The position numbers and the translations under genes are program-made. Under the pieces are notes generated by a model. The model ran no database searches. It worked only from the letters and a program-made list of their open reading frames with translations, and was not told the origin of the DNA. Below are positions 1 to 64,000 of a DNA stretch of 64,000 nt, piece after piece (the stretch's first letter is position 1; the number at the start of each line of letters is the position of its first letter). Location of the stretch: IMG/VR virus record IMGVR_UViG_3300046323_000587, positions 124,001-188,000 of that record. One strand, 5' to 3'.

Positions 1-3000
1 TGATTTTAAATCATTCATTTGTTTTTCTAGAAGTTGTTTTTCATCAATAGATAGATTAGACTTAGAAGTTTGTATTAAATAGTTTAAAAATCCAGAACCA
101 TTTTGTTCTTGATGAAGTTCTTGTAATTTAGCTACTTTTGCTTCATCGGATAAATCTTTAAATCTTGGATCTTTTATTGCTTCTAAATAAGAAAGCATTG
201 CCTCTATGTGAGATGTTGAAGTAATATCAAAAGATAAATAAGTATAACAAAGTTTACGAGCAAGAGAATTAAAGTGTTTTTGTTGAGAAGTTCTATTTTT
301 CTCTCTTAAAGCAACTAAAGAAGTCAATCCTTCTATATTAGGTTTTACAGTAGGTACATAGTTAGTAGGTTTATCTGCGTAAGTATTAGGGTTAAGAATA
401 AATTCAAAAGTATTCTTCTTCAATGCTTCAGCCATTTTTAAATAGAAGAATATATCTATATTAACAAGAGCTGTTTCATCTTTATCTAAATCTTTATTTT
501 GTTTTACTTTATCAGTTGATTTTTGTAATACTCCGTCAATTAAACTTACATAACGATAAGAATCTGACTCTGTAAAGAATAGATTATTAGCTAGAACTGA
601 ATTAAATATAGAATTAGCTAAACCTAAACTACTTAATTTAGTATTTGTTGCTTTTGTTACAGCTAAATCTTGTGTAAAAGATAATGCTAATGCAAAATTA
701 ATGCTTGTAGGCACATTTGAATCTTTAACATTTCTTGTTACTGTACTTGTTTTACTAACATCAATAATAGAAGTATCTTCATTTGTTAGTAAATCGTTTA
801 GTCTTATACCAATAAAATTAGAATAAGTTTCTCCATTTTTAGTTAAACGAACTAATCTATTGTTATTATTCTTTTTATTAATTTCTATAAAAGGTTTAAT
901 ACTATCAATAACAGTATTTTGGTCTTGAATTCTTTTTAATAACAAACTTGCTATTTTATATTGTAAATGAAAAATACTTCTATGTTTTTTATCTTCAAAG
1001 TTTGTAGAATCTTCTCTATAATCTAAATTTTCATCTCCATAAATTTCTATAATATAGCTTCTTAATAATTTTGGATTGTTTTTTAATTTTTCTATTCTAT
1101 TGCCTGGAACATAAGTAGCTAGTTGATTTATGCATTTATCATAGTCTTTTTTATTAAAATTCTCCCAAATAGTGTTTTTATTACTAGAAAGAGTTTCTAA
1201 TAAATTAGTATAATACTCTTTATTTTTTTCTATTAATTGGTCTATATTAAGTTTATTGCTTGTACGAGGATTTTTAAATTTTAAATCTCCAATTAACTTA
1301 TTTGCAAAACGTTCTCTTAGATTTTTAATATAACCTTGACCTTTATATTTATCTTCTATTACAATTGAAGCAGATGCACTTCCAGTAAGTTTTACCGCTA
1401 CATAAGAGATATTACTAGCAGTTTTAAAATCAATTAACATTGGAATCAATAGTTGTTCAGATTCACCCGTTTCTAATAAAGCTCTATACATTGAAATAGA
1501 GTTATTACTTACATCTAATGAAAAATATTTATCATAAAGAGCTTTTAATAAATTAAATTGAGTTTCTTGTAAGTTTAAACTATTATTCTCTAAAACAGAT
1601 TTTATATTTTGTCTGAATATTTCTATATCTCCAATAGAAGTTAAAGGTTTCAATCCTGCTACTTCATAATCTATCTCCATTTGTTGAAAAGCCTCTTTTC
1701 TTAATAACTCACTGTTTTTATTTAATAGCAATTCAGCTTTATTTTTAGCTTCTCCAAATATGTTAGCAATCTCTCTAAAAGTAAGATAAGATTCTCCTGT
1801 TGAGATATTAGACAACATTAATTGACCAATAGAAGAGAATTTATGGTGTTCAACATTATCTTCATTTGAATAGTTATCTTTAATTGTAAGACTTTTATCT
1901 GAATGTACTTCTCCTTTACCATTAATAGAAACTATTCTATCAAAAGTTGCATTTACTAACCCTGTAAAATTATTATGAATAACTTTCAATAGATTTTCTA
2001 GTGGTGGATTGTTTTCATCAATAACAAGTACAGTAGTTGAATCACTTGGTAAACTTTCTACTGGATTATCGTCATTATGTTTATTTACAAATGCTTTAAT
2101 ACCTAAGTACAATCTTTTTATTCTATCCTCAACTGATTCTGTATTATAATAAGTGACCACACCTTTAACACCCCCTGCACTTAAAGGATTAGCTTTTTCT
2201 GGATCAAAAAATAATCTAGCTCCAATTAAATCTTGTAATAGTACAGTAGCTTGATTAAATAATGTTGTATCTAAATCTGTTTTCTTAGCTGTATCAGCAG
2301 GAATAGCAAAATCTTTTAAATCCTCTGGTGTAACTTGACTTTCTGCAGCCAATAAATCTTCTTTAGTTTTAGCTAAACCAGAATAATTTACTCTACTTAC
2401 AGTTGATAAAATAGGTTCAGAACTTTGATCTGGATTATCAGAATAAGGTGATTGTGTAACTATTTTTGTTGGTTTAGTGTCAGTATCTAAAAATAAATTT
2501 GTATGTCTAGTTAATTCTATTCTTTCATTTTTAACAATTCCAGAAACATAATGTTTGCCAGATTCGTATTCTATTTTAATAGGATTTAGTGTAGTTTTAG
2601 AATATTTAATAGCTTTTTTAGAATATGTTTTACCGATTGTAGTAAATTCAGTTACTGTATCTGTAACATCTAATTTATTTACTTCTTTTATAAGTTTTAT
2701 TTCTGAATTAATTTTAGATTGAATAACAGGATTTAATTGTTTTTCTATATTTGCTACATTAAATTGAAGCTTTTTAAATTGTTCTTTATTTTGATACTTT
2801 TTAATAGAAGTTTCTTTAAAAAATCTTAGTGCGTTATAGAAATCAACTTGAATGTTTCTTTGAACTTCTTCTACTTCATTTAAAGTCATTGTACTTAAAT
2901 CACTATAATCAAAACTATTAAATGAATTTAAAATTTCTTTTTCTAATAAAAGAAAAGTATCTGATTCTAATTTAGAACCAGATAAACCTTCTTTAATTTT

Positions 3001-3090
3001 TTTATTTATTTCTGAATATATTTTATCAATAAATATATTAGCATTTGCTTTATTAAATTGTTCTATTTTTTGATTTTTACAATCTGCCAT
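1..3090 (-). CDS. Giant virion (ejected cargo) protein, N-terminal part only; runs off left edge; candidate virion RNA polymerase or partner subunit
   Basis: Not in ORF track because it has no stop in the window. ATG at 3090 (MADCKNQKIEQFNKANA...), frame open wherever I checked down to position 1. Starts 1 nt after the 3833-aa ORF, matching the tandem giant-cargo arrangement of crAss-like phages. No DxDxD RNAP motif seen in this fragment. Confidence 0.7.
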   Translation of the reverse strand, partial: MADCKNQKIEQFNKANANIFIDKIYSEINKKIKEGLSGSKLESDTFLLLEKEILNSFNSFDYSDLSTMTLNEVEEVQRNIQVDFYNALRFFKETSIKKYQNKEQFKKLQFNVANIEKQLNPVIQSKINSEIKLIKEVNKLDVTDTVTEFTTIGKTYSKKAIKYSKTTLNPIKIEYESGKHYVSGIVKNERIELTRHTNLFLDTDTKPTKIVTQSPYSDNPDQSSEPILSTVSRVNYSGLAKTKEDLLAAESQVTPEDLKDFAIPADTAKKTDLDTTLFNQATVLLQDLIGARLFFDPEKANPLSAGGVKGVVTYYNTESVEDRIKRLYLGIKAFVNKHNDDNPVESLPSDSTTVLVIDENNPPLENLLKVIHNNFTGLVNATFDRIVSINGKGEVHSDKSLTIKDNYSNEDNVEHHKFSSIGQLMLSNISTGESYLTFREIANIFGEAKNKAELLLNKNSELLRKEAFQQMEIDYEVAGLKPLTSIGDIEIFRQNIKSVLENNSLNLQETQFNLLKALYDKYFSLDVSNNSISMYRALLETGESEQLLIPMLIDFKTASNISYVAVKLTGSASASIVIEDKYKGQGYIKNLRERFANKLIGDLKFKNPRTSNKLNIDQLIEKNKEYYTNLLETLSSNKNTIWENFNKKDYDKCINQLATYVPGNRIEKLKNNPKLLRSYIIEIYGDENLDYREDSTNFEDKKHRSIFHLQYKIASLLLKRIQDQNTVIDSIKPFIEINKKNNNNRLVRLTKNGETYSNFIGIRLNDLLTNEDTSIIDVSKTSTVTRNVKDSNVPTSINFALALSFTQDLAVTKATNTKLSSLGLANSIFNSVLANNLFFTESDSYRYVSLIDGVLQKSTDKVKQNKDLDKDETALVNIDIFFYLKMAEALKKNTFEFILNPNTYADKPTNYVPTVKPNIEGLTSLVALREKNRTSQQKHFNSLARKLCYTYLSFDITSTSHIEAMLSYLEAIKDPRFKDLSDEAKVAKLQELHQEQNGSGFLNYLIQTSKSNLSIDEKQLLEKQMNDLKS

Positions 3091-3091
3091 T

Positions 3092-6000
3092 TTATTTACA
3101 ACTTATGTTAGTATTATTATAAATTTTTTGAAAAGATATATTTAAATTCTCGAAATCTTCATCAATTAAATTTCTTAGAAAAAAAGATCTAGCATCTGAT
3201 AAATCACCTAAAGTAGGTTTACTTATTCCTTCATACGCAGCTGATAAACCATTTTCTACTTGATTATTAATTTTATCTAGAAACTCAAATAATGGATATT
3301 CTTCTTTTAATAATCTTTTATTTATATCATCAAAATTAGTTTCTCCATAAATCATTCTAACTGCATCAGAATTAGTGTCTTTTAATTGAGCCATAGCTAT
3401 ATTAAATTGAGACCAATTGCCATTTAAAATAGCTGATTGTGCATCACTAGGTTTTTCAATTAAAGAATTTGCTTTACTTACTTCTTGAATAAAACTATAA
3501 TAAAATTTAGAAAAATCTTGTTTAGGTGTAGTTGGTGTAGATTCTATAATTTCTGTTTCTTGTACAATAGGTAATTCTTTTTTTAATATACTATCTATTG
3601 TATTAGATAAAACTAATTTATATCTTTTTTCATCTTTTTCTATTTCAGTTTGATAAGTATACAATCGATTAGTAGAATCATATATTACAGAATCTGGAAT
3701 AAAATCTAAGTTATAACCTTTATCTAATCTAGCTTTAAATAGTTCATTTGCTCCTTCTCTTATATTAAGAACTATAAATTCTTTACCTTTCAATTTAAAA
3801 AAGATTTCTTTTGCTTCATTTTTTAATGTTTTTCCATCAAGTAAATTTGTAATATCTGAATTAGTAGGTATTCCTAAAACATTATCAGCATAACCTTTTC
3901 TAATTATAGCAATCTTTTCTTGCTTTTCTTTTTCTACTGTATCTTCACTTTCTTTTATTTTCATATCTTGTTTTAATTTACTAACATCTTCCAAAGATAA
4001 GTCAAAAAATCCATAATCTGGACCTTCTTTAAACGTAATATGTGAAGTATCTGTTAATATTCCATAATGTGGCCCTGGCTGTGTACTATCAACAAGTTTA
4101 GTTAGATTCTTTCCTGGTGTGATACCAAAGATACCATTTTTAAATTGTTCTGTTCCTATTAAAGCTGTATGTAATGAACTAAGTAAAGACTTATCTAAAT
4201 CCACTAATTCTTTTATCTTAAAGAAGTTTGAATATAAATTTTGTTTTCCAGCTGCATTTAATTGTAAAAAGTGGTAGGCAGATAAAATTAATCTTACATC
4301 CATAGGATTGATGTTCCTTCCATCACCTTCTAGTTTTTTTATTAATGTTTCTAATTTTTTTTCTAGATTGTCTTTTAAAGTTTCTGCGGAAGGTTCCGAA
4401 TCAAAAAAATCAGCAAAAGGGTTTGACATTCCTTGTTGATAATCATCAATATCTTCTTGAGAAGTATTTTTACTTTCTCCTAAATACTCTCCAATAGCTT
4501 TTAGTATATCAGTTTCAGTTATATTTTCAGGGTCTGTAGTGCTTACTAATTCTAAATTGTATTTAAAATCAAGCTTTTTCCCTAAAAATTTAGTAAGAAT
4601 TTGTTTAAATCCTTTTGATAAATTTTCTTTTAGATTTGGTGTAATAATTAAATCAACTTTTACTCCAAAATCTTTTTTATTTGTAGGGTCTTCTGTTACA
4701 ATTGCTTGAAAGTTGTCATAAATTGTATTAAATGTAGTTTTTCCTTCGTCAGCATAAATTACTGTAATACCTTTATAACCAGCAAAGAATTTTTTAATAA
4801 GGTCTGCTTTATCAGTAACTGTGACAGGTTTTCCACTTGATTCAATAACTTGATTCCCTAATGTAGTTAAAATAAAAGGTCTACCAGTTTTTAAATCAAA
4901 ATTTTGTCCTTTTTTAGATAATCTATCTCTTACATCTTTAGAAGTTTCAGGTTTATCATACCAAACATAAGCACCACTAATTAAAAATTCAGTTCTTTCT
5001 TGTAATTGTTTTAAAGTTGTAGCTTCATTTTCTTTTCTAGTAAATCGACCATTTTTAATTTTTAAAGTTTCTTTTAATTCTGCAACATCTTTCTTTGAAA
5101 TTGTACCTATTACTACTTCATTATCAGATTCTGAAACTTTTTTACCAAAATTATTAGTTGTATCAAAAAATTGATTTTTAATTTCATTTGTTACGTATTC
5201 TCCGTATTTATTATTGTTATAAATACCCCCTAACGAAATTTCTAAATCTTCAACAACAACTCTCCATTCGTAAGTGATATTACCTTCATCTAAATCATTT
5301 AATTCAGTTGAACGTGAATTTACAGAAGCATCAGTTGAAGGATTAAACTTTTTACCAACTAATTTAACTGTAAATGGTTTGCGTACAATAGAATCTATTA
5401 AAATTTTTAATTTTCGTTTTACTTTAAAAGTATCTGGAAAAGCTTTTACTTTCTCTTGTAATGCTCCTACATCAATTTTTCCTGTATAATAGTTTTTTAA
5501 AGATTGAATAAAAGAAATTATCCTCTGTTGTTCTGAATCATTTAATTTATCAGTTATTTCAAGAAATTGTTTTAATCTAGTTACATCAGATAAAGGAATA
5601 TGCCAAATATAAAATCTTGCTGCATTGTATAGCTTAGAGTCATTGTCTAAATTAACTAAATTTCCATTTAAATTATCTTCAAGTAAATCATTTTCTATTT
5701 TCTTTAAATCTTCTCCGGGAATTGGTATAATAGTAATAGTTTGTTTTGGTAATTTTTCGGTTACAGATTTGAATACAACTACTTTATAATATGTTCCTGT
5801 TTTAATGATGCCGTGTGTATTTGATGTAAAACTTTTTAAAAGATTATCCACTGATTCTTTATATCCTTTATCCTCTAGATTAGGTGTAGCAAGCTTTTGT
5901 TTGTCTACATTAGGTATCTGAGTAACTGTTTTACCATCAATTGTAAATTGAATTACTTTATCAACTATTTTATCTTTGTAACGGTTTTTTAAAAATTCTT

Positions 6001-9000
6001 TATCTTCTTTATTTAAATTTAAATCAGAGGCATCAGCATAAGTTTTAGCTTGTTCTATTTTAATAATAATTTTAGGCGTTAATTTGATTTCAAAATCAGC
6101 TTTAGTTAAAGTAGGAAATATTTCTTTTAGTTGAGCTATTCTAAGAGGGTCTAATTGAGCTTCAAGCTCCTTTGTTAGATTCTTATATTCTATATTATTT
6201 AGTGTTCCTTTTAATTTACTTTGTTTTAAAGTTTCTAGTTTCTCTACAATATCTTTTATAGGATTGTTTGTACTTAATATAGACCAAAGATAAGATTCTT
6301 TAAGTTTATTGTATAGTAACTCTATTGTAGTAGTATCTGTACCTTCTGCAAACAATTCATTAAGGTTTAGATTTTCTTTATTGCTTATTACCGCTTTTTT
6401 AAAATCCGCTTTTATTTTTTCAGTAATTTCTTGAGGTGTTTTATCAGAACCTTCATCTTCTTTTATAGGATCTTTTTTTGATTCTTCTTCTACTACATTT
6501 TTATAATAATCTCTAATAAATTCCTCTGCATTAGCTTTATCTAAAATACTTGGTATAGAATAATACTCTCTTTGTTCTTGTTTAGAAAAATCAGTGTTAG
6601 CTAAATCTGGTGTAGTAGTCAAGTCATTACTTTGAAATACAATCTTATCAGTTGCTTTTAAAAGCATAGTATATAAAGGTCTCGATGTAGATAGAGTAAG
6701 ATCATCTTTATTTAAAGCAATGTAAGCGTTTCTATAAGATTTACTTTGAGCTTTTTGTAAAGTAGTTACATAACCTAAATCAATTTGATTGAATCTAGCT
6801 TTAATGCTGCTGTGATAATCTGAAATTGATTTTGATTCTAGTAGATTTTTTAACTCATTTCTTCCATTGCTATCTAAAAAAGGTATTGTTATTGTTCTAC
6901 CTCCCTGTTCTAATGTTACTGTATAACCTGTAAATTTTTTACTATCTAATTTAATCTCCTTTCTATCTTTAAAAAATTCCAGATCTCCCTCTAAAATACC
7001 GTCACTTATTTTATCTACTGTAAAAAAAGTTCCAAGTTTTATAATTTCTGTATATTGTCTATCGATATATTGTTTAATACTTGTTGTAGTAACAATCAAA
7101 TCACCTTTTTCTAATTCTTTTTTTCTACCTAATTTTGTTCTTACTCTTTTATTAAGTTCTTCAGCTCTTTTAATTGTACTTGTAATAATTCTAGTAGAAG
7201 TTAGATTAGCCTTAAAATCTTTTATAAAAGTTTCTAAAAAGACCTCTTCTTCTTTTATAACAGCTACACCTGAGTTAGTTTCTGAATCAAAATTAGACTC
7301 TATTTTTTTAGTTTTAGTGTCTGTTTCAAATATTCTACTTAAATTGTTGTAATCGGCTAGTTTAATTATTTTTGTTTTAAATTCATCAATTCTAACTTCT
7401 TTATTCTTAAAGACTTTACTTTTTTCAGGTTCTGGAATATCTATTGTATCCTTATCGTATAATAAAATAAATTTTCTTCCAGGTTCTATTAAGTTACCTA
7501 TATCGGAATTACTTATATATTCTGATTCAACTATAACTATATAATCATATTTCTTATCTATTGGTCTAGGTACACCTTCTTTTATAACTTTTTTTCCATT
7601 TTCATCTAAATATTCACTAAAAGAAGTAGTAATAGTCATACTTCCAGATATGTCAGCTTTTGTATATAATTCTAAACCAGCATTATTAGGTGATAAATAT
7701 AAAATATTAGAACTTAATTCAGATATTTTCTTCAATATATCAGTTTTATCAGTTTTTGAAGACACATCAACTCTAACAGAGCGAGTAGAATTGGCTATTT
7801 CTTCTATTGCAGCTAAATTAAAGTTTTCTTCTTCATCAGCTTTAACTTTACGTCCTAATTCTGTTGAAGTAAAAGATACTTCTTCTTTAACAAAACCAAG
7901 TAAATCTGTATTTATGTCATAATCAGTTGGTTCTTCTTCTAAAGATTCTTGAGTTTGTATTATTATATCTAAATCATCTGTTGAAAATTCTTTTTTTACA
8001 GGCTTATTTGTAATACTAGATTTAATTTCAGCTTCTTTTTTAGTTGTAGCAGCAGGTTTAGGTTTGTTGCTAGTTTTAACTTTAGTTGATTTACTTGCAC
8101 CAGAATCAGATGTAGGTTCTTTTCTTACTTCAACATTTTCGACACCTTCAACAGGAACTAACCTAACTTTTAATTCTTCTACTTGTTTCTTATAATTAGC
8201 TTTTGCTTTTGATTTAACCTCTTCATTAGATAAAAAAGTAACTTGATACCCACCTAATTCTTTATTTGGTGTCTTTTCTTCTGCTTCTTGTAATCCTAAA
8301 TGTTTTAGAATGTTTTTGTGCTTATTTCTAACAACAATATTAACTCTACGTTTACCTCTTGAAACTGCTGTGATTAGTTTTGTGAGAATATCTAGATGAT
8401 AAAGTTTTTGATCAAAATTTGTACCAATAAATTTATCGTTTACTATTTCATCTTTTGTTGATTTATTATAAGCTTCTTTTATATTATCATAAATAGAAAC
8501 AATATCTAAAAATACAACTTCTTTTTCACTTCCTTGTGCTTGAGAATTTGTATAAGTTAAAATATCGTCTACAACTTCTTCTCCAATTACCATTATTTCA
8601 GATGTATCTATTTCTTTACCTATTCTTTTAAAAGGTTTTATAGCTACATTAGATTCTTTAGCTTTTTCAAACAATTCTTTTTCTTTTGTAGCAGCTTCTT
8701 TATATTTCTCTTTTTCTCCATTAACAAATTGTCCGAATCCATCATCAGCAATAACAGATACTTTAATACCAGAATAATCTTCATCATTATAAGAAATTTT
8801 ATCTTTAAGATTCAAAGAACCTAATATAGCTATTATATCAATAGAAGCATTATCAAATCTAGAATCTAAGGTAGTTATATTATTTTCTAATGCTTTTAAT
8901 CCTATGTTTAAAGTAGCTAAAAAATCAATATTAGCTTTATATCCAATTCTTAAAGAATCTGTCAGAGGTAAAGTTCTAGTAATAAAAGGAATTGAAGTAA

Positions 9001-12000
9001 TGCTGTTATTAGTATATACAGGATATTTATCTGGTTCAGAAGTGTGTGAGATATTTTGAATTTGTTTAGAATCTCCTGTATAAAATATAGGCAATCTATT
9101 CTCAAGATTAGCTGCATTTTGTAACTCTTCTAAAAAATAAATTACATTTTTAGGTATGTTAGTTGCTTCATCATAAAATATTGAATTATAAGTTTCAGCA
9201 AACACTTTAAATTTTTCAATATTACCATCTTTTAAAAATACCTTATAATCTGTTGTTTCTCCATTAATTAAATCAAAAGCTTCTTTTTCAGTTAATCCAA
9301 ATTGTTGTAATAAAGCATTTAAAATACCAAAAGGTTTGTTTACTAAGTTCTCAAATTTTGCTATGCCTAAGTCTCCTAGTTTATCAACTTTATCAACTTT
9401 ATCTTTTAAGTCAAATGTTGATAACATTGAATCAAAATTGCCTTGTTGTATAATATTATTAGATAACAATAAAGTTTTTTTAGTTGAATTTTTATTTATT
9501 AAAGTAAGTAAATATGACATAATCATAGAAGTCTTACCTGTACCGAAAGTACCATCAATAAATATTTGGTTTTTAATAGGGTTGTAAATATCTAAATAAG
9601 CTAATATTTCTTGTTTGTATACTTCCTTATCTTTACCTAATAATACTTCTTTTAATGTTAGATCTGTTACATCTTTATCACTTGTTTTACTATAATAAGT
9701 GCTTTTTTCAAAATCTATTTTATCTCCATTAAAAAAAAGATTTATATTTGAACTTAATCCAAATTGTCTAACTAAAGATTGAAATTCTGGTTCAATTAAT
9801 ATGTCTTCTGTTAAGTCTTTATCAAAATATTCTTTTAATTTAAGAACTTTTGAAGCTAGTATATCAAATTGTTTATTATCTTTTGCTAAATAAAACTTAT
9901 ATGCTTCTAAGATTACTTTTTCTTGTATTCCAATAGGCGCATTTACATTTTCTTTTTCTAAAAGAATAGAAATAGTTTCAAAATATAGTTTTCTGGAATT
10001 ATTAGAAGGAAAATTTAATACTTCAGAAATATAGTGGTACTTAGCAGCTAAATTATATTTTTGTTCTTCTAATAAGTCTTCTGAAATTGTAAATTCACTA
10101 GAACTTTTAAATATACCTGTTGTATTTTCTCTTAATGAACTTAAATTTTGAGAAGTTGTTACACTATTATAAATACCTGATTTTGTAGCAAGATTGTCAC
10201 CAGGATTAATTTTTATTACTTTATTTACACTTGTAGTATATAAATCTACGTGACCGTTATCTTTTAATTCAACTCCTCTTTCTAAAGCTTCTCGTTCATT
10301 GTTTTGATAGTTTATTAAAGCTTCATCAATCAATTCTTTTACTTCTTTTTCTTGTGTTTGATACCAAGAATATAAAGCAGTTTCAAGTTCACTTAAATAA
10401 ACAATATCTTCTACAATAGTTTCTGAACTAATTTTATCAAATTCTTTATCTGGACTGTATTTATCACCTAGTTGGTTTTGTATTTCAGAATCAATACCGG
10501 AAATTAAATTTATTGTAGAGTGTAATACAGCTGTATCTTTTTTTACTACTGTGATAGATTTTTTAATGAATAAATTATCTTTATTATTTTCATTAAAGTT
10601 TTTTCTTTCAGTTAAAAATTTTACAACTCTTTCATTATTTTCTAATATAATTCTAGTTTTTAAATATTCTTTATCAAATGCAGTAAAGAATTGTTGTTCT
10701 TTAGAATCTTTTTGAATTTCTTTTAGTTTAGAATCATAAGAACCATTTAATTCAACTTCTTTTTTAATTCCATTAATAAATAATAATAATTTATTAGAAT
10801 TTTCTAAAAGATTTATAATATTATTAATTTCAGCAACAGAGTATAATTTTAAAGTTCCTTTATCTGAATTTTGAAATGCAGCAACATTATTTGAATCTAT
10901 TTTTTGAAGTATTTCAAATTCTTTTTCTAGTTCTTGTGTGATATCAGTATATTGACTTGCTACTTCACCTGATAAACTTAATCCTTTATCAATTAAAAGA
11001 GTTTGAAGATTTTCAAAGTTTTTTGCTAATTGATTATATTTAGACAATAGATTTTCACTAAGAGTTTTGTTTAACTCAGGAACATCATTTTTATAACTTC
11101 TAATTAATTCTTGTTGTAAAGGTTCTTTTTTAAATTCATTCAAATAAGGATTTTCAGAATCTCTTTTCCATACATTAACCATAGGAATAATAAATTCCAT
11201 AGCAGACATTAAAGCTCTTTGTTTATCTATTGTAGATTGAAGTTTACTTAATTCTGTAGTAACATTAACAGTTTCAGAAGTCAATCCAAATTCTTCAATA
11301 TCGGAATTAAATTGTTTAATGATTTTATTTCCAGTTGAACCAGCATTATTTAATGAATTATCGTTATCAAAATAAAATTTAGAAAAATCAACTTCTGGCT
11401 CTATTTCAATATGTTCTAATAAAGTTTCTTTAAAAAGGTTTTTAAAATCAGTATCTTCAGTTTCATCATCAGAATAAATATTTTCATTTAAGCTTTTAAT
11501 AATATCCGTAAATTTTTTATTTGATATTTTTGTACCTGCTTTTATAACAGTTGAATCAATAAATTCTTTAATAAAAGATTTTTGAAATACTTTATCTTTA
11601 AATGAATCAGTAAATTTATTTACTGAATAAATATTTCCATAATCATCTTCATCTTCTGTTTCAATTACATAATTTGTGTATAGTTCATTTCTTAATTTAT
11701 TATCTAACAGACTCACTTTTTTATCATTCTCCAACACATCTCTACTAACATCATAATTCTTAATAGGATTCAATGAAGCTTCTTTATATTTCTTAAATGC
11801 TAATTTAGCCTTAGTAATCTCTTCTTTACTACTCTCAAACTTACTTGCATCTATCTTACTTCCGTCTTCTGTAAAGTGTCTATGAATATCTGGATTTATA
11901 TTAAATAAAGCTTGATGTAAATAATCTGTAGCTAATTTACCTGTTTCTATATCTCGTTTTTTTCTCAAAACAGCATCAATGGCTTCTTTATTTGCACCAG

Positions 12001-14593
12001 AATCAATAGAACCCTCAGTTCCATCATTACTTGCTAAACCCATTAATTTAGTATGTAATTCAGCTAAATCAGATTTAAAAGTTGTGTAATCAGGAGAAAT
12101 AAAACTATGAAAATGTTCTTTAAATGCTTTTTGAGCAGACTCTACAATATTTTTAGGTACTCCTTGTGTTTCGTATCTATTTTTTAAAGCAACTGAATCA
12201 TTATCAATTTCTTTAATTTGATTAGCAAGACTGTCTAATTGTTTTTTAGTTTCTTCAGCTGTTGTCGGTTCAGTTTCAGATTGTTTTTTATAATCTTTCT
12301 GTAAGTCAAAATATTGTTTAGTCAAACCATTTTTCTTTTCAAATAATTCAGTTTGTTGTTTTGAATATTCTCTTTGAACAAATTGATTTTCAATGCTAGA
12401 TTTAGCAGAAGACATAGTTTTAAACCAATTTCTCATTTCTTTTGCAATCATAGCAGCTTGAGAATCTTCATATTTTCCAGCTTTCTTAAAGATAACTTGT
12501 TTATTATCTTTATCTAATTTTTCAACATCAAAAGAAAGATTTTTATCAAATAATTTACCTTCACGAGCTTCACTATCAACATAATCCATAAAATCATCTT
12601 GTGCTTTTGAATCACCTAAATAATCTACTAATTGTGTTTTAGCATTTTGAGGAAGAGCTTTCCAATCAAATAATCTTTTAGCCATTACACCTCCAGCAGC
12701 ACCAGCAACCATAGACATACCTAATTCTTGCATAAAATGTGTTGGATCTGTATCAAATTTTTTATATGGAAGTTCTTTACCTTTCTCGTCTTTTTGTTTG
12801 TCTTTATATAATGTAGGCAAACCTAAATCAACTAAAGCATTATATCCCATTTTAAATACTTGAGGAATAACTGCTTCTGCACCTTCTTCTAATGCTTCAC
12901 TTAATCCAGAAGCAGTTAAATCAAGAGTTCTAAGTTTTACATTATCATAACCTTTTGTAGCACGATTAGTAACTTTATCATAAATATCAACAAATGGTTT
13001 AGTTACTTTTTTACCCATTTCTTCAACTGTATTAGAACCTACTTTAGCTGATTTCACTCTATCAGTAAATAGACTTCCAATTTTATTAGCAAACCAAGAT
13101 TTCTGTTGAATTGTTTGTCCAGTTTTCAACGCACCTTCTCCAACTACTTCTTTTACAACATCTTTCATAATAGCAGATTGTGCATCCAACCCCATATTTT
13201 TAATAACATCTTGTGCTATATCACTTTTATATAATTTTTTCAAAGCCCAACCAGTTAAAGCAGTAAATGCTACAGCTTCTCCGTCAGATAATTCAGAAGA
13301 TTTTGCAGCTTTATGAGCTTCAGACATACCTAATCCAACATTATATACCTGAGAAAATGTTTTAGCGGTATTAGAAATATTTTTAATTTCTAATGGAGTC
13401 ATTGGAGCATTAGTAAGCCCTCCTTTTAATCCAGATAATAAAGATTTTTCAATTCCTTTGTAATAAATAGGAATAGATGAAATTAATTTCTGTTGACCTA
13501 ATTGTAAATAAACATCTCCTAATAAATTTAACGCATTTTCAACTGTAAATAGTTGTTCTTGTGAATTTCTTGACACACTTGTATTCAATGAAGAAGAACG
13601 ATTTTGAAAATAGTTTAATTTACTATTCATTGACTTATACCAATCTTCTTCTGTATATCCTTTAGATTTAGCTTTTTTTCCATTGATTGCCCAATCATTG
13701 ACATCATCATAAGTTGATTTGACAGATGACACAGCTTCTAATCCCATTTTACCTAATTCAGGAGTTGAATCAAACAAAGATTTAGCTACACCTAAACCAA
13801 AATATACTTGACCAACATAAGGAATAAATGTAGGTGCAATCATTGTAGCAGTTTTAGCAATAGAACCTAGTAAAGATTTATTTTTACCAATTCCAGACAT
13901 ATAAGTATCACCAAGAACACCTGTATCAAATGCAGAAACAAATTCTTTATTTCGTCCTTCTTTATCATCAATATAATAAGTATAAAAGTCTCCATTCTCA
14001 TTAATTTTATAAGAACCATCTTTTTCTTTTGCATAGACTTTAGGATTTAACCAAGTTTCAATGAATCCTTGGTCTTTAACTTTATCTTTGGTTAATTGTT
14101 TTTTACCTGTTGGATCAAATACATAATTATCTATTGCTAGTTTACGTTCATCTTCAGTTCCTTTTGACCATTGATTGATACCTATAAAGCCTTTATTTTT
14201 ACCTAGTTTGACATTAGCTTTATCTTGTTTAGATAAATTCATTAAAACAGTAGGATTTTTAAGAGTTTGAATACGATTCATTTTATTGAAATGAGTTTCA
14301 AATCCTTTAAAACCACCTGTATCAAAAGGATCAAAATCCATTTTAGAGAATTTATTGTATTCTTTTAAATGCTGGTCATAATAATCATCAAATTTCTTAT
14401 CATCAAAAGTTGTATCGTCTTTACTCTTATGAAATGCTGTAATTTGTTTTATTTTATCTAACTTTTTATATTCTGCTTTATCTTTTAAATCAAAATCACT
14501 TGGACGAAGATTATTTTGAAATAAATCTCCTAAACGTTGTGGTTTTTCACCTGTTATAGATGATAATAACCAATCTGGTTTTTGTTCTTCCAT
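3092..14593 (-). CDS. Giant virion cargo protein (3833 aa) with N-terminal membrane-like helices, an SF1 helicase domain and a second degenerate RecD/Dda-like domain
   Basis: Walker A IDGTFGTGKT (~9530-9560), Walker B FYDEAT (~9165), motif III YTGDSKQ (~9070), motif V SQAQGSE (~8530), motif VI TAVSRGK (~8360). Hydrophobic Gly/Ala-rich segments at ~13770-13880 and ~12680-12725. Position downstream of muzzle/cargo genes as in Crassvirales. Confidence 0.8.
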   Translation of the reverse strand: MEEQKPDWLLSSITGEKPQRLGDLFQNNLRPSDFDLKDKAEYKKLDKIKQITAFHKSKDDTTFDDKKFDDYYDQHLKEYNKFSKMDFDPFDTGGFKGFETHFNKMNRIQTLKNPTVLMNLSKQDKANVKLGKNKGFIGINQWSKGTEDERKLAIDNYVFDPTGKKQLTKDKVKDQGFIETWLNPKVYAKEKDGSYKINENGDFYTYYIDDKEGRNKEFVSAFDTGVLGDTYMSGIGKNKSLLGSIAKTATMIAPTFIPYVGQVYFGLGVAKSLFDSTPELGKMGLEAVSSVKSTYDDVNDWAINGKKAKSKGYTEEDWYKSMNSKLNYFQNRSSSLNTSVSRNSQEQLFTVENALNLLGDVYLQLGQQKLISSIPIYYKGIEKSLLSGLKGGLTNAPMTPLEIKNISNTAKTFSQVYNVGLGMSEAHKAAKSSELSDGEAVAFTALTGWALKKLYKSDIAQDVIKNMGLDAQSAIMKDVVKEVVGEGALKTGQTIQQKSWFANKIGSLFTDRVKSAKVGSNTVEEMGKKVTKPFVDIYDKVTNRATKGYDNVKLRTLDLTASGLSEALEEGAEAVIPQVFKMGYNALVDLGLPTLYKDKQKDEKGKELPYKKFDTDPTHFMQELGMSMVAGAAGGVMAKRLFDWKALPQNAKTQLVDYLGDSKAQDDFMDYVDSEAREGKLFDKNLSFDVEKLDKDNKQVIFKKAGKYEDSQAAMIAKEMRNWFKTMSSAKSSIENQFVQREYSKQQTELFEKKNGLTKQYFDLQKDYKKQSETEPTTAEETKKQLDSLANQIKEIDNDSVALKNRYETQGVPKNIVESAQKAFKEHFHSFISPDYTTFKSDLAELHTKLMGLASNDGTEGSIDSGANKEAIDAVLRKKRDIETGKLATDYLHQALFNINPDIHRHFTEDGSKIDASKFESSKEEITKAKLAFKKYKEASLNPIKNYDVSRDVLENDKKVSLLDNKLRNELYTNYVIETEDEDDYGNIYSVNKFTDSFKDKVFQKSFIKEFIDSTVIKAGTKISNKKFTDIIKSLNENIYSDDETEDTDFKNLFKETLLEHIEIEPEVDFSKFYFDNDNSLNNAGSTGNKIIKQFNSDIEEFGLTSETVNVTTELSKLQSTIDKQRALMSAMEFIIPMVNVWKRDSENPYLNEFKKEPLQQELIRSYKNDVPELNKTLSENLLSKYNQLAKNFENLQTLLIDKGLSLSGEVASQYTDITQELEKEFEILQKIDSNNVAAFQNSDKGTLKLYSVAEINNIINLLENSNKLLLFINGIKKEVELNGSYDSKLKEIQKDSKEQQFFTAFDKEYLKTRIILENNERVVKFLTERKNFNENNKDNLFIKKSITVVKKDTAVLHSTINLISGIDSEIQNQLGDKYSPDKEFDKISSETIVEDIVYLSELETALYSWYQTQEKEVKELIDEALINYQNNEREALERGVELKDNGHVDLYTTSVNKVIKINPGDNLATKSGIYNSVTTSQNLSSLRENTTGIFKSSSEFTISEDLLEEQKYNLAAKYHYISEVLNFPSNNSRKLYFETISILLEKENVNAPIGIQEKVILEAYKFYLAKDNKQFDILASKVLKLKEYFDKDLTEDILIEPEFQSLVRQFGLSSNINLFFNGDKIDFEKSTYYSKTSDKDVTDLTLKEVLLGKDKEVYKQEILAYLDIYNPIKNQIFIDGTFGTGKTSMIMSYLLTLINKNSTKKTLLLSNNIIQQGNFDSMLSTFDLKDKVDKVDKLGDLGIAKFENLVNKPFGILNALLQQFGLTEKEAFDLINGETTDYKVFLKDGNIEKFKVFAETYNSIFYDEATNIPKNVIYFLEELQNAANLENRLPIFYTGDSKQIQNISHTSEPDKYPVYTNNSITSIPFITRTLPLTDSLRIGYKANIDFLATLNIGLKALENNITTLDSRFDNASIDIIAILGSLNLKDKISYNDEDYSGIKVSVIADDGFGQFVNGEKEKYKEAATKEKELFEKAKESNVAIKPFKRIGKEIDTSEIMVIGEEVVDDILTYTNSQAQGSEKEVVFLDIVSIYDNIKEAYNKSTKDEIVNDKFIGTNFDQKLYHLDILTKLITAVSRGKRRVNIVVRNKHKNILKHLGLQEAEEKTPNKELGGYQVTFLSNEEVKSKAKANYKKQVEELKVRLVPVEGVENVEVRKEPTSDSGASKSTKVKTSNKPKPAATTKKEAEIKSSITNKPVKKEFSTDDLDIIIQTQESLEEEPTDYDINTDLLGFVKEEVSFTSTELGRKVKADEEENFNLAAIEEIANSTRSVRVDVSSKTDKTDILKKISELSSNILYLSPNNAGLELYTKADISGSMTITTSFSEYLDENGKKVIKEGVPRPIDKKYDYIVIVESEYISNSDIGNLIEPGRKFILLYDKDTIDIPEPEKSKVFKNKEVRIDEFKTKIIKLADYNNLSRIFETDTKTKKIESNFDSETNSGVAVIKEEEVFLETFIKDFKANLTSTRIITSTIKRAEELNKRVRTKLGRKKELEKGDLIVTTTSIKQYIDRQYTEIIKLGTFFTVDKISDGILEGDLEFFKDRKEIKLDSKKFTGYTVTLEQGGRTITIPFLDSNGRNELKNLLESKSISDYHSSIKARFNQIDLGYVTTLQKAQSKSYRNAYIALNKDDLTLSTSRPLYTMLLKATDKIVFQSNDLTTTPDLANTDFSKQEQREYYSIPSILDKANAEEFIRDYYKNVVEEESKKDPIKEDEGSDKTPQEITEKIKADFKKAVISNKENLNLNELFAEGTDTTTIELLYNKLKESYLWSILSTNNPIKDIVEKLETLKQSKLKGTLNNIEYKNLTKELEAQLDPLRIAQLKEIFPTLTKADFEIKLTPKIIIKIEQAKTYADASDLNLNKEDKEFLKNRYKDKIVDKVIQFTIDGKTVTQIPNVDKQKLATPNLEDKGYKESVDNLLKSFTSNTHGIIKTGTYYKVVVFKSVTEKLPKQTITIIPIPGEDLKKIENDLLEDNLNGNLVNLDNDSKLYNAARFYIWHIPLSDVTRLKQFLEITDKLNDSEQQRIISFIQSLKNYYTGKIDVGALQEKVKAFPDTFKVKRKLKILIDSIVRKPFTVKLVGKKFNPSTDASVNSRSTELNDLDEGNITYEWRVVVEDLEISLGGIYNNNKYGEYVTNEIKNQFFDTTNNFGKKVSESDNEVVIGTISKKDVAELKETLKIKNGRFTRKENEATTLKQLQERTEFLISGAYVWYDKPETSKDVRDRLSKKGQNFDLKTGRPFILTTLGNQVIESSGKPVTVTDKADLIKKFFAGYKGITVIYADEGKTTFNTIYDNFQAIVTEDPTNKKDFGVKVDLIITPNLKENLSKGFKQILTKFLGKKLDFKYNLELVSTTDPENITETDILKAIGEYLGESKNTSQEDIDDYQQGMSNPFADFFDSEPSAETLKDNLEKKLETLIKKLEGDGRNINPMDVRLILSAYHFLQLNAAGKQNLYSNFFKIKELVDLDKSLLSSLHTALIGTEQFKNGIFGITPGKNLTKLVDSTQPGPHYGILTDTSHITFKEGPDYGFFDLSLEDVSKLKQDMKIKESEDTVEKEKQEKIAIIRKGYADNVLGIPTNSDITNLLDGKTLKNEAKEIFFKLKGKEFIVLNIREGANELFKARLDKGYNLDFIPDSVIYDSTNRLYTYQTEIEKDEKRYKLVLSNTIDSILKKELPIVQETEIIESTPTTPKQDFSKFYYSFIQEVSKANSLIEKPSDAQSAILNGNWSQFNIAMAQLKDTNSDAVRMIYGETNFDDINKRLLKEEYPLFEFLDKINNQVENGLSAAYEGISKPTLGDLSDARSFFLRNLIDEDFENLNISFQKIYNNTNISCK

Positions 14594-14665
14594 AATTATA
14601 ATATTTTTTAATAATTTTAATATTTTATAAAATGTAATTAATGAAGGTAATTTAATTTAATTTTT

Positions 14666-16801
14666 TTATTGTTGTTCAGGATTTCCCCAAGCTCCATAAG
14701 AACTACTAGGACTAAATATAGGTGCTGGACCATTAGCTCCAGGGTAAGTTGTTTGACCAGTAGGAATTCTATATTGATATTGATCTGCATTTATTCCTGC
14801 CCCTCCAGGTCCTTGGGTCATATTAGATATATGCACTGATTGTTTAGATACATTAGACTTTAAACCATCTGTAAGTCTTTGTGAATGTTGATCATTAACA
14901 GGTAAAAATACTTTCGTTTCATACACTTTTGCATCAGTTCTTCCTGTCCATTGAGTTTCTACTTTTCCTTCATCAGTTACTCCTATGTGAGTACCGATAG
15001 GAGTTTTTACTTTATAATTAGGTGTGCCGTCAGGATTTAATTCATAAGAAGCTCCTTTTATAGCTTGTTGAGCTAAAGAGTTATCTCTATCTGAAGCTTT
15101 ACCTACATATTTAAATCCTAGACTTTGTGAAGTGTCTTCATCAATTTTTCCATCTGTATCTACATAATTTACAGTAGCAACATTAAATTTTTGAAAAGTC
15201 AAATCTTGTGGAGCACCTTGTCTAACTAAATAATCTTTAACATTTTGTTGACCTTCTGCTGTAAATGTATTATATTTTTGAGGTTCTTTATCAAATACAG
15301 ATTCTTTTATTTTAAGGTATGTTTTTGCTGCTTCTTTGTCTGTTGGTAGATATAACATTGAAGAATTAAAATTAGTTGTACTAAGAACAACATTATTTAT
15401 AGGTAGTTGTATATTAGCTCCATACATACCTGCATTTACTGTACTTCCTGCTTCAGCACTTTTTCCCCAATCTGAATTTTGTAACATTTGTAAAGGCATT
15501 ATTTTACCGTTTTTATCTTGCATACCTAAAGCTCCTTTTACAGTACTTGCTAAAGCTTTAAATTTAACTCCATCTACAACAAATTCTTGCATTTCTTGAT
15601 TCATTAAACCATTTCCGTGAGCTTGATGAAGACCAATTTCTTCTGTTAATTCTTGTCCTCCTGCACCTCTTCCTGAATGTAAGTTACTATAACCCATATC
15701 AATATTTTGAGCAGTCAAAGATTCTGTTTTAGTAGTCTTTTTAGCATTACCATAATCTTGCAATCTTTTAATAGCTGCAACTTCAAGATTCCAATTCATT
15801 AATTGAGCTTTTTCTTCTTCTGACATATTATCTTTAACACCTTCATTAAGATTTATGCCAGAGACTGCAATACGACCAGAAAGTTGATCATTTAATATTT
15901 GACTTTTAACCGCATCCCAATCAGCTTCATCTATATAACCAAATATTGCATTTTTAAATGCTTGTACTTGACCTTTTGGTCCTTCATTAGTTTCACGACC
16001 TCCTGCATTACGTTGAGTACCTGCTGCAATTTGACCAGAAGCAACTTGACCAAATACGCTCAATAGAGTATTATCAGATTTACTTCCACTGGTTTCTATA
16101 TGAGATAATAGTTTTACAACTTTATCTTGAACTTCGCTCATTCCTTTAACATATCCAATAGTTTTATTTAGATCTGGATTAGTTACAGAACCTTTGTAAT
16201 CAAATTCAGTTTTAAATTCTCCTACTGTCATCAAATTACCATATATAGAATCTGGTTTATTTCTATCTAATAAATAAGTGGCATAAGGAACTTCATTGTA
16301 TTTATTTAATGTCTTGTCCCATACAATTACTTTACCATCTTTTGCCATAACAGAACCTTGTGCTTTACGAGATTCAGCTGACTTCCATTGTTCTTCTGTT
16401 TCTTTTTGTTGTCTTAATAAAGTATTAATTTCATCAGGTTGAACTGTTGCGTCTCTCATTAATCTTTTACCTTTATTAGTTTTGAGAGCCATATAATTCA
16501 TATTATCTAATTGATTAATCTTTTGTTGTTTTTGAGCAATGTAAGCATCAACAGCAGCAGTATGTCCTTTTCCGTATAATTCTTTAAGCATATCTTTATC
16601 TAATAAAGAAGATAAATCTGGTGCTTCTGTACGCTTTGTTTGAGCAATATCTTCAACTCCAATCATAGGAACCCCCATACCAACATTAGGCAATTGAGAT
16701 ATAGTTTCAGGTATATACGTATATGATTGATAAGCTCCTCCGGATTGATATTTACTCAAAGGTTTTTTAATCGATTTTAAACTTTTATATAATGATTTCA
16801 T
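14666..16801 (-). CDS. Putative virion cargo protein (711 aa), N-terminal KYQSGG tag
   Basis: Long ORF directly upstream of the giant proteins; begins MKSLYKSLKSIKKPLSKYQSGG; no Cys seen. Confidence 0.6.
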   Translation of the reverse strand: MKSLYKSLKSIKKPLSKYQSGGAYQSYTYIPETISQLPNVGMGVPMIGVEDIAQTKRTEAPDLSSLLDKDMLKELYGKGHTAAVDAYIAQKQQKINQLDNMNYMALKTNKGKRLMRDATVQPDEINTLLRQQKETEEQWKSAESRKAQGSVMAKDGKVIVWDKTLNKYNEVPYATYLLDRNKPDSIYGNLMTVGEFKTEFDYKGSVTNPDLNKTIGYVKGMSEVQDKVVKLLSHIETSGSKSDNTLLSVFGQVASGQIAAGTQRNAGGRETNEGPKGQVQAFKNAIFGYIDEADWDAVKSQILNDQLSGRIAVSGINLNEGVKDNMSEEEKAQLMNWNLEVAAIKRLQDYGNAKKTTKTESLTAQNIDMGYSNLHSGRGAGGQELTEEIGLHQAHGNGLMNQEMQEFVVDGVKFKALASTVKGALGMQDKNGKIMPLQMLQNSDWGKSAEAGSTVNAGMYGANIQLPINNVVLSTTNFNSSMLYLPTDKEAAKTYLKIKESVFDKEPQKYNTFTAEGQQNVKDYLVRQGAPQDLTFQKFNVATVNYVDTDGKIDEDTSQSLGFKYVGKASDRDNSLAQQAIKGASYELNPDGTPNYKVKTPIGTHIGVTDEGKVETQWTGRTDAKVYETKVFLPVNDQHSQRLTDGLKSNVSKQSVHISNMTQGPGGAGINADQYQYRIPTGQTTYPGANGPAPIFSPSSSYGAWGNPEQQ

Positions 16802-16843
16802 AATTTTTCTTTTATAGTCTTATTGATTATAAACTTATTCTTA

Positions 16844-16853
16844 TAAATATAAC
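16844..16853 (-). promoter_or_regulatory. Possible Bacteroidota-type -7 promoter element (GTTATATTTA)
   Basis: Resembles TAnnTTTG with terminal A; just downstream of a terminator and ~43 nt upstream of the 16801 start; identical 10-mer at 44635-44644. Confidence 0.3.
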
Positions 16854-16865
16854 AAATTTTGTTAT

Positions 16866-16902
16866 AAACACAAAAATCCTCACTAATCAAAGCAAGGATT
16901 TT
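16866..16902 (-). terminator. Rho-independent terminator
   Basis: Minus strand AAAATCCTTGCT-TTGATT-AGTGAGGATTTT followed by TGTGTTT; stem with two G.U pairs, downstream of 16971..17312. Confidence 0.7.
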
Positions 16903-16970
16903 ATAATATAAATTGTTACAATAATTAGTTATTTTTTAGATTACTGTAATTCAAATAACTTTGATATTTC

Positions 16971-17312
16971 TTATTGTTTTTCTGTAACAGTATTAAAAAT
17001 AGTTTTTAAATCTTCTAATAAAGATACTAAAATCTTATGAATTTTAATAAATTCTGGAACTGCTTCTTTTTTGTTATCAAAACTAAACTCTTTAGAGATT
17101 ATATTTGCATTTTTATCTTTAGAGGTTATATCTTTTATATAAAGTTGGTAAATAGTCTTTTCTTTATTGTGATTTAATATTAATTCAAAGTTTTCTCCTA
17201 AAAAAAATCTAATAAAATCTTCTATTAAAACACTGCTTTCTTCTATTGTTTTATGAGATTTAGATACAATATCTAATAATTGCTCATTTGTAAAATCATT
17301 TTTAATTTTCAT
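16971..17312 (-). CDS. Hypothetical protein (113 aa, untagged)
   Basis: ORF in operon orientation; no recognisable motif. Confidence 0.6.
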   Translation of the reverse strand: MKIKNDFTNEQLLDIVSKSHKTIEESSVLIEDFIRFFLGENFELILNHNKEKTIYQLYIKDITSKDKNANIISKEFSFDNKKEAVPEFIKIHKILVSLLEDLKTIFNTVTEKQ

Positions 17313-17342
17313 TTAGATTTGGATTTAAATTGGTATTATAAT

Positions 17343-18509
17343 TTAATTGCTTGGTCTATTAGTTGGTTGTCCAAAATTATCTTTTGTAATTTTTTTTGTA
17401 GTAGGATTTCTATTCCAACCATCAATAGTATCAGTTTTTGATTCTGTAGTTCCTTCATAATGGTATTTTACTCCTGTAACTCCTTTATTACCTGACCTAA
17501 TAAAATCATCAAAAATAATTCTTCCAGAAGATCCGTTTGATTTATTATTGTTTTTATTATTATTGTTGTTTTTATTATTATTATTATTATTATTATTAAT
17601 AACAGTATTATTAGAAGGCACTTTATTAGGTACTTTATTGTCTGTTGTATTACTAGGAGTATTTGAATTATTATTTGTATTATTTACAACTGGTTGAACA
17701 GGAGTTGGAGTTAGAGTTGGTACTGGAACTGGTTTTGGAGTTATTGTATTACTGATATTAGAGTTAAGAGGTGTAAAAGTATTTGTAACTTCTTTTGTTC
17801 CGTATGAAGTAGTTTGAGGTTTTTCTATTGTACCTATTTGATACATTCCACCAGTAGACGATTTTGCAGCAACTACTCCTGTATTTTTATTAGTTTTATC
17901 ATAAATAGTAGAAATATTGCTATTTTGCATTGGTAGTTTACCTCTTAATACATTTGCTGTACCTGTACCTACTGTTCTAGCAACTTCTTTACCTTTTTCT
18001 GTAAGAGTGTCATAATTATCTATTTCAGTGGCAGCTTTTTGAAAAAATTTACCATTATTATAATTAGAAGTACTCGTACTTAGTTTAGGAGTGAAAATTG
18101 TTCCATTAGCTAACCTATATTTACCATTACCTATTGATTCAGCACCTTGTGGAATAGCTCCTCCATCTTCAAAGAATTTAATATCATATAATTCACCATC
18201 AACTCGACCACCTTTTAAGAATTTACTAAAAGATTTAATTAATTTCATTCCTTTACGAGCTTGAAGGGATTCTGCTTGATAATCTGTTTCTTGTTCAGTA
18301 TAATCATAATCAGGAAGTGTGTCTTGATTTAATGTATCATAACTAATTTGATCTTCTGCTTGTTCATTAAATTGATTGTATTCTTGTTCAGTAGGATTAG
18401 AAGGATCGTATTGTTGAGTAGTATTTAATGGAGTATAACTAACAGTATTGCTAGTTATACCACCACTTTGATACTTATTTTTGTATTTTTGTGATTTCCA
18501 ATTATACAT
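17343..18509 (-). CDS. Low-complexity tagged protein (388 aa)
   Basis: Four tag copies (NKYQSGG, QARKGMKL, KFLKGG, KFFEDGG); Pro/Thr and poly-Asn tracts. Confidence 0.65.
   Translation of the reverse strand: MYNWKSQKYKNKYQSGGITSNTVSYTPLNTTQQYDPSNPTEQEYNQFNEQAEDQISYDTLNQDTLPDYDYTEQETDYQAESLQARKGMKLIKSFSKFLKGGRVDGELYDIKFFEDGGAIPQGAESIGNGKYRLANGTIFTPKLSTSTSNYNNGKFFQKAATEIDNYDTLTEKGKEVARTVGTGTANVLRGKLPMQNSNISTIYDKTNKNTGVVAAKSSTGGMYQIGTIEKPQTTSYGTKEVTNTFTPLNSNISNTITPKPVPVPTLTPTPVQPVVNNTNNNSNTPSNTTDNKVPNKVPSNNTVINNNNNNNNKNNNNNKNNNKSNGSSGRIIFDDFIRSGNKGVTGVKYHYEGTTESKTDTIDGWNRNPTTKKITKDNFGQPTNRPSN
17572..17598. repeat. (TTA)9 trinucleotide tract encoding poly-Asn
   Basis: Read directly; in-frame within 17343..18509 (INNNNNNNNKNNNNNK). 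Confidence 0.85.
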
Positions 18510-18531
18510 TTGATTAGTTTAATTAGATTAA

Positions 18532-19641
18532 TTATTCAACAACTCTTGTTTTGAATTGACCATTAGCTAATTGCATTTTTTCAATTACTTTACCATTAGC
18601 ATTTTTACCAGCTGGAGCCCACTGACCTTGAACATAAAAAAGTTTTCCGTCTTTTCCCATTTGTTGTGTTCTATTTTTGGCATCTTTTACATACGTACTT
18701 CCACTTGTAAAATCTTCTACACTAGGCTCATATTTCTTATCTGTATGAGACATAAAATTTCTTAGTTGTTCTTTTGTAATATTGTTAGCAGACACTCCAT
18801 AATGAGCACCAATTTGTCCTACAACATCTTTAGTAGAAAGATTATATTTTTTTGCAACTTGTTGTAAAGCAGAAGCTAGTTCTGGATGCATTGAATTAGG
18901 GTTAGTTACTTTTTTACCACTAGCATTAAAAGCATCTACTTCAGCTTTTCCTGGAGTGCCTTTTGAATCTAATTGAATTTTCTGTTGTTTTTCAATTAAA
19001 GGATTTGTTCTATTGGCTTGTCTCTTTAAGTTTTCTATTTCTATATAATCATTATGGGCATTTTTATTTTGTAGAGAAGCTAATCTTTGTCTAATTTTAT
19101 CGTCCAAAGCTTGATCATTTATTTTAGGAAAAGCTATTTTCATTTCTTTGTACGCTTTATTGTACATAACTTCAGGATCTCTAGGCCCACTTCTTACAGT
19201 TACCTCATCTAATAACATATTTCCTTCTTCGTCTCTACCAGGAACTGTTCCTGCTGGAGTTTGAAAACTTCTAGTCCTGCCACCTCTACGATACATCTCA
19301 CCGCCATCACCATATTCTTCCTCACCTTCCATCATTTCTTCCTCCATTTCAGGTTGTTCTTGAGAACCTCCACCTAATTGTCCAAGAATTTCGTGTAATA
19401 CACTTGTTACTTGTTGTTTATAATCACTAAAAGATTCAAGATGTTGAGCAATAGTTTTTTCAGGGTCTTCTTGTTTAATTTTAGCTAATTCATCTTCTTT
19501 AAGAGCTGCTTTTGTAGTACATTCTGCAAGATATTCAAACATATCATCAACTAAATCAACTAACATACTCATTGGATCGTGACCTTCTGCCTGATCCATT
19601 GTGTAATCTTCTTGTGGCATTTCTTCTTGTTCGTTATACAT
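18532..19641 (-). CDS. Tagged protein (369 aa), acidic helical N-domain plus basic C-domain
   Basis: Junction between the domains reads EYGDGGEMYRRGGRTRSFQTPAG (three tag variants). Confidence 0.65.
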   Translation of the reverse strand: MYNEQEEMPQEDYTMDQAEGHDPMSMLVDLVDDMFEYLAECTTKAALKEDELAKIKQEDPEKTIAQHLESFSDYKQQVTSVLHEILGQLGGGSQEQPEMEEEMMEGEEEYGDGGEMYRRGGRTRSFQTPAGTVPGRDEEGNMLLDEVTVRSGPRDPEVMYNKAYKEMKIAFPKINDQALDDKIRQRLASLQNKNAHNDYIEIENLKRQANRTNPLIEKQQKIQLDSKGTPGKAEVDAFNASGKKVTNPNSMHPELASALQQVAKKYNLSTKDVVGQIGAHYGVSANNITKEQLRNFMSHTDKKYEPSVEDFTSGSTYVKDAKNRTQQMGKDGKLFYVQGQWAPAGKNANGKVIEKMQLANGQFKTRVVE

Positions 19642-19698
19642 AATTTCGAAATTATTTTTGTTATTTACTATTTTGATTATTAAACTAATTATTTAAAA

Positions 19699-19965
19699 CT
19701 AAATTTTCAACCTTAAATTCAAATTTTTATTGTATTGATTAAGTATAAAATTTGATTCTCTATTAAATCTATCTTTGACTTTATCAAAATATTTAGCATC
19801 AAAGTTAGAAGAATTTTTTTGAGATTTATAATATCTTTTAGATATTTCTTGAATAACTTTATTAAATTCTACTGTTGCTTTATGTCTAGCTTTTAATTCT
19901 TCTACTTGTAACTTATGTTGCTGTTTTAATTCTTCTAATATTACTTTGCTACGGTGCGCATCCAT
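19699..19965 (-). CDS. Small basic coiled-coil hypothetical protein (88 aa)
   Basis: Overlaps end of the 1552-aa ORF by 25 nt; only intact gene seen ending in TAG. Confidence 0.45.
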   Translation of the reverse strand: MDAHRSKVILEELKQQHKLQVEELKARHKATVEFNKVIQEISKRYYKSQKNSSNFDAKYFDKVKDRFNRESNFILNQYNKNLNLRLKI

Positions 19966-22900
19966 TTATATTTATTATTTACTTTACCTCCATATTTAGA
20001 AATAGGTTGCTGTTCTTGCTGTTGTTTAATTGTTGCAATACTTGACATTTTACGAGTTCCGCCTAATTTTCCCATTTGTCTGTTAGCTTGATACACTTGT
20101 TCTGCATTATCAGGATTTTGATTTTGAATATTATTAGCTTCTTCTGTTAATTTTTCATAATTCTTTTTAAAAAGTTCTGCATCTGCTTCATATTTTTTAG
20201 CGTCTTTTTCATATTGAGCTTTTCTAGTTGGATCAGTTTCTTTTTGAGCCGCTTCAAAGTGCATTCTATAATTTTGTCTAGCTGTTTGTTCAGCAGAATC
20301 AGCTTTATTAGCTTCTCTAATTTTTTGTGATACTAATTGAGCTTTTTGATTTTGTTGATCAGTTTGACCAGCTTTAAAGATTGCTTGTTTAGCTTGTGTG
20401 TCTTTCATAAACTTGTTATCTCTGTATCCAGCTAAAATTCTAGCGTGATTAAGCATATATTGACGATCAGCAGTTTTCTTTTCAAATTCTTCTTTAGATA
20501 GATTTTCAGCATTAAGTTGTTGATTAGAAGTAGTTGTGAGTTTATTTTGTTCATTAATTTGATAATCAGATAAAGCTTTTTGTTCAGCTTTTTGAGCTAT
20601 TTGAGCATTACTGGCTTGATTAGCTTTATTAAGATTAGTTTGAGCCATACTAGCATTAATAAGATTTACAGTAGGGTCTGCACTCATATTATTTCTAACA
20701 GATAATGCCATTGCTGATTGTGCATCTGCTTTATTTTGTAACATTTGTTGATAACCTACTTCTGGTGTATAACCTTGTAATTGTTTATCAATAATTTGAC
20801 GGTGACTAATAACAGGCTTATTCCAAATAGATAAAGCTAAATCAGAAGCAAGTTTTAATTCATCTTTACCAATAAACCATTTATCTTTACCTTTTAAATT
20901 TGCATCAATTGGATTACCATCTTCATCATAACCTTCTGTATCAAATCCATCAGTTCCTCCGTGAAGAGCACTATTAACTTTTGTACCATTTCCACTTCCT
21001 TCACTACCTTGAATAGCTGATTGTTGCTGAGATTGTTGTCCATTTGCATCAGTAGTAGCTGTATTAGTTCCATTAGAACTTGCATCAGTAGTTCCATCAC
21101 CATCTCTTTTAACAGCTGTACCAGTAGAAGTACTAGAAGCTCCCGTTCCAGAAGCATATTTAACTTGTTTAGGAGTAATTCCAGCAATATCAACACCAAA
21201 AGCATTTTTAGAGTATTGTGGAGTTACTGCATCAGTTTTAACAAAATTAGAACCTCTAACAGATTGATTAATTTTTATAGCGGATTGTTGTTGTTCAGGT
21301 GTAATACCATCAATAGTTACTCCGTAAGCATTTGGACTGATAGGTAATTGAACAGATTTGTTACTAGTCTTATTAGAAGTTGTGTTAATAGGTTTCGCTT
21401 CTAAGTTTTTTAAATAGGCTTCTTGTGCTTTATTATTAGCTTCAAAATCAACATTTTTGTAAGCTTTTTCGTAAGCAAGTTTTCTTTTTTGAGTTGCTGC
21501 ATCCATTCCTCCAATAGTTGTTCCTAATTTATTAGCTGTTTGTTCAGAATTTCCGAGACTGAGAGGAGTAAATTTTTTAGTTTCTACTGTCGCTAAATTA
21601 CTTTTTTTTTTAGCTTCTTCTAACAACCTTTTCTGTAAATCTAACATAAATTGATTATTAGATAAATAAGAAGGCAATTTTCCAGCTGGATTTTCGTATT
21701 TAATTATACCTCCTTTACGAAATTTATAAAGTTTTTCAAAATTTGGAATAGACTTTTCTATTTTCTTTTTTCTTAGTAGTAATAAATCTTTTTCATATTT
21801 TGAAAGTTTAGGTTTTAATAAATCATTTTCTATATTAGATAGTTCAAATAGTTTTTTATCTGTTCCACTTCTAGTAGGTAAATCACCAACTTTTAAATCA
21901 ATTAATCCTAATCTTTCACTTAAAGTAGTTTTTTTAGGAGTTGATTTAGGTGTATTTGGAACTACAATCTCAGGTTCTACAACACTATTTTTAGCTCCAT
22001 CATCTTTTACAACTTCTGGTTCATTTGCTTTAGGTTTATCATTAGGTTCATAAGTATATTTAGGTTGAGATTTAAACTTATCTGCCACAGCATCTCTAAG
22101 TTTTTTCACTCTTTCCATATTAGGTAAACTAGGCATAGATAAATTATTAGTCCAATCTTTACTATATTTTTCAAAATCTTTTTTCCAAGGTGTATTAGGT
22201 TGAAATTCAGGACTACTAGCTTCTTTATGAGTCACTCCATCAACAGCTTTTGATATTTGATTTCTTCTACCAATTCTATGCAAATCTTTGATATTACCAG
22301 CTAATCCTGTTAATCCTTGTGAAGCATCAGCAACATCTCTCCAATCTAAACCTTCTGGTGTTTGAGATTTATCGTAAAGATTGCTTGCAGTTTGATATGT
22401 GTTGATACCAGATAAAGCACCTAATCCTACCATACCAACAGGGTGAGTTGCAGCTTTTCCTAAATATCTGAAAGCACCTTTACCTGCACCTACACCTAAA
22501 TCTTTTGCACCTTTTGCAATTGTGCCAAGACCAGAACCGACTATATCAAGACCTCTTCTATATTGAGAGCGAACTTGATCAAGATTTTTTCCAGCATTAT
22601 AAACATTCATTGATAATTCAACTGGAACTTCTGGAATACTAACATTAGAATCAATTTTTTTAGCTTGTAAGGCTTCTTTTCTAGCTAAATTAGCTTCATT
22701 AAGAGTTTCTTTTGCAAGATTTCTAGCATCTTTTAAATCTTTAATTTTTTGAGCTTTATCAGATAATTTAGAAGCATCTTTAGCAGTATCAACAAGTTTA
22801 GAAGCAGTTTGACCAGCTTCAACTACTTTTTTACCTTTTGTAAACCAATTAGCAAATGGAACAATTCCAACACCTTCTAATGCTAAATCTCCTGCAGCTC

Positions 22901-24599
22901 CAGCCCATTCTCTTAGACCCCATTTCTTACCTTGTAATTCATCTAATTCTTTTTGGTAGTTAGATTCTCCAATAGACCCTAAAGCACCTGTAACAGCAGT
23001 TACAATGTTAGCTCCTGGTACAAATCCTGCAACATCATTTACAGTTCTAGCTATTTTAGCACCTGCAATAATATTTTTAAGTTCTTCAATTCTTTTAGAT
23101 TTATTATCAGTTGGAGTTGAAACAATTTTACTCTCTGTTTTAGGTGTAGATGCAACACCTACATTTTGTTTAGTAATTTTATTACTTGGAGTCCATCTAA
23201 GTGCACTACCTAATTGATATTTCACAACACCTCCTTTTTTCTTTAATGGAATATATGTAGCACTTTTTCTATTACCCCAATCAACTTGACCAGCAGTAAA
23301 AGGAACTTTATAATTTGCATATTGTGAAGCTATATCTATTATATTTCTAGGTTTACCTATAAATTGTTTATTAATAGCATCTTGAGCAATTTTTGCTTCT
23401 TCTTCTTTTCTACGATAATCTTCTTCAGTTAATTTTCCTACAGAACGTCTCATATCTTCATTCATTACTTGTTCAGCCTTACGTTTAGCGTCTCTTTCTG
23501 CTTTTCTTTTAGCATCAGCAGCTTTTTGAGCATCAGTTCTTGTATCTACTCCAGTTCCTCTACTTCCATCTGTTTTAGTTCCTGTACTAGAACTTCCAGC
23601 TCCGCCTAATAATACACCAGCAGTTTTCTTTTGGTCTTTAACTGGAACCCAAGCAGCATTTGGACCATCTTTTTTTAGTCTAGCGTAAATAACTGCTTTA
23701 TTACTTTCTTTACCTCTATCAGCAGCAGATAAATTTTGATTTGTAGATTCATCGTAAGATACTTTATACTCATAAGGATCTTTTGATGAATTTCTTGAAG
23801 TAATTGATGTAGTAAGTTTATCTACATCATCAAAAGAGTTTACAGCACTATCTGAATGAAAATCATTTATAGGTATTGTTGTATTGGTATCAGTAGTAGA
23901 AGTAGTATCAACAGGTTTATCATCAACTTTTGATTGTGGAACAGTTGTACTTACAGGAGATTCTTCAAATAATACATTACGACCTAGTTTTTGTAAATCA
24001 AGATTAAATTTTTTAGTTCCTCTTTCAAGTGCTTTCTTTTTAGAAGTAAAAACACTTCCCCACAACTTACCAAGAGTTGATTTACCTTCTAATTCAATAT
24101 CTTTAAAATCTTTGCCTAATTTTCTTTTTTCTTTTCCAGTTAAAGATTGTGTATATTCTCCAAGAGTTCTGTTTCCTTGTGTACCTAATTGATATTTTCC
24201 TCTACGATCTTTTGTTATACCGAATTTATTATTAGCTAAATCAATTCTTCTAAAAGACTCTCTGTCAGCTTTAGATAAATTATCGTCACTCACTCCTTCA
24301 ACTTGCATATCATCTTGCAATACTTCATTATAACCTTTTAAAACTGTTTTTTGTTCTTCATCAGTAAGAGCATCATAAGCAGCTTTATCAGAATTGTAAT
24401 CAGTACCCAATCTTTTTAATTTTCCTGGTCTAGAAGGGTCTGGAATCCAATAACCTTCTCTGACTAATTTTTTAGAATTATCTATCGTTCCAATAGAACC
24501 TACATTGCTATTAGTAGCTATATCACCTTCTAATGTACCTCCAGGATTATATTTTCTTTCATTATTCAATTTATTTTTTAAATCTTTATAATTTTTCAT
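19941..24599 (-). CDS. Large tagged cargo protein (1552 aa), probable membrane-penetrating ejection protein
   Basis: Tags KYNPGG (N-term), KKKGGVVKYQLGS, KFRKGGIIKYENPAG, ISKYGGKV (C-term); Gly/Ala hydrophobic helices (DVAGFVPGANIVTAVTGALG, GDLALEGVGIVPF, VGMVGLGALSG); Gln/Ala coiled-coil C-terminus; no Cys seen. Confidence 0.65.
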   Translation of the reverse strand: MKNYKDLKNKLNNERKYNPGGTLEGDIATNSNVGSIGTIDNSKKLVREGYWIPDPSRPGKLKRLGTDYNSDKAAYDALTDEEQKTVLKGYNEVLQDDMQVEGVSDDNLSKADRESFRRIDLANNKFGITKDRRGKYQLGTQGNRTLGEYTQSLTGKEKRKLGKDFKDIELEGKSTLGKLWGSVFTSKKKALERGTKKFNLDLQKLGRNVLFEESPVSTTVPQSKVDDKPVDTTSTTDTNTTIPINDFHSDSAVNSFDDVDKLTTSITSRNSSKDPYEYKVSYDESTNQNLSAADRGKESNKAVIYARLKKDGPNAAWVPVKDQKKTAGVLLGGAGSSSTGTKTDGSRGTGVDTRTDAQKAADAKRKAERDAKRKAEQVMNEDMRRSVGKLTEEDYRRKEEEAKIAQDAINKQFIGKPRNIIDIASQYANYKVPFTAGQVDWGNRKSATYIPLKKKGGVVKYQLGSALRWTPSNKITKQNVGVASTPKTESKIVSTPTDNKSKRIEELKNIIAGAKIARTVNDVAGFVPGANIVTAVTGALGSIGESNYQKELDELQGKKWGLREWAGAAGDLALEGVGIVPFANWFTKGKKVVEAGQTASKLVDTAKDASKLSDKAQKIKDLKDARNLAKETLNEANLARKEALQAKKIDSNVSIPEVPVELSMNVYNAGKNLDQVRSQYRRGLDIVGSGLGTIAKGAKDLGVGAGKGAFRYLGKAATHPVGMVGLGALSGINTYQTASNLYDKSQTPEGLDWRDVADASQGLTGLAGNIKDLHRIGRRNQISKAVDGVTHKEASSPEFQPNTPWKKDFEKYSKDWTNNLSMPSLPNMERVKKLRDAVADKFKSQPKYTYEPNDKPKANEPEVVKDDGAKNSVVEPEIVVPNTPKSTPKKTTLSERLGLIDLKVGDLPTRSGTDKKLFELSNIENDLLKPKLSKYEKDLLLLRKKKIEKSIPNFEKLYKFRKGGIIKYENPAGKLPSYLSNNQFMLDLQKRLLEEAKKKSNLATVETKKFTPLSLGNSEQTANKLGTTIGGMDAATQKRKLAYEKAYKNVDFEANNKAQEAYLKNLEAKPINTTSNKTSNKSVQLPISPNAYGVTIDGITPEQQQSAIKINQSVRGSNFVKTDAVTPQYSKNAFGVDIAGITPKQVKYASGTGASSTSTGTAVKRDGDGTTDASSNGTNTATTDANGQQSQQQSAIQGSEGSGNGTKVNSALHGGTDGFDTEGYDEDGNPIDANLKGKDKWFIGKDELKLASDLALSIWNKPVISHRQIIDKQLQGYTPEVGYQQMLQNKADAQSAMALSVRNNMSADPTVNLINASMAQTNLNKANQASNAQIAQKAEQKALSDYQINEQNKLTTTSNQQLNAENLSKEEFEKKTADRQYMLNHARILAGYRDNKFMKDTQAKQAIFKAGQTDQQNQKAQLVSQKIREANKADSAEQTARQNYRMHFEAAQKETDPTRKAQYEKDAKKYEADAELFKKNYEKLTEEANNIQNQNPDNAEQVYQANRQMGKLGGTRKMSSIATIKQQQEQQPISKYGGKVNNKYKWMRTVAK

Positions 24600-24621
24600 C
24601 TAAAAATAGGATTTTATTATT

Positions 24622-24704
24622 TTAATTTAGCTAACACTACTATTAAATTTTATTAGCTAATTCATTAAGACTTTTAAGAAATAATCTAGTATTAGCTAAA
24701 TTAA
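24622..24704. repeat. 18-bp inverted repeat (17/18) with 47-nt spacer in the 5' region of the 1552-aa gene
   Basis: ttaatttagctaacacta (24622-24639) vs tagtattagctaaattaa (24687-24704); the mismatch is a G.U pair in the minus-strand RNA; TTAGCTAA palindrome occurs three times (24627, 24653, 24692). Confidence 0.75.
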
Positions 24705-24712
24705 CTAATTTA

Positions 24713-25081
24713 TTATACTCTTGGACGAATTTTAAATTTAGTTTTTCCTCCAAATCTTTGCATAGGTGCTGGTGGATTTTGAGTAGCTGGAGATGCTTGT
24801 GGTTGTCCTTGTGGTTGAGCAGCTGGAGCTTCTTGTGCAGGTTGGTCTTCACCTCCACCTTGTTGTTGAATCATTTCCATAAACATTGTAGCACCTTGTT
24901 TTAAAGCATCACAATTATTTTGAGACAAACCAGATTGAAATGCAGCTAAAATTTGTTCCATTGGACTTCCACCTTGTTTTTGACCTTGTGGTTGTTCCAT
25001 TGATTGTTCTGGAGCTTGACCTTGTGACATTGGTTGTTCTACTGCACCACCTTCTTGAAATTTTCTAATAAATGTTCTCAT
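24713..25081 (-). CDS. Small Q/P-rich crAss-type protein tagged at both ends (122 aa)
   Basis: MRTFIRKFQEGG...PMQRFGGK; central helix SPMEQILAAFQSGLSQNNCDALKQ resembles a small conserved Crassvirales ORF as I recall it. Confidence 0.7.
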   Translation of the reverse strand: MRTFIRKFQEGGAVEQPMSQGQAPEQSMEQPQGQKQGGSPMEQILAAFQSGLSQNNCDALKQGATMFMEMIQQQGGGEDQPAQEAPAAQPQGQPQASPATQNPPAPMQRFGGKTKFKIRPRV

Positions 25082-25093
25082 ATCTTATATATT

Positions 25094-25122
25094 TTATTAA
25101 ATGTTATTAAATGTTATTAAAT
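25094..25122. repeat. Short intergenic tandem repeat (TTATTAAATG) x ~3
   Basis: ttattaaatg ttattaaatg ttattaaat read directly upstream of the 25081 start. Confidence 0.6.
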
Positions 25123-25147
25123 ATTACTATTAATTTTAAAATCATTA

Positions 25148-26986
25148 TTAATCTTTTGTGTACTCTGGTTTATTAACATAATCTTGTTTATATAACTCAT
25201 TAGCAATAACTTTACCTAAATTAAAATAATCTTTATCAGATTTACTTTTATTGGCAACTTTAGCTAATTTAACTAATTCTTTTGTTTTAATTCTACTAAA
25301 AATTCTTTCTCCACCTTTAAGTTTCATTTGGTGTTCACCTTTATCATCTAAAAGATATAAATTTTGTTTAGATTGTTTACCACCTTCTTGATAATATTTT
25401 TGTTGTAATTGCTTATAAATCATTCCTCCTTGTTTTTGTTTAGGTAAATAAATAAAATGTCCTCCTGTTTTACTTCTAGCGTCCCATTTATCTAAATCTT
25501 CTTTTTCTTGGTAAGGGTCTTTTCTATATATACCATTATCTATAATCCATAAATTTAATCCGTCTGTTTTTTGTTCTTTTTTGAAGGCTTCAAAAGCAGC
25601 TTTTAATTGATCACTATTTCCTGTAACTATTTTATATGCTTTATTATCAGGAGTAGCAATCATTAGTTTATTGTAATCTTTGTGTTCAGGCAAAGCAATC
25701 TTTTTATTATATTTTGTAGAATCTTTTGGTTTATAATAAACTAGGCCTTCTTTATCATCCCAATCTATTTTTTCTGCAAATTTAGGGCTATATGTTTGAG
25801 ATACAAGATAATCATTATCAAAATCATTATATTGACCTAATTTTAAATTACCTGTTTTTTGATTTACTCCAATTAAATAAGCATCTTTTTCAGTTTCTTT
25901 ATCGCTATTTAAAAAACTACGAAAATTTTCAGGCTCTTTAATTTTAGATTTATGTGTAAATGGATTAAATGTAGTAATATAAGTACCTTCGCCTAATGCT
26001 CCTTGACCAACAGTAAATTTATCTTTTTCTGTTTTATTTCTTACAATAAAAGAAGGCTTCTTTTCTTCAGTTTTAGTATCTTCAGTTTTAACTTCCTCTT
26101 TTTTACGTTCCTCAATAACTTTTACTAGATTAGTTCTTTTGTTGTTATCTTCTTCTTTAACTGTATTATCCACTACGACAATAGGTTTTTCAACTTTTCC
26201 TAATCTATAATCAACTCCATTATGTTTAAATGTAACAGCTCCATCACTATCAATATTTACATTAGATTTGTTACCTGTACTTAATTCACTTAATCTTGCT
26301 TGATAAGCGTTTTCTAATTCTTTTCCTTTTTTAGTAGGTTTTTTTACAATATATTTACCAGAAGAATTAACTCTATCTTGTTCATCTTTTGTAGATAAAT
26401 ATCTTTGCATTTTAAACTTACCTTCTGGTAAATCGTATTCAGTAGAATAAGTTTTTAATTTATCTCCTAAGTGATATTTCAATATTCCACCTTTTTTATT
26501 CTTTTCAACAAGATTCTTTAATTTTTTATTTTTATTAGGTTTAACATCAAATACTAAACCATCATTAATACCTCCTTCAGTTATCTCATAACCTCCATTT
26601 CCAGAATTTTTTGGTACTTTTACTTTAACTATTTCAGAATACTTATCTGGAACATAAGGCGTATATTTCTTCATAAGTAATTTATCTCCTAAATTTATTT
26701 TATTATTTATATTTAATTCTAAGGTATGTCTCCCTTTTAATTTATATTCTCCACTATTTCTAGGTGCTTTAATAATATCTGTAACAAGATAATTATCATC
26801 TAAACCAGCTAATAATAAAGGTATAGTAGTATCTTTCATCGTTATATCAGAAACATTATAAAAAAACATACCTTTACTATTATCTAGTTTATGATGATTA
26901 GACAACCCAATTAAAGATTCTTTTTTATTTTCAGGTATCTGTATTATATATTTTATCTTGTTTATATAACCTGATTCAGTTTTCAT
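25148..26986 (-). CDS. DUF192-like N-domain plus tag-bounded insert plus conserved crAss C-domain (612 aa)
   Basis: N-term GLSNHHKLDNSKGMFF...TMKDTTIPL...LELN fits DUF192; C-term QMKLKGGERIFSR...KDYFNLGK...PEY; tags KNKKGGILKYHLGDK, KQKQGG, KYYQEGG. Confidence 0.65.
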   Translation of the reverse strand: MKTESGYINKIKYIIQIPENKKESLIGLSNHHKLDNSKGMFFYNVSDITMKDTTIPLLLAGLDDNYLVTDIIKAPRNSGEYKLKGRHTLELNINNKINLGDKLLMKKYTPYVPDKYSEIVKVKVPKNSGNGGYEITEGGINDGLVFDVKPNKNKKLKNLVEKNKKGGILKYHLGDKLKTYSTEYDLPEGKFKMQRYLSTKDEQDRVNSSGKYIVKKPTKKGKELENAYQARLSELSTGNKSNVNIDSDGAVTFKHNGVDYRLGKVEKPIVVVDNTVKEEDNNKRTNLVKVIEERKKEEVKTEDTKTEEKKPSFIVRNKTEKDKFTVGQGALGEGTYITTFNPFTHKSKIKEPENFRSFLNSDKETEKDAYLIGVNQKTGNLKLGQYNDFDNDYLVSQTYSPKFAEKIDWDDKEGLVYYKPKDSTKYNKKIALPEHKDYNKLMIATPDNKAYKIVTGNSDQLKAAFEAFKKEQKTDGLNLWIIDNGIYRKDPYQEKEDLDKWDARSKTGGHFIYLPKQKQGGMIYKQLQQKYYQEGGKQSKQNLYLLDDKGEHQMKLKGGERIFSRIKTKELVKLAKVANKSKSDKDYFNLGKVIANELYKQDYVNKPEYTKD

Positions 26987-26988
26987 TA

Positions 26989-28929
26989 TTAAGCTTTTTT
27001 AATTACTTTATTTTTATTGTCAATAGTATTATTCAATAACTGTTGAGTAAATAATTTACCTAATTCAATAGCTTTGATATCTTTTTTGTTATTTAAAAAA
27101 TCATAAGCCATTTTTTCAACTTTATCAGCTATCTCTTTATGAATAATTAACTCATCTACTTCAATTTCTGAATGTTTTTCAGGAATTCCTTCATTAACAT
27201 AAGCAACAACTGGAACTCCTTTACGACCTAAATCTAATTCTTTTGGAATATTATTATTTCTAGCGTGTAATACACCATCAACAATTTTATTTGTTTTACC
27301 AGATAAATCATAAACAATTTGTCCTCCGTGTTTAAATTGTTGATAGCCCGTAGATGGACTGTTTGAACCAGCCTCTTCACTTTGATTTTGAGATTCTTGT
27401 TGATACATTTGTTTAGCTTGCTCTAGTTGTTCGGGTTGTAGAGATTTTAACTTAGCGTCAAACTCTTCTTGTGAACGAACACCTAATTTTTGAGCTAACC
27501 ATTGCATAAACGCTGGATCTGGTTGTTCTTGTGGGACTTCTTGTTCTCCTCCTTCTTGATGCCTAAGTTTTTTTACTTTATTCATAGATCTTTGTAATTC
27601 TAAAGAAGGTTTGAGTAAAGGATTATAATTTAAAATAGATCCAGTCTGACAATTTTCTAATTTTTTATTTAATTTTTTGTTTAGTCTATTGCTTAAATCA
27701 GAATTAGTAGTAAGTTTTGTACCATTTTTCCAAATCCCAAATAATTTTGGATGTTTTTTTTCTCTATAATATTCTTTTGGAATATATTTATGTTCATCTT
27801 CTTTAATTTTATCGAAGTTATTAAAGTTTTTACTAGGTTTTAAAGGTACTCCATTAATAAGAGATTCTCTTTCTTCATCTATTAATTCAAGTAAATAAGC
27901 TTCTGTATCATTAAGTTTTGGTCTATTTGTTAATTGCGTATATTGTCTTTGAAGTTCTTCTAATCTTTTTTGTTTTTTTACTTCATTGACATCTGATTTG
28001 AACTCATTTCCTTTTTGATATTTTATTAATCCTCCTTGAAGGTGTTTTTCAACTAACATAATAATCTTTTTACTTACTTGAGGATGAATTTTTTCTTTAA
28101 GATAATCAATTAATCTTAAACGTTGTTCTAATGCCTTATGTTTTAATAATTGGTTTGTTTCTTCATCAAATACTCCATTATTACGACGATCTCCAATAGA
28201 ATGTTGAATAATCTTGATTTGAGTTGGATGTAATTCTTTTAGTACGTCTGTATCAATACCATCAGAATCAATATCACAAGGTAGTTCAACTTTCATACCA
28301 CGACGAGCCATTTGAGAAGCATATTGAGCAAAATTAGCTTTTTGTTGATTGTCTAATTCTTGTTGCATTGCAGCTTGATTCTTTTTAAGTTTTTCTTCTT
28401 TATCAAATTTACTATCTTGACCTGTTAATTTAGCAAAACCATCTGACAAAGAACCTCCTCCAAGTATATTTAAAGCAGCTCCTCCTAAATTAGTAACTCC
28501 GTCAGCAGCTATACCTAATACAGGAGCAGCAACACTTCCTAAACCAGGAACTAAAGCATTTAAACCTTGTTCTGCTCCCATTTTAATACCAGCAGAAATA
28601 TTCTTTTCTAAGCCATTTTGTTTTTGATTGATTAAGTCTGTTGGAACTACACTACTTAATAATTGTCCTGCCATTCCTGCTAATCCACTACCAGAAGCAA
28701 TATTTCCAGCTAATGAAGCTAATCCAGAAGGGTTTGTACTTGGTGTAGGTGTATTTACTGGTTTAATATCAACTCCTTTTATTGGTTGTTGCCCTAAATT
28801 CCCAACTAATCCTTTTGGTCTAGTTAATTCTAACATATTTACATTAGGCATTTTTTCAGGTAACTTACCAGCAGGTAATTGAAATTTTAGTACAGAACCA
28901 TACTTATTTTTAAATTTATTTGTTATCAT
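26989..28929 (-). CDS. Multi-module tagged crAss-type virion protein (646 aa)
   Basis: About seven tags (KFQLPAG, MARRGMK, KHLQGGLIKYQKGN, WKNGTK, NCQTGS, RHQEGG, QFKHGG); Gly/Ala hydrophobic N-module; C-terminal DGVLHARNNN...KGVPVV...SEIEVDELI segment typical of a Crassvirales post-muzzle protein. Confidence 0.65.
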   Translation of the reverse strand: MITNKFKNKYGSVLKFQLPAGKLPEKMPNVNMLELTRPKGLVGNLGQQPIKGVDIKPVNTPTPSTNPSGLASLAGNIASGSGLAGMAGQLLSSVVPTDLINQKQNGLEKNISAGIKMGAEQGLNALVPGLGSVAAPVLGIAADGVTNLGGAALNILGGGSLSDGFAKLTGQDSKFDKEEKLKKNQAAMQQELDNQQKANFAQYASQMARRGMKVELPCDIDSDGIDTDVLKELHPTQIKIIQHSIGDRRNNGVFDEETNQLLKHKALEQRLRLIDYLKEKIHPQVSKKIIMLVEKHLQGGLIKYQKGNEFKSDVNEVKKQKRLEELQRQYTQLTNRPKLNDTEAYLLELIDEERESLINGVPLKPSKNFNNFDKIKEDEHKYIPKEYYREKKHPKLFGIWKNGTKLTTNSDLSNRLNKKLNKKLENCQTGSILNYNPLLKPSLELQRSMNKVKKLRHQEGGEQEVPQEQPDPAFMQWLAQKLGVRSQEEFDAKLKSLQPEQLEQAKQMYQQESQNQSEEAGSNSPSTGYQQFKHGGQIVYDLSGKTNKIVDGVLHARNNNIPKELDLGRKGVPVVAYVNEGIPEKHSEIEVDELIIHKEIADKVEKMAYDFLNNKKDIKAIELGKLFTQQLLNNTIDNKNKVIKKA

Positions 28930-29818
28930 TTATAAAATCATTTAATAAAAATTTATTATTGTTTGCAATCATTTCCCAAATAGGTAAATTTTCTATTCGA
29001 TCCATTTCAAGATATTCTTTTTGCAATTCTACATCTACTCTATAATATTTTAAACCTTGTTTTTTATACAAATTAAGTGAATAATCTACTACATCACTTC
29101 CAGCTTTCATAAAACTTTCAATAAGAGGGAATTTACTTTTGTGTATCAACCAATCTAACATACCCCAATCTTCATTATTTACATTTAAGTTAGCTTCCGC
29201 AGAATATCCTGTTCCTAATGATAACACAACTATATTAGAAATATTAATTCCTTTACTAATAGCTTCATTTACAGCTATTTGAGCAGGATTATTTGAAACA
29301 ATTCCTCCATCTATATAAGAATCTTTATCAATTATCCAAGGATTAAAATAGGTAGGAGCAGCAGTAGAAGAACAAATTGCTTCTAAATAAGAGGTAGTAG
29401 AATCTTTATAGGATTTAAATAATTTAACTTTATTTTTAGTAAAATTAAAACTAGTCATAATAAAATCAAATGTACTTTCGGATAATTTTTTATCTATTGG
29501 AATATACTTAGCTAAGGAATTATACAGATTCATATTATCATATTTAGCTCTAATTGCAGAAAATATAAATCTAAATTTTTTTTTGAAAATATTTTTAGCT
29601 TCTTGTTTATATAGTTCTATAATATCTTTCGAAGAATATTTTAACGACAACATTGCAGTTATAATAGAACCAGTAGAAGAACTTGCATATAAATTAAACT
29701 TAGTTGTATCAAAACCAACAGAATCTAAGTGGTCTAACATAACAGCGGGAATAATTCCTTTTAAGCCTCCACCATCAATAGACAATATATAATATTTCTT
29801 ATCAATCATATTTAACAT
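28916..29818 (-). CDS. Patatin-like phospholipase
   Basis: ILSIDGGGLKG oxyanion loop, SSSTG nucleophile elbow (GxSxG variant), SSTAAPTYF, catalytic IDGG + NNP, VLSLGTG. Confidence 0.92.
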   Translation of the reverse strand: MLNMIDKKYYILSIDGGGLKGIIPAVMLDHLDSVGFDTTKFNLYASSSTGSIITAMLSLKYSSKDIIELYKQEAKNIFKKKFRFIFSAIRAKYDNMNLYNSLAKYIPIDKKLSESTFDFIMTSFNFTKNKVKLFKSYKDSTTSYLEAICSSTAAPTYFNPWIIDKDSYIDGGIVSNNPAQIAVNEAISKGINISNIVVLSLGTGYSAEANLNVNNEDWGMLDWLIHKSKFPLIESFMKAGSDVVDYSLNLYKKQGLKYYRVDVELQKEYLEMDRIENLPIWEMIANNNKFLLNDFINDNK

Positions 29819-29871
29819 ATTTAAAAGGTTTAAAATTTGTATTTTGAACTTATAACTTTAAATTTATAACT

Positions 29872-30252
29872 TTAAACAGGTTTAGCATAATTAATTTCTT
29901 GATCATTAATAGTTTTTAAGAATGTCAGATAAAAATTATGTAGATTTTCTGGTTTAATATCACTAGAAGACAACTTTCTATTTTTTACTTGTTGTTGTAA
30001 CCAATTTTGAAACTGTTCAAAATCTCTTTTATCAGGATCAAACATTCCACCTAATTGCATTTTTCTCATAGTTTTTGCAAAATTAGCTCTTTTATTTATT
30101 GTAGAATTAGAAGATTTTAAACCTTGTGAAATACAAGCATCAGTGACTTTTGTAAAACCTTTTTGTTTGCAATATTCAGTAAATTTTCCTTTAGTTTTAT
30201 TTTTATCCATATTTTTTACTGCTTTTTTTAACCAATTATTTTTCTCTATCAT
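29872..30252 (-). CDS. Small basic tagged crAss-type protein (126 aa)
   Basis: KGKFTEYC...VTDACI...KRANFAKTMRKMQLGG, a basic module that I recall from Crassvirales; KMQLGG tag. Confidence 0.7.
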   Translation of the reverse strand: MIEKNNWLKKAVKNMDKNKTKGKFTEYCKQKGFTKVTDACISQGLKSSNSTINKRANFAKTMRKMQLGGMFDPDKRDFEQFQNWLQQQVKNRKLSSSDIKPENLHNFYLTFLKTINDQEINYAKPV

Positions 30253-30285
30253 ATCGAAATTTTAATGTAATAATTAAAATAAAGC

Positions 30286-30349
30286 ATTTTAAGAAAGTAT
30301 TTTATAAAAGTAATTTAAAACTATTGATAAAATTTAAGTTTCTTAAAAT
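30286..30349. repeat. 11-bp inverted repeat in muzzle/cargo intergenic region (hairpin or terminator-like)
   Basis: attttaagaaa (30286-30296) and tttcttaaaat (30339-30349), followed on the - strand by GCTTTATTTT. Confidence 0.45.
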
Positions 30350-30426
30350 ATTTGAAAGTGTTTGAAAATACTTAAAAAATTACTTGAATTTATTTAGCTA
30401 AGTAAATTATTGTTTTACACATTAGA

Positions 30427-33400
30427 TTAACTAAAAGATTCTAAATATTTAGTAACAATAGCTTGTATCATAGAATATTCCATTCCTTCATAAGTAATTT
30501 TTATTCTACAATATTTATCTCTAATTTGTCTATTATTACCAAATACACTTTTAGCAGGATTAATAGAGCCTAATTTATCATTAGTATTTTTATCTATCTG
30601 AATGTAGTGAATATTTTCTCTATACTCGTGATTAGCGTGAATAATACCAACAATAGTAGGATCTAAACTTCCTTTATCGTAAGCATAACGATCTCTATAT
30701 CTTGATAAAATAGGTTGTTCAAGATATATTTTATTAGGGTACGGCAATACATCATCTCTTTTAAATTCATTGTCGTTAGTATATTCTATTTTAGTTGGTG
30801 GAACTTCATTTGCAATTATAGTAAGATTAGTAAATACTTTATGTTGTAATCCATCAACTACTACAAACTCTATAACAAATTCTTTTTGTTCTCCATAATA
30901 ATTACAATAAAGAGGTATTCCAGAAGCAGTAACAGCTGTATGATGTTGCCAAATTTGTTCTGTGTTAGATGTTAAAGGAAAAGAATGTAAATCTCCTGTT
31001 ATAGAAAAGGCTCTTGAAGGATACCAAGTATAATAAGTTGTCCAACGACCATTTCCACCTTGTTGTTCATTCCAAGCAATATGATGTTTAAATGAACCTT
31101 CTTCTTTTGGTGATTTAATTTCAGCTATTTTATATCCAGATATTTTATCTACTGTAACTGGTACACAACTTGTAATTGGTGGTGGTGCCGGTGCATCATA
31201 ATAAAAAGACACATTTGTATATAAACCAAAACCACTATTTCTATCAGAAAGCCACCCTTTATAAGTATTTGTAGAAGAAGGTGGTAGTATAGGATATGGT
31301 GGTAAAGGGATGTTTAATCCGTTAATAGTTAAAGTTATATTACCCAAAGAATCTACTGTCCAAATATGTAAAGATTCTACTCCATCTGGTATAACATAAG
31401 CAGGTAAAGCTGACATAGTGGCTACACCATTAACATAAATTTCAAAACCTCCCCACAGATTTCTAGAATTAATATGTCCAACACAAATGCTATTACCGCC
31501 ATAAAATAATCCTGCCATTTGTGCAGGATAAGCAAACATATTTACAATATATGTAGTTGTATAACTAAAAGTAAAAGCAATAGTAGAAAAATTAGTTGTT
31601 ACTGATTTTCCTCCATCATTTGGGTCTGTTGTATCATAACCCCAACCAGGTGAATTTATATCTATATCAACTGAAGTAGATTGTATATTAGATACTATGC
31701 CACGTATATAGTTAGTTTCTAATGTCAATATACTTCCTCCTATACCACTAATTTGTTCACAACAATAATCTCCTGCATAAATAGTAATTAAATCATAGTT
31801 ATTATTAATAAAAGTAAAATGAACATTATTTTTATTTCCATCATAAAATCCGTACACTTCATTATTCAATAAAGTAATATTTTTATTAACTAATTCATTT
31901 TGTACTTTAACTAACAAAGTTTGCAATCTAAAATCACTTATCAATTGCAATTGACCATTAAATCTCCATATTTTATGATTATTAATATCAACTCCATAAA
32001 TAGATTCTCCAGTTGATACAATACTAAATTGCCATCTAGTTCCGTACCCATTTCCTACATAAGCATTTCTAGAATTTAATACTTGTCCTTCACTTATATA
32101 AATACTTGCAGCTGTATCATTATTTAATAGTTGTCTTTCATCAATAGGTATATAAGATAATTCTCTTTCTTGAATAATGAATAATTTATCTCCTTGAAAT
32201 TCTTTTATAGCTACAATCTCACCATATTGAGAATCATAATCTTGTTTGGAAGAATGTTGAAGATACCTATAACTATTAATAAATGAATTTTTTACATTTA
32301 AATTAGAAAATACAACTCTTGTTTCAAATCTATTTGTAATATAAGGTAAAGAAGTATCTAAAGCTATTGTAAATCTTCCCATAGAGCTGTATTCAAATCC
32401 TATATTTGCTTGTTTAGTTTCTAATAAATTATATTCAGAAAAAGGATTGCTTCCACCAAATGGGTCTCCTTCTCCAGTAGTAAAAGACATATTATAAGGA
32501 AAGAAAGATCTTTTTCTTAATTCTTCTACTTCCACTAATTCAGGTTCCCTAGATGAATAATTGTAATTGTTTTCAGTTACTATTGAAATAGTATAACCTA
32601 ATCTAGTTGTTTTTGCTGATTCATCACTATTAATTTCTGTACGAGACACATTTTTTGCATTATTACGATAAATCTTTTTATATCCAACATTAATAAAACA
32701 ATCACCTTGAAAAGCAGTAATAGTATCATTAGTTAATACATTAAAATTACCAGTTGAAGGTTTAGTAGAAGGAAAGTAGTATCTATCTGTAATAGCAAAA
32801 TATTGTTCATTTGCAGGTTGATACTTATTCTTAAATATATCTTGACGAACAGTTTTATTTAAAAAATCAGTTTTATAGATATTAATTATTCTATTAGATA
32901 CCAAAGTATTTGAAGGATTGTATTCACTAGGTGTAAATCCAGCTAACATACCTTCTTTTCCATCATATAAAGTAGATACATCAGAAGGTACTCCTATATT
33001 GCTAATATCATTGCTGTATCTATTAGTGATAGGATATCTTTCAGATAATTTTACTCCTATATAATCTTCAAATGTAAGTGGATGATAAGTATATTGTCTA
33101 TCATTATCTTCTGCAAAATCATTTATTTTAACTACTGCAGTAAATTCAGCTTGTGAAGAAAACACATTAGGAGATACACCGGCACTATCTTGAAATACAT
33201 AATCTAGTGAAGCTTTAAGATTTCTTTTAAATGTTGGACCTACAAATGTATGAGAAACTGTCTTTAATAAAGAAAAAGTTGAAGAAGTTGAATTATTTTT
33301 ACTATACCTAGTTTTATTAGGGTAATACATTTTTAAATTAGCTTGACCAAGAGTATGTAAATAAAAAGACACTCCAGCTAATTTTTGACTATATATAGTT

Positions 33401-35580
33401 TTATTAACACTTAAATCATTTGAATAAAAAGCAAATCTTTTATATTGTTCCTCAAAAGGTGTCCATCTTCCGTGATATTTAGTTGGACCTAATAAACCAT
33501 TAGTTACTCCCCATTTAGAATCTCCTCCTCCGTTAAGATAAGGATTTTTGCCTACTTCATTAGAATTACCGTCATCATCAGTTTCTTCATCATCTACATC
33601 AGCTTCAAATAAACCCAAAGATTCTAGCATATAACCAAAAGCAGGTATAAATTTACTGTTAGCCATACTAAAATTAGTGGAATTAGGTCTTTTCACATCA
33701 CTTGTATCAAATTCAAAAGCATCAAATTTCCAATGTGCATTACCTACTCCAGCATTATTATAGTTTTGTAATTGAGAGCCGTACAAATCTCCACCTGGTC
33801 CACCTGTATCATAAGGACTTTTATGTAATGTAGGAACTAATAAAGTATCAATCATATAACCTTGTGTTAATACATCTTCTTTACGATTAGTTCTTACCAT
33901 ATAAAAACCAATAGTACCTTCTGGTTGTGGTTCTCCGATTGGAAAATTAAATTTTACACCTAAAACATTAAATTGAGAAGCTTCCAATACACCTGCAAAA
34001 AGATCTCTTTTAGGAAAACGATAAACTCCTTGAACATTTTCTAAATTAGTTGTATCAAATAAATCAATATTAAATGATTTATAGCTATAAGAAGGAGTAG
34101 CAATTGTATCAAAATTATCTATTCCTCTAATTGGTATTACAGGAGAAGTTGAACCATTTGAGTAAATATAAACAATACCAAAAGAGTAAGTCTCTCCTCC
34201 CCAATAACCTAAATTATAATAAATATTGTTAGAATTATTATAACCAAATCTATCTACACTTCCTGAAATAGCATCTAAGTATTCTATATCATATCCACCA
34301 TTAGATTGAGTTACACCAAAAGCAGGTATTTTTTTAATTTCGTAAGTAGTTGTAATTTTATTTGCGTGAAGTTTTAATAGTTCATAATTATATTGACTTA
34401 TTTTAATATTGCCTATAAATAACCTATTTCTAATTTGACAAATGCTTCTAGCTGTATCTACATCAAGAAAATCTACTGGAAAATTATTGAGATCTTCATT
34501 TACTTTATCTTCTTGACCTGTAAAAGTAAATTCATAAAAAGTGTCTGTAATGGGGTATTTTTTTATTATTGTATAACCAAATTGAGCAGAAACTACTTTT
34601 CCATAAGAATATACATAAGATACTTGAACATAAGAGTAAGAAGTATCAATATTATCTAAACGAAATTTAATTACTTTATTTACATTATCTTTTGTATCAT
34701 CTAAACCTTTTCCTCCTCTTGTAGAAACTACACTATTACCGTGAAACATAGATACCATTGAAGACTCTGATACAATATTAGTATTATTTCCATCCACAGT
34801 AGCAAATCTAAAATAAAACTTATAATTTCCAGTTGGAAAACTACCAAGAGTTGATTCTAATAAACCATTAAAAGTAAGTTTTGTAATTAAAGTAGATTGT
34901 AGAACTAATTTAATTGTATTATTGAAGTTTAAAGAAGAATAGAAATTAGTATCTTTAATTTGAGTACGAAATATGATTTTAGCTTTTTTATTAGGTAATA
35001 CTGAAAAAGCAGAATTAACTATTCTAATTGGATTATAGTTATCTGTAAAGACAATATTCATTGAATTATCATAACTCTTTTGCAATTCAACTTCACAAGG
35101 TTGATTAATATTAAAAGTAAACTCTGCTGCATTAAACTCTCCATAATTAATATAATCTAATAATTGAGAATAGTTTGGATTAGTAAGATTACAATAATTT
35201 CTTAATGGGGAATACTGGTCTATAATAGCACATTCATATTCATTTGGTCTGTTTGGATCTTGTAATAAACCTTCATAATCAGGACTAGGAAATGTACCTA
35301 TTTCTCCTCTTCCTGTAAAAGACTGTCTATCAGCATTATATTCAGCTGAAATAATATAAGCAATTCCATCAACATCTTTAACTCCAATACAAGTGTAATT
35401 AGGTTTTAGTTGAGATAAATAAGTATTACCTCTATTAGTTTGAATTACATTTTCGTTTCCTTGATGTGTAATAAATTCTGCATTTTCAGCATAAGTTAAT
35501 ACATTAGGCGGTGTTTGATAATTGCTAAAATCTTGAACTATACCTTCTTCAAAAGTATTTTGTGCTTGTTTTTGTGGCAT
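30427..35580 (-). CDS. Muzzle / tail stabilisation protein (P22 gp10-like, crAss-type), 1717 aa
   Basis: N-term NTFEEGIVQD...NVLTYAENAEFITHQGNE, GEIGTFPSPDY, DNSMNIVFTDNYNPIRIVN, YYNLGYWGGETYSFGIVY, FQGDCFIN, DYDSQYGEI, C-term IRDKYCRIKITY: hallmark blocks of the Crassvirales muzzle protein. Confidence 0.85.
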   Translation of the reverse strand: MPQKQAQNTFEEGIVQDFSNYQTPPNVLTYAENAEFITHQGNENVIQTNRGNTYLSQLKPNYTCIGVKDVDGIAYIISAEYNADRQSFTGRGEIGTFPSPDYEGLLQDPNRPNEYECAIIDQYSPLRNYCNLTNPNYSQLLDYINYGEFNAAEFTFNINQPCEVELQKSYDNSMNIVFTDNYNPIRIVNSAFSVLPNKKAKIIFRTQIKDTNFYSSLNFNNTIKLVLQSTLITKLTFNGLLESTLGSFPTGNYKFYFRFATVDGNNTNIVSESSMVSMFHGNSVVSTRGGKGLDDTKDNVNKVIKFRLDNIDTSYSYVQVSYVYSYGKVVSAQFGYTIIKKYPITDTFYEFTFTGQEDKVNEDLNNFPVDFLDVDTARSICQIRNRLFIGNIKISQYNYELLKLHANKITTTYEIKKIPAFGVTQSNGGYDIEYLDAISGSVDRFGYNNSNNIYYNLGYWGGETYSFGIVYIYSNGSTSPVIPIRGIDNFDTIATPSYSYKSFNIDLFDTTNLENVQGVYRFPKRDLFAGVLEASQFNVLGVKFNFPIGEPQPEGTIGFYMVRTNRKEDVLTQGYMIDTLLVPTLHKSPYDTGGPGGDLYGSQLQNYNNAGVGNAHWKFDAFEFDTSDVKRPNSTNFSMANSKFIPAFGYMLESLGLFEADVDDEETDDDGNSNEVGKNPYLNGGGDSKWGVTNGLLGPTKYHGRWTPFEEQYKRFAFYSNDLSVNKTIYSQKLAGVSFYLHTLGQANLKMYYPNKTRYSKNNSTSSTFSLLKTVSHTFVGPTFKRNLKASLDYVFQDSAGVSPNVFSSQAEFTAVVKINDFAEDNDRQYTYHPLTFEDYIGVKLSERYPITNRYSNDISNIGVPSDVSTLYDGKEGMLAGFTPSEYNPSNTLVSNRIINIYKTDFLNKTVRQDIFKNKYQPANEQYFAITDRYYFPSTKPSTGNFNVLTNDTITAFQGDCFINVGYKKIYRNNAKNVSRTEINSDESAKTTRLGYTISIVTENNYNYSSREPELVEVEELRKRSFFPYNMSFTTGEGDPFGGSNPFSEYNLLETKQANIGFEYSSMGRFTIALDTSLPYITNRFETRVVFSNLNVKNSFINSYRYLQHSSKQDYDSQYGEIVAIKEFQGDKLFIIQERELSYIPIDERQLLNNDTAASIYISEGQVLNSRNAYVGNGYGTRWQFSIVSTGESIYGVDINNHKIWRFNGQLQLISDFRLQTLLVKVQNELVNKNITLLNNEVYGFYDGNKNNVHFTFINNNYDLITIYAGDYCCEQISGIGGSILTLETNYIRGIVSNIQSTSVDIDINSPGWGYDTTDPNDGGKSVTTNFSTIAFTFSYTTTYIVNMFAYPAQMAGLFYGGNSICVGHINSRNLWGGFEIYVNGVATMSALPAYVIPDGVESLHIWTVDSLGNITLTINGLNIPLPPYPILPPSSTNTYKGWLSDRNSGFGLYTNVSFYYDAPAPPPITSCVPVTVDKISGYKIAEIKSPKEEGSFKHHIAWNEQQGGNGRWTTYYTWYPSRAFSITGDLHSFPLTSNTEQIWQHHTAVTASGIPLYCNYYGEQKEFVIEFVVVDGLQHKVFTNLTIIANEVPPTKIEYTNDNEFKRDDVLPYPNKIYLEQPILSRYRDRYAYDKGSLDPTIVGIIHANHEYRENIHYIQIDKNTNDKLGSINPAKSVFGNNRQIRDKYCRIKITYEGMEYSMIQAIVTKYLESFS

Positions 35581-35586
35581 AGTGGT

Positions 35587-36105
35587 TTATTTATTTTCTT
35601 TATTTACATTAATTTTAATTTTACCTAATTTAATTTCTATATCTGTATTAAATATTTCTACACTACTTGCAATTGTATCAAATAAATTAACTATAATAGT
35701 GTTAATAATATAATAAGAAACATACTTATATTTTCTGACTAATTTAAAAATATAATTTTTTAAAGGAATAAATTTCTTTTCTTCTTGATTAAATGATTTA
35801 TTACAATTTAATTGATACCTTTTATAATTAATATCTTCACCAATTAAATATTCTATTTCATAATATAATTTACCTTCAATACAATTTAAATAATGAAAAT
35901 GATTATATAATATAGAAGAACTCAATTCAATTCTTAAAGATGTTTTTGATAAATCTTTGAATAACAAATTAAAGAAATCTTTTAAAATAGATTTAATTAA
36001 GTTATTTAAAGAAGTGATTTGAAATTCTAATTGAAGTTTAACATCAAATAAAGAATACATTTGATTTAATTTTTTTGTTTGTAATGTAGAAATATCGAAT
36101 AACAT
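35587..36105 (-). CDS. Hypothetical protein (172 aa); syntenic with crAss IHF-like subunit genes
   Basis: Lies between ring protein and muzzle; IHF-likeness is positional only. Confidence 0.4.
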   Translation of the reverse strand: MLFDISTLQTKKLNQMYSLFDVKLQLEFQITSLNNLIKSILKDFFNLLFKDLSKTSLRIELSSSILYNHFHYLNCIEGKLYYEIEYLIGEDINYKRYQLNCNKSFNQEEKKFIPLKNYIFKLVRKYKYVSYYIINTIIVNLFDTIASSVEIFNTDIEIKLGKIKINVNKENK

Positions 36106-36116
36106 AATATATCTAT

Positions 36117-36800
36117 TTAGTATCTAAAATTATTTCTTTTACCATATTGCCAAATATCTTTTTTCTTTAAGATTTTTCGTAATCCATCAATAAAATTATC
36201 TGTAATATAGTCACTAACTCTTGCTTGATTACAAGCTTTTTGCCATTCAGCTATTGCCATTTGAAGTAAATCAGCTCTTCCAATTCCAGAATAAACTTTC
36301 TTTCTTTGATAATTCATATTACAATAATGAGCAAGTGCAATAGCTGTTTTTTCATCAATCATTGGTAATCCGTTATCATCAGAAGTATATCCTCCATAAA
36401 TAATATGAACTTTAGTTTTATATTGAGAATTAATTTTAACTTTATTTCCAAGAAATTCAAAATTAATTAAATTTCCTTGAAATTCATTTTCACTTACTTC
36501 TTCCATTTGACAACAAGAGTGAGTACCAATAATACTTAATCTTTTACAAGGATGATATTTAGTACCAATAGAAACAGATTTAATTATACCTACATTACAA
36601 GGAAGAAATATATCTCCATTACTATCAGCAGTTCCTTCATAAAGGTATGTAGAAGTATAAATATTACCTATTAATGGTAAAGCTATTTGAGCTGAATCTA
36701 AAATTGTGTTTTCATCAATATCAGTTATTCCAAACATTGTAGAAAGATAGAATTTAACTGAATCAATTGAAACAAGTGTGTGTGTTGCGTTATTTTGCAT
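36117..36800 (-). CDS. Tail ring (tubular) protein
   Basis: IFLPCNV...VHIIYGG..SDDNGLPMIDEKTAIALAHYC...WQKACNQAR, conserved crAss ring protein pattern; synteny with muzzle. Confidence 0.75.
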   Translation of the reverse strand: MQNNATHTLVSIDSVKFYLSTMFGITDIDENTILDSAQIALPLIGNIYTSTYLYEGTADSNGDIFLPCNVGIIKSVSIGTKYHPCKRLSIIGTHSCCQMEEVSENEFQGNLINFEFLGNKVKINSQYKTKVHIIYGGYTSDDNGLPMIDEKTAIALAHYCNMNYQRKKVYSGIGRADLLQMAIAEWQKACNQARVSDYITDNFIDGLRKILKKKDIWQYGKRNNFRY

Positions 36801-37602
36801 TGTTATAAATCAAATATTTTAAAATATAAATTGGTAATTTTCCACCATCTTTAAATGATTCAATATCACCAAATTTGTAATTAAATAAATTGGGATCAAT
36901 ATAAGATTTTTTACAAACATTAGGCGTATTATTAAGATAATGAGAAACATACTCAGCTACTTTTTGTATAGCTTGTTTATATTCTTTTTTAGTCTTAGGT
37001 TTAGGTAATTCTTTAATTGATTGATATGCAAACCAATTAGCTCTGAATGTGCGAAAGTCTTTTGAAGAATATTTAACTGAAATCTTATCTTTAATAAATC
37101 TAGTAAATTCTCTATCTGTTATATTGAATACAGGGGAAATCTTATTAGCTAATACTACTTTAATTAAATCACTAAGATGTTTAGGAAAAGAGAATGTATT
37201 TTGAACATGCTTCTTACCAAGAAAATCAAAATGAGCTAATCCTTTACTAAAACTAATATGTTTAGGTAATAATGTAGTCAATCCATAAGTCTTAACAAAT
37301 TTAGATTTGATTTTTGAACCTGGCATAGGTACAGTCATATAGCCATCGCTTGAGCCTAAGTTCCCGGATCTAATTCCGGTTTGTAGCACTAGAAGCAAAC
37401 CTACTGCACAATTATATTCTTTTGTTGTAGGCCTTCCAGGATTTTTCTCTAAAATTTTGTATAACTTATCAACAATGTTCTTATATTCATTAGCTATCAT
37501 TGCAACACGATTAAACTTAACTTCAGTAGAACCAGTTAAATTACCAAAGAATTGAGTTATCTCTCCATCTATTTTAAATGTTTCTGGTTTTAAATCTTTC
37601 AT
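36790..37602 (-). CDS. DNA topoisomerase IB catalytic core (bacterial-type), C-terminal FKDGGKL tag
   Basis: Catalytic pentad intact: TGIRSGN (R), YGLTTL, FDFLGKKHV (K), SKDFRTF (R), LNNTPNVCKKSYIDP (N and nucleophile Y). Lacks the usual N-terminal domain. Confidence 0.9.
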   Translation of the reverse strand: MKDLKPETFKIDGEITQFFGNLTGSTEVKFNRVAMIANEYKNIVDKLYKILEKNPGRPTTKEYNCAVGLLLVLQTGIRSGNLGSSDGYMTVPMPGSKIKSKFVKTYGLTTLLPKHISFSKGLAHFDFLGKKHVQNTFSFPKHLSDLIKVVLANKISPVFNITDREFTRFIKDKISVKYSSKDFRTFRANWFAYQSIKELPKPKTKKEYKQAIQKVAEYVSHYLNNTPNVCKKSYIDPNLFNYKFGDIESFKDGGKLPIYILKYLIYNNAK

Positions 37603-39731
37603 TATTTCTTTTTCTTAATTGATTTATCATATTTCTTCTTTATAGCTTCAAATAAATTACGTTGTCTATCAGTCAATTTTTTTCCTTTAATAGCTCCTTC
37701 TTTTAAACTATTAGTAACAATATCTTTACTCATATTAGTTTTATATTCTTTATCATTAGCTTTAATATTAAATTTCTTTAATGATTTAAGTGTACCTCCT
37801 GATTTATAAGTATATTGTAATGGAATTCCTTTATTAAATTTAGTAGGTTTATTAATATTAGGAAATATCTTTTGGTAGTCTAAAATTTCTCCTAAATGAC
37901 TTCTCATTAAAGATGTTCCTTGAGGGTGTTTTGAAGTAGATTTAAGTTTCTTTTTAATAGAACCTCCTTTTGAATGTTGTTCTTTTTGATTATATAAACC
38001 AGAACCAATACCAACAGTAGAACCTCCTATTAATGCTTTATGTATATTAGGATTACTCCAATCCCATTTACCAAGATGTTCACGGAATAGGGATTTGAAT
38101 TGAGTTGGTTTTCTTACTGCAATAGATTCAGCATTTGTAGAAAATTCTTTTCCAATTACTGCATCATAATCTTTATTTCTAGTAGGCTCAGTCAAACTTT
38201 CTTTATTTAAACTATTTATTTGATTTTCTATTTCTTGTTGTTCTTTTAATTTAGCTGTGAATTCTTTCTTTCTTTCATTCATCCAACTATTTTTTGATCT
38301 ACCTGTATTATTTAATATATTTGGTAAATCAGGATAGCCTTTTATGTGAGATTCATAATAACTGTCTAAAGCTTTATCAAACTCTTCTAAATTATCTGAA
38401 TTCTTACCAAATAATTCTTTTGGAGTTTCTCTAATAATTTTATTAGTTTTGTCTGTAAGTTGTTTTTTATATTCTTCTGATGTTCCGTAAAAAGTTCTTA
38501 CAGATTCGTTATCTAAATTTCCAAAACTTCCAGCTGGTTGATCTGGTCTCTCAATATTATTAGTAAAAGGGGTTTTAGTACTTACTAATAAAGGAGAAAT
38601 ATGTTTAGAATTTTTTACATATTTATCAGGTATATATTTATGAGCATTGACACCTTCGTAAATTGATAATGGGTCAAATCTTTTAAGAGATTCTTCATAT
38701 TGTTCTTTTAATTCATTATTTTTTCTATTTAAATGTAAATCTCTTATTATAGAACTTGCTTCTGGAGTATAAGTGTAAGCATATTTTTTATCTGGAGTAG
38801 CCCAAAATAGTTCTAAATTTTTACTATATTCTGGTTTTACACGTACTTCTCCTTTTTCGGCTCTTTCTGAATTTGATTTACTTCCACCTCTATAATAAAT
38901 ATCTTGTACTTTACTACCCTTTAATTCTTTTTGTGCTTGTTCTGATTTAGTAGAAAGATAAAGTGCATCTGCTATATCATCATCTTTTGTATTTAAATCT
39001 TTATAATACTCTCTAGCACCAGGAATTTCATCTTTTATTTGTCCATACAATTTACTACCTCTATCAACTTCAATACCTTGTTCTTTTGCTTGTTTAAGAA
39101 AATCAGTAAACATTTCAGTATTACTTACATAATCTTTAATAACAGGTTTAAATGTCTTTGCAGCATCTCCAGCTAATCCAAATAATGGTAATACTCCTGC
39201 TAATGTCAATGGTGAAATTTTACCTGTTGATTTATATTCTTTCCAAGCATCAGAAGCACCTTTAACATCTCCAATTACTGGTAACATATCTGCAACAGTA
39301 TTAACAATAGATTTACTTACAGCTTTGTTATCCATTGTTTTATCAAGTTTATCTTTTGTATTAGGAACATTCACATTACCTAATGTAGCAGTAGTATTCT
39401 TTTGTCTAGGTAAAAGATTAGCTTCTTGTGATTGTCTTTGAGACATACCAAATCCACTAGCATTACCGCCACGTTCTTTTTCTATACGTCTCTGAATAGC
39501 TAATCTCGTACTCATATCATCACCTTGTTCTTCTGATAGTTTTTCAATCTCTTGTTGTTGTTCTCTTTTATCAGATAATAAACCTTTATTGATTTTAAAT
39601 TCAAAATAGCTGATTGCTCTACTATTTTTATGCTTAATAGCATTAGCATACATATTTCTTTCAACTGGTGAAAGATGCTTATTAGCACCAACTTGTAATG
39701 CTTGTTTATCTCCGTCTTGATATTTATTCAT
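37602..39731 (-). CDS. Tagged polymorphic-effector-like protein: shared N-domain, pre-toxin TG-like helix, ADP-ribosyltransferase (ART-PolyVal-like) domain (709 aa)
   Basis: MNKYQDG start; TVADMLPVIGDVKG...LAGVLPLFG (~39170-39310); SKVQDIYYRGG...LFWATPDKKYAYTY...KTPF...DYDAVI...ESIAVRKPTQFKS...GKWDWSNPNIH (~38030-38930); tags HSKGGSI and YKSGGTL. Confidence 0.65.
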   Translation of the reverse strand: MNKYQDGDKQALQVGANKHLSPVERNMYANAIKHKNSRAISYFEFKINKGLLSDKREQQQEIEKLSEEQGDDMSTRLAIQRRIEKERGGNASGFGMSQRQSQEANLLPRQKNTTATLGNVNVPNTKDKLDKTMDNKAVSKSIVNTVADMLPVIGDVKGASDAWKEYKSTGKISPLTLAGVLPLFGLAGDAAKTFKPVIKDYVSNTEMFTDFLKQAKEQGIEVDRGSKLYGQIKDEIPGAREYYKDLNTKDDDIADALYLSTKSEQAQKELKGSKVQDIYYRGGSKSNSERAEKGEVRVKPEYSKNLELFWATPDKKYAYTYTPEASSIIRDLHLNRKNNELKEQYEESLKRFDPLSIYEGVNAHKYIPDKYVKNSKHISPLLVSTKTPFTNNIERPDQPAGSFGNLDNESVRTFYGTSEEYKKQLTDKTNKIIRETPKELFGKNSDNLEEFDKALDSYYESHIKGYPDLPNILNNTGRSKNSWMNERKKEFTAKLKEQQEIENQINSLNKESLTEPTRNKDYDAVIGKEFSTNAESIAVRKPTQFKSLFREHLGKWDWSNPNIHKALIGGSTVGIGSGLYNQKEQHSKGGSIKKKLKSTSKHPQGTSLMRSHLGEILDYQKIFPNINKPTKFNKGIPLQYTYKSGGTLKSLKKFNIKANDKEYKTNMSKDIVTNSLKEGAIKGKKLTDRQRNLFEAIKKKYDKSIKKKK

Positions 39732-39736
39732 TGTCG

Positions 39737-41884
39737 TTATTTATTTAATAATTTTATATTCTTTAAGAACTTCTGTTTATCAATATTAATCTTATCTTTC
39801 TTTAAATCTTTTAATACATAATCAGAGATTTCTTTTCTATTAGACTTATTTTTCACTTTATTAAGAATTGTAGTAATTCCTGAAATCATTTCTTTAATGT
39901 CTGATGTATTCTTTCCTCCTTTACTATACTTTAAAGGTTTTTTAAGTAACAACTCTTTTGGTTTCTTTACTACTTTGCCTACATAATCTATCAAATCAGG
40001 TTCAATAATAGAGTGAGCTTCGTGTTCAACTGTACCAGGAATTTTATATCTTAGATTGTTCCCAATTTTATCGTACAATATTTGTTTTGGTAGAAAAGAA
40101 AAATCATTAGTATTTTGAATACCAGTAAAGTATTTTGTTAATTCTGGAATATTATCCATTATCCAATCAGCTGAATTTTGATTTGCATTATGATAATTAT
40201 CAATAATTTCTTTTGTATGGCTTGTTTGAGGTTCTCTATTTAATTCATTTCCAATATGAGTTGTTTTACTTACTTTTTGTAAAGCGTGAGGAATTTCACT
40301 AATTAAATCTTGATAAGAATTTGGATTAACTGTAATCTTGTGTTCTATAGGGGTATAAAAAGCTCTTGTATTATTTTTATTTAATTCAATTTCTGGATTT
40401 CCTGATTCTTCTAACAGTTGTTTAATCCTAACTTTATGAGAAGGAAGTAAATTTGAGTTAGACAGCAATTTATTTAAATTATCTTTTGTCATTTGTTTTA
40501 TAGAACTTAACTCTATCTTACTTCCTTTTTGAAATTTCATTAAAAATTTAAGTTTGTTTCCTTTTTTATATATTTGATTTTGTTGTTCTGGTGAACTAGA
40601 CTTATTTAAATAAGAATTTATTCCAACTGCTGGTAAAGCTACTGCTGGTAATTTATTCATTGCAGAAACAAATTTTTTCTTGTCTTTAAGGTAACTTAAT
40701 AAATCTTTTTTATCTTGTGAGAAGTTATTAAAGTTATTGTCTATATCTTGTTCTGTAAGTAATTTATAAGGATCTTTAGGATTTATTTGATGTCTAATTT
40801 CTTGCATTCTTGCGGATATCTCTGTAGGTTTTAAAAGATATTCAGCATTTCTATAGTTTTTATCTTTATCTAAAATTTCATTAAATTCATATAAAGGTTT
40901 ATCTGAATGTAATTTTTTATAATTATCTCGAATATTGTCTAAATCAGTATTTCCATTTTCTGAAAATCCGTCAAGCAATAATTTTTCTTGTTTTGGGTAT
41001 ATTAAATTATTACTTTGAGTTCTATTATGATCTAATTCATGTATTCCAGTATTTTTTATATCTGGCATACTAGGATCTAAAAAAACATTTGTTTCTGCTT
41101 TAACTATTTTATCTGTTGTTTTATTTAAATTAGGTATAGCAGAATATATTTCTTTATTTTCTATTGGAGTATCTCCTAATAAAGGATAGTGTACGCCCAT
41201 ATTACCTTGTAATATATCTTGATCCTTAGTAAGTTGTGGTGTAATTGCATTAGTTCTTTTTCTCATTTTAGCTATATCTTCATTTATATACCCTACTGCT
41301 AAGGCCCTTCTTTCAAATTCTGGACTATTAATTTGTTTTCTGTATGCTTCTGTACCAGCATTTAATTCTTTTTGTGCAGAAGATTTAGTTAAATTATTTT
41401 TTAACTCTAAAGCAGCTTCTTTTACTTCTTTACCAAATTGATTTAATTTCTTTTTAGTTACTGTAACAACTGGTTTTACTACATTTTTAGCTAAATTGGT
41501 TATTTTTTGTACACCTTTTTGAGCTAATTTTTTAACTACTGCTTTACCTAATAAACTTGTACCTCCAGTTAAAGCAGTTTCAGCTATTTGTTCAAAAGTA
41601 TCATCTGGATTAATTTTACCTGTTGCCATACCAGTTTTAGCATCAATTAAGCCTTTATTAATTTTATCTTGTCTAGAGCCTTCTACAACTCTATTTGAAG
41701 CTTCTTTAGCTTTTTGTATCAATTCCCTATTAAGAAATACTCCTACATCATTTTTACCTTTACTAGGATTGTTTTGAGATTCCCATAAAGAACGTGGTTT
41801 GTTGTTTCCTGTACGTTTAATATATTGTTCATAAGTCTCTACTGTTTTAGCAGGAAACTGAAATTTCTTGTATGATTTAATCAT
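39737..41884 (-). CDS. Tagged two-module zincin-like metallopeptidase protein (715 aa)
   Basis: Module 1 GIHELDH + YLLKPTEISARMQEIR; junction YKKGNKLKFLMKFQKGS; module 2 RAFY...SEIPHALQ...YKIPGTVEHEAH; KYSKGG before a small C-terminal domain. Confidence 0.7.
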   Translation of the reverse strand: MIKSYKKFQFPAKTVETYEQYIKRTGNNKPRSLWESQNNPSKGKNDVGVFLNRELIQKAKEASNRVVEGSRQDKINKGLIDAKTGMATGKINPDDTFEQIAETALTGGTSLLGKAVVKKLAQKGVQKITNLAKNVVKPVVTVTKKKLNQFGKEVKEAALELKNNLTKSSAQKELNAGTEAYRKQINSPEFERRALAVGYINEDIAKMRKRTNAITPQLTKDQDILQGNMGVHYPLLGDTPIENKEIYSAIPNLNKTTDKIVKAETNVFLDPSMPDIKNTGIHELDHNRTQSNNLIYPKQEKLLLDGFSENGNTDLDNIRDNYKKLHSDKPLYEFNEILDKDKNYRNAEYLLKPTEISARMQEIRHQINPKDPYKLLTEQDIDNNFNNFSQDKKDLLSYLKDKKKFVSAMNKLPAVALPAVGINSYLNKSSSPEQQNQIYKKGNKLKFLMKFQKGSKIELSSIKQMTKDNLNKLLSNSNLLPSHKVRIKQLLEESGNPEIELNKNNTRAFYTPIEHKITVNPNSYQDLISEIPHALQKVSKTTHIGNELNREPQTSHTKEIIDNYHNANQNSADWIMDNIPELTKYFTGIQNTNDFSFLPKQILYDKIGNNLRYKIPGTVEHEAHSIIEPDLIDYVGKVVKKPKELLLKKPLKYSKGGKNTSDIKEMISGITTILNKVKNKSNRKEISDYVLKDLKKDKINIDKQKFLKNIKLLNK

Positions 41885-43342
41885 TGTTGTCTAATTTAAA
41901 TTTATATAAAGAAAATAATTTTCCTCCTTTTGAGTAAGCAGGTATTACAAATGCAGCTCCAGAAAACCCTTTTGCATAAGTATTGTAATCTTTCCACTGA
42001 GCTGTAGACAATTGATTTTTACTATTTGCTTTTGGTTTTGCTGAATATCTTCCCATATCTTGATAAGTAAAATGCAGATCTTTTGGATTTAATTCATAAT
42101 CTTTAATAATTTGTTCTCCTTGTTCTTTTAAAACTTCTGGAATTCCAGATACATCTATACCTATTTGTTTACCATTTTTATCAGTAAAGAGATAAGTTAC
42201 GCTTCCTCCACTAAATCTAGAAAAATTTTGATTTCCTGTACTAGATATACTTGTTTCTTGACCTTTTTTTGTTGGAATATAATTAGATTTTTGTCCAATT
42301 TGCCAACCTGTAGACTTTCCTTTATTATTCCAGTCTATGTTTGCAAAAGAGTTAGATCTAACTGGTAATTTACTATCGTAACCTTCTTCGTCTAAATATT
42401 TTTTGTTATTTAAATCAATTCCTTTTATATCTTTAAATTTTTTATACCTAACTAAATATTCTCCATTGAGTTGTTTTTTATGTTGAGCTATATAAGTATC
42501 GGGAGTTTGTGGAATATCTGGTAAAAATATATCTTCGTACTTAGATTTTACTGGACCACTTTTCCAATCACTATGTTGTTTTGTATTTTTTTGATTTGGT
42601 GTAATGTCTCCGTCCATAATAAAATGAGATACACCTAATACATTATTTAATGTACTATCTTTAGACATTTCGTTTTAATTTAGGTAATACAATTGTTCTT
42701 CCTCCTGTAGAGTTATCAAAAGTTCTTTTAAAAGAGTGTAATTCTCCATTTTTATCTTTAGCAACTCTTAACAATTCATAAGATTCTCTATATTTCTCTT
42801 CAGGTGTTTTTGAATTTGATTTTGAGTTTAGTTTTGAATCTGATTTTGAATTGTTGTTAGAAGTAGATTTTTTAGGCTCTACTTTAATTAATTTTGATCC
42901 TCATCTTTTGTAGTCAATTTATCTCACCCTCGTTTCAATCCTCCTACAACAACAGTAGCGTTATCAGGAGTAAATATCGAAGTAACTCTATTTACAAATG
43001 AAGGTTCTTGATCAGTTTTGCTTGAATTTTTATTCTCGTTTTGAGAGATAAAACTATTTTCTGTAGAACTTTGTTTAAAATTGTTTTGAGTGTTTGGTAG
43101 TCTATTAAGAGTAATAGGAGTAGTTTTTTGTCTATTTAAAATAGATTTATTTAATTCTAATCTATTTTTATTTGTGTTTTCTAAATTATTTTGTTTTAGA
43201 TAATCTTGGTAAGCTTTTTCTGTTTTTGGTCCCCAAGCTCCATTTATTTTTACACCTAAAACAGACTGTATTTTTTTATTTTTTCAACACCATTTTCATT
43301 TATTTTGCCATTATTTTGAAACTTTTCTATAAATTTTTTCAT
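41877..43342 (-). pseudogene. Disrupted tagged cargo gene (PG-binding-like N-domain + unknown enzyme-like domain); ORF 41877..42668 is its 3' remnant
   Basis: ATG 43342 MKKFIEKFQNNG; one base short in the A7 run at 43271-43277 (restores IKKIQSVLGVKINGAWGPKTEKAY); in-frame TGA at 42924-42926 (GLKRG*DKL); one base short near 42900; one base extra near 42670; ends AYSKGGKLFSLYKFKL. Reconstructed length ~488 aa. Confidence 0.7.
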
Positions 43343-43665
43343 TGATTTGTTTTAATTAAATTTTAACAAAGTAATACTGATATGAGTTTTACATCATTTT
43401 TTTTACAATATTATAAATTATTTTATTTACTCTTCCTAATAGCTAGTAGCTTTATTTTGAACCTTAGTCAAATCCTTTTATCTTTTCAGTTTCATTTCTA
43501 TTAGTTTTGTAGTTAAGTTTTAGGTTTTAATTAAGATTTAAAAGTAAAGTTTAAAATTAAATTAGAGTTCAATATTTAAAAAGTAAAAGATAAAATAAAT
43601 AGAGTTCTAAATGATAATATATGAGATTTTAATTACTTTATTGAATTAATAGAGTAACCTTATTC

Positions 43666-44595
43666 TTAATATTTATAATAAGTTTTAATACTAATAAAAG
43701 AAGGAAGATTAATATAAAGACATTGATTACGACCAATGAAACCAGATAAACCAGCTTCTGACATATAATTAAATATGGAAGAGTCATAAACTTGATGTTT
43801 AGTATTAATATAGTTCCTTTTTTCATCAAATAATAAACCAAGTTTTTTTAACTTATTGAAGATATTTTTAGCTTGTTGATAAGTAACAGATTTAAGTTTT
43901 GCTAAAACACTTCTACTTGAAAAAGCAACAGGATTAATTAAATCTTTAAAATTGAATTTAGATAAATTAGAGAAGAAGCGCGAACCATATTTTGTAATAT
44001 AATTATCAAAATTCTCGTTTATATGTTTAGTAAGACGAGAAATGATATTTTTATTAGCTTGATTTAATTTTTGCTCACTAGCTATGAAAATGCCTTTTTC
44101 TTTTAATTCATTCTTAACAATTTTATCAATAATAACTTTTTCTTGTTGTTTTTTATTTTGGTCAAGTGCATCTGCAATTAGAATTTCTTCTAGCATATAC
44201 AAATCACCACAAGGTACTTTTAATACTCTAGTTTTAGCTACAACGATTTCTGAGTTTTCTGACCAAAATTCGTGAGTACGAAACACTTTTTTAGTAGCTT
44301 GAATAGTAAGATTATTTCCATCTAAAGTAACCCAACCAAGAGCAAGAAGATTTTTAATATGTTTTTTGACCCATTGCTCAGATGGTGTACGTAAATCACA
44401 ATCATTTACTACAAATTGATTTATATTTCTAATATCAAGATATTGTGATTTATAGTTTAATATAACACCTCCAACATATAAAGCTTTCAATTTAAAAAAG
44501 AAACAAGTATTACTCATCATAGTATTGTCTAATACCAGATATCTTGATAAACCAACAGGAATAGAAATTTGAGTAACTTGTTTAATTTGTTTCAT
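43666..44595 (-). CDS. Tandem winged-helix DNA-binding protein, Rep-like (309 aa), untagged
   Basis: Two wHTH-like segments (SEQWVKKHIKNLLALGWVTLDG; SRSVLAKLKSVTYQQAKNIFNKLKKLGLL); own candidate promoter; followed by ~320 nt AT-rich non-coding DNA. Confidence 0.45.
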   Translation of the reverse strand: MKQIKQVTQISIPVGLSRYLVLDNTMMSNTCFFFKLKALYVGGVILNYKSQYLDIRNINQFVVNDCDLRTPSEQWVKKHIKNLLALGWVTLDGNNLTIQATKKVFRTHEFWSENSEIVVAKTRVLKVPCGDLYMLEEILIADALDQNKKQQEKVIIDKIVKNELKEKGIFIASEQKLNQANKNIISRLTKHINENFDNYITKYGSRFFSNLSKFNFKDLINPVAFSSRSVLAKLKSVTYQQAKNIFNKLKKLGLLFDEKRNYINTKHQVYDSSIFNYMSEAGLSGFIGRNQCLYINLPSFISIKTYYKY

Positions 44596-44634
44596 TTTTA
44601 TTATTTGTTTAAATGTTAAGAGAGTGTTATGATG

Positions 44635-44644
44635 TAAATATAAC
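44635..44644 (-). promoter_or_regulatory. Possible Bacteroidota-type -7 promoter element (GTTATATTTA)
   Basis: 40 nt upstream of the 44595 start; same 10-mer as 16844-16853. Confidence 0.3.
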
Positions 44645-44653
44645 TAAAATAAT

Positions 44654-45652
44654 TTATCTTCTTTTGTCGAAACCAAATTTTTTTTGTTCTAGTAACAAAT
44701 ATATATAAGGATTTTCGTCTTGTGTATACTGTTTTTGTAAGGAACTTAATTTATTTAAAATTTCTTCTTTAGAATTTTTATCTATATTTCTTAACTTATC
44801 AAAATCTTTGCTTAAAATTTCTTGTAAATTAGTTTTAAATACAGCTGGAGATCTTTTTTCTAATTCTGGCAATAAATTGAGGTTATTGATATAATCATCT
44901 TTAAGTTTTATTACATTTTTTAAATTATTTTTATCAGATAAAATTTTTAAAAAATTGTCGCTATCTGTAGCAGATTTTGACATTTCAGATAAACCTATAT
45001 CTGAAATATTTTTTATTGGATTAAATTTAGAGCTGATTTGCGAAACTAGTTTATTTTTTAACTGTTTCCCTAAAATAGGTATAGTTTTTGCCCCAACAGT
45101 TATTAGTGATCCTACATCTGTCACTGGTTCAACTAAATTACTTACACCAGATATAGTATTCTCTAATGTATGTTGTTTATTAGCTTCATTTCTTTTTTTA
45201 TTGTATTGGGTTTGTTGATAAAGCTTTAAATCAGGGTCTTTAGTTTTATTTATCTTACGTTGAGCAACATAGTCTTCCTCAGTCTTTTCTGGACGGCCTG
45301 ACACAGCTTCTTTAATATCTGATACAGCTAAACTAATAGAATTTCCTGATAAAGTATTATATAAAGGAATATAAGCTTTCCAAGAATTTGCATTAGATTG
45401 TTTTTCTACTAAATTTGTACCGTCTCTTTGATCTCTTCCAGATAATTCAGAAAGACGTTCAATTTCAGATTGTTGTTCTTTATTATCTTTAACTAATCCT
45501 TTATTAATCTTATTTTCAAAGTAATTTATTAATTTACTATTCTTTTTAGCAACTGCTCCTCTATACATTGCTTGTTCAGTAGCTGATAAATGTTTTTGAG
45601 CACCTTTATTCAAACCACCTAATTGATGTTTTAATATTGATTTTAATTTCAT
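44654..45652 (-). CDS. Tagged protein (332 aa), N-domain paralogous to 37602..39731
   Basis: MKLKSILKHQLGG; GAQKHLSATEQAMYRGAVAKKNSKLINYFENKINKGL matches GANKHLSPVERNMYANAIKHKNSRAISYFEFKINKGL; no C-terminal tag. Confidence 0.7.
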   Translation of the reverse strand: MKLKSILKHQLGGLNKGAQKHLSATEQAMYRGAVAKKNSKLINYFENKINKGLVKDNKEQQSEIERLSELSGRDQRDGTNLVEKQSNANSWKAYIPLYNTLSGNSISLAVSDIKEAVSGRPEKTEEDYVAQRKINKTKDPDLKLYQQTQYNKKRNEANKQHTLENTISGVSNLVEPVTDVGSLITVGAKTIPILGKQLKNKLVSQISSKFNPIKNISDIGLSEMSKSATDSDNFLKILSDKNNLKNVIKLKDDYINNLNLLPELEKRSPAVFKTNLQEILSKDFDKLRNIDKNSKEEILNKLSSLQKQYTQDENPYIYLLLEQKKFGFDKRR

Positions 45653-45656
45653 TGTT

Positions 45657-45974
45657 TTATAATATAAATTTTAATAAAGAATTTAACTTACCTCCTTGTT
45701 TCCAAGTTTTAAATCTTTTATGCCAATATAAAGGACTAAATGGGTCTTTTGCTTTTGAAGAATCTTTACCTCCCATTCTATTCCAGAAGTTATTACGTCT
45801 ATCTTTATTTTTATGTTGAGTAAAATCTTCCATTCCACGAAATCCTCCTGAAACTATTTTATATTTATCACCTTTCTTTGCTAATACCTGCCACTTTTTA
45901 CTTGAATCAGCTGGAGCTGTTTTCTTAACTCCTACTTTATTAAATCCTTTCTTTATATATCTTTCTGGTATCAT
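45657..45974 (-). CDS. Small basic DUF5754-like protein with C-terminal WKQGGKL tag (105 aa)
   Basis: KKWQVLAKKGDKYKIVSGG..GMEDFTQHKNKDRRNNF..R......DPFSPLYW resembles the DFTxHKDxxRR...SPxYW family of viral proteins. Confidence 0.6.
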   Translation of the reverse strand: MIPERYIKKGFNKVGVKKTAPADSSKKWQVLAKKGDKYKIVSGGFRGMEDFTQHKNKDRRNNFWNRMGGKDSSKAKDPFSPLYWHKRFKTWKQGGKLNSLLKFIL

Positions 45975-45988
45975 TTTCTATTGATAAT

Positions 45989-46783
45989 TTAATTTATTTT
46001 AAATTTACTTAAAGAAGAAAGTTTAGCTCCTTTCTTAGCATATAATACACTAGATTTTTGTTTGTTGCTTACTAAACCATTCATCATCTCAATAAATTTA
46101 TTATCCTCAAAAGATTTAATTAAATTTCCCAGTTTCAATCCTTTATGTTTTGATTTAATCAATTCTAAATCTTCTAATTTAAACTTATCTTCTGGTTTTT
46201 TGTTAAGAAACTTTCTCATTCCCATTAACTCAGGATATAATTCGTGTTCTTGTCCATTATTAAATTGATCTACTTCTCCAGACTTAGTATAACTTTTAAT
46301 ATAATTCTGTAATTCAGAACTTTCATCAAAATGTGTAGAATGAGTAAATTCGTGAACACTTGTACGAGGAATAGATACAATACCATCACCTAAAAAATCA
46401 TTATATTTCTTAATAGTTTTAGGGAAGACTACAACTTGATGTTTATCTTTTAGGTAAGCTCCTGATACACCTTTATAATGACGTTTAACTTTTTCAATAT
46501 CTTCTTTTGTATATGGTGTATCATTAACAGGAGATTTTAAAAACATTTCTCGTTCTATTTCATCTTCAGGTATAACTGAAACTGTATTTAATTTGTTTTG
46601 AATATTAGATAAAGTTGTATTAGCTTTTTTCTTGTTACCATACAACTTTATCATTTTATCTCTTGTTGTAGGATTATTAAACCAATCTTTTACATAATTA
46701 AGATGTTCTTTTAAATCTGTTTCAGAATTTACAGAAGTATTTTGGACAGATTTTGTAGGTTTATCTTTGTCAAATTTGTTCAT
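45989..46783 (-). CDS. Zincin-like metallopeptidase with C-terminal tag (264 aa)
   Basis: SVHEFTH, downstream HELYPELMGMR; ends YAKKGAKLSSLSKFKIN. Confidence 0.7.
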   Translation of the reverse strand: MNKFDKDKPTKSVQNTSVNSETDLKEHLNYVKDWFNNPTTRDKMIKLYGNKKKANTTLSNIQNKLNTVSVIPEDEIEREMFLKSPVNDTPYTKEDIEKVKRHYKGVSGAYLKDKHQVVVFPKTIKKYNDFLGDGIVSIPRTSVHEFTHSTHFDESSELQNYIKSYTKSGEVDQFNNGQEHELYPELMGMRKFLNKKPEDKFKLEDLELIKSKHKGLKLGNLIKSFEDNKFIEMMNGLVSNKQKSSVLYAKKGAKLSSLSKFKIN

Positions 46784-46828
46784 AGCATAAATTTGTTTTA
46801 TATTGATTTTATTTGATTTATACGATTT

Positions 46829-47086
46829 TTATAAAACATTTGATCCAGAGTTTAACTTATTAATATCTTTACTTAAATCAGCTAATATCGATTTAATTTC
46901 AAGTTTATCTTTTTCTGTAAATGGATTGATTTTTTGAATTTTGTCAAAATTAGGTGTAATCTCAGTTGGGTTGTTTAATTTGATTCCTGAAATTGATTTT
47001 TGGTAAGCTTTTTTTGTAATATTGTCCCAAATACCTGTTTGAGAAATGTTGAGATATTTTTGTAATAATTTTATACGCTCTTTCAT
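46829..47086 (-). CDS. Small protein with peptidoglycan-binding-like (PG_binding_1) N-terminus (85 aa)
   Basis: IKLLQKYLNISQTGIWDNITKKAY fits VxxLQxxLxxxxDGxWGxxTxxA; same frame as 45989..46783. Confidence 0.55.
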   Translation of the reverse strand: MKERIKLLQKYLNISQTGIWDNITKKAYQKSISGIKLNNPTEITPNFDKIQKINPFTEKDKLEIKSILADLSKDINKLNSGSNVL

Positions 47087-47106
47087 AATTATTAAATTAT
47101 TATTAA

Positions 47107-47766
47107 TTAAGCACTAACTTGTGTATTAGGTCTTGGATGTAATCTCCAATACATTTGAGTGTATTTATTCACCATTCTTCCTATAATATCAGAAACCATC
47201 CAATTAGGTATTCCAGAAGGTGTCTCTCCATCTATTTTACAACAACCAAATTCTTCTAAATCTTTTGGATTAGCAGGAATAAAATCTACACTAATATATT
47301 TAATGTTTTCAGTTGGAGGGTTAAATAAAAACCCATCTTTAAGATTTGGGTGAAACCAGACAAAAGGTTTTGTACGAGTAAATTTACCATAATCTTGTTG
47401 TTTCCAAGTTGGGCCTTTAACTATATTGAATACATATTCTCTATCAACAGTTCCTACAAACTTAATTGGATTTAGAACATATTGAGAAGGTTTAGGTAAT
47501 TTAAAATGTAGTGTATTATTGAAGGAAGATACATTGCAACATAAACTTAAATCTTGACAATCTAATTCTAAACAATTAATAGATTGTATTAATTCATTTT
47601 CTTGTAAAGTACCAGATAAAGATAATTGTTTAATTATTGCATCTCTTTCTACTAATATCTCATCTTGTAATTGTTCGTGAGAATAAGGTTCTTGTAAAGT
47701 TGCTCCTTTTAACCCAGCTAAAATATGATTATTAATTGCAGAAGCTATTTGTTCTAGAGTATTCAT
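47107..47766 (-). CDS. Tail ring protein
   Basis: LEQIASAINNHILAGLKG...SHEQLQDEILVER...QSINCLELDC...KYISVDFIPANP, conserved crAss ring protein pattern. Confidence 0.75.
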   Translation of the reverse strand: MNTLEQIASAINNHILAGLKGATLQEPYSHEQLQDEILVERDAIIKQLSLSGTLQENELIQSINCLELDCQDLSLCCNVSSFNNTLHFKLPKPSQYVLNPIKFVGTVDREYVFNIVKGPTWKQQDYGKFTRTKPFVWFHPNLKDGFLFNPPTENIKYISVDFIPANPKDLEEFGCCKIDGETPSGIPNWMVSDIIGRMVNKYTQMYWRLHPRPNTQVSA

Positions 47767-47769
47767 TGA

Positions 47770-49220
47770 TTAAAATTTAATTTTATTAAATGAAGATAGT
47801 ATACCTCCTAATTTAAAAGTCTTATTCATAATTTTTTTAATATTTCTTTTGTTTGTCATTTCGTCAGGTTTAATTTCTCTATTAAACAAAGTATTTGCTA
47901 TTTTAGCAAAGAATTTAGGTTGTTTTTTTGTACTATGATATAATTCATAAGTATCTGTATCTATATCTTCAGAGTTATTTTCTGCTAAATTTTTCAACTC
48001 TTTCCAATTTTTGTTTTTAAATTTTTTTTGTGAATTGTATTTACCTAAATCCTCTAAATTAAACATTGTAGTATATTTTCTAGCCAACCTTTCATCAGGA
48101 ATAGATAAATAATCTTTATAAGGTTTTGTTGGTTCTCCATTTAACTGTTCACTTATTTTTTGTTCGATAGCTAAATTTTTATGTAAATTTTTAATATAAG
48201 CATTTTCATCAGATTCTTTTTTTCCATAGGTAGATTCTAATATATATATATATTTTTATCTGAAAGATTGTTTCCTCCTCCTGTAGCTGCGTGTGAAAAT
48301 TCGTGAGTACCTAAATATTTATATATATCTTTATAAGTTCTTTCTACATCTTTAGATTTATTGTAGGGACCTACTTCCATAGGAAAAACAAATTCTTTTT
48401 TTGAAGGTAAGTTAATTTTTTTTGTATTATTAGAAAAAATTTGTACGTTAGGAGATGTTAAATTGTCTTTTGGGTAATCTAGCCCTGTATCTTCTAAATT
48501 TTTTAATCTTGTACCTATTTGTTTATCATTATATCCAGCAACTTTATTTAATTTTTGACCTCTTTTCGAAGTATAAAAATCTATCAATCTTTTTTTATCG
48601 GGTTCGTAAGAATCTTTAAAAGATTTTTTATCGGTATAATTTTTTAAATTATAGCCCTCTAATTTTGTAGGTAAAGGTTGTTGAGATTTACCAGTTAATC
48701 TAATAATTTCAGAATCTACATTTTCTTTATGCCAACCAACAAGTTTTTGTTTATATTCTTCAGCATTATTTTTTGCCTCTTTTAAATTTTGAGTTATTTT
48801 TTCTATTTGTTGTTTATCTATAGGATCTAAAGAGTAGTTTTTTGGATCTTCCAATTTTTTAAAAGATTCTTTCCTATTATAAAAATCTAAATCTTTTTCT
48901 AAGTCTTTTACATGATTTGTATACAATGTATTAACATCTGTTGGAGTTTTTTGTTCGGCTTTTAAATTTTCTAATTCATTAAGCAAATTTTCTCTATTCA
49001 TTTTATTCCAAGGGTCTACATTTTCTTGAAATTCTTCTTCAGGTGTATCATAAGTAGGAATATCTGGAGCGTAATAATTATTATATTTATCTTTTGAGTC
49101 TTTTTTAATATTTCTTTTTCCTTTAATATCTACATTTTTTAGTACAATAGTTGAATTTTGTAAAGTTCCATCAGGTTCTTGGTATTTTTTAATTTTTTTA
49201 AAACTATTTAGTTTTTTCAT
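47770..49220 (-). pseudogene. Single tagged zincin gene split by an (AT)7 tract (ORFs 48237..49220 and 47770..48087); candidate phase-variable gene
   Basis: Removing one AT unit at 48240-48253 gives ...DKNIYILESTYGKK...YKDYLSIPDERLARKYTTM..., a 482-aa ORF from MKKLNSFKKIKKYQEPDG to TFKLGGILSSFNKIKF, joining HEFSH with the YLxxPxExxAR motif also seen in 39737..41884. Confidence 0.85.
48240..48253. repeat. (AT)7 simple sequence repeat inside coding region
   Basis: atatatatatatat read directly; creates the premature TAG at 48237-48239. Confidence 0.9.
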
Positions 49221-49236
49221 ATCGAATTTAATTTTA

Positions 49237-49274
49237 AATAAAAAGCCTCAACCCAATGATTGAGTTAAGGCTTT
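49237..49274 (-). terminator. Rho-independent terminator after auxiliary capsid gene
   Basis: AAAGCCTTAACTCAA-TCA-TTGGGTTGAGGCTTT followed by TTATTT. Confidence 0.8.
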
Positions 49275-49320
49275 GAATTGATTTGTTTTAATTGTTTGTA
49301 ATAAAGAACTTTAACTAAAA

Positions 49321-50343
49321 TTAAACTTTAAATGCAGCAGCAGCAATAAGAGCAGGAGCAAGTGGAGTTTTATCAAAGAATCTCGGAGCAACAAATTTAG
49401 TAGCATCAACTGTGGAAAGAACTGTCGCACGATTCAAGAAATCAACTACTGGATTTTGATAAGTTACCAAGCAAGAATCATTAACAAAAATTTCAAAGTT
49501 ACCACTTGTTTCAGCAATACCGTTAACAACACCATTACCACCATTTTGATTGATTCCATTATCATAACTTGACCAAGCTAAACTTGAATACAAATCGCCT
49601 TTAATAGGAGTAGTAAAACGATCAATTGAGTATGGCATACGATCTGCTGTATCAATAAACATTGATTTCAAGTTATAATACTCATTTCTACCTGCAAAAC
49701 CAATTACTTGAGAAGGAACTGTTTGAGTATAAGTAATATATGGAGATACTACATTGTCATCACCAAGAAATTCAATTTTAACTAATTTAGCTTGATCAAT
49801 TGCAGTCAAATCTAAAGCAGTCATTGTAATTGTTTTATTAGCTACAACTGTTGCAGAATAAGGAGCAGCAAGAATAGCTGTTAAAGAAGGTACAGTTATT
49901 AAGTTATTTCCATAAGAAAAAGATTGGAAAATCATTGCATTGTAAAGTTTTGCAAGAACAGTATTAGCTGTATCAGCAGTATTTACAACCAATTGAACTA
50001 CCAATTCTCTAGCTGGATCTCCCATTCTAGTAAAATCAGATTCATTTGAAAAAGAATGAAGAGTAGCTTTCATTTTAACAATAGTTCCATTTGGAGTAGA
50101 CGCACTATAAAAAAAGTTACCTCCAGCAATCAACCGATCTACTTGTTTAGTTCCAGCAACACCTCTATTACCAACTACTTTGTGTAATTTGTTAATATCA
50201 AATCTACCAAAACCTTCAACATCCATATAAGTTCCTAAAAGAGCTGTGGAAGGAGCATAATTTGTATCCCAAAATTTTAAGGGGAATAATGTAGCATTGT
50301 TAATTAATACTTGTTTTGTACCTGTACTAATAAATTGTGACAT
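49321..50343 (-). CDS. Probable auxiliary capsid (decoration) protein (340 aa)
   Basis: Ala/Thr/Val-rich beta-type sequence, synteny after ring protein downstream of MCP, followed by strong terminator. Confidence 0.55.
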   Translation of the reverse strand: MSQFISTGTKQVLINNATLFPLKFWDTNYAPSTALLGTYMDVEGFGRFDINKLHKVVGNRGVAGTKQVDRLIAGGNFFYSASTPNGTIVKMKATLHSFSNESDFTRMGDPARELVVQLVVNTADTANTVLAKLYNAMIFQSFSYGNNLITVPSLTAILAAPYSATVVANKTITMTALDLTAIDQAKLVKIEFLGDDNVVSPYITYTQTVPSQVIGFAGRNEYYNLKSMFIDTADRMPYSIDRFTTPIKGDLYSSLAWSSYDNGINQNGGNGVVNGIAETSGNFEIFVNDSCLVTYQNPVVDFLNRATVLSTVDATKFVAPRFFDKTPLAPALIAAAAFKV

Positions 50344-50390
50344 AATTTTATTATTATTATTTGTAAATAAATAAATCTATTGATATTAGC

Positions 50391-51251
50391 TTAACCAACT
50401 TGTGGAGGAGCAATACTCATAGATACATTAGGTTGAGATCCTTGTCTAGGATCACTTGCATTCTCAAAAATTAGTATCATCATTTCATTAAGAATTTCTT
50501 GACAAATATAATTTGGAAATTCTAGTGTTGCAGAAGTGTCTGTTGATGAACCTGCTAAAGTTTGATCGTTATATTCTGTGTATGTAAGTTGAATTACTTT
50601 TGGAACTCTGATATAACTAATCTCTATTTTTTCAATAGAAAATTTAGGGTGGTTTCCTGTTAATATTTCTATTTCAGCATTATTTGCACCCGAAATAAGG
50701 TTAGTTCTTACAGTAGTTAAATAAACAGATTGTGCAATATCAGGATTATCAGAAATCAAATATAATACATTAGTATAGCTGGGTCTTTGATAAAAATCTG
50801 TTAATACATACTGATATTGTGAATCTGTAATTCTTCTTGTTTTAATAGCAGGAAATATATCTCCCGGCTGGTAACAATTTTTTTGTTGTATTGCTTTAAA
50901 ATATACATTAACTCTTGTAATATGATAATAATCAAGAGGAAGGAGGAATTTAATACCTTGATTAACTGGTGTAATAGTTACAGCATTAGATTGGTAATGA
51001 TCTAAAATATTACCTGTTACCATAGAAGCTATTGCACTTGTAGAAGATTGAATATTTATTGAGATAGTGGTTTTTAATCTAGATAAATCATCAGTTGCTT
51101 GTTGATTTATTTCAAAACCATTATATTTTTTATTAATGTATTGATTTAAAGCTTTGTTTGCAAAATAATTCCATTCTTCAAGATTAAGAGAAGGAGCATT
51201 GACCTTCTTTTGTTCAATTAAAGAATATTCAAATAACTCCTTTGTTGTCAT
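50391..51251 (-). CDS. Tail ring protein
   Basis: MTTKELFEYSLIEQKKVNAPSLNLEEWNYFANKALNQYINKKY..FEINQQATDDL, LPLDYYH, LEFPNYICQEILNE: conserved crAss ring protein. Confidence 0.8.
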   Translation of the reverse strand: MTTKELFEYSLIEQKKVNAPSLNLEEWNYFANKALNQYINKKYNGFEINQQATDDLSRLKTTISINIQSSTSAIASMVTGNILDHYQSNAVTITPVNQGIKFLLPLDYYHITRVNVYFKAIQQKNCYQPGDIFPAIKTRRITDSQYQYVLTDFYQRPSYTNVLYLISDNPDIAQSVYLTTVRTNLISGANNAEIEILTGNHPKFSIEKIEISYIRVPKVIQLTYTEYNDQTLAGSSTDTSATLEFPNYICQEILNEMMILIFENASDPRQGSQPNVSMSIAPPQVG

Positions 51252-51265
51252 TGTATAAGTTGTAT

Positions 51266-51319
51266 AAAAAAATAGTTATAAAATTAATCTACTCATTCAA
51301 ATTAAGCTTATAACTATTT
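51266..51319 (-). terminator. Long hairpin terminator-like element
   Basis: 12-bp arms aaatagttataa (51270-51281) / ttataactattt (51308-51319), inner pairing possible, followed by T-run on the - strand. Confidence 0.55.
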
Positions 51320-51359
51320 GTAATTTATGTTTTTTACTTCAATTAAAATGTATCAATAA

Positions 51360-52274
51360 TTATTTTTTACCTTTTTTAGTTTCTTCTTTTGTGAAATCTG
51401 TTGAAAGTTGATCTTCAAAATGAGAGGAATCATTATGTACTTTAGCTGGATCAATAAATTGTCCGTTTACATACAATTCAGGATACAAAGTTTTTCTCAT
51501 TTCTGACAATACTTTTGCATTTTCTGGATATTTCATATAAGCAACAACTTGATGTAAACCAACTCCTAAAGTAATTTCTTTGAAAGAATATACTTCACCA
51601 ACAATTTTAACAATACTTTTATCAACTAATTGATAAATCATTAATTTATTAGCAGCATCTCTATCATTTTTAATACCTAAAATTCTTTTTACAGTAGTAA
51701 GGTCTTTACTAAATGCCATTTCAGACAAATAATTTCTTATATATCTAGGATGCGTATTATCTAATTTATCTCCTAATAATCTCACTTTTTCAGACAATTC
51801 GTTATCAGATAAAGATTTTACATAATTAATAGCGTCGGCTCTTGCGTCATTTAATTCTTCTCCTTGACGTTGTTCTTTTTCTTCATCAAATACAAAGAAA
51901 TCAGCAGTAGGATCATTTAACATATCTTCATAGCTTAAAGCTATACCTTTACTATGTTGAATCCATTCCCAGTCAATACGGTCTACAATATCAGATAAAT
52001 CTAAATAAAAACCTGGACCAATTGTTCTGCTTGTTACATCTTGATCTTTATCTGTTCCATCTTGAACAACATAAGATACTCTTAATTTTTCTTCTGGAGA
52101 TAAAGTTTTAACTCCCATCATTTTTCTAGTTCTAGTATCTAATCTAGGATTAATAGTAATTTGAGGGATTCCAAAAACAGATTTAAATTGAATAATTCTA
52201 TTTTCTCTTCGTACTCCATAAATTTTTTCATCTTCTGACAATGTATTATCACTTATTTCAAATTTCATATTCAT
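51360..52274 (-). CDS. Conserved crAss protein downstream of MCP (gene-75-like)
   Basis: LDLSDIVDRIDWEWIQHS..IA, ADFFVFDEE pattern; start corrected to ATG 52274 (or 52268) because the track start (TTG 52316) lies inside the MCP terminator. Confidence 0.7.
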   Translation of the reverse strand: MNMKFEISDNTLSEDEKIYGVRRENRIIQFKSVFGIPQITINPRLDTRTRKMMGVKTLSPEEKLRVSYVVQDGTDKDQDVTSRTIGPGFYLDLSDIVDRIDWEWIQHSKGIALSYEDMLNDPTADFFVFDEEKEQRQGEELNDARADAINYVKSLSDNELSEKVRLLGDKLDNTHPRYIRNYLSEMAFSKDLTTVKRILGIKNDRDAANKLMIYQLVDKSIVKIVGEVYSFKEITLGVGLHQVVAYMKYPENAKVLSEMRKTLYPELYVNGQFIDPAKVHNDSSHFEDQLSTDFTKEETKKGKK

Positions 52275-52292
52275 TTTAATTTTTATTGGGTT

Positions 52293-52324
52293 AAAAAAGT
52301 AGGAATTGTATTTCAAATTCCTAC
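52293..52324 (-). terminator. Rho-independent terminator after MCP
   Basis: GTAGGAATT-TGAAATAC-AATTCCTAC-TTTTTT, perfect 9-bp stem plus T6. Confidence 0.85.
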
Positions 52325-52397
52325 AATAATTATTTTTTAAATAAATTATTCTTGTAATATATTTCTAAAAAGTAAATCAAATTAAATAATTTAGTTT

Positions 52398-53786
52398 TTA
52401 GATATTTTCTTGCATAATAAAACCAGCATAAGGGTTGAATACAGCTACACCAGAGTAACCAATGATAGATTTAGTTGTACCGTCAAAAGTAGAACCCATT
52501 GTACCAGAAGTCATACCATCAACTCCACCTAAACCTGGCAAAGTACCTTCAATCATTTCACGTCCTTTAAGAGTAAACATAGAAACATTTGCACGTCCTT
52601 CTACCATTGTAGTATCAATAAACAAAGCATAACCATATTTATCATAAATTTCAGAAAGAATTGTATCAACAGTAAAGTTGATAGTATTTCCCATCCATTG
52701 ATAAGCTTTAAATGAACCACCAACTGTAATGTCTCCACCATTTTTAGTCCAGTAATAACCTCCATCAATAGCAGTAGACCTTAATTTATCTTCAAGAGCT
52801 TTAGAAATTTGTTTATATCCAATCCAGTTACAAACTACTGTGATATTATTTCCTGTTGTTTTACCTGTTTTTTTAACAATACTATCAATAGCATCTTCAA
52901 AAATAGAAGTAGTTAATTTTGTGTAGAAAAATTTATCGCAATAACGTTCAATTTGAGCTAATACCCCGTCACCTGAATCTAAAGCAGCTCCTGTAATACT
53001 ATCGTGATCTAAGCAATTGCCGTTAATATCATGGTTATCTCTGCCTAACAACATTGAATTTTCTCTCATATAAAGGAATTGATCCAAGATTGCTTTTGCA
53101 GGTTGCTCCATTTTAAAATATTGTTTATTATCAGCTTGTCCAGCTTCAAAATAAATCATTTTAGCATCATTAGTCCAGCTACCATCAACACGTACACGAG
53201 TAATATATCCACGGTGTTCTTCTAATTTCAACATACCTTTTTGATTACGTTGATCAACAGAACCATCAGATACGATATTTGAACGGAACATAGTTCTACG
53301 ACCTCTTGTGGTGTATTGAGTATTCAGTCCTCTTGACATATCATTGTTTACTAAAACACAAGTATATCTCCAACGATTGTTATTCATTTTTTCTGGCGCT
53401 TGGATAACACGCAATTGAGTTACATTGTCTTCCAAAGAGAAAGTATCATTTGTTGCATAATAATTTTTCTCTAAAATCAATGCAATAGGTTGTCTATTAG
53501 ATCCACTTGAAGTACAATCTTCCATAATCGTTACTTTAGGAATCATATTAGTTTCAATTCTCCAAGTAAATTGCATTGCATTAACAGATTCATAACTAGA
53601 TTTACGATCTCTTACAATAACTCTACCTAAACCTTGTGTAATTGTAGAAATTGTCAAATCTTTTCTTGTTCTAGCCATTAAACCTAGTGCAGTTGTTCTT
53701 TTACCTAAAAGAGAGCTAATATTTTGTATGTTTTGTGTTGTATTCTGCAAATTTTGTGGTAAATCACTTAATTCAATTACTCTCAT
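52398..53786 (-). CDS. Major capsid protein (crAss-like, HK97 fold)
   Basis: 462 aa; FTWRIETN, LEKNYY..NDTF, EEHRGYITRVR, RENSMLLGR, GDGVLAQIER, VGGSFKAYQWMGNTINFTVD, GYSGVAVFNPY: Crassvirales MCP blocks; synteny. Confidence 0.9.
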   Translation of the reverse strand: MRVIELSDLPQNLQNTTQNIQNISSLLGKRTTALGLMARTRKDLTISTITQGLGRVIVRDRKSSYESVNAMQFTWRIETNMIPKVTIMEDCTSSGSNRQPIALILEKNYYATNDTFSLEDNVTQLRVIQAPEKMNNNRWRYTCVLVNNDMSRGLNTQYTTRGRRTMFRSNIVSDGSVDQRNQKGMLKLEEHRGYITRVRVDGSWTNDAKMIYFEAGQADNKQYFKMEQPAKAILDQFLYMRENSMLLGRDNHDINGNCLDHDSITGAALDSGDGVLAQIERYCDKFFYTKLTTSIFEDAIDSIVKKTGKTTGNNITVVCNWIGYKQISKALEDKLRSTAIDGGYYWTKNGGDITVGGSFKAYQWMGNTINFTVDTILSEIYDKYGYALFIDTTMVEGRANVSMFTLKGREMIEGTLPGLGGVDGMTSGTMGSTFDGTTKSIIGYSGVAVFNPYAGFIMQENI

Positions 53787-53822
53787 TGTATTATTTTTGT
53801 TTAATTAATTAATCAATTTATT

Positions 53823-54842
53823 TTAAATTGTAATATCATCAATACTTCTAAATCTTTTTTGTTCTGTTGTATTGTTATTTCTTGTATTATTATTTCTGTT
53901 ATTATCTGGATTAATTATATTTTTTCCTTTAGATTGATATTTAGTTAAAGCTTCTTTTGCTCCTTCTATTCTAGCTAATTTAATTTGATTGTTTAAATCT
54001 CCAATAATTTTAGGACCAAATTCTAACCAATAAGCAGCTTTATATTGTTGTTCTGGACTTTCCATTAAATCGTTTATAAAAACTGTATATTCTGGGTCTT
54101 TTTCAGAAGGTTCTAATAATCTTGGTGCAAGATAATCTATAATTTGTTGATTGTTTTCATAACCGTCAATTTCATTTATACTAAAAAAAGAATTGTAAAT
54201 TTGTTGTTGTACTTGTTCAATTTCTTTTTCACTTTCAAGTTCTTGCTGATATCTAATATTTTCTTGTTGATCAAATTCTTGTTCTAATAAAGATTTTCTA
54301 ATTCCATTTACTGTTTTGTCAAAAGAAGAACTGTCTTTCAGTCTAAAATACTGCTCTTCAATTTCAGATTCATCGCAATCAGGACATTTGTTAGCTAATT
54401 CTAGTTTTACCACATCTTCATCTGATAAGGTTGCAATATAACTATCAGAAAAATTATTTGTATTATCTAATACTCCTGCTTCTTTTAATAATTCTGCTAC
54501 TGCTTCTAAATTACCTTCTTTGTAAGCTTGATTAAGTAATTCTAACACTTCATCTGAAGATCCTTCTTCTGGTTGATCACCATTTAATTCTTTCTCTTGT
54601 TTTGAATATTCTGAAATTAATTTATCCATTTCATCATTTTGAGCAGAATCGTAAGTTTTAGTAGAATTATTTAATATACTAAATTCATCTAAACTATTTA
54701 AACCATCTAAAGAAAAAGACTCTTCTTCTAATTCTTTTCTAGAATCAATTTCATTTGTGGAATCATTTATGATGTTATCATTTATTGTATTCAAATCTAC
54801 ATCATCTAAATTTATTGTTTCTATTCCATTGTTATTTTCCAT
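53823..54842 (-). CDS. Acidic scaffolding-like protein (crAss gene-77-like)
   Basis: Very acidic, coiled-coil, KAAYWLEFG motif, immediately upstream of MCP. Confidence 0.65.
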   Translation of the reverse strand: MENNNGIETINLDDVDLNTINDNIINDSTNEIDSRKELEEESFSLDGLNSLDEFSILNNSTKTYDSAQNDEMDKLISEYSKQEKELNGDQPEEGSSDEVLELLNQAYKEGNLEAVAELLKEAGVLDNTNNFSDSYIATLSDEDVVKLELANKCPDCDESEIEEQYFRLKDSSSFDKTVNGIRKSLLEQEFDQQENIRYQQELESEKEIEQVQQQIYNSFFSINEIDGYENNQQIIDYLAPRLLEPSEKDPEYTVFINDLMESPEQQYKAAYWLEFGPKIIGDLNNQIKLARIEGAKEALTKYQSKGKNIINPDNNRNNNTRNNNTTEQKRFRSIDDITI

Positions 54843-54917
54843 AGTATTGTATTTTAATTTTCATTGTTAATTATTATTAAAAATTTTAGTACAAGATACT
54901 AACTTTGTACTATAAAA

Positions 54918-55097
54918 TTATACACAACATTTAATAAATGTATCTGCTTGAATTCTATTTCCAAAAGCAATTATAGCTTGTGCATTATTTATTCCAGTTG
55001 TAGTTTGAATAATTGCTAAACTAGCACCAAAAGGAATAACATATTCAGTTTTGACTCCATTTACTTTTTTAATTATTTTTTTATACGTAATCAGCAT
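54918..55097 (-). CDS. Unannotated 59-aa protein equal to the stand-alone N-terminal domain of neighbouring fibre proteins
   Basis: Translated by hand: MLITYKKIIKKVNGVKTEYVIPFGASLAIIQTTTGINNAQAIIAFGNRIQADTFIKCCV*; aligns by eye to the N-termini of 58875..60626 and 57681..58835. Confidence 0.7.
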   Translation of the reverse strand: MLITYKKIIKKVNGVKTEYVIPFGASLAIIQTTTGINNAQAIIAFGNRIQADTFIKCCV

Positions 55098-55149
55098 ATT
55101 TAAAATTGTTTATAAATATTAAACTAAAAATTCTATTAACAAGATTTTT

Positions 55150-56805
55150 TTAAATTAGAGTCAAAACTTTGGTTTTAGTATCGTAAGTTAATGTTCCTAC
55201 TGAGGTACCTAAATTTGTAGTTGCATCTCCATAACCTGGAGATACAGTAGTTGTAGATTTATTTATAGTTTGAGTATTTACAAGAGTTCCTCCTCCAATA
55301 GAAGGAGTAAATGAATATACAGGAGTAAGAGTTAAACCTGAATATTGTAAAGCTTGTATTGTAATAGCTCCTGTACCAACAGAAGTGTCCCACAAAGCTC
55401 TTATATCTAATTTAATTTGTGAAACTTTTGGATGTTTGGCAATCATAGTTTTAAAATCTATTACAAAAAATTCTTCTTTTGTTGTTGTAATATTAGGAGA
55501 ACTTCCGCACCATACAGCATAAAATATATTATTTCCACTAATATTTTCTTTTAATTGAACATCTGTTGCAAATCCAGCAATAAATCCACTATTAGGAATA
55601 CGCTGTTCCATATAAGGAGTAAATTGAGAAAACATTAATCTAGTAAGTAAAACTGTTGTAGAACTAGCTGCTGTCCAAGTAAATTTTAAAATGACTAAAT
55701 CTGTTGCAGGCCCAGGTATACATTTACCTTGAGTATTAGCAAGAGTTTGTTTATTTGCACTAAACCAAGTAGTTGCTTGAAGATCTGCGTCTGCTTGTGA
55801 AACTAAAGAAGTAAATTGACCTAATGTTGTAGAAATTGTTTCTGAACTTCCAACTAATGGAGCACTACAATTATTTTTTTGTACTAATTCTGTTATTACA
55901 ACACTTCTATAAGTAACAATATCAATACAATTTAATCCAGCTTTTGCTTGTTGAGTAGCTAAATTTAAAGCTTGATTATCAGCATCAATTTGAGATATAT
56001 AAGAATTAATTGTACCTGCTGATACAGTTGATGTATTACTACTAGGTTGTTTACCTGCTCCACAGTTTGCTGTAAAAGTTTGATCGGTATTAGTATATGT
56101 AATAGGTGTACAAACTCCTTGAATATTGGCTATAGATTGTCTAGTTCTATTTAATTCTGCAATAGCTTTATTATCTGCATCAATTTGTGAAACGTAAGAT
56201 TGAAAAGAATTTGCTGCAATATTAACTGTAACATTGCTAGGCGTTGTATTAATTGGACAAGTACTTCTTAGTAATGTAGAAGTTTGTAGTACATTATAAA
56301 ATATTGGTAATGGAGTACAAGTACCTTGAGCATTTGCTAAATTTTGTTTATTGTTATTCAAGTAATTAATTGCTAAATTATTTGCTTCAATCTGAGTTGC
56401 TGCTTTAAATGTATTTGCTGCAATTGTAATTGTTTCATTAGAACCTATATAACCAATAGCACAATTATTTCGTTGAATTGTTGTAGTTTGAATAACATTT
56501 CCAAAAGAAATTGAGCACACAGTTTCATCTTTTTTAGTTCTATTATCTAATAATATTTTAGCTTCTTCTATTGTTGAAGATATTAAATTAGCTAAATTAG
56601 TAATAGAAATTGAATTTGGTATTATAGTTAAAATGCTTTTTTCTTTTGTTATTGTTTCTAAATCTGTATATGTAAAAAATCCATCGTTGAGTCCACTACA
56701 AGTATAATTCTTCCAAGCAAATGATTTACGAGATTGCAAAGATTCAATTGTAATTGTAGTACAAGGATTAGATTTAATACAAGAATAATTAATTTTAGTT
56801 ATCAT
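55150..56805 (-). CDS. Fibre/adhesin with four DUF5977-like repeats (551 aa)
   Basis: Repeats of ...NNC...S.SQ.DAD..A......Q..AN.QG.C.P (e.g. QSYVSQIDADNKAIA, TSLVSQADADLQA), then a beta-rich C-domain. Confidence 0.8.
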   Translation of the reverse strand: MITKINYSCIKSNPCTTITIESLQSRKSFAWKNYTCSGLNDGFFTYTDLETITKEKSILTIIPNSISITNLANLISSTIEEAKILLDNRTKKDETVCSISFGNVIQTTTIQRNNCAIGYIGSNETITIAANTFKAATQIEANNLAINYLNNNKQNLANAQGTCTPLPIFYNVLQTSTLLRSTCPINTTPSNVTVNIAANSFQSYVSQIDADNKAIAELNRTRQSIANIQGVCTPITYTNTDQTFTANCGAGKQPSSNTSTVSAGTINSYISQIDADNQALNLATQQAKAGLNCIDIVTYRSVVITELVQKNNCSAPLVGSSETISTTLGQFTSLVSQADADLQATTWFSANKQTLANTQGKCIPGPATDLVILKFTWTAASSTTVLLTRLMFSQFTPYMEQRIPNSGFIAGFATDVQLKENISGNNIFYAVWCGSSPNITTTKEEFFVIDFKTMIAKHPKVSQIKLDIRALWDTSVGTGAITIQALQYSGLTLTPVYSFTPSIGGGTLVNTQTINKSTTTVSPGYGDATTNLGTSVGTLTYDTKTKVLTLI

Positions 56806-56810
56806 TGAAA

Positions 56811-57659
56811 TTAATATAAATCAATTAAATTAGGAGTTGCTTGATTACTGATAGTTGCATCAAATGTACCAGGAGTAACTAAATTTCTTAATACCAAACC
56901 TGTATAATTACCATCATCAAAACTATAATGAATAGTTCTAGCAGCCATTACTGTTGCAGGATAGTGTGTTGCATATAAATTAATATCATTAGTTCCTCTA
57001 TTAAACATCTGACGAACTTCATTAGGTGTAATTACATACCCTTCACAAATCATAAAATCTGCCATGTGAGAATTATTAACTATAAAACTAGAAGTTGCAA
57101 AACCACCGTTAATAGGAGCTGCATCTCTTAAGGTTCTTAATAATCCTGCATCATATTGAACTTTTGTTAAATTAGATTGTGTATTTACTCCAACACTGTC
57201 AATATCAATCCCATTAAGATATACTTTAAGATTGTTTACATTATAACCATTCCCACCCTGATTAGTGACCACTATATGATCCATTTTTGTATCGTTTTGT
57301 CTAGTTAGTGTCAGTGTAGTCGTTTTTAATATAGATGAATTAGTTGGTTCGTTACTCCAGAATATTCCGTCTGAATATATAATTAGTTGCAATCTATCGG
57401 TAGCTAAAGTAGTTGATCTTCTAGAACTTATAGATTGAAGATTTTTTCCCCAAAATGAGATAGAAAAAGTTACATCAGGCCTTAATCTATCAATAGCTGT
57501 ATATCCATTAATATTAAGATATTCTCCATTAGAATTAGTTGCATTTCCTCCTGAAGTAATTACTCCTCCTGTACTATTCATTCTTAGACCTCTACGAAAT
57601 ACTCTAGCTTGGTCATTAGACTCCATTTTATGTTCTACGTATTTGTTTCCTGTTGCCAT
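56811..57659 (-). CDS. LamG/concanavalin A-like lectin domain protein (282 aa)
   Basis: TFSISFWGK, DHIVVT, LKVYLNG, MADFMI...TPNEVRQMFN, HYSFDDG. Confidence 0.8.
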   Translation of the reverse strand: MATGNKYVEHKMESNDQARVFRRGLRMNSTGGVITSGGNATNSNGEYLNINGYTAIDRLRPDVTFSISFWGKNLQSISSRRSTTLATDRLQLIIYSDGIFWSNEPTNSSILKTTTLTLTRQNDTKMDHIVVTNQGGNGYNVNNLKVYLNGIDIDSVGVNTQSNLTKVQYDAGLLRTLRDAAPINGGFATSSFIVNNSHMADFMICEGYVITPNEVRQMFNRGTNDINLYATHYPATVMAARTIHYSFDDGNYTGLVLRNLVTPGTFDATISNQATPNLIDLY

Positions 57660-57680
57660 AATGTGATTGATTAAAAGTAA

Positions 57681-58835
57681 TTAAACATAATTGAAAGTAA
57701 ATGTAATGTTTGTAGTTGCTATATTTTTAGCTACAATATGTAATGTATAGTATCCGCTATTAGAAATAAAGGCTGTATCAATTGCAGTGTTAAGTGCTGT
57801 TAATGTTGTCAAAGTGTAAGTAGTAAAATTAGAAGAATAATTATATAAAACTTCAATACTAAAATTAACAAAATCAAAGGTTAGTACATCGATTTTAGTA
57901 TTAAATCCAACTAATGTTTCTAAAGAAATTCCTGTATTTGCATTATAGACAAATACTCCACTATTTGTCACTATTTCTGGAAAATCATATTGAAATAATA
58001 TACTTTCATCAAAAATTGAGTTAGAATAATTTTGTAAGTAACAAGTTAAATTAAATGCTCTTTGTCTTGTAGCTACAATAGTTTGTAATTGATTAAATGT
58101 TTGACTAAGATTAGTTTGAGGCAAAGTTCCTGTTTCAAGATAATCAAATAATACCTGAGAAGTATTAGATATATCTGTACCCAATAAAGTATTATACAGT
58201 TTTAAATTTGCTATAGTATCTCTAGCTATATTAAGTGTTTCTTCGTTTGAATCCGCTCTAAAATGTATTGTATGGTTATATTTATTAATAGATTGTAATT
58301 GAATAATATTTGTAGGTAATACAGAGCATAAATTTGATATAACCATACCAGTAGGTGGAACTAAATTAAATATAAATGTTTTGTCTGGATCAACTGTTAA
58401 AGAATAATTTATTGTTGTAGTAAATGAGAGTGTTGTTGTTAATATTCCAGAAGCAAAAGAAAAAGTCCCGCTAGGAAAAAACCCGCCTGTAAAATCTGCT
58501 ATAACCGCTGGATTTACTCCTCCAGAAGAAACATTCCAAGTACCAGAAAAAGACGAAGTAATATCTCCTGTTCTAGTTATTGTAAAAGTATAAGTATCTC
58601 CTTCTGTTGTTCCAGATGTTTTAGTTGCACATAATACAGTTAAAGGACAAGTTCCTGTGTTACCAACCAAAATTCTACTTGCATTTAATGTTGTAGCTAA
58701 ACTAATATCTATATTTAATGCTATTGCTAATTGAGCATTTGTTAAAGGATAAGCTAGTCCAGAAGTATTTAAAGAAATTCCATTAATTGTGTCTCTAACT
58801 TGTGTATAATAACTATCTCCATTATTAAAAGGCAT
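57681..58835 (-). CDS. Fibre/adhesin with Calx-beta domain (384 aa)
   Basis: EGDTYTFTITRTGD...W.V...GVNPA..ADF...SGTFSFASG...DKTF. Confidence 0.75.
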   Translation of the reverse strand: MPFNNGDSYYTQVRDTINGISLNTSGLAYPLTNAQLAIALNIDISLATTLNASRILVGNTGTCPLTVLCATKTSGTTEGDTYTFTITRTGDITSSFSGTWNVSSGGVNPAVIADFTGGFFPSGTFSFASGILTTTLSFTTTINYSLTVDPDKTFIFNLVPPTGMVISNLCSVLPTNIIQLQSINKYNHTIHFRADSNEETLNIARDTIANLKLYNTLLGTDISNTSQVLFDYLETGTLPQTNLSQTFNQLQTIVATRQRAFNLTCYLQNYSNSIFDESILFQYDFPEIVTNSGVFVYNANTGISLETLVGFNTKIDVLTFDFVNFSIEVLYNYSSNFTTYTLTTLTALNTAIDTAFISNSGYYTLHIVAKNIATTNITFTFNYV

Positions 58836-58874
58836 AACTATTTAATTTAAATTTTTAAAGTAATATTTTTAATA

Positions 58875-60626
58875 TTAATAATATAATGTATAAAATTGAA
58901 CAAACCAACCATCATTTCCACTTGCATTCAATTGTCCACTAATATTAAGTGTAACTTGTGAACCTATTGCAGCTGAATTGAATCCTGAAAGCAATAATAA
59001 TTGTTGATAAGTTCCTCCTGATGGTATTGTATTATAAGTAGTTTTATTAAAATTTGCTACCGCATTAAGATTTGGAATTGTGTTGACAGGAGTCAAAGTA
59101 TTGGAAATATAAGTTACATTAGAACCTGTTAAATTAGAAGAAACATTTGTGTTTCCTCCATAAAACATAAGGAATTCATTAGCTGCTGTTCCCGCAAATA
59201 TTTCACATACTACCACTATATTATTATAGTATCTACCATCAGTAGGTTCTAATATAGTATATCTTTCTGGTGTATATGTAACCATTGCATTAGATGTTCC
59301 ACCTAAAACTTGATTGTTTTTATATACAATATTATCAGGAGAATACATTGATACAAATTCTGTAGTGACTGTTGAATTAATTGTAATAGGTAAACTAATA
59401 TTTCCACTAGCTCCATTTAGTCCTAGTTGTTTTACACTATTTAAATAAATAGCTTTTGTCCATTGAGTTGGATTAGGTAAATAATTTAAAAAATAATTAC
59501 TTCCAATATTAATATTAGTTACAACTCCGTTAGCAGGAGAAGTAGTACCTAAACCTGTATTTCTTTGAGTTACTGTATAACTATATTTTACAAATACTAT
59601 ACTAAATGTTGTATTGGTTAATATTGATGAGCTTACAAAATTAGTTGGAAACGGAACTCCTCCATAATAATTATCAGTAGTTGCTACTCCATTTATTGTA
59701 GAAAATGGTAAATCTCCTTGTGTTTGATAAGCAACTTTATATCCTGCATTTGGTGTTACAGTTGTAGTAAAAGTTGTTCCTTTATCCCAAGTATAAGATC
59801 CAATACTTTGATTAGCTACCGTACCATTAGCAGTTGTTTCAAGTTTCACTATAATAGTTTCTTTAACAAAAACTACATCAATAGTAATATCAGAAATTAC
59901 TGTAAAAGAAATATTTTCATTAATAGAGTTTGTAGTTACAAATGTACTTCCAATATAATAACCAAGTATTTTTTGATATGGATTTGTAATATTAGCTGTA
60001 ATAGAAAATAAAAATCCAGATTGAATTGTAGTTGCTCCTAACATTGTTACAGTACCTGAACCAGCAGCGTTACCCGATTTAGTTACTGTTACAGTATAAA
60101 ATTGTATTTGTTGTATAACTCCTGAAATATTTCCACAAGTATTCATTTGTGCAGTTGGAGGAGTAATAGATATTGAAAAAGTTTTATCTAATAAAGTTCC
60201 AGTTAAAGTTGTATTTGTAACTATTGAAATAGTTTTTATTAACTCATTAGCATTAAATACAACACTTCCAGTTATAGCAGAGGCAAAATCAGAAGCAATT
60301 GCTGGATTTACTCCTGTGCCTATAATAGTCCAAGTAACTGGAACTTGATCTCCTAGACTACCTGTTCTAGAGATATCAAAATTTAATGTATTTCCTTCTA
60401 ATATAGTTGGGGCATTTGAAGATAAACAAAATAAACTTACTGGACATTTATTAGAATCAAATTTAACTACACTGTCTTTAATTTGTTGTGCAACAGTTAA
60501 ACTAACTCCAAGCATAAAAGAGATACTCTCTGCTGTTGAACTTGGAGTTATAGGATAACTTGTTTTTATTCCATTACTTACTGTCTTAATAGACGAGTAA
60601 ATCATATTTCCTGTACTATAAGGCAT
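58875..60626 (-). CDS. Fibre/adhesin with Calx-beta and InlB-B/Flg_new-like repeats (583 aa)
   Basis: EGNTLNFDISRTG...GVNPAIASDF..GSVVF; repeats YTVTV...G.GTV...TVTPNAGYKV...I.VVF. Confidence 0.72.
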   Translation of the reverse strand: MPYSTGNMIYSSIKTVSNGIKTSYPITPSSTAESISFMLGVSLTVAQQIKDSVVKFDSNKCPVSLFCLSSNAPTILEGNTLNFDISRTGSLGDQVPVTWTIIGTGVNPAIASDFASAITGSVVFNANELIKTISIVTNTTLTGTLLDKTFSISITPPTAQMNTCGNISGVIQQIQFYTVTVTKSGNAAGSGTVTMLGATTIQSGFLFSITANITNPYQKILGYYIGSTFVTTNSINENISFTVISDITIDVVFVKETIIVKLETTANGTVANQSIGSYTWDKGTTFTTTVTPNAGYKVAYQTQGDLPFSTINGVATTDNYYGGVPFPTNFVSSSILTNTTFSIVFVKYSYTVTQRNTGLGTTSPANGVVTNINIGSNYFLNYLPNPTQWTKAIYLNSVKQLGLNGASGNISLPITINSTVTTEFVSMYSPDNIVYKNNQVLGGTSNAMVTYTPERYTILEPTDGRYYNNIVVVCEIFAGTAANEFLMFYGGNTNVSSNLTGSNVTYISNTLTPVNTIPNLNAVANFNKTTYNTIPSGGTYQQLLLLSGFNSAAIGSQVTLNISGQLNASGNDGWFVQFYTLYY

Positions 60627-60673
60627 TTTATAATAGATTCAAATTAATTTATTTATTTGTTGAGTGTTTTTTC

Positions 60674-61624
60674 TTAAGGCAATGTAATACAAGATTGACT
60701 TCCTGACCAAGCTAATGTAAAAGGAGTAAAAATTATATCAATTACTTGTGATGTAGTAACATTAGTAAATGTATAAGTACCTGATTTCATTTTAGCAGAA
60801 GCTCCTGTTAAGTATGTAGATAATATATTTACTTCAGGTGCAGCAATACTTTGTATTGTATTTACTAAAATAGAAGTAACCACTAAATTTGGAGCATTAG
60901 AATCAAAATCTATAACAAAAGTGTTAGGAAAAGCGTTAATTATATGAACATTAATAGGAGTAAATTTAGAACTTGTTCCTCCTCCTATAAGATTCACTGT
61001 AATAGTTAATGGACTTGTTGAAGCTAATACTAAATTAGATATAACACAATCAACTGTACTACTAACAACTATCTTATATTCTGTACCTGCGACTAACCCA
61101 GTAATATTAAACTGAACATCAGTAGTAAAATTAGTTGAAATTAGTGTATTGGTAGAATTATTGTAAGTTTCTATTTTATATGTATTAATACCAATGTTAT
61201 TCCAACCAATTAATATACTAGAAGAAGTTTGATCTAATATTTTTATGTTAAGAATTGACGTTAAATCTTTTGGTAAAAAAGTATTGATTATTTCTTCACG
61301 ATATTTAGCAAAAAGATTTGTATCACAATTAGAAGAGCAATTTAACTTATAACAGTCATTATAAATTTTAGTTAATATTTCATCTGTTAAACAACAACCA
61401 TTATCTAAATAATCTGAAATTATTTTTTTTATCATTGCTGATAAATTTATTAAATAATGTAATTTATTTATTTCATTGTAATATTGTTTAACAGGTTTAC
61501 CAATATATTCTAATTTTTGTGCGTCTATAATATATTGATAAGCATCTGAAAATATCTTGTTGTAAAGTGTATAAGTAGATTGTTCTAGTTGTTCTATTAA
61601 ATAATATTTACAAAATGTTGTCAT
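60674..61624 (-). CDS. Cys-rich helical domain plus fibronectin type III domain (possible tail hub/fibre protein, 316 aa)
   Basis: TSSSILIGW...YKIE...FNITGLVAGTEYKIVV = FN3; N-terminal GCCLT...DCY..NCSSNC. Confidence 0.65.
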   Translation of the reverse strand: MTTFCKYYLIEQLEQSTYTLYNKIFSDAYQYIIDAQKLEYIGKPVKQYYNEINKLHYLINLSAMIKKIISDYLDNGCCLTDEILTKIYNDCYKLNCSSNCDTNLFAKYREEIINTFLPKDLTSILNIKILDQTSSSILIGWNNIGINTYKIETYNNSTNTLISTNFTTDVQFNITGLVAGTEYKIVVSSTVDCVISNLVLASTSPLTITVNLIGGGTSSKFTPINVHIINAFPNTFVIDFDSNAPNLVVTSILVNTIQSIAAPEVNILSTYLTGASAKMKSGTYTFTNVTTSQVIDIIFTPFTLAWSGSQSCITLP

Positions 61625-64000
61625 TATTTACAACCACAGTTAGAAGTTAAATTAGAGTTACTAGAATTATTAGAAAAAGAACTATTAGAAAAAGTTGTAT
61701 TACCTGATTCAACACATTCTTTTGTTTTACAAGGAATACAAAGCTCTTCAAGTTTTTTTCTTAAATCATCTAACTTAGTTATAGTAGTCAATTTATTTGT
61801 AATATCAATTTCTGTATACACTTGATTCAATTTTTGTTCTTCTTGTACTAACATCATATACATTTGATACAGTGCCATAATTTTATTAGTTTTATACTTT
61901 GTATCTTCACAAATTTTATCGTTACACGTATCATTAGAACAACAAATAGCTTTACTTAAAAAATCAGTATAACATTTATCAATAGCACAAAATACATATT
62001 CTAATTCAACCCAATTATCAGTAGCAATAGTAGTATTTAAATAATTTATTTTATACACACCATCTTGAAATGTATAATCCTTTGTCAAAGAAGAATTGAG
62101 TGTAAATTGGTCTATTTGAGTAAATACGCCATTAATAGATTTATTAATAGTAATTGTATAGTTATTTGTAGGGCTATTATTTACAAATTTATATTTAGTA
62201 CAATCACAAAGAGTTGTAGTATTATAACAATCTTTTAATAATTCAACTGATTTACACGTATTGATTAACAATTCTTTTACAGTTTTAGTGCAACAATTTG
62301 TATGAGTTGCAATAACTTTACCTGCGCCTAATTTATCTAATGTGAGACTATAATTGAAATTAGCTAATACAATAGGTGTAATTAAAGGATCAGGAACTAC
62401 ATAAGTTAATTTTTTTGCAACATTTTCTAACCAAGTTGAAGTTTTATAATTCCAAGAATAATATTGATAAATTAATGTAGAAGTTTGACCAACAACACAA
62501 GTTACAGCAGGAGTTGTAATTAAATCAATTAAAGTATCTGGATGAGCTACTTGAGTAACTAAATCATCACAATAACCTTCTGACCAATACCATTCTTCTA
62601 TCGAATCTTGTTTATCGTTATTTGGATCAAGAGAAGTTGGAATTATGTTTAGTACACTGTTTACAGGATAACAACAATTTAATACAGGTAGTTCTATAAT
62701 AGGTTTATAGTCTAATATATTAAATGTATATTCATACCAATCTGTTTCAAATTCAGTTTTTGGTGTAGGAGTTGAATCACAACCACAACTATCTGTTTTA
62801 ACGTAAGAAACATATTTTAATTTAGTTCTTAGTGTTTGAATACCAGTTGAACAAGCATCTGTTGTATAGCAACTTCCAGGTTTAGAATTAAAACAACTAT
62901 TCCATACATTTGAAGTCTTCTTTTCAATATAAAAATCTATTTTATCAATTAAACAAGGGTTTGTTATCTTACTATCATCACAAACAGTATACAATAAATT
63001 ACAATTTTGTTGTGTATTAAAATTTAAAGTAGGTTTTATAGACTCTAAATAAAATGAAATACTTTCTTGATAAGGTGTAACACCAGTAACAAGTATACCA
63101 TTAATAAATGTTGTAGCAGTGCCTGTAAATTGGTTTTTATGTTGCTGTAAAGGCCAAGCATTAGTAAATCTTCCTGTTAATTTAAAATCAGCTGTAAAAT
63201 AAGTTAAATTAGGAATAAAATTAGGAGTAGGAATAGTGCATATACTAGAACTGCCATAAGTATAAGTGTATCCGATATTGCTAGATTTAAAATAAATGGT
63301 AAAAATATTGTTTGCTTCTGTTGTAATGTAATATTTATTGTTTTGATAACACGAAAATATTTTAGTACCAGAAGTAGATTCAACTTTTGTAATATTTGGT
63401 GAAGGTGTTTCATATAAATAAGCGGATAAATTAAATGATTGTCCGATAGCTTCAAAAATTAATGGGCTAGTCCCTCCACAATTTGCAATTAATCTATATT
63501 CAAATCTAGTACGATAAATACAAGTTGTTTCAGTTAAACCTTTTACAATTTTTTGAGAATTTAATGGAACATAATCTACAATTTCCCAAAGTGAAGTAGT
63601 AGTATTAAATTTTTCTATTGCAATTCTTCCTCTTGTTATATTTGGATTTTGCATCCAAGTTGTATTTGATACAGGTATAGAATGTGTGTGAGAATTTGTA
63701 CTTTTAGTTGTTACGTCAATAAAATTAATTGAAGTAGTACCTGCAATTCTTTCATAAATAACTTTAGGTTCAATTACTTCATAATTTATAGTTAAATTTT
63801 GTAAATCACACGGAGTAGTAGCTGAAAATAGAGTTGAAATTGCATTAAAAGTTGTTGAAGAATTTATACTTATTGGATTTGAAGGAACCCAAACAATAGG
63901 TGAAGGAAAGGGTCCAGGACACACTGTATTCACATTAGAAGTTAACGAAATTAAATGAGCACCTGAACCTCTTGCTACTGTAATCCAATTATTTGTAATA
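61624..64000 (-). CDS. Cys-rich tail hub/fibre protein, 5'-truncated by window edge
   Basis: Frame stays open from the track start (GTG 63933) to the window end; Ig-like beta segments; C-terminal CAIDKCY...AICC...CIPC...NCGCK resembles crAss hub-protein C-termini. Confidence 0.6.
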   Translation of the reverse strand, partial: ITNNWITVARGSGAHLISLTSNVNTVCPGPFPSPIVWVPSNPISINSSTTFNAISTLFSATTPCDLQNLTINYEVIEPKVIYERIAGTTSINFIDVTTKSTNSHTHSIPVSNTTWMQNPNITRGRIAIEKFNTTTSLWEIVDYVPLNSQKIVKGLTETTCIYRTRFEYRLIANCGGTSPLIFEAIGQSFNLSAYLYETPSPNITKVESTSGTKIFSCYQNNKYYITTEANNIFTIYFKSSNIGYTYTYGSSSICTIPTPNFIPNLTYFTADFKLTGRFTNAWPLQQHKNQFTGTATTFINGILVTGVTPYQESISFYLESIKPTLNFNTQQNCNLLYTVCDDSKITNPCLIDKIDFYIEKKTSNVWNSCFNSKPGSCYTTDACSTGIQTLRTKLKYVSYVKTDSCGCDSTPTPKTEFETDWYEYTFNILDYKPIIELPVLNCCYPVNSVLNIIPTSLDPNNDKQDSIEEWYWSEGYCDDLVTQVAHPDTLIDLITTPAVTCVVGQTSTLIYQYYSWNYKTSTWLENVAKKLTYVVPDPLITPIVLANFNYSLTLDKLGAGKVIATHTNCCTKTVKELLINTCKSVELLKDCYNTTTLCDCTKYKFVNNSPTNNYTITINKSINGVFTQIDQFTLNSSLTKDYTFQDGVYKINYLNTTIATDNWVELEYVFCAIDKCYTDFLSKAICCSNDTCNDKICEDTKYKTNKIMALYQMYMMLVQEEQKLNQVYTEIDITNKLTTITKLDDLRKKLEELCIPCKTKECVESGNTTFSNSSFSNNSSNSNLTSNCGCK

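What the first reader, a model, noticed from the sequence alone, without database searches (positions are those of the whole stretch)
6630..9570. Tandem SF1 helicase plus pseudo-helicase inside a giant ejected protein
Seen: domain 1 (~8330-9570) has all SF1 motifs. A second RecD/Dda-like domain (~6630-7790) keeps motif spacing but each catalytic motif is altered: Walker A SSKTDKT, Ia YLSPNN, Walker B IVIVESEYI, III ILLYDKDTI, IV IITSTIKRAEELNKRVR, V GYVTTLQKAQSKSY, VI LYTMLLKA. Inference: a membrane-anchored translocase that may pull DNA in during ejection, with a dead copy acting as an ssDNA-binding or structural module.
Basis: partly seen in the sequence, partly recalled or inferred. Interest (0 to 1): 0.6.

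Follow-up and report, generated by a model that had tools for sequence, protein, structure and literature searches.

The report
Helicase plus dead helicase, phage giant-protein
A 3,833-residue protein of a 226-kb freshwater crAss-like phage, encoded next to the likely virion RNA polymerase, carries one intact SF1 helicase module and then a T4 Dda-like helicase module that keeps its fold but has lost its ATP-handling residues; this is an unusual variant of known kinds, not a new kind of system.

Summary
The ORF at window 3092-14593 (-) encodes 3,833 aa, and every quoted motif is present once at the stated place.

Domain 2 (aa 2255-2670) is a true Dda/RecD-like SF1B module:
- Its only foreign relatives among 1.84 billion representatives are AAA_30+UvrD_C_2 helicases.
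- It matches PHROG 'Dda-like helicase' at E 5e-12.
- The AF2 model (pLDDT 79.5) matches T4 Dda at Foldseek E 1.5e-22 and Z 27.
- It keeps only 17 of 53 highly conserved family columns. All P-loop glycines, the Walker B Asp, the motif III G and Q, the motif V H and G, and the motif VI Arg are replaced.

Domain 1 (aa 1650-2105) is not a copy of domain 2. It belongs to a very divergent SF1 family found only through related phages, in three other giant ORFs. All NTPase motifs are invariant in that family, and hhalign against the Dda family gives 97.5%. Its fold could not be modelled.

'Ejected' rests on position only: the next gene carries the DYDID RNA polymerase-type motif. 'Membrane-anchored' is not supported.

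My best guess is a co-delivered helicase that opens phage DNA, with the dead module acting as an ssDNA clamp or wedge as in TraI. The function is unproven.

The parts
3092..14593 (-). Giant ORF P0001, 3,833 aa, uninterrupted under table 11
   Evidence: Identical over 21.5 kb in the IMG/VR contig of the same sample series.
12407..14029 (-). N-terminal conserved module, aa 189-729. Glycine-rich and moderately hydrophobic (aa 251-269 and 624-642), with no clear transmembrane helix.
   Evidence: BLASTP E 3e-16 to aa 203-698 of a 2,967-aa ORF of human-gut phage MT835470.1. Kyte-Doolittle maxima are 1.24 and 1.10.
8279..9646 (-). Domain 1, aa 1650-2105: SF1 helicase module with intact Walker A, Walker B (DEA), III (GD..Q), IV (R), V (QG.E) and VI (SR)
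   Evidence: Motif positions. Family alignment with invariant motifs. hhalign against the Dda family 97.5%, E 6.4e-12. Language-model neighbours are all SF1 helicases. The single-sequence AF2 run failed, pLDDT 34.
9527..9553 (-). Domain 1 Walker A (aa 1681-1689)
   Evidence: It is the only G....GK[ST] in the protein.
9155..9181 (-). Domain 1 Walker B, DEA (aa 1805-1813)
8333..8548 (-). Domain 1 motifs V (aa 2016-2030) and VI (aa 2074-2087)
7832..8278 (-). Linker, aa 2106-2254: K/S/T/P-rich low-complexity stretch followed by an acidic stretch. Probably flexible.
   Evidence: Sequence itself. No family match.
6584..7831 (-). Domain 2, aa 2255-2670: Dda/RecD2-like SF1B fold with ablated NTPase motifs (pseudo-helicase)
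7739..7765 (-). Domain 2 degenerate Walker A (aa 2277-2285). All three conserved glycines are replaced (Val, Lys, Asp); Lys2283 and Thr2284 are kept.
7514..7540 (-). Domain 2 degenerate Walker B (aa 2352-2360). The family's DE reads VE: Val2355, Glu2356.
6638..6775 (-). Domain 2 degenerate motifs V (His to Gln, Gly-Ser-Thr to Ser-Lys-Ser) and VI (Arg to Lys2646)
1..3090 (-). First 1,030 codons of the next gene, a 3,655-aa ORF that runs off the window. It carries DYDID at aa 2203 and is the candidate crAss-type virion RNA polymerase.
   Evidence: It is 35.5% identical (E 4e-26) around the motif to a 3,706-aa ORF with DYDID that follows the domain-1 homologue in phage G002.

Best explanation
P0001 is the giant protein encoded last in the structural/cargo operon, directly before the DYDID (virion RNA polymerase-type) giant gene, in a 226-kb, 25% G+C freshwater crAss-like phage.

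Shown here:
- It contains an SF1 helicase/translocase module (aa 1650-2105) whose NTPase motifs are invariant across four very divergent phage lineages.
- About 150 mostly low-complexity residues follow.
- Then comes a module (aa 2255-2670) homologous to T4 Dda/RecD2-type SF1B helicases. It is predicted to keep the Dda-like SF1B two-RecA-domain fold (376 of 416 residues superpose on T4 Dda) but has lost the residues needed to bind and hydrolyse NTP.

Inferred:
- Like the giant RNA polymerase-associated proteins of crAss001 and phi14:2, it is packaged in the capsid and delivered with the DNA.
- Inside the cell, the active module uses ATP to track on phage DNA and open it. This could help the co-delivered polymerase, which in phi14:2 transcribes single-stranded but not double-stranded DNA in vitro.

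The dead module is a lineage-specific addition taken from the pool of Dda-like helicases of polyvalent proteins. It is not a duplicate of domain 1.
For: Phage identity:
- Crass_capsid and CrAss_Ring_2 families match.
- The genome is 226,480 bp and CheckV estimates 95% completeness.

Domain 2:
- Its only foreign hits in 1.84e9 representatives are three AAA_30+UvrD_C_2 helicases.
- The alignment to the best hit is colinear, E 4e-17.
- It matches phrog_325 at E 4.9e-12.
- AF2 gives pLDDT 79.5 and pTM 0.78.
- Foldseek matches T4 Dda 3upu at E 1.5e-22, TM 0.70.
- VIA gives Z 27.1 over 376 aligned residues, RecD2 Z 25.1, and the TraI active helicase domain (residues 970-1451) Z 20.2.
- It keeps 17 of 53 conserved columns against 36-53 (median 51) in 72 relatives.
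- Its terminal branch is 8.4 against a median of 0.37.

Domain 1:
- Homologues lie in P0140 (E 1.3e-4), P0141 (E 8e-17 to P0140) and the MT835470.1 ORF (E 1e-3, plus the N-terminal module at E 3e-16).
- The motifs are invariant across these lineages.
- hhalign gives 97.5%, E 6.4e-12.
- Family members hit SLFN-g3_helicase at 5e-6 and AAA_30 at 6e-6.
- All ten atlas neighbours are SF1 helicases, score 0.93-0.95.
- A strain about 5% divergent (X4) changes 30 codons, none of them in a motif.

Context:
- The next ORF has DYDID, and this arrangement is conserved in G002.
- phi14:2 has the same order: giant protein, then the DFDID polymerase, then a zincin protein, all virion proteins by MS/MS.
- The crAss001 giants are virion cargo (PMC10172136).
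- phi14:2 gp66 transcribes ssDNA and denatured DNA but not dsDNA (bioRxiv 10.1101/2020.03.07.982082).
- The TraI vestigial helicase domain binds ssDNA (PMC5422253).
Against: - There are no virion proteomics, expression data or biochemistry for this phage.
- Domain 1's fold is unverified. AF2 without an alignment gave pLDDT 34, and no Pfam or PHROG family reaches its cut-off.
- The two experimentally studied crassviruses, crAss001 and phi14:2, have no Walker A and no match to the domain-1 profile in their giant virion proteins. A cargo helicase is therefore not a general requirement for crAss-type virion transcription.
- The domain-1 family was not found in four other related records, G001 and G003-G005.
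- P0001 shows no detectable similarity to crAss001 gp47/49/50 or phi14:2 gp076-078.
- Domain 2 keeps Lys-Thr of the P-loop, the Walker B Glu and the motif V Gln, so residual nucleotide binding cannot be excluded.
- The AF2 model of domain 2 was guided by an alignment of active helicases, so fold retention is partly presupposed.
Confidence: 0.5

Rival explanations
1. Anti-defence 'polyvalent protein' reading. P0001 and its neighbours are injected effectors. Their helicase modules act on the entering DNA or on host nucleoprotein complexes, for example by stripping restriction or CRISPR complexes or covering DNA ends. They would not serve transcription.
For: - The same gene block encodes typical polyvalent-protein domains. 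P0005 has ART-PolyVal, an intact Dda/PIF1-like helicase and a zincin HExxH motif (a second, HExxxH-spaced site was seen only by eye in the translation); a 1,446-aa protein has a 2OG-Fe(II) oxygenase domain; a 1,824-aa protein has a PD-(D/E)XK nuclease domain.
- The closest relative of domain 2, P0002, is an ART-PolyVal+helicase fusion encoded just after a 4,525-aa ORF with DYDVD. Another relative fuses AlkB to the helicase (P0008).
- Helicase modules are a recurrent part of polyvalent proteins (PMC5512222).
- The atlas gives a weak LPD22 lead for the N-terminal module.
Against: P0001 itself has no recognised polyvalent-protein domain in Pfam. The described polyvalent helicases are mostly SF2/SNF2 fused to methylases, and SF1 is rare among them. 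No target is identifiable.
Confidence: 0.2
2. A membrane-anchored motor reels the genome into the cell during ejection, and the dead module is a structural part of that motor.
For: - The protein sits where crassvirus cargo proteins are encoded.
- It has an intact NTPase motor.
- The moderately hydrophobic glycine-rich N-terminal module is conserved in a gut crAss-like phage.
- From established knowledge, enzyme-driven genome entry is known for T7 and N4.
Against: - No segment reaches a usual transmembrane hydrophobicity; the maximum is 1.24.
- From established knowledge, SF1 enzymes translocate on single strands, while the genome enters as a duplex.
- crAss001 and phi14:2 manage entry without such a module.
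Confidence: 0.12
3. Domain 2 is a decaying relic with no role of its own. It would be a once-active Dda-like helicase fused into a fast-evolving giant protein and now drifting, kept only because it does no harm or serves as a spacer.
For: - Its branch is extremely long, 8.4 against a median of 0.37.
- It has lost 36 of 53 conserved positions.
- It is absent from all related phages tested.
- Its amino-acid composition deviates from the family.
Against: - The reading frame stays open over 416 codons in a genome with about 9% GC3, where stop codons arise easily.
- The model is confidently folded; the 2A/2B half reaches pLDDT 90-96.
- Losses concentrate on NTPase residues. Motif IV Asn/Arg, motif V Thr/Lys/Gln and core aromatic residues persist.
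- The sequence is identical in another sample.
Confidence: 0.13
4. P0001 is not packaged at all. It would act in the cytoplasm in replication, recombination or late transcription.
For: There is no direct evidence of packaging for this protein. No homology to proven virion proteins was detected.
Against: - It is co-oriented with, and contiguous to, the capsid and tail genes, and lies directly upstream of the DYDID giant gene.
- The genome already has a separate replication-arm SF1 helicase of 533 aa.
- The positional equivalents in phi14:2 and crAss001 are virion proteins.
Confidence: 0.08

Closest known systems
T4 Dda / Deinococcus RecD2 (SF1B helicases; Pfam AAA_30 + UvrD_C_2; PHROG 325)
   Same: Domain 2 is homologous by sequence. 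Its model superposes on Dda over 376 of 416 residues, Z 27.1. Motif order and spacing are kept.
   Different: The P-loop glycines, Walker B Asp, motif III Gly/Gln, motif V His/Gly and motif VI Arg are replaced. It is embedded in a 3,833-aa protein rather than standing alone. Domain 1 matches this family only over the 1A half.
F/R1 plasmid relaxase TraI: a vestigial plus an active RecD2-like helicase domain in one polypeptide that travels with the transferred DNA
   Same: One chain holds a catalytically dead and a live SF1 helicase module. The protein accompanies DNA into a new cell (inferred for P0001). In TraI the dead module binds ssDNA and may carry the strand-splitting pin (PMC5422253). 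The TraI active helicase domain (residues 970-1451) is a Z 20.2 structural match of domain 2.
   Different: In TraI both modules are RecD2-like with similar structures (RMSD 3.8 A), and the dead one comes first. Here the two modules come from different SF1 lineages, the live one comes first, and there is no relaxase domain.
RecC of RecBCD and AddB of AddAB (inactivated SF1 helicase folds used as DNA-binding scaffolds)
   Same: The principle is the same: a helicase fold that has lost ATPase motifs is retained next to an active SF1 motor (established knowledge; not tested here).
   Different: RecC and AddB are separate subunits of a repair nuclease complex that recognise Chi. No sequence or specific structural link to domain 2 was found; the RecBCD chain that matched was the active RecD.
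Giant RNA polymerase-associated virion (cargo) proteins of crassviruses: crAss001 gp47/gp49/gp50 and phi14:2 gp076-gp078 (GenBank numbering)
   Same: The genomic position is the same, at the end of the structural operon next to the DxDxD giant polymerase gene. Sizes are similar. Those proteins are in virions by mass spectrometry.
   Different: No detectable sequence similarity to P0001, and those proteins have no Walker A or helicase module. P0001's relatives with the helicase are uncultured: G002, G009 and MT835470.1.
Polyvalent proteins of phages and conjugative elements (Iyer et al. 2017)
   Same: These are multi-domain giant proteins thought to be delivered with the DNA. The neighbouring P0005 and the nearest relatives of domain 2 carry ART-PolyVal or AlkB fused to a Dda-like helicase.
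   Different: P0001 itself has no recognised polyvalent-protein domain. The described helicases of that class are mainly SF2/SNF2-methylase dyads.

Membership tests
SF1 helicases (domain 1) | Ordered motifs I, Ia, II, III, IV, V and VI with catalytic Lys, Asp-Glu, Gln and Arg | tested here: met
   All are present in order and invariant in four lineages at about 20-26% overall identity.
SF1 helicases (domain 1) | Significant profile similarity to a recognised SF1 family | tested here: inconclusive
   hhalign of the 3-sequence profile against the Dda family gives 97.5%, E 6.4e-12, but only over Walker A to motif III. Pfam hits of P0001 itself are below cut-off. Family members reach E 5e-6 to 6e-6. 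PDB profile search gave nothing significant.
SF1 helicases (domain 1) | Two RecA-like domains (1A, 2A) in the structure | tested here: inconclusive
   The single-sequence AF2 model has pLDDT 34 and is unusable. No further fold jobs were available after homologues were found.
Dda/RecD2-like SF1B helicases (domain 2) | Sequence homology to the family | tested here: met
   phmmer E 4e-7 library-wide. BLASTP E 4e-17 over 432 columns. phrog_325 E 4.9e-12. Family HMM E 1e-17 for a single target.
Dda/RecD2-like SF1B helicases (domain 2) | SF1B fold with 1A, 2A and the beta-rich 2B/tower parts | tested here: met
   AF2 pLDDT 79.5. 3upu_A Foldseek E 1.5e-22. Z 27.1, rmsd 3.7 A over 376 residues. Caveat: the model was guided by the family alignment.
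Dda/RecD2-like SF1B helicases (domain 2) | Catalytic NTPase residues (P-loop GxxxxGK[ST], Walker B Asp-Glu, motif III Gln, motif VI Arg) | tested here: not met
   Val, Lys and Asp replace the three glycines; Val replaces the Walker B Asp; Thr replaces the motif III Gln; Lys replaces the motif VI Arg. It shares the fold and ancestry but should not be filed as an active helicase.
Crassvirus virion cargo / RNA polymerase-associated giant proteins | Encoded in the giant-gene block adjoining the DxDxD polymerase gene of a crAss-like genome | tested here: met
   crAss capsid and ring families match. The next ORF has DYDID, and this is conserved in G002. The gene order is the same as in phi14:2.
Crassvirus virion cargo / RNA polymerase-associated giant proteins | Presence in purified virions and delivery into the host | not testable with these tools
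   The phage is uncultured and known from freshwater metagenomes. No proteome exists.
Crassvirus virion cargo / RNA polymerase-associated giant proteins | Sequence homology to a proven cargo protein | tested here: not met
   There are no BLASTP or profile hits of P0001 to crAss001 gp45-50 or phi14:2 gp076-082. The only link is to uncultured phages.
TraI-type tandem vestigial + active helicase | Both modules are paralogous RecD2-like domains in one chain | tested here: not met
   Domains 1 and 2 share no detectable similarity and have different nearest relatives. This is an analogy, not membership.
Polyvalent proteins | Presence of signature domains (ART-PolyVal, LPDs, MuF, zincin and others) in the same polypeptide | tested here: not met
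   None is found in P0001. There is only a weak LPD22 lead. The neighbouring P0005 does meet this feature.

The most novel reading that the evidence does not exclude
Some crAss-like phages package their own SF1 helicase with the virion RNA polymerase. The helicase would melt the entering duplex and hand single-stranded template to a polymerase that cannot use double-stranded DNA on its own. In this phage a recruited, catalytically dead Dda-like module serves as the strand-holding clamp or wedge of that machine. That would give a built-in solution to the template problem left open for the phi14:2 polymerase, and a phage counterpart of the QDE-1/QDE-3 pairing and of TraI's dead-plus-live helicase design.
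Probability: 0.18. Interest if true: 0.8.

Novelty: new variant of a known kind. Interest (0 to 1): 0.5.

Why it matters
The giant cargo proteins of crassviruses are among the least understood phage proteins. The only studied virion polymerase of this group works on single-stranded but not double-stranded DNA in vitro, and what opens the template is not known.

A conserved helicase module with intact motifs, sitting in the giant protein next to the polymerase gene in several uncultured lineages (one from the human gut), gives a concrete and testable candidate.

The dead Dda-like module is a clean natural example of a helicase fold being kept after its ATPase is lost, in a protein that probably travels with DNA. 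It parallels TraI, RecC and AddB.

The domain-1 family is invisible to Pfam, to PHROGs and to an exhaustive phmmer search. It was found only through synteny in related phages. This shows how much enzymology can hide in these giant ORFs.

Tried and rejected
- **Whole-protein Pfam and PHROG scans of P0001:** nothing.
- **PDB sequence searches of both domains and of three neighbouring giants:** nothing useful.
- **tblastn of aa 1640-2700 and aa 2700-3833 against 50,697 phage records:** no match.
- **Word-index search and IMG/VR pattern scans with the helicase region:** only the phage itself.
- **Tandem duplication idea:** rejected. BLASTP of domain 1 against domain 2 gives no similarity, and the two have different relatives.
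- **Domain 2 as a recent copy of the intact helicase in neighbouring P0005:** rejected. Similarity is only weak and C-terminal, E 1e-3, far below that to P0002.
- **AF2 of domain 1 without an alignment:** failed, pLDDT 34.
- **Search for domain 2 in five related phage records:** none found.
- **Search for the domain-1 family in G001, G003, G004, G005, four 52-81 kb fragments, crAss001 and phi14:2:** none found. The fragments are incomplete, so absence there means little.
- **Transmembrane anchor:** not supported by hydropathy.
- **Sequence link of the 3,655-aa ORF to the solved phi14:2 polymerase:** not detected. Only the DYDID motif and its conservation in G002 support that assignment.
- **Complex prediction:** not used, because the report does not claim that the two modules bind each other.

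Full report
**What the window is**

All long ORFs lie on the minus strand and G+C is about 26%. Pfam recognises a crassvirus major capsid protein (window 52398-53786) and tail ring protein 2 (47107-47766). The window is bases 124001-188000 of a single 226,480-bp virus record with 25% G+C. CheckV rates it 95% complete, and it is not a concatemer. Sequencing runs that hold the stretch are freshwater metagenomes.

The genome has a plus-strand arm from about 1 to 97 kb and a minus-strand arm from about 97 to 208 kb. The minus-strand arm runs from the capsid and tail genes into a 41-kb block of six ORFs, five of them giant. In transcription order these are 3,833, 3,655, 1,446, 2,342, 478 and 1,824 aa. 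The finding lies in the first of these, P0001 (window 3092-14593, minus strand).

**Check of the observation**

Domain 1 is aa 1650-2105 (nt 8279-9646) and domain 2 is aa 2255-2670 (nt 6584-7831). Between them lie about 150 residues, first K/S/T/P-rich and then acidic. The ORF has no stop codon under table 11, and no other code was considered.

**Domain 2 is a real but catalytically dead Dda-like module**

- An exhaustive phmmer search of aa 1640-2700 against 1.84 billion cluster representatives returned only three foreign proteins, and all three matched domain 2 (best E 4e-7).
- All three are AAA_30 + UvrD_C_2 helicases of the RecD/Dda/PIF1 type. The best, P0002, also has an ART-PolyVal domain.
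- The pairwise alignment with P0002 is colinear over 432 columns (E 4e-17) and pairs each degenerate motif with its canonical counterpart.
- PHROGs independently gives 'Dda-like helicase' (phrog_325, E 4.9e-12).
- I aligned domain 2 with 72 family members (A1). Of the 53 columns conserved in at least 85% of the family, domain 2 keeps 17. The other members keep 36-53, with a median of 51.
- The losses are the three P-loop glycines (now Val, Lys, Asp; Lys2283 and Thr2284 remain), the Walker B Asp (now Val; Glu2356 remains), the motif III Gly and Gln, the motif V His and Gly-Ser-Thr, and the motif VI Arg (now Lys2646).
- The residues kept include Arg2401, motif IV Asn2481 and Arg2485, motif V Thr2611, Lys2614 and Gln2616, and Tyr2641.
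- An Asp directly before the P-loop lysine, together with the loss of every glycine, makes phosphate binding very unlikely. This is an inference from the known geometry of P-loops.
- On a maximum-likelihood tree the domain sits on a terminal branch of 8.4 substitutions per site against a median of 0.37, so its exact placement is unreliable.
- AlphaFold2 with alignment A1 gives pLDDT 79.5 and pTM 0.78. Foldseek ranks T4 Dda first (3upu_A, E 1.5e-22, TM 0.70), followed by RecD2, RecD and Pif1.
- VIA-align gives Z 27.1 (376 residues, 3.7 A) for Dda, 25.1 for RecD2 and 20.2 for TraI. The alignment of active helicases steers this model, so it shows compatibility with the fold rather than independent proof.
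- Contig pieces from another sample and study (X3) are identical across nt 6594-8119, which covers the degenerate motifs. The substitutions are therefore not assembly errors.

**Domain 1 is a different and very divergent SF1 module with intact motifs**

- It has no similarity to domain 2 or to the intact helicase of the neighbouring P0005.
- It had no foreign hit in the exhaustive search. In Pfam it gives only sub-threshold P-loop/SF1 hits: ResIII at 0.007 and Viral_helicase1 at 0.02.
- The protein-language-model search placed it among SF1 helicase clusters in all ten top rows (scores 0.93-0.95, 181-194 shared features).
- A Dda-family HMM picks up three colinear pieces: Walker A, Walker B to motif III, and motif V.
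- The decisive step was to go through relatives. Capsid homologues (35-52% identity) led to 37 other IMG/VR records, and I then searched whole records.
- Phage G002 (175 kb, terminal repeats) has a 2,723-aa ORF, P0140, whose aa 676-846 align with P0001 aa 1656-1844 (E 1.3e-4).
- Fragment G009 has a 3,411-aa ORF with a module related to P0140's (E 8e-17).
- The human-gut phage record MT835470.1 has a 2,967-aa ORF that matches P0001 twice, colinearly. The N-terminal module aligns aa 189-729 with aa 203-698 (E 3e-16). The helicase aligns aa 1656-1902 with aa 1484-1710 (E 1e-3). A syntenic gene of about 1,550 aa lies upstream.
- Across these four lineages, at about 20-26% identity, six features are invariant: the Walker A G..G.GK, DEA, GD..Q, the motif IV Arg, QG.E and the motif VI Arg.
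- The three-sequence profile matches the Dda family at 97.5% probability (E 6.4e-12) from Walker A to motif III.
- Family members hit SLFN-g3_helicase and AAA_30 at about 5e-6.
- A strain about 5% divergent (X4) changes 30 codons in the covered parts of domain 1, 21 of them non-synonymously. None falls in a motif, and most fall in the insert between motifs IV and V.
- The fold itself remains unverified, because the single-sequence AF2 run failed (pLDDT 34).

**Distribution**

Domain 2 was not found in five related records. The domain-1 family was not found in G001, G003, G004 or G005. It is also absent from the giant virion proteins of the two cultured models: crAss001 gp47/49/50 and phi14:2 gp076-078 have no Walker A and no profile match. 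The helicase is therefore an accessory module of some lineages, and the dead Dda-like module is specific to this one so far.

**Context and the 'ejected' claim**

- The next gene, 3,655 aa, has its first 1,030 codons at window 1-3090. It carries DYDID at aa 2203.
- In G002 the domain-1 homologue is likewise followed by a 3,706-aa ORF with DYDID. The region around the motif is the best conserved part, at 35.5% identity and E 4e-26.
- phi14:2 has DFDID at aa 1361 of its 2,180-aa polymerase. That gene is flanked by two giant proteins, and all three are annotated as structural by MS/MS.
- crAss001 virions contain gp47, gp49 and gp50.
- P0001 thus occupies the position of a cargo protein, but it has no detectable homology to a proven one. 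Packaging is an inference.
- Further downstream the block encodes P0005 (ART-PolyVal, an intact Dda/PIF1-like helicase and zincin-type motifs), a 2OG-Fe(II) oxygenase protein and a PD-(D/E)XK nuclease protein. This is the repertoire described for polyvalent proteins.
- P0002, the nearest relative of domain 2, is encoded right after a 4,525-aa ORF with DYDVD.
- No segment of P0001 reaches a usual transmembrane hydropathy. The maxima are 1.24 at aa 251-269 and 1.10 at aa 624-642.

**Mechanism**

Three things are shown: a live-looking SF1 motor, a linker, and a dead SF1B fold in one chain next to the polymerase-type gene. The rest is inferred.

I favour a co-delivered helicase that tracks on and opens the phage DNA. 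The phi14:2 polymerase transcribes single-stranded and denatured DNA but not duplex DNA in vitro, which leaves a need for a strand opener. [quoted passage not shown]

The absence of the module from crAss001 and phi14:2 weakens any claim of a general role. The rivals are an anti-defence role, a DNA-entry motor, a functionless relic and a non-packaged cytoplasmic enzyme.

**Verdict**

This is a new variant of known kinds (the crassvirus cargo giant, the Dda-like helicase and the live-plus-dead helicase pairing), not a new category.

Noticed in passing
whole genome G000 (window = bases 124001-188000): At 226,480 bp (CheckV 95% complete, linear, no end repeats), this freshwater crAss-like phage exceeds the 145-192 kb quoted for the largest 'zeta' crAss-like genomes. 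A relative of 244,700 bp (G001, capsid 41% identical) also exists.
   Followed up: partly
window 1-3090 (-) and genome 116123-127090 (L003:23-10990:-): This 3,655-aa ORF has DYDID at aa 2203. The region is 35.5% identical to a 3,706-aa ORF with DYDID in G002, making it the candidate crAss-type virion RNA polymerase. It is much longer than phi14:2's 2,180-aa enzyme, so it may be a fusion. No sequence link to the solved structure was detectable.
   Followed up: partly
genome 104614-111642 (L002:7217-14242:-), outside the window: P0005 (2,342 aa) has a zincin-type HExxH motif near its C-terminus (a second, HExxxH-spaced site was noted only by eye in the translation), an ART-PolyVal domain and an intact Dda/PIF1-like helicase (aa about 1245-1754). 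It is a textbook polyvalent protein inside a crAss-like giant-gene block.
   Followed up: partly
genome 111662-116002 and 97478-102952 (L002), outside the window: A 1,446-aa protein has a 2OG-Fe(II) oxygenase (AlkB-like) domain, and a 1,824-aa protein has a PD-(D/E)XK nuclease domain and an HExxH motif. Both lie in the same block.
   Followed up: no
window 55150-56805 (-): A 551-aa protein has four DUF5977 repeats (E 2e-57), lying a few genes upstream (in transcription order) of the capsid gene. Its function is unknown.
   Followed up: no
window 6500-9700: Strain variation is uneven. Run X4 carries a variant 5-10% divergent over domain 1 (21 of 30 changed codons are non-synonymous, clustered in aa 1916-1972 and 2090-2103), while its pieces over domain 2 are identical to the window. 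This could be a strain mixture or a recombination mosaic.
   Followed up: partly
window 3092-14593: Codon bias is extreme. G+C at third codon positions is only about 9% throughout the giant ORF, with no compositional break at domain 2. The Dda-like module is therefore not a recent import.
   Followed up: partly
genome 94398-95999 (+), outside the window: A separate 533-aa SF1 helicase (AAA_19 at E 3e-14, Viral_helicase1, UvrD_C_2) sits at the end of the plus-strand arm. The genome therefore encodes four SF1-type modules in all.
   Followed up: no
window 25148-26986 (-) and 28916-29818 (-): The 612-aa protein has a weak DUF192 match (E 2e-4). The 300-aa protein is almost the only protein of 19 scanned with a PHROG match (phrog_25573, unknown function, E 8e-36; one other gave a weak hit to phrog_23460, E 1e-4). 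This shows how far the phage lies from catalogued phages.
   Followed up: no

What the first reader, a model, noticed from the sequence alone, without database searches (positions are those of the whole stretch)
36790..37602. Tagged minimal topoisomerase IB in the virion module of a phage with virion RNAP-type cargo
Seen: intact R-K-R-N-Y pentad, missing N-domain, C-terminal SFKDGGKL tag, coupled to a ring gene. Established: poxviruses package TopIB, which supports early transcription by the virion RNAP; crAss-like phages eject a virion RNAP. Inference: convergent encapsidated topoisomerase relieving supercoils during injection or early transcription; alternatively a tyrosine-recombinase-like role in cassette shuffling.
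Basis: partly seen in the sequence, partly recalled or inferred. Interest (0 to 1): 0.75.

Follow-up and report, generated by a model that had tools for sequence, protein, structure and literature searches.

The report
Cargo-linked minimal topoisomerase IB, crAss-like phage
A jumbo crAss-like freshwater phage encodes a stripped-down but intact type IB DNA topoisomerase whose tail carries the short motif found on the phage's injected "cargo" proteins, so it is probably packed into the virion and injected with the DNA, though no one has yet looked for it in virions.

Summary
The pentad is R78-K130-R184-N225-Y234. The model superposes on solved TopIB catalytic domains (Z about 20-21), and a beta-hairpin replaces the about 80-aa N-terminal domain. 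It is the only topoisomerase gene found in the 226-kb phage genome.

The "tag" is real but not private to this protein. SFKDGG is one copy of a K-aromatic-x-x-G-G motif that is 13-fold enriched in the tail/cargo gene block, and it also recurs in crAss001 gp45, a proven virion cargo protein.

- All crAss-associated TopIBs form one clade.
- In four other lineages the gene lies 2-4 genes after the muzzle gene, the cargo-gene position.
- In six protein clusters the TopIB module is fused inside 764-1512-aa multi-module proteins, with the motif after it in all six and before it in five.
- Untagged relatives sit among small early or accessory genes in loci and records with no crAss markers.

So "virion cargo TopIB" is well supported by comparative genomics but unproven. 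Linkage to the ring gene is specific to this lineage. The recombinase alternative is not supported. Whether the motif is a docking signal, a cleavage site or a hinge is open.

The parts
36790..37602 (-). TopIB gene, 270 aa plus stop. Its start shares one base with the stop of the upstream 709-aa gene (TAATG), and its stop overlaps the downstream ring gene by 11 nt.
37525..37602 (-). Residues 1-26. A short beta-hairpin (strands 7-11 and 14-18) stands in place of the about 80-aa N-terminal DNA-binding domain of poxvirus and bacterial TopIB.
36853..37524 (-). Residues 27-250, the TopIB catalytic domain. Active-site codons: R78 (37369-37371), K130 (37213-37215), R184 (37051-37053), N225 (36928-36930), Y234 (36901-36903).
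36793..36858 (-). Residues 249-270, the C-terminal tag. It is the S-F-K-D-G-G junction motif followed by a hydrophobic or amphipathic tail (predicted helix 258-268, pLDDT 67-77).
36117..36800 (-). Ring/adaptor protein of R1 type, 227 aa, immediately downstream.
   Evidence: Pfam CrAss_Ring_1 E 2e-4, below the cut-off. Homologous (E 1e-17 to 1e-19) to the gene after Ring_2 in L002, L004 and L010. The model's best PDB match is the crAss001 portal-assembly chain 7qog_B, E 3.7e-8.
37602..39731 (-). 709-aa motif-bearing protein (HSKGG at 589, YKSGG at 645). It is syntenic with TopIB in relative L002.
   Evidence: E 2e-59 to the L002 601-aa protein
39737..41884 (-). 715-aa motif-bearing protein (KYSKGG at 656) with an HELDH (HExxH) zincin-type motif at residue 282.
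41877..42668 (-). 263-aa protein with the C-terminal tag AYSKGG-KLFSLYKF.
45657..45974 (-). 105-aa DUF5754 protein with the C-terminal tag TWKQGG-KLNSLLKF. The same module is fused C-terminal to TopIB in L015 (E 2e-33).
47770..48087 (-). Small protein just upstream of Ring_2 with the C-terminal tag TFKLGG-ILSSFNKI.
14666..30252 (-). Gene run downstream of the muzzle gene. The protein-coding genes of at least 100 aa here are 126, 300 (patatin), 646, 612, 122, 1552, 369, 388, 113 and 711 aa. The 126-aa gene (29872-30252) is homologous to crAss001 C1/gp45 residues 379-437. The K-aromatic-x-x-GG motif occurs 1-4 times in eight of the ten proteins, near termini or between modules.
30427..35580 (-). 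Muzzle protein, 1717 aa.
   Evidence: Pfam crAss_MUZ E 7e-36
47107..47766 (-). Ring protein 2.
   Evidence: Pfam CrAss_Ring_2 E 2.9e-11
1..3090 (-). N-terminal 1030 aa of a 3655-aa gp50-type virion RNA polymerase. Its catalytic GSDYDIDKL motif lies just outside the window.

Best explanation
The gene encodes an active-looking minimal type IB topoisomerase: the catalytic domain alone, with an R-K-R-N-Y active site. Crassvirales recruited it into their set of virion cargo proteins.

Shown:
- It is a TopIB by sequence, active-site residues and fold.
- It is the phage's only detectable topoisomerase gene.
- It lies in the late structural/cargo operon.
- Its C-terminal 'tag' is a copy of a K-aromatic-x-x-G-G junction motif that marks module boundaries and termini of the cargo-cluster proteins, including the homologue of the proven cargo protein C1.
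- In related crAss-like phages the same TopIB module is either a tagged stand-alone gene in the post-muzzle cargo cluster or one bead in a long multi-module protein, flanked by the motif.

Inferred:
- The enzyme is made late and loaded into the capsid cargo zone together with the vRNAP and other enzymes (patatin-like phospholipase, zincin-motif protein).
- The motif acts as a docking signal or as a processing site of the cargo system.
- The enzyme is ejected with the DNA.
- In the cell it would act as an ATP-independent swivel, relaxing the supercoils that build up when a virion RNA polymerase transcribes, and possibly pulls in, a 226-kb genome whose far end is still held in the capsid. This is functionally analogous to the encapsidated poxvirus TopIB.
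For: TopIB identity:
- Pfam PF01028, 61 bits.
- The pentad is invariant or nearly so across 67 homologues and aligned to DraTopIB.
- AF2 pLDDT 94.4, and Z 19.6-21.3 to solved TopIBs.
- It is the sole topoisomerase gene found; no type IA or type II is detected.

Cargo context:
- P0008, P0015, P0006 and P0005 lie 2-4 genes after crAss_MUZ.
- The upstream 709-aa gene is syntenic with L002 (E 2e-59).
- No terminator-like site was found between these genes on the coding strand.

Motif:
- 27 motif-like sites in 8,349 aa of the block against 14 in 55,826 aa elsewhere (Fisher 6e-15). Shuffled sequences give 6.9 +/- 2.7.
- Information is concentrated at -4 K, -3 Y/F/H, -2 Q/K and the GG.
- crAss001 gp45 has seven aromatic-anchored GG motifs plus a basic DGG site. 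The MQLGG of window 29872-30252 aligns to gp45 NAFGG427.
- gp45 is a virion cargo protein by MS and cryo-EM (PMC10172136).

Fusions:
- Six clusters, P0122-P0127 (764-1512 aa), have the motif 20-32 aa after the catalytic Tyr, or at the equivalent point in P0126, where the Tyr pattern was not located. In P0122-P0126 the motif also lies about 10 aa before the fold.
- Two of them are confirmed to lie in crAss-like genomes.

Clade and natural control:
- All crAss-context, tagged or fused TopIBs fall in one clade with support 98.
- None of about 25 loci without crAss markers carries the motif. Those examined sit among small early or accessory genes.

Precedent:
- Vaccinia H6R is a late gene and a known virion enzyme (PMC11980589, PMC1540416).
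- crAss cargo proteins are sometimes fused as a polyprotein 'likely cleaved', with a virion zincin-like protease (10.1101/2020.03.07.982082).
Against: - There is no proteomic, structural or enzymatic data for this protein or any member of its clade. No cultured crAss-like phage in the phage collection carries it.
- Being in a late operon does not prove packaging.
- The motif's function is unknown, so sharing it is guilt by association.
- One cargo-cluster TopIB (P0005) has no tag of its own, and several clade members from short contigs lack it.
- In G001 and G002 the fused gene lies about 16-20 kb upstream of the capsid gene, not next to the muzzle gene.
- Loss of the N-domain may weaken DNA binding. 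From my own knowledge, the vaccinia 81-314 fragment is active but binds less tightly.
- The swivel role is pure inference.
Confidence: 0.6

Rival explanations
1. The K-aromatic-x-x-G-G motif is a maturation cleavage site rather than a targeting tag. On this reading the cargo proteins are made as polyproteins, or as precursors with short N- or C-terminal extensions, and a virion protease trims them after GG, as in adenovirus and ASFV core-protein processing. The 16 residues after GG in this TopIB would be a propeptide that is removed. TopIB would still be cargo.
For: - Sequence information lies mainly on the upstream (P) side plus the GG.
- The motif flanks the TopIB module in the fused proteins.
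- Stand-alone TopIBs start at the position right after the upstream GG of the fused forms.
- Tails after the C-terminal GG vary from 2 to 17 residues.
- In L002 a gene boundary falls inside a motif: the upstream gene ends in FKK and the next begins M-GG.
- Drobysheva et al. proposed cleavage of crAss cargo polyproteins and noted a virion zincin-like protease.
- HExxH motifs occur in the 715-aa neighbour and in two giant proteins.
Against: - In crAss001 the portal-bound gp45 domain is modelled as residues 425-552, which includes F426-G427-G428. That site is therefore not cut in those copies.
- No clan-CE (PF02902) or C39 (PF03412) protease was found in the genome.
- Residues after GG are hydrophobic and, in L014, conserved as x-L-I-P-K. 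That looks more like a binding element.
Confidence: 0.3
2. The TopIB is not packaged. It is simply a late-expressed enzyme that relaxes DNA during late replication, concatemer processing or packaging, and the motif serves some other purpose, such as a flexible linker or recruitment to the assembly site.
For: - Untagged relatives in loci and records without crAss markers sit among non-structural genes, next to DNA ligase, GTP cyclohydrolase I and PTPS. This suggests an intracellular DNA-metabolism role for the family at large.
- It is the phage's only topoisomerase gene, so replication may need it.
Against: - The crAss clade is specifically relocated into the cargo cluster.
- It is physically fused to cargo-type modules.
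- It shares the motif with the C1 homologue.
Confidence: 0.2
3. The protein acts as a tyrosine-recombinase-like enzyme that shuffles gene cassettes.
For: - TopIB and tyrosine recombinases share chemistry and a distant fold; recombinases reach Z 11-14.
- The cargo cassette has moved relative to the muzzle gene between lineages.
Against: - TopIBs score Z 19.6-21.3 and the sequence match is to Topoisom_I only.
- There is no recombinase-type N-terminal core-binding domain.
- There are no high-identity inverted or direct repeats around the gene or cassette; all are 70-80% matches typical of AT-rich DNA.
Confidence: 0.03

Closest known systems
Poxvirus TopIB (vaccinia H6R, variola; PDB 1a41, 2h7f, 3igc)
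   Same: - Same catalytic fold (Z about 19.7 over about 200 residues) and the same active-site arrangement.
- Small viral enzyme made late.
- The poxvirus enzyme is a known virion component, in a virus that also carries its own RNA polymerase.
   Different: - The poxvirus enzyme has an 80-aa N-terminal DNA-recognition domain and His at the fourth pentad position. This one has only a beta-hairpin and Asn.
- Virion location here is inferred, not shown.
- This one carries a crAss cargo junction motif that poxvirus TopIB lacks.
Bacterial TopIB (Deinococcus radiodurans, PDB 2f4q/3m4a; Pseudomonas aeruginosa)
   Same: - Best structural match (Z 21.3, rmsd 2.8 A over 206 residues).
- Same R-K-R-N-Y pentad with Asn.
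   Different: - The bacterial enzymes are about 300-350 aa with the N-terminal domain, while relatives P0114-P0120 (296-319 aa) carry the N-domain family PF21338. This one lacks that domain.
- The bacterial enzymes are cellular, not phage cargo.
Short phage TopIB family (e.g. Bacteroides phage BS162P1 'top1E', 254 aa)
   Same: - Same minimal architecture and 38-48% identity. 565 homologues were found, and most of the 120 listed are 240-275 aa.
   Different: - Those examined are untagged and sit among small early or accessory genes of phage contigs with no crAss markers.
- The window's protein belongs to a separate clade tied to crAss cargo clusters.
Crassvirales cargo proteins (crAss001 C1/gp45, C2/gp46, vRNAP gp47/49/50)
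   Same: - Encoded in the same operon region and carrying the same kind of aromatic-x-x-G-G motif as gp45.
- Sometimes fused into long multi-module proteins, as reported for the vRNAP set.
   Different: - No sequence homology between TopIB and any known cargo protein.
- No topoisomerase has been reported among crAss cargo in the papers searched.
Cargo-loading peptides of encapsulins and encapsulation peptides of bacterial microcompartments (analogy from my own knowledge)
   Same: - A short terminal peptide: a glycine-rich hinge plus a short hydrophobic or amphipathic stretch, appended to unrelated enzymes that end up inside a protein shell.
   Different: - Only an analogy. Binding of this tag to any shell, portal or ring protein was not shown.
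- The motif also occurs internally and at N-termini, which these peptides usually do not.

Membership tests
Type IB topoisomerase (Pfam PF01028; poxvirus/bacterial type) | Catalytic-domain sequence match above the curated threshold | tested here: met
   61 bits against a cut-off of 23.7, E 1.4e-16, residues 28-232. The genome-wide scan gives the same single hit.
Type IB topoisomerase (Pfam PF01028; poxvirus/bacterial type) | Active-site pentad Arg-Lys-Arg-(His/Asn)-Tyr | tested here: met
   R78, K130, R184 and Y234 are invariant and N225 is at least 90% conserved in 67 sequences. K130, R184, N225 and Y234 align to DraTopIB K174, R239, N280 and Y289.
Type IB topoisomerase (Pfam PF01028; poxvirus/bacterial type) | Fold of the catalytic domain | tested here: met
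   AF2 pLDDT 94.4. VIA Z 21.3 to 3m4a and 19.7 to 3igc. Foldseek E 1e-9 to 3e-8.
Type IB topoisomerase (Pfam PF01028; poxvirus/bacterial type) | N-terminal DNA-binding domain (vaccinia residues 1-80; PF21338 in relatives) | tested here: not met
   Model residue 23-27 corresponds to residue 80-82 of the solved enzymes. There are 77 residues before the catalytic Arg, against 122-137. PF21338 is absent. The protein is therefore a catalytic-domain-only variant.
Type IB topoisomerase (Pfam PF01028; poxvirus/bacterial type) | ATP-independent relaxation through a covalent 3'-phosphotyrosyl intermediate | not testable with these tools
   Needs a plasmid relaxation and cleavage assay with a Y234F control.
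Tyrosine recombinase | Closest fold and sequence family, N-terminal core-binding domain, and cognate recombination sites | tested here: not met
   Recombinases reach Z 14.1 or less and Foldseek E 1e-3 or worse. There is no Pfam integrase hit. There are no credible flanking repeats.
Crassvirales virion cargo protein set | Encoded in the structural/cargo operon next to the ring, muzzle and cargo genes | tested here: met
   In the window it lies between Ring_2 and the R1-type gene. In relatives it lies 2-4 genes after the muzzle gene.
Crassvirales virion cargo protein set | Shares sequence features with proven cargo (the aromatic-x-x-G-G junction motif of C1/gp45) | tested here: met
   The motif is at residues 250-254. 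It is enriched 13-fold in the block, present in gp45, and aligned between the C1 homologue and gp45. The motif's role is itself unknown.
Crassvirales virion cargo protein set | Detected in purified virions (MS or cryo-EM) | not testable with these tools
   The phage is uncultured and comes from freshwater metagenomes. No cultured crAss-like phage in the phage collection has the gene.
crAss ring protein R1 (downstream gene 36117-36800) | Pfam CrAss_Ring_1 match, or fold match to a crAss001 ring protein | tested here: inconclusive
   The Pfam match is 21.3 bits, under the cut-off of 27. hhalign against gp43 gives only 31 columns. The model (pLDDT 65.7) has crAss001 portal-assembly chain 7qog_B as its best hit, E 3.7e-8, followed by other phage adaptor proteins. 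Synteny with the gene after Ring_2 in three relatives agrees. It is certainly a ring/adaptor-type protein; R1 specifically is likely.

The most novel reading that the evidence does not exclude
K-aromatic-x-x-G-G is the shared recognition code of the Crassvirales cargo system. It would be read by one virion component, either a docking site on the portal, ring or capsid, or the virion zincin protease. It would define which proteins are loaded and how multi-module cargo proteins are organised or cut. Through this code a topoisomerase was recruited as an injected enzyme that serves as the swivel for vRNAP-driven early transcription and genome entry. That would be the first phage known to inject a topoisomerase, convergent with poxviruses.
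Probability: 0.3. Interest if true: 0.8.

Novelty: new variant of a known kind. Interest (0 to 1): 0.62.

Why it matters
If the enzyme is packaged, crAss-like phages would deliver a topology-managing enzyme as well as an RNA polymerase with their DNA. This bears on an open question: how these phages start transcription, and possibly draw in very large genomes, without relying on host enzymes.

The broader by-product may matter more. A short, statistically robust junction motif marks the cargo-cluster proteins across distant crAss-like lineages, including crAss001 gp45. It gives a testable handle on how cargo is selected, anchored or processed in this abundant phage order, and a simple sequence rule for predicting new cargo enzymes: here a TopIB, a zincin-motif protein and small DUF5754 modules. 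The motif-less patatin-like phospholipase in the same block would not be predicted by that rule.

Tried and rejected
- **Complex prediction.** I folded two copies of the R1-type protein, two of Ring_2 and TopIB residues 225-270. The verdict was 'no answer' (score 0.00, controls not run). This is evidence neither for nor against binding.
- **Proteases that cut after Gly-Gly.** Pfam Peptidase_C48 and Peptidase_C39 were not found in the genome. Distant or novel proteases are not excluded.
- **NCBIfam and PHROGs.** They gave nothing useful for TopIB or its neighbours.
- **crAss001 vRNAP and cargo proteins against the genome.** phmmer found only the C1 fragment. The vRNAP link rests on a 59-aa local alignment around the DxDxD motif.
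- **R1 identity by sequence.** BLAST and hhalign against gp43 gave only a 31-residue match. It was settled at fold level.
- **Literature.** Searches for crAss plus topoisomerase, for phage TopIB, and for Crassvirales protease or ejection proteins found no prior report.
- **Solved-structure sequences.** The PDB holds gp45 as full-length SEQRES, so the modelled residue ranges could not be checked beyond the paper's text.
- **Recombination sites.** A search for inverted or direct repeats around the cassette found only chance-level AT-rich matches, plus the DNA image of the motif itself.
- **Sequencing runs.** Only freshwater DNA metagenomes hold the region and no RNA run was shown to hold it, so expression timing could not be checked.
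Full report
**What is at the coordinates**

window:36790-37602 on the - strand is a 270-aa ORF. It sits in a long, uninterrupted run of - strand genes. Its ATG shares one base with the stop of the upstream 709-aa gene (TAATG). Its stop overlaps the start of the downstream 227-aa gene by 11 nt. No terminator-like site was found between these genes on the coding strand.

**The phage**

The window is the structural/cargo half of a crAss-like phage.
- Pfam finds the Crassvirus major capsid protein (52398-53786), ring protein 2 (47107-47766) and the muzzle protein (30427-35580), plus a patatin-like phospholipase (28916-29818).
- The whole record is a 226,480-bp virus contig with GC 25% and an estimated completeness of 95%. 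It is seen in several freshwater metagenomes.
- Window 1-3090 holds the first 1030 residues of a 3655-aa protein. The GSDYDIDKL motif of that protein aligns with the catalytic GSDFDVDKL of crAss001 gp50.
- The 'virion RNAP-type cargo' premise therefore holds.

**It is a TopIB**

- Pfam Topoisom_I scores 61 bits against a cut-off of 23.7.
- Sequence search of the PDB finds D. radiodurans, vaccinia and variola TopIB.
- In an alignment of 67 homologues R78, K130, R184 and Y234 are invariant and N225 is nearly so. Four of the five align directly to DraTopIB K174, R239, N280 and Y289.
- The AlphaFold model is confident (pLDDT 94.4). It superposes on DraTopIB with Z 21.3 (model 23-247 on chain 80-302) and on variola TopIB with Z 19.7 (model 27-250 on chain 82-290). 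Tyrosine recombinases reach only Z 14 or less.
- The enzyme therefore starts where the catalytic domain of known TopIBs starts. A beta-hairpin (residues 7-18) replaces the 80-residue N-terminal domain.
- This is a family trait. 565 homologues were found, and most of the 120 listed are 240-275 aa. Only distant relatives of 296-319 aa carry the N-domain family PF21338.
- The genome has no other detectable topoisomerase gene.

**The tag is a shared motif, not a private tag**

A strict pattern around SFKDGG occurs only in four consecutive genes: the 263-, 715- and 709-aa proteins and TopIB. A looser look shows a motif, K-(Y/F/H)-(Q/K/R)-x-G-G, near N-termini, near C-termini and between modules of most proteins of the tail/cargo block.
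- It occurs 27 times in 8,349 residues of the block and 14 times in 55,826 residues elsewhere (Fisher 6e-15). Shuffled sequences give 6.9 +/- 2.7.
- Information is concentrated at positions -4 to -2 and the GG.
- A C-terminal subtype, GG followed by a short hydrophobic or amphipathic stretch, ends TopIB, the 263-aa protein and two small proteins (45657-45974 and 47770-48087). It also occurs 65 residues from the end of the 709-aa protein.

**Link to proven cargo**

In crAss001 the cargo proteins C1 (gp45), C2 (gp46) and the vRNAP subunits were found in virions by MS, and parts of C1 were seen bound to the portal and to rings R1/R2 (PMC10172136).
- gp45 has seven aromatic-anchored GG motifs and one basic DGG site.
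- The window's 126-aa gene just after the muzzle gene is homologous to gp45 379-437. Its MQLGG aligns with gp45 NAFGG427.
- In gp45 the two ordered, virion-bound segments (214-245 and 425-552) start at or just after such motifs.

**Comparative genomics**

- The nearest relatives of the TopIB carry similar C-terminal extensions of the form K-x-aromatic-GG-hydrophobic. Most of the family does not.
- Tagged P0008, P0015 and P0006, and untagged P0005, each lie 2-4 genes downstream of a crAss muzzle gene, among motif-rich proteins. That is the position of C1/C2 in crAss001.
- The 709-aa gene upstream of the window's TopIB is the homologue (E 2e-59) of a cargo-cluster gene near TopIB in L002. In this phage the cassette has therefore moved to between Ring_2 and the R1-type gene. 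A second assembly, L013, shows the same order.
- The downstream gene is a ring/adaptor protein: its model best matches a crAss001 portal-assembly chain. TopIB is not next to it in the other lineages.
- Untagged TopIBs (BS162P1, P0043, P0029, P0020) lie among small early or accessory genes. The contigs tested lack crAss markers.
- In a tree, all crAss-context, tagged or fused sequences form one clade with support 98.

**Fusions**

In six protein clusters (764-1512 aa) the TopIB module is embedded in a multi-module protein. Two of these are confirmed to lie in crAss-like genomes.
- In all six the motif follows the module, 20-32 residues after the catalytic Tyr where that Tyr was located. In five of them the motif also lies about 10 residues before the fold begins.
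- Stand-alone TopIBs start right after the position of the upstream GG.
- The C-terminal module of the L015 fusion is the window's separate 105-aa DUF5754 protein (E 2e-33).
- The motif's flavour is lineage-specific but shared among different proteins of one genome, for example GG-x-L-I-P-K in L014. This suggests a common reader.

**Interpretation**

- The evidence places this TopIB in the Crassvirales cargo set with reasonable confidence (about 0.6-0.7). No experiment exists.
- What the motif does is open. It could be a docking signal, a maturation cleavage site or a hinge.
  - The cleavage reading has a precedent: cargo polyproteins 'likely cleaved' and a virion zincin-like protease have been proposed (10.1101/2020.03.07.982082).
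  - The crAss001 model, which includes F426-G427-G428, argues against cleavage at that site.
  - No GG-specific cysteine protease was found.
- The proposed role is a co-injected, ATP-independent swivel that supports vRNAP transcription of a topologically constrained 226-kb genome. It is inferred by analogy with the late-made, virion-associated poxvirus TopIB.
- The recombinase idea has no support.

**Novelty**

No paper in the library links Crassvirales, or any phage virion, to a TopIB. The enzyme is a new variant of a known kind. The junction motif appears undescribed in the papers read and is worth following up.

Noticed in passing
window 14666-48087 (- strand genes); also L002, L004, L010, L011, L014, L015; crAss001 gp45 (L006:11988-14516): A pervasive K-aromatic-x-x-G-G junction motif marks the termini and module boundaries of cargo-cluster proteins. 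It is 13-fold enriched over the rest of the genome. It has lineage-specific flavours, for example FKKGG in L002/L011, GG-x-LIPK in L014 and N-x-F-x-x-GG in crAss001. It is often doubled as GG-hydrophobic-hydrophobic-K-Y-Q-x-G.
   Followed up: partly
window 39737-41884 (-): The 715-aa motif-bearing protein has an HELDH (HExxH) zincin-type motif at residue 282. Two giant proteins outside the window also have HExxH (genome 97478-102952 and 104614-111642). These are candidate virion metalloproteases of the kind proposed for phi14:2 gp65. There is no Pfam support.
   Followed up: partly
window 28916-29818 (-): A patatin-like phospholipase (Pfam E 2e-24) is encoded inside the post-muzzle cargo block. 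It is a plausible ejected membrane-attacking enzyme. It has no junction motif of its own.
   Followed up: no
window 45657-45974 (-) and L015:8330-11464: A small DUF5754 protein with the C-terminal tag is a separate gene here, but it forms the C-terminal module of the TopIB fusion protein in a 245-kb crAss-like relative (E 2e-33).
   Followed up: partly
window 3092-14593 and 1-3090 (-); genome 97478-138593: Five consecutive giant genes (3833, 3655, 1446, 2342 and 1824 aa) with a 478-aa gene among them. Only the 3655-aa one shows the vRNAP DxDxD motif. The 3833-aa protein has no Pfam hit at all.
   Followed up: partly
whole genome G000 (226,480 bp): This is a jumbo crAss-like phage from freshwater with GC 25%. 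Its + strand early/replication half (1-97 kb) and - strand structural half (97-209 kb) are cleanly separated. TopIB is its only detectable topoisomerase gene.
   Followed up: partly
L011:3273-4382: An IS605-type TnpB/OrfB gene is inserted inside the cargo gene cluster of a crAss-like relative, two genes upstream of its TopIB.
   Followed up: no
window 55150-56805 (-): A 551-aa protein with four DUF5977 repeats (Pfam E 2e-57) lies among fibre-like genes upstream of the capsid gene.
   Followed up: no
window 37780-37808, 39208-39236, 40542-40570: A 29-nt direct-repeat family (72-76% identity to the reference copy). The reference copy at 37780-37808 is the DNA of the YKSGG motif in the 709-aa gene. 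It is not a regulatory repeat.
   Followed up: yes
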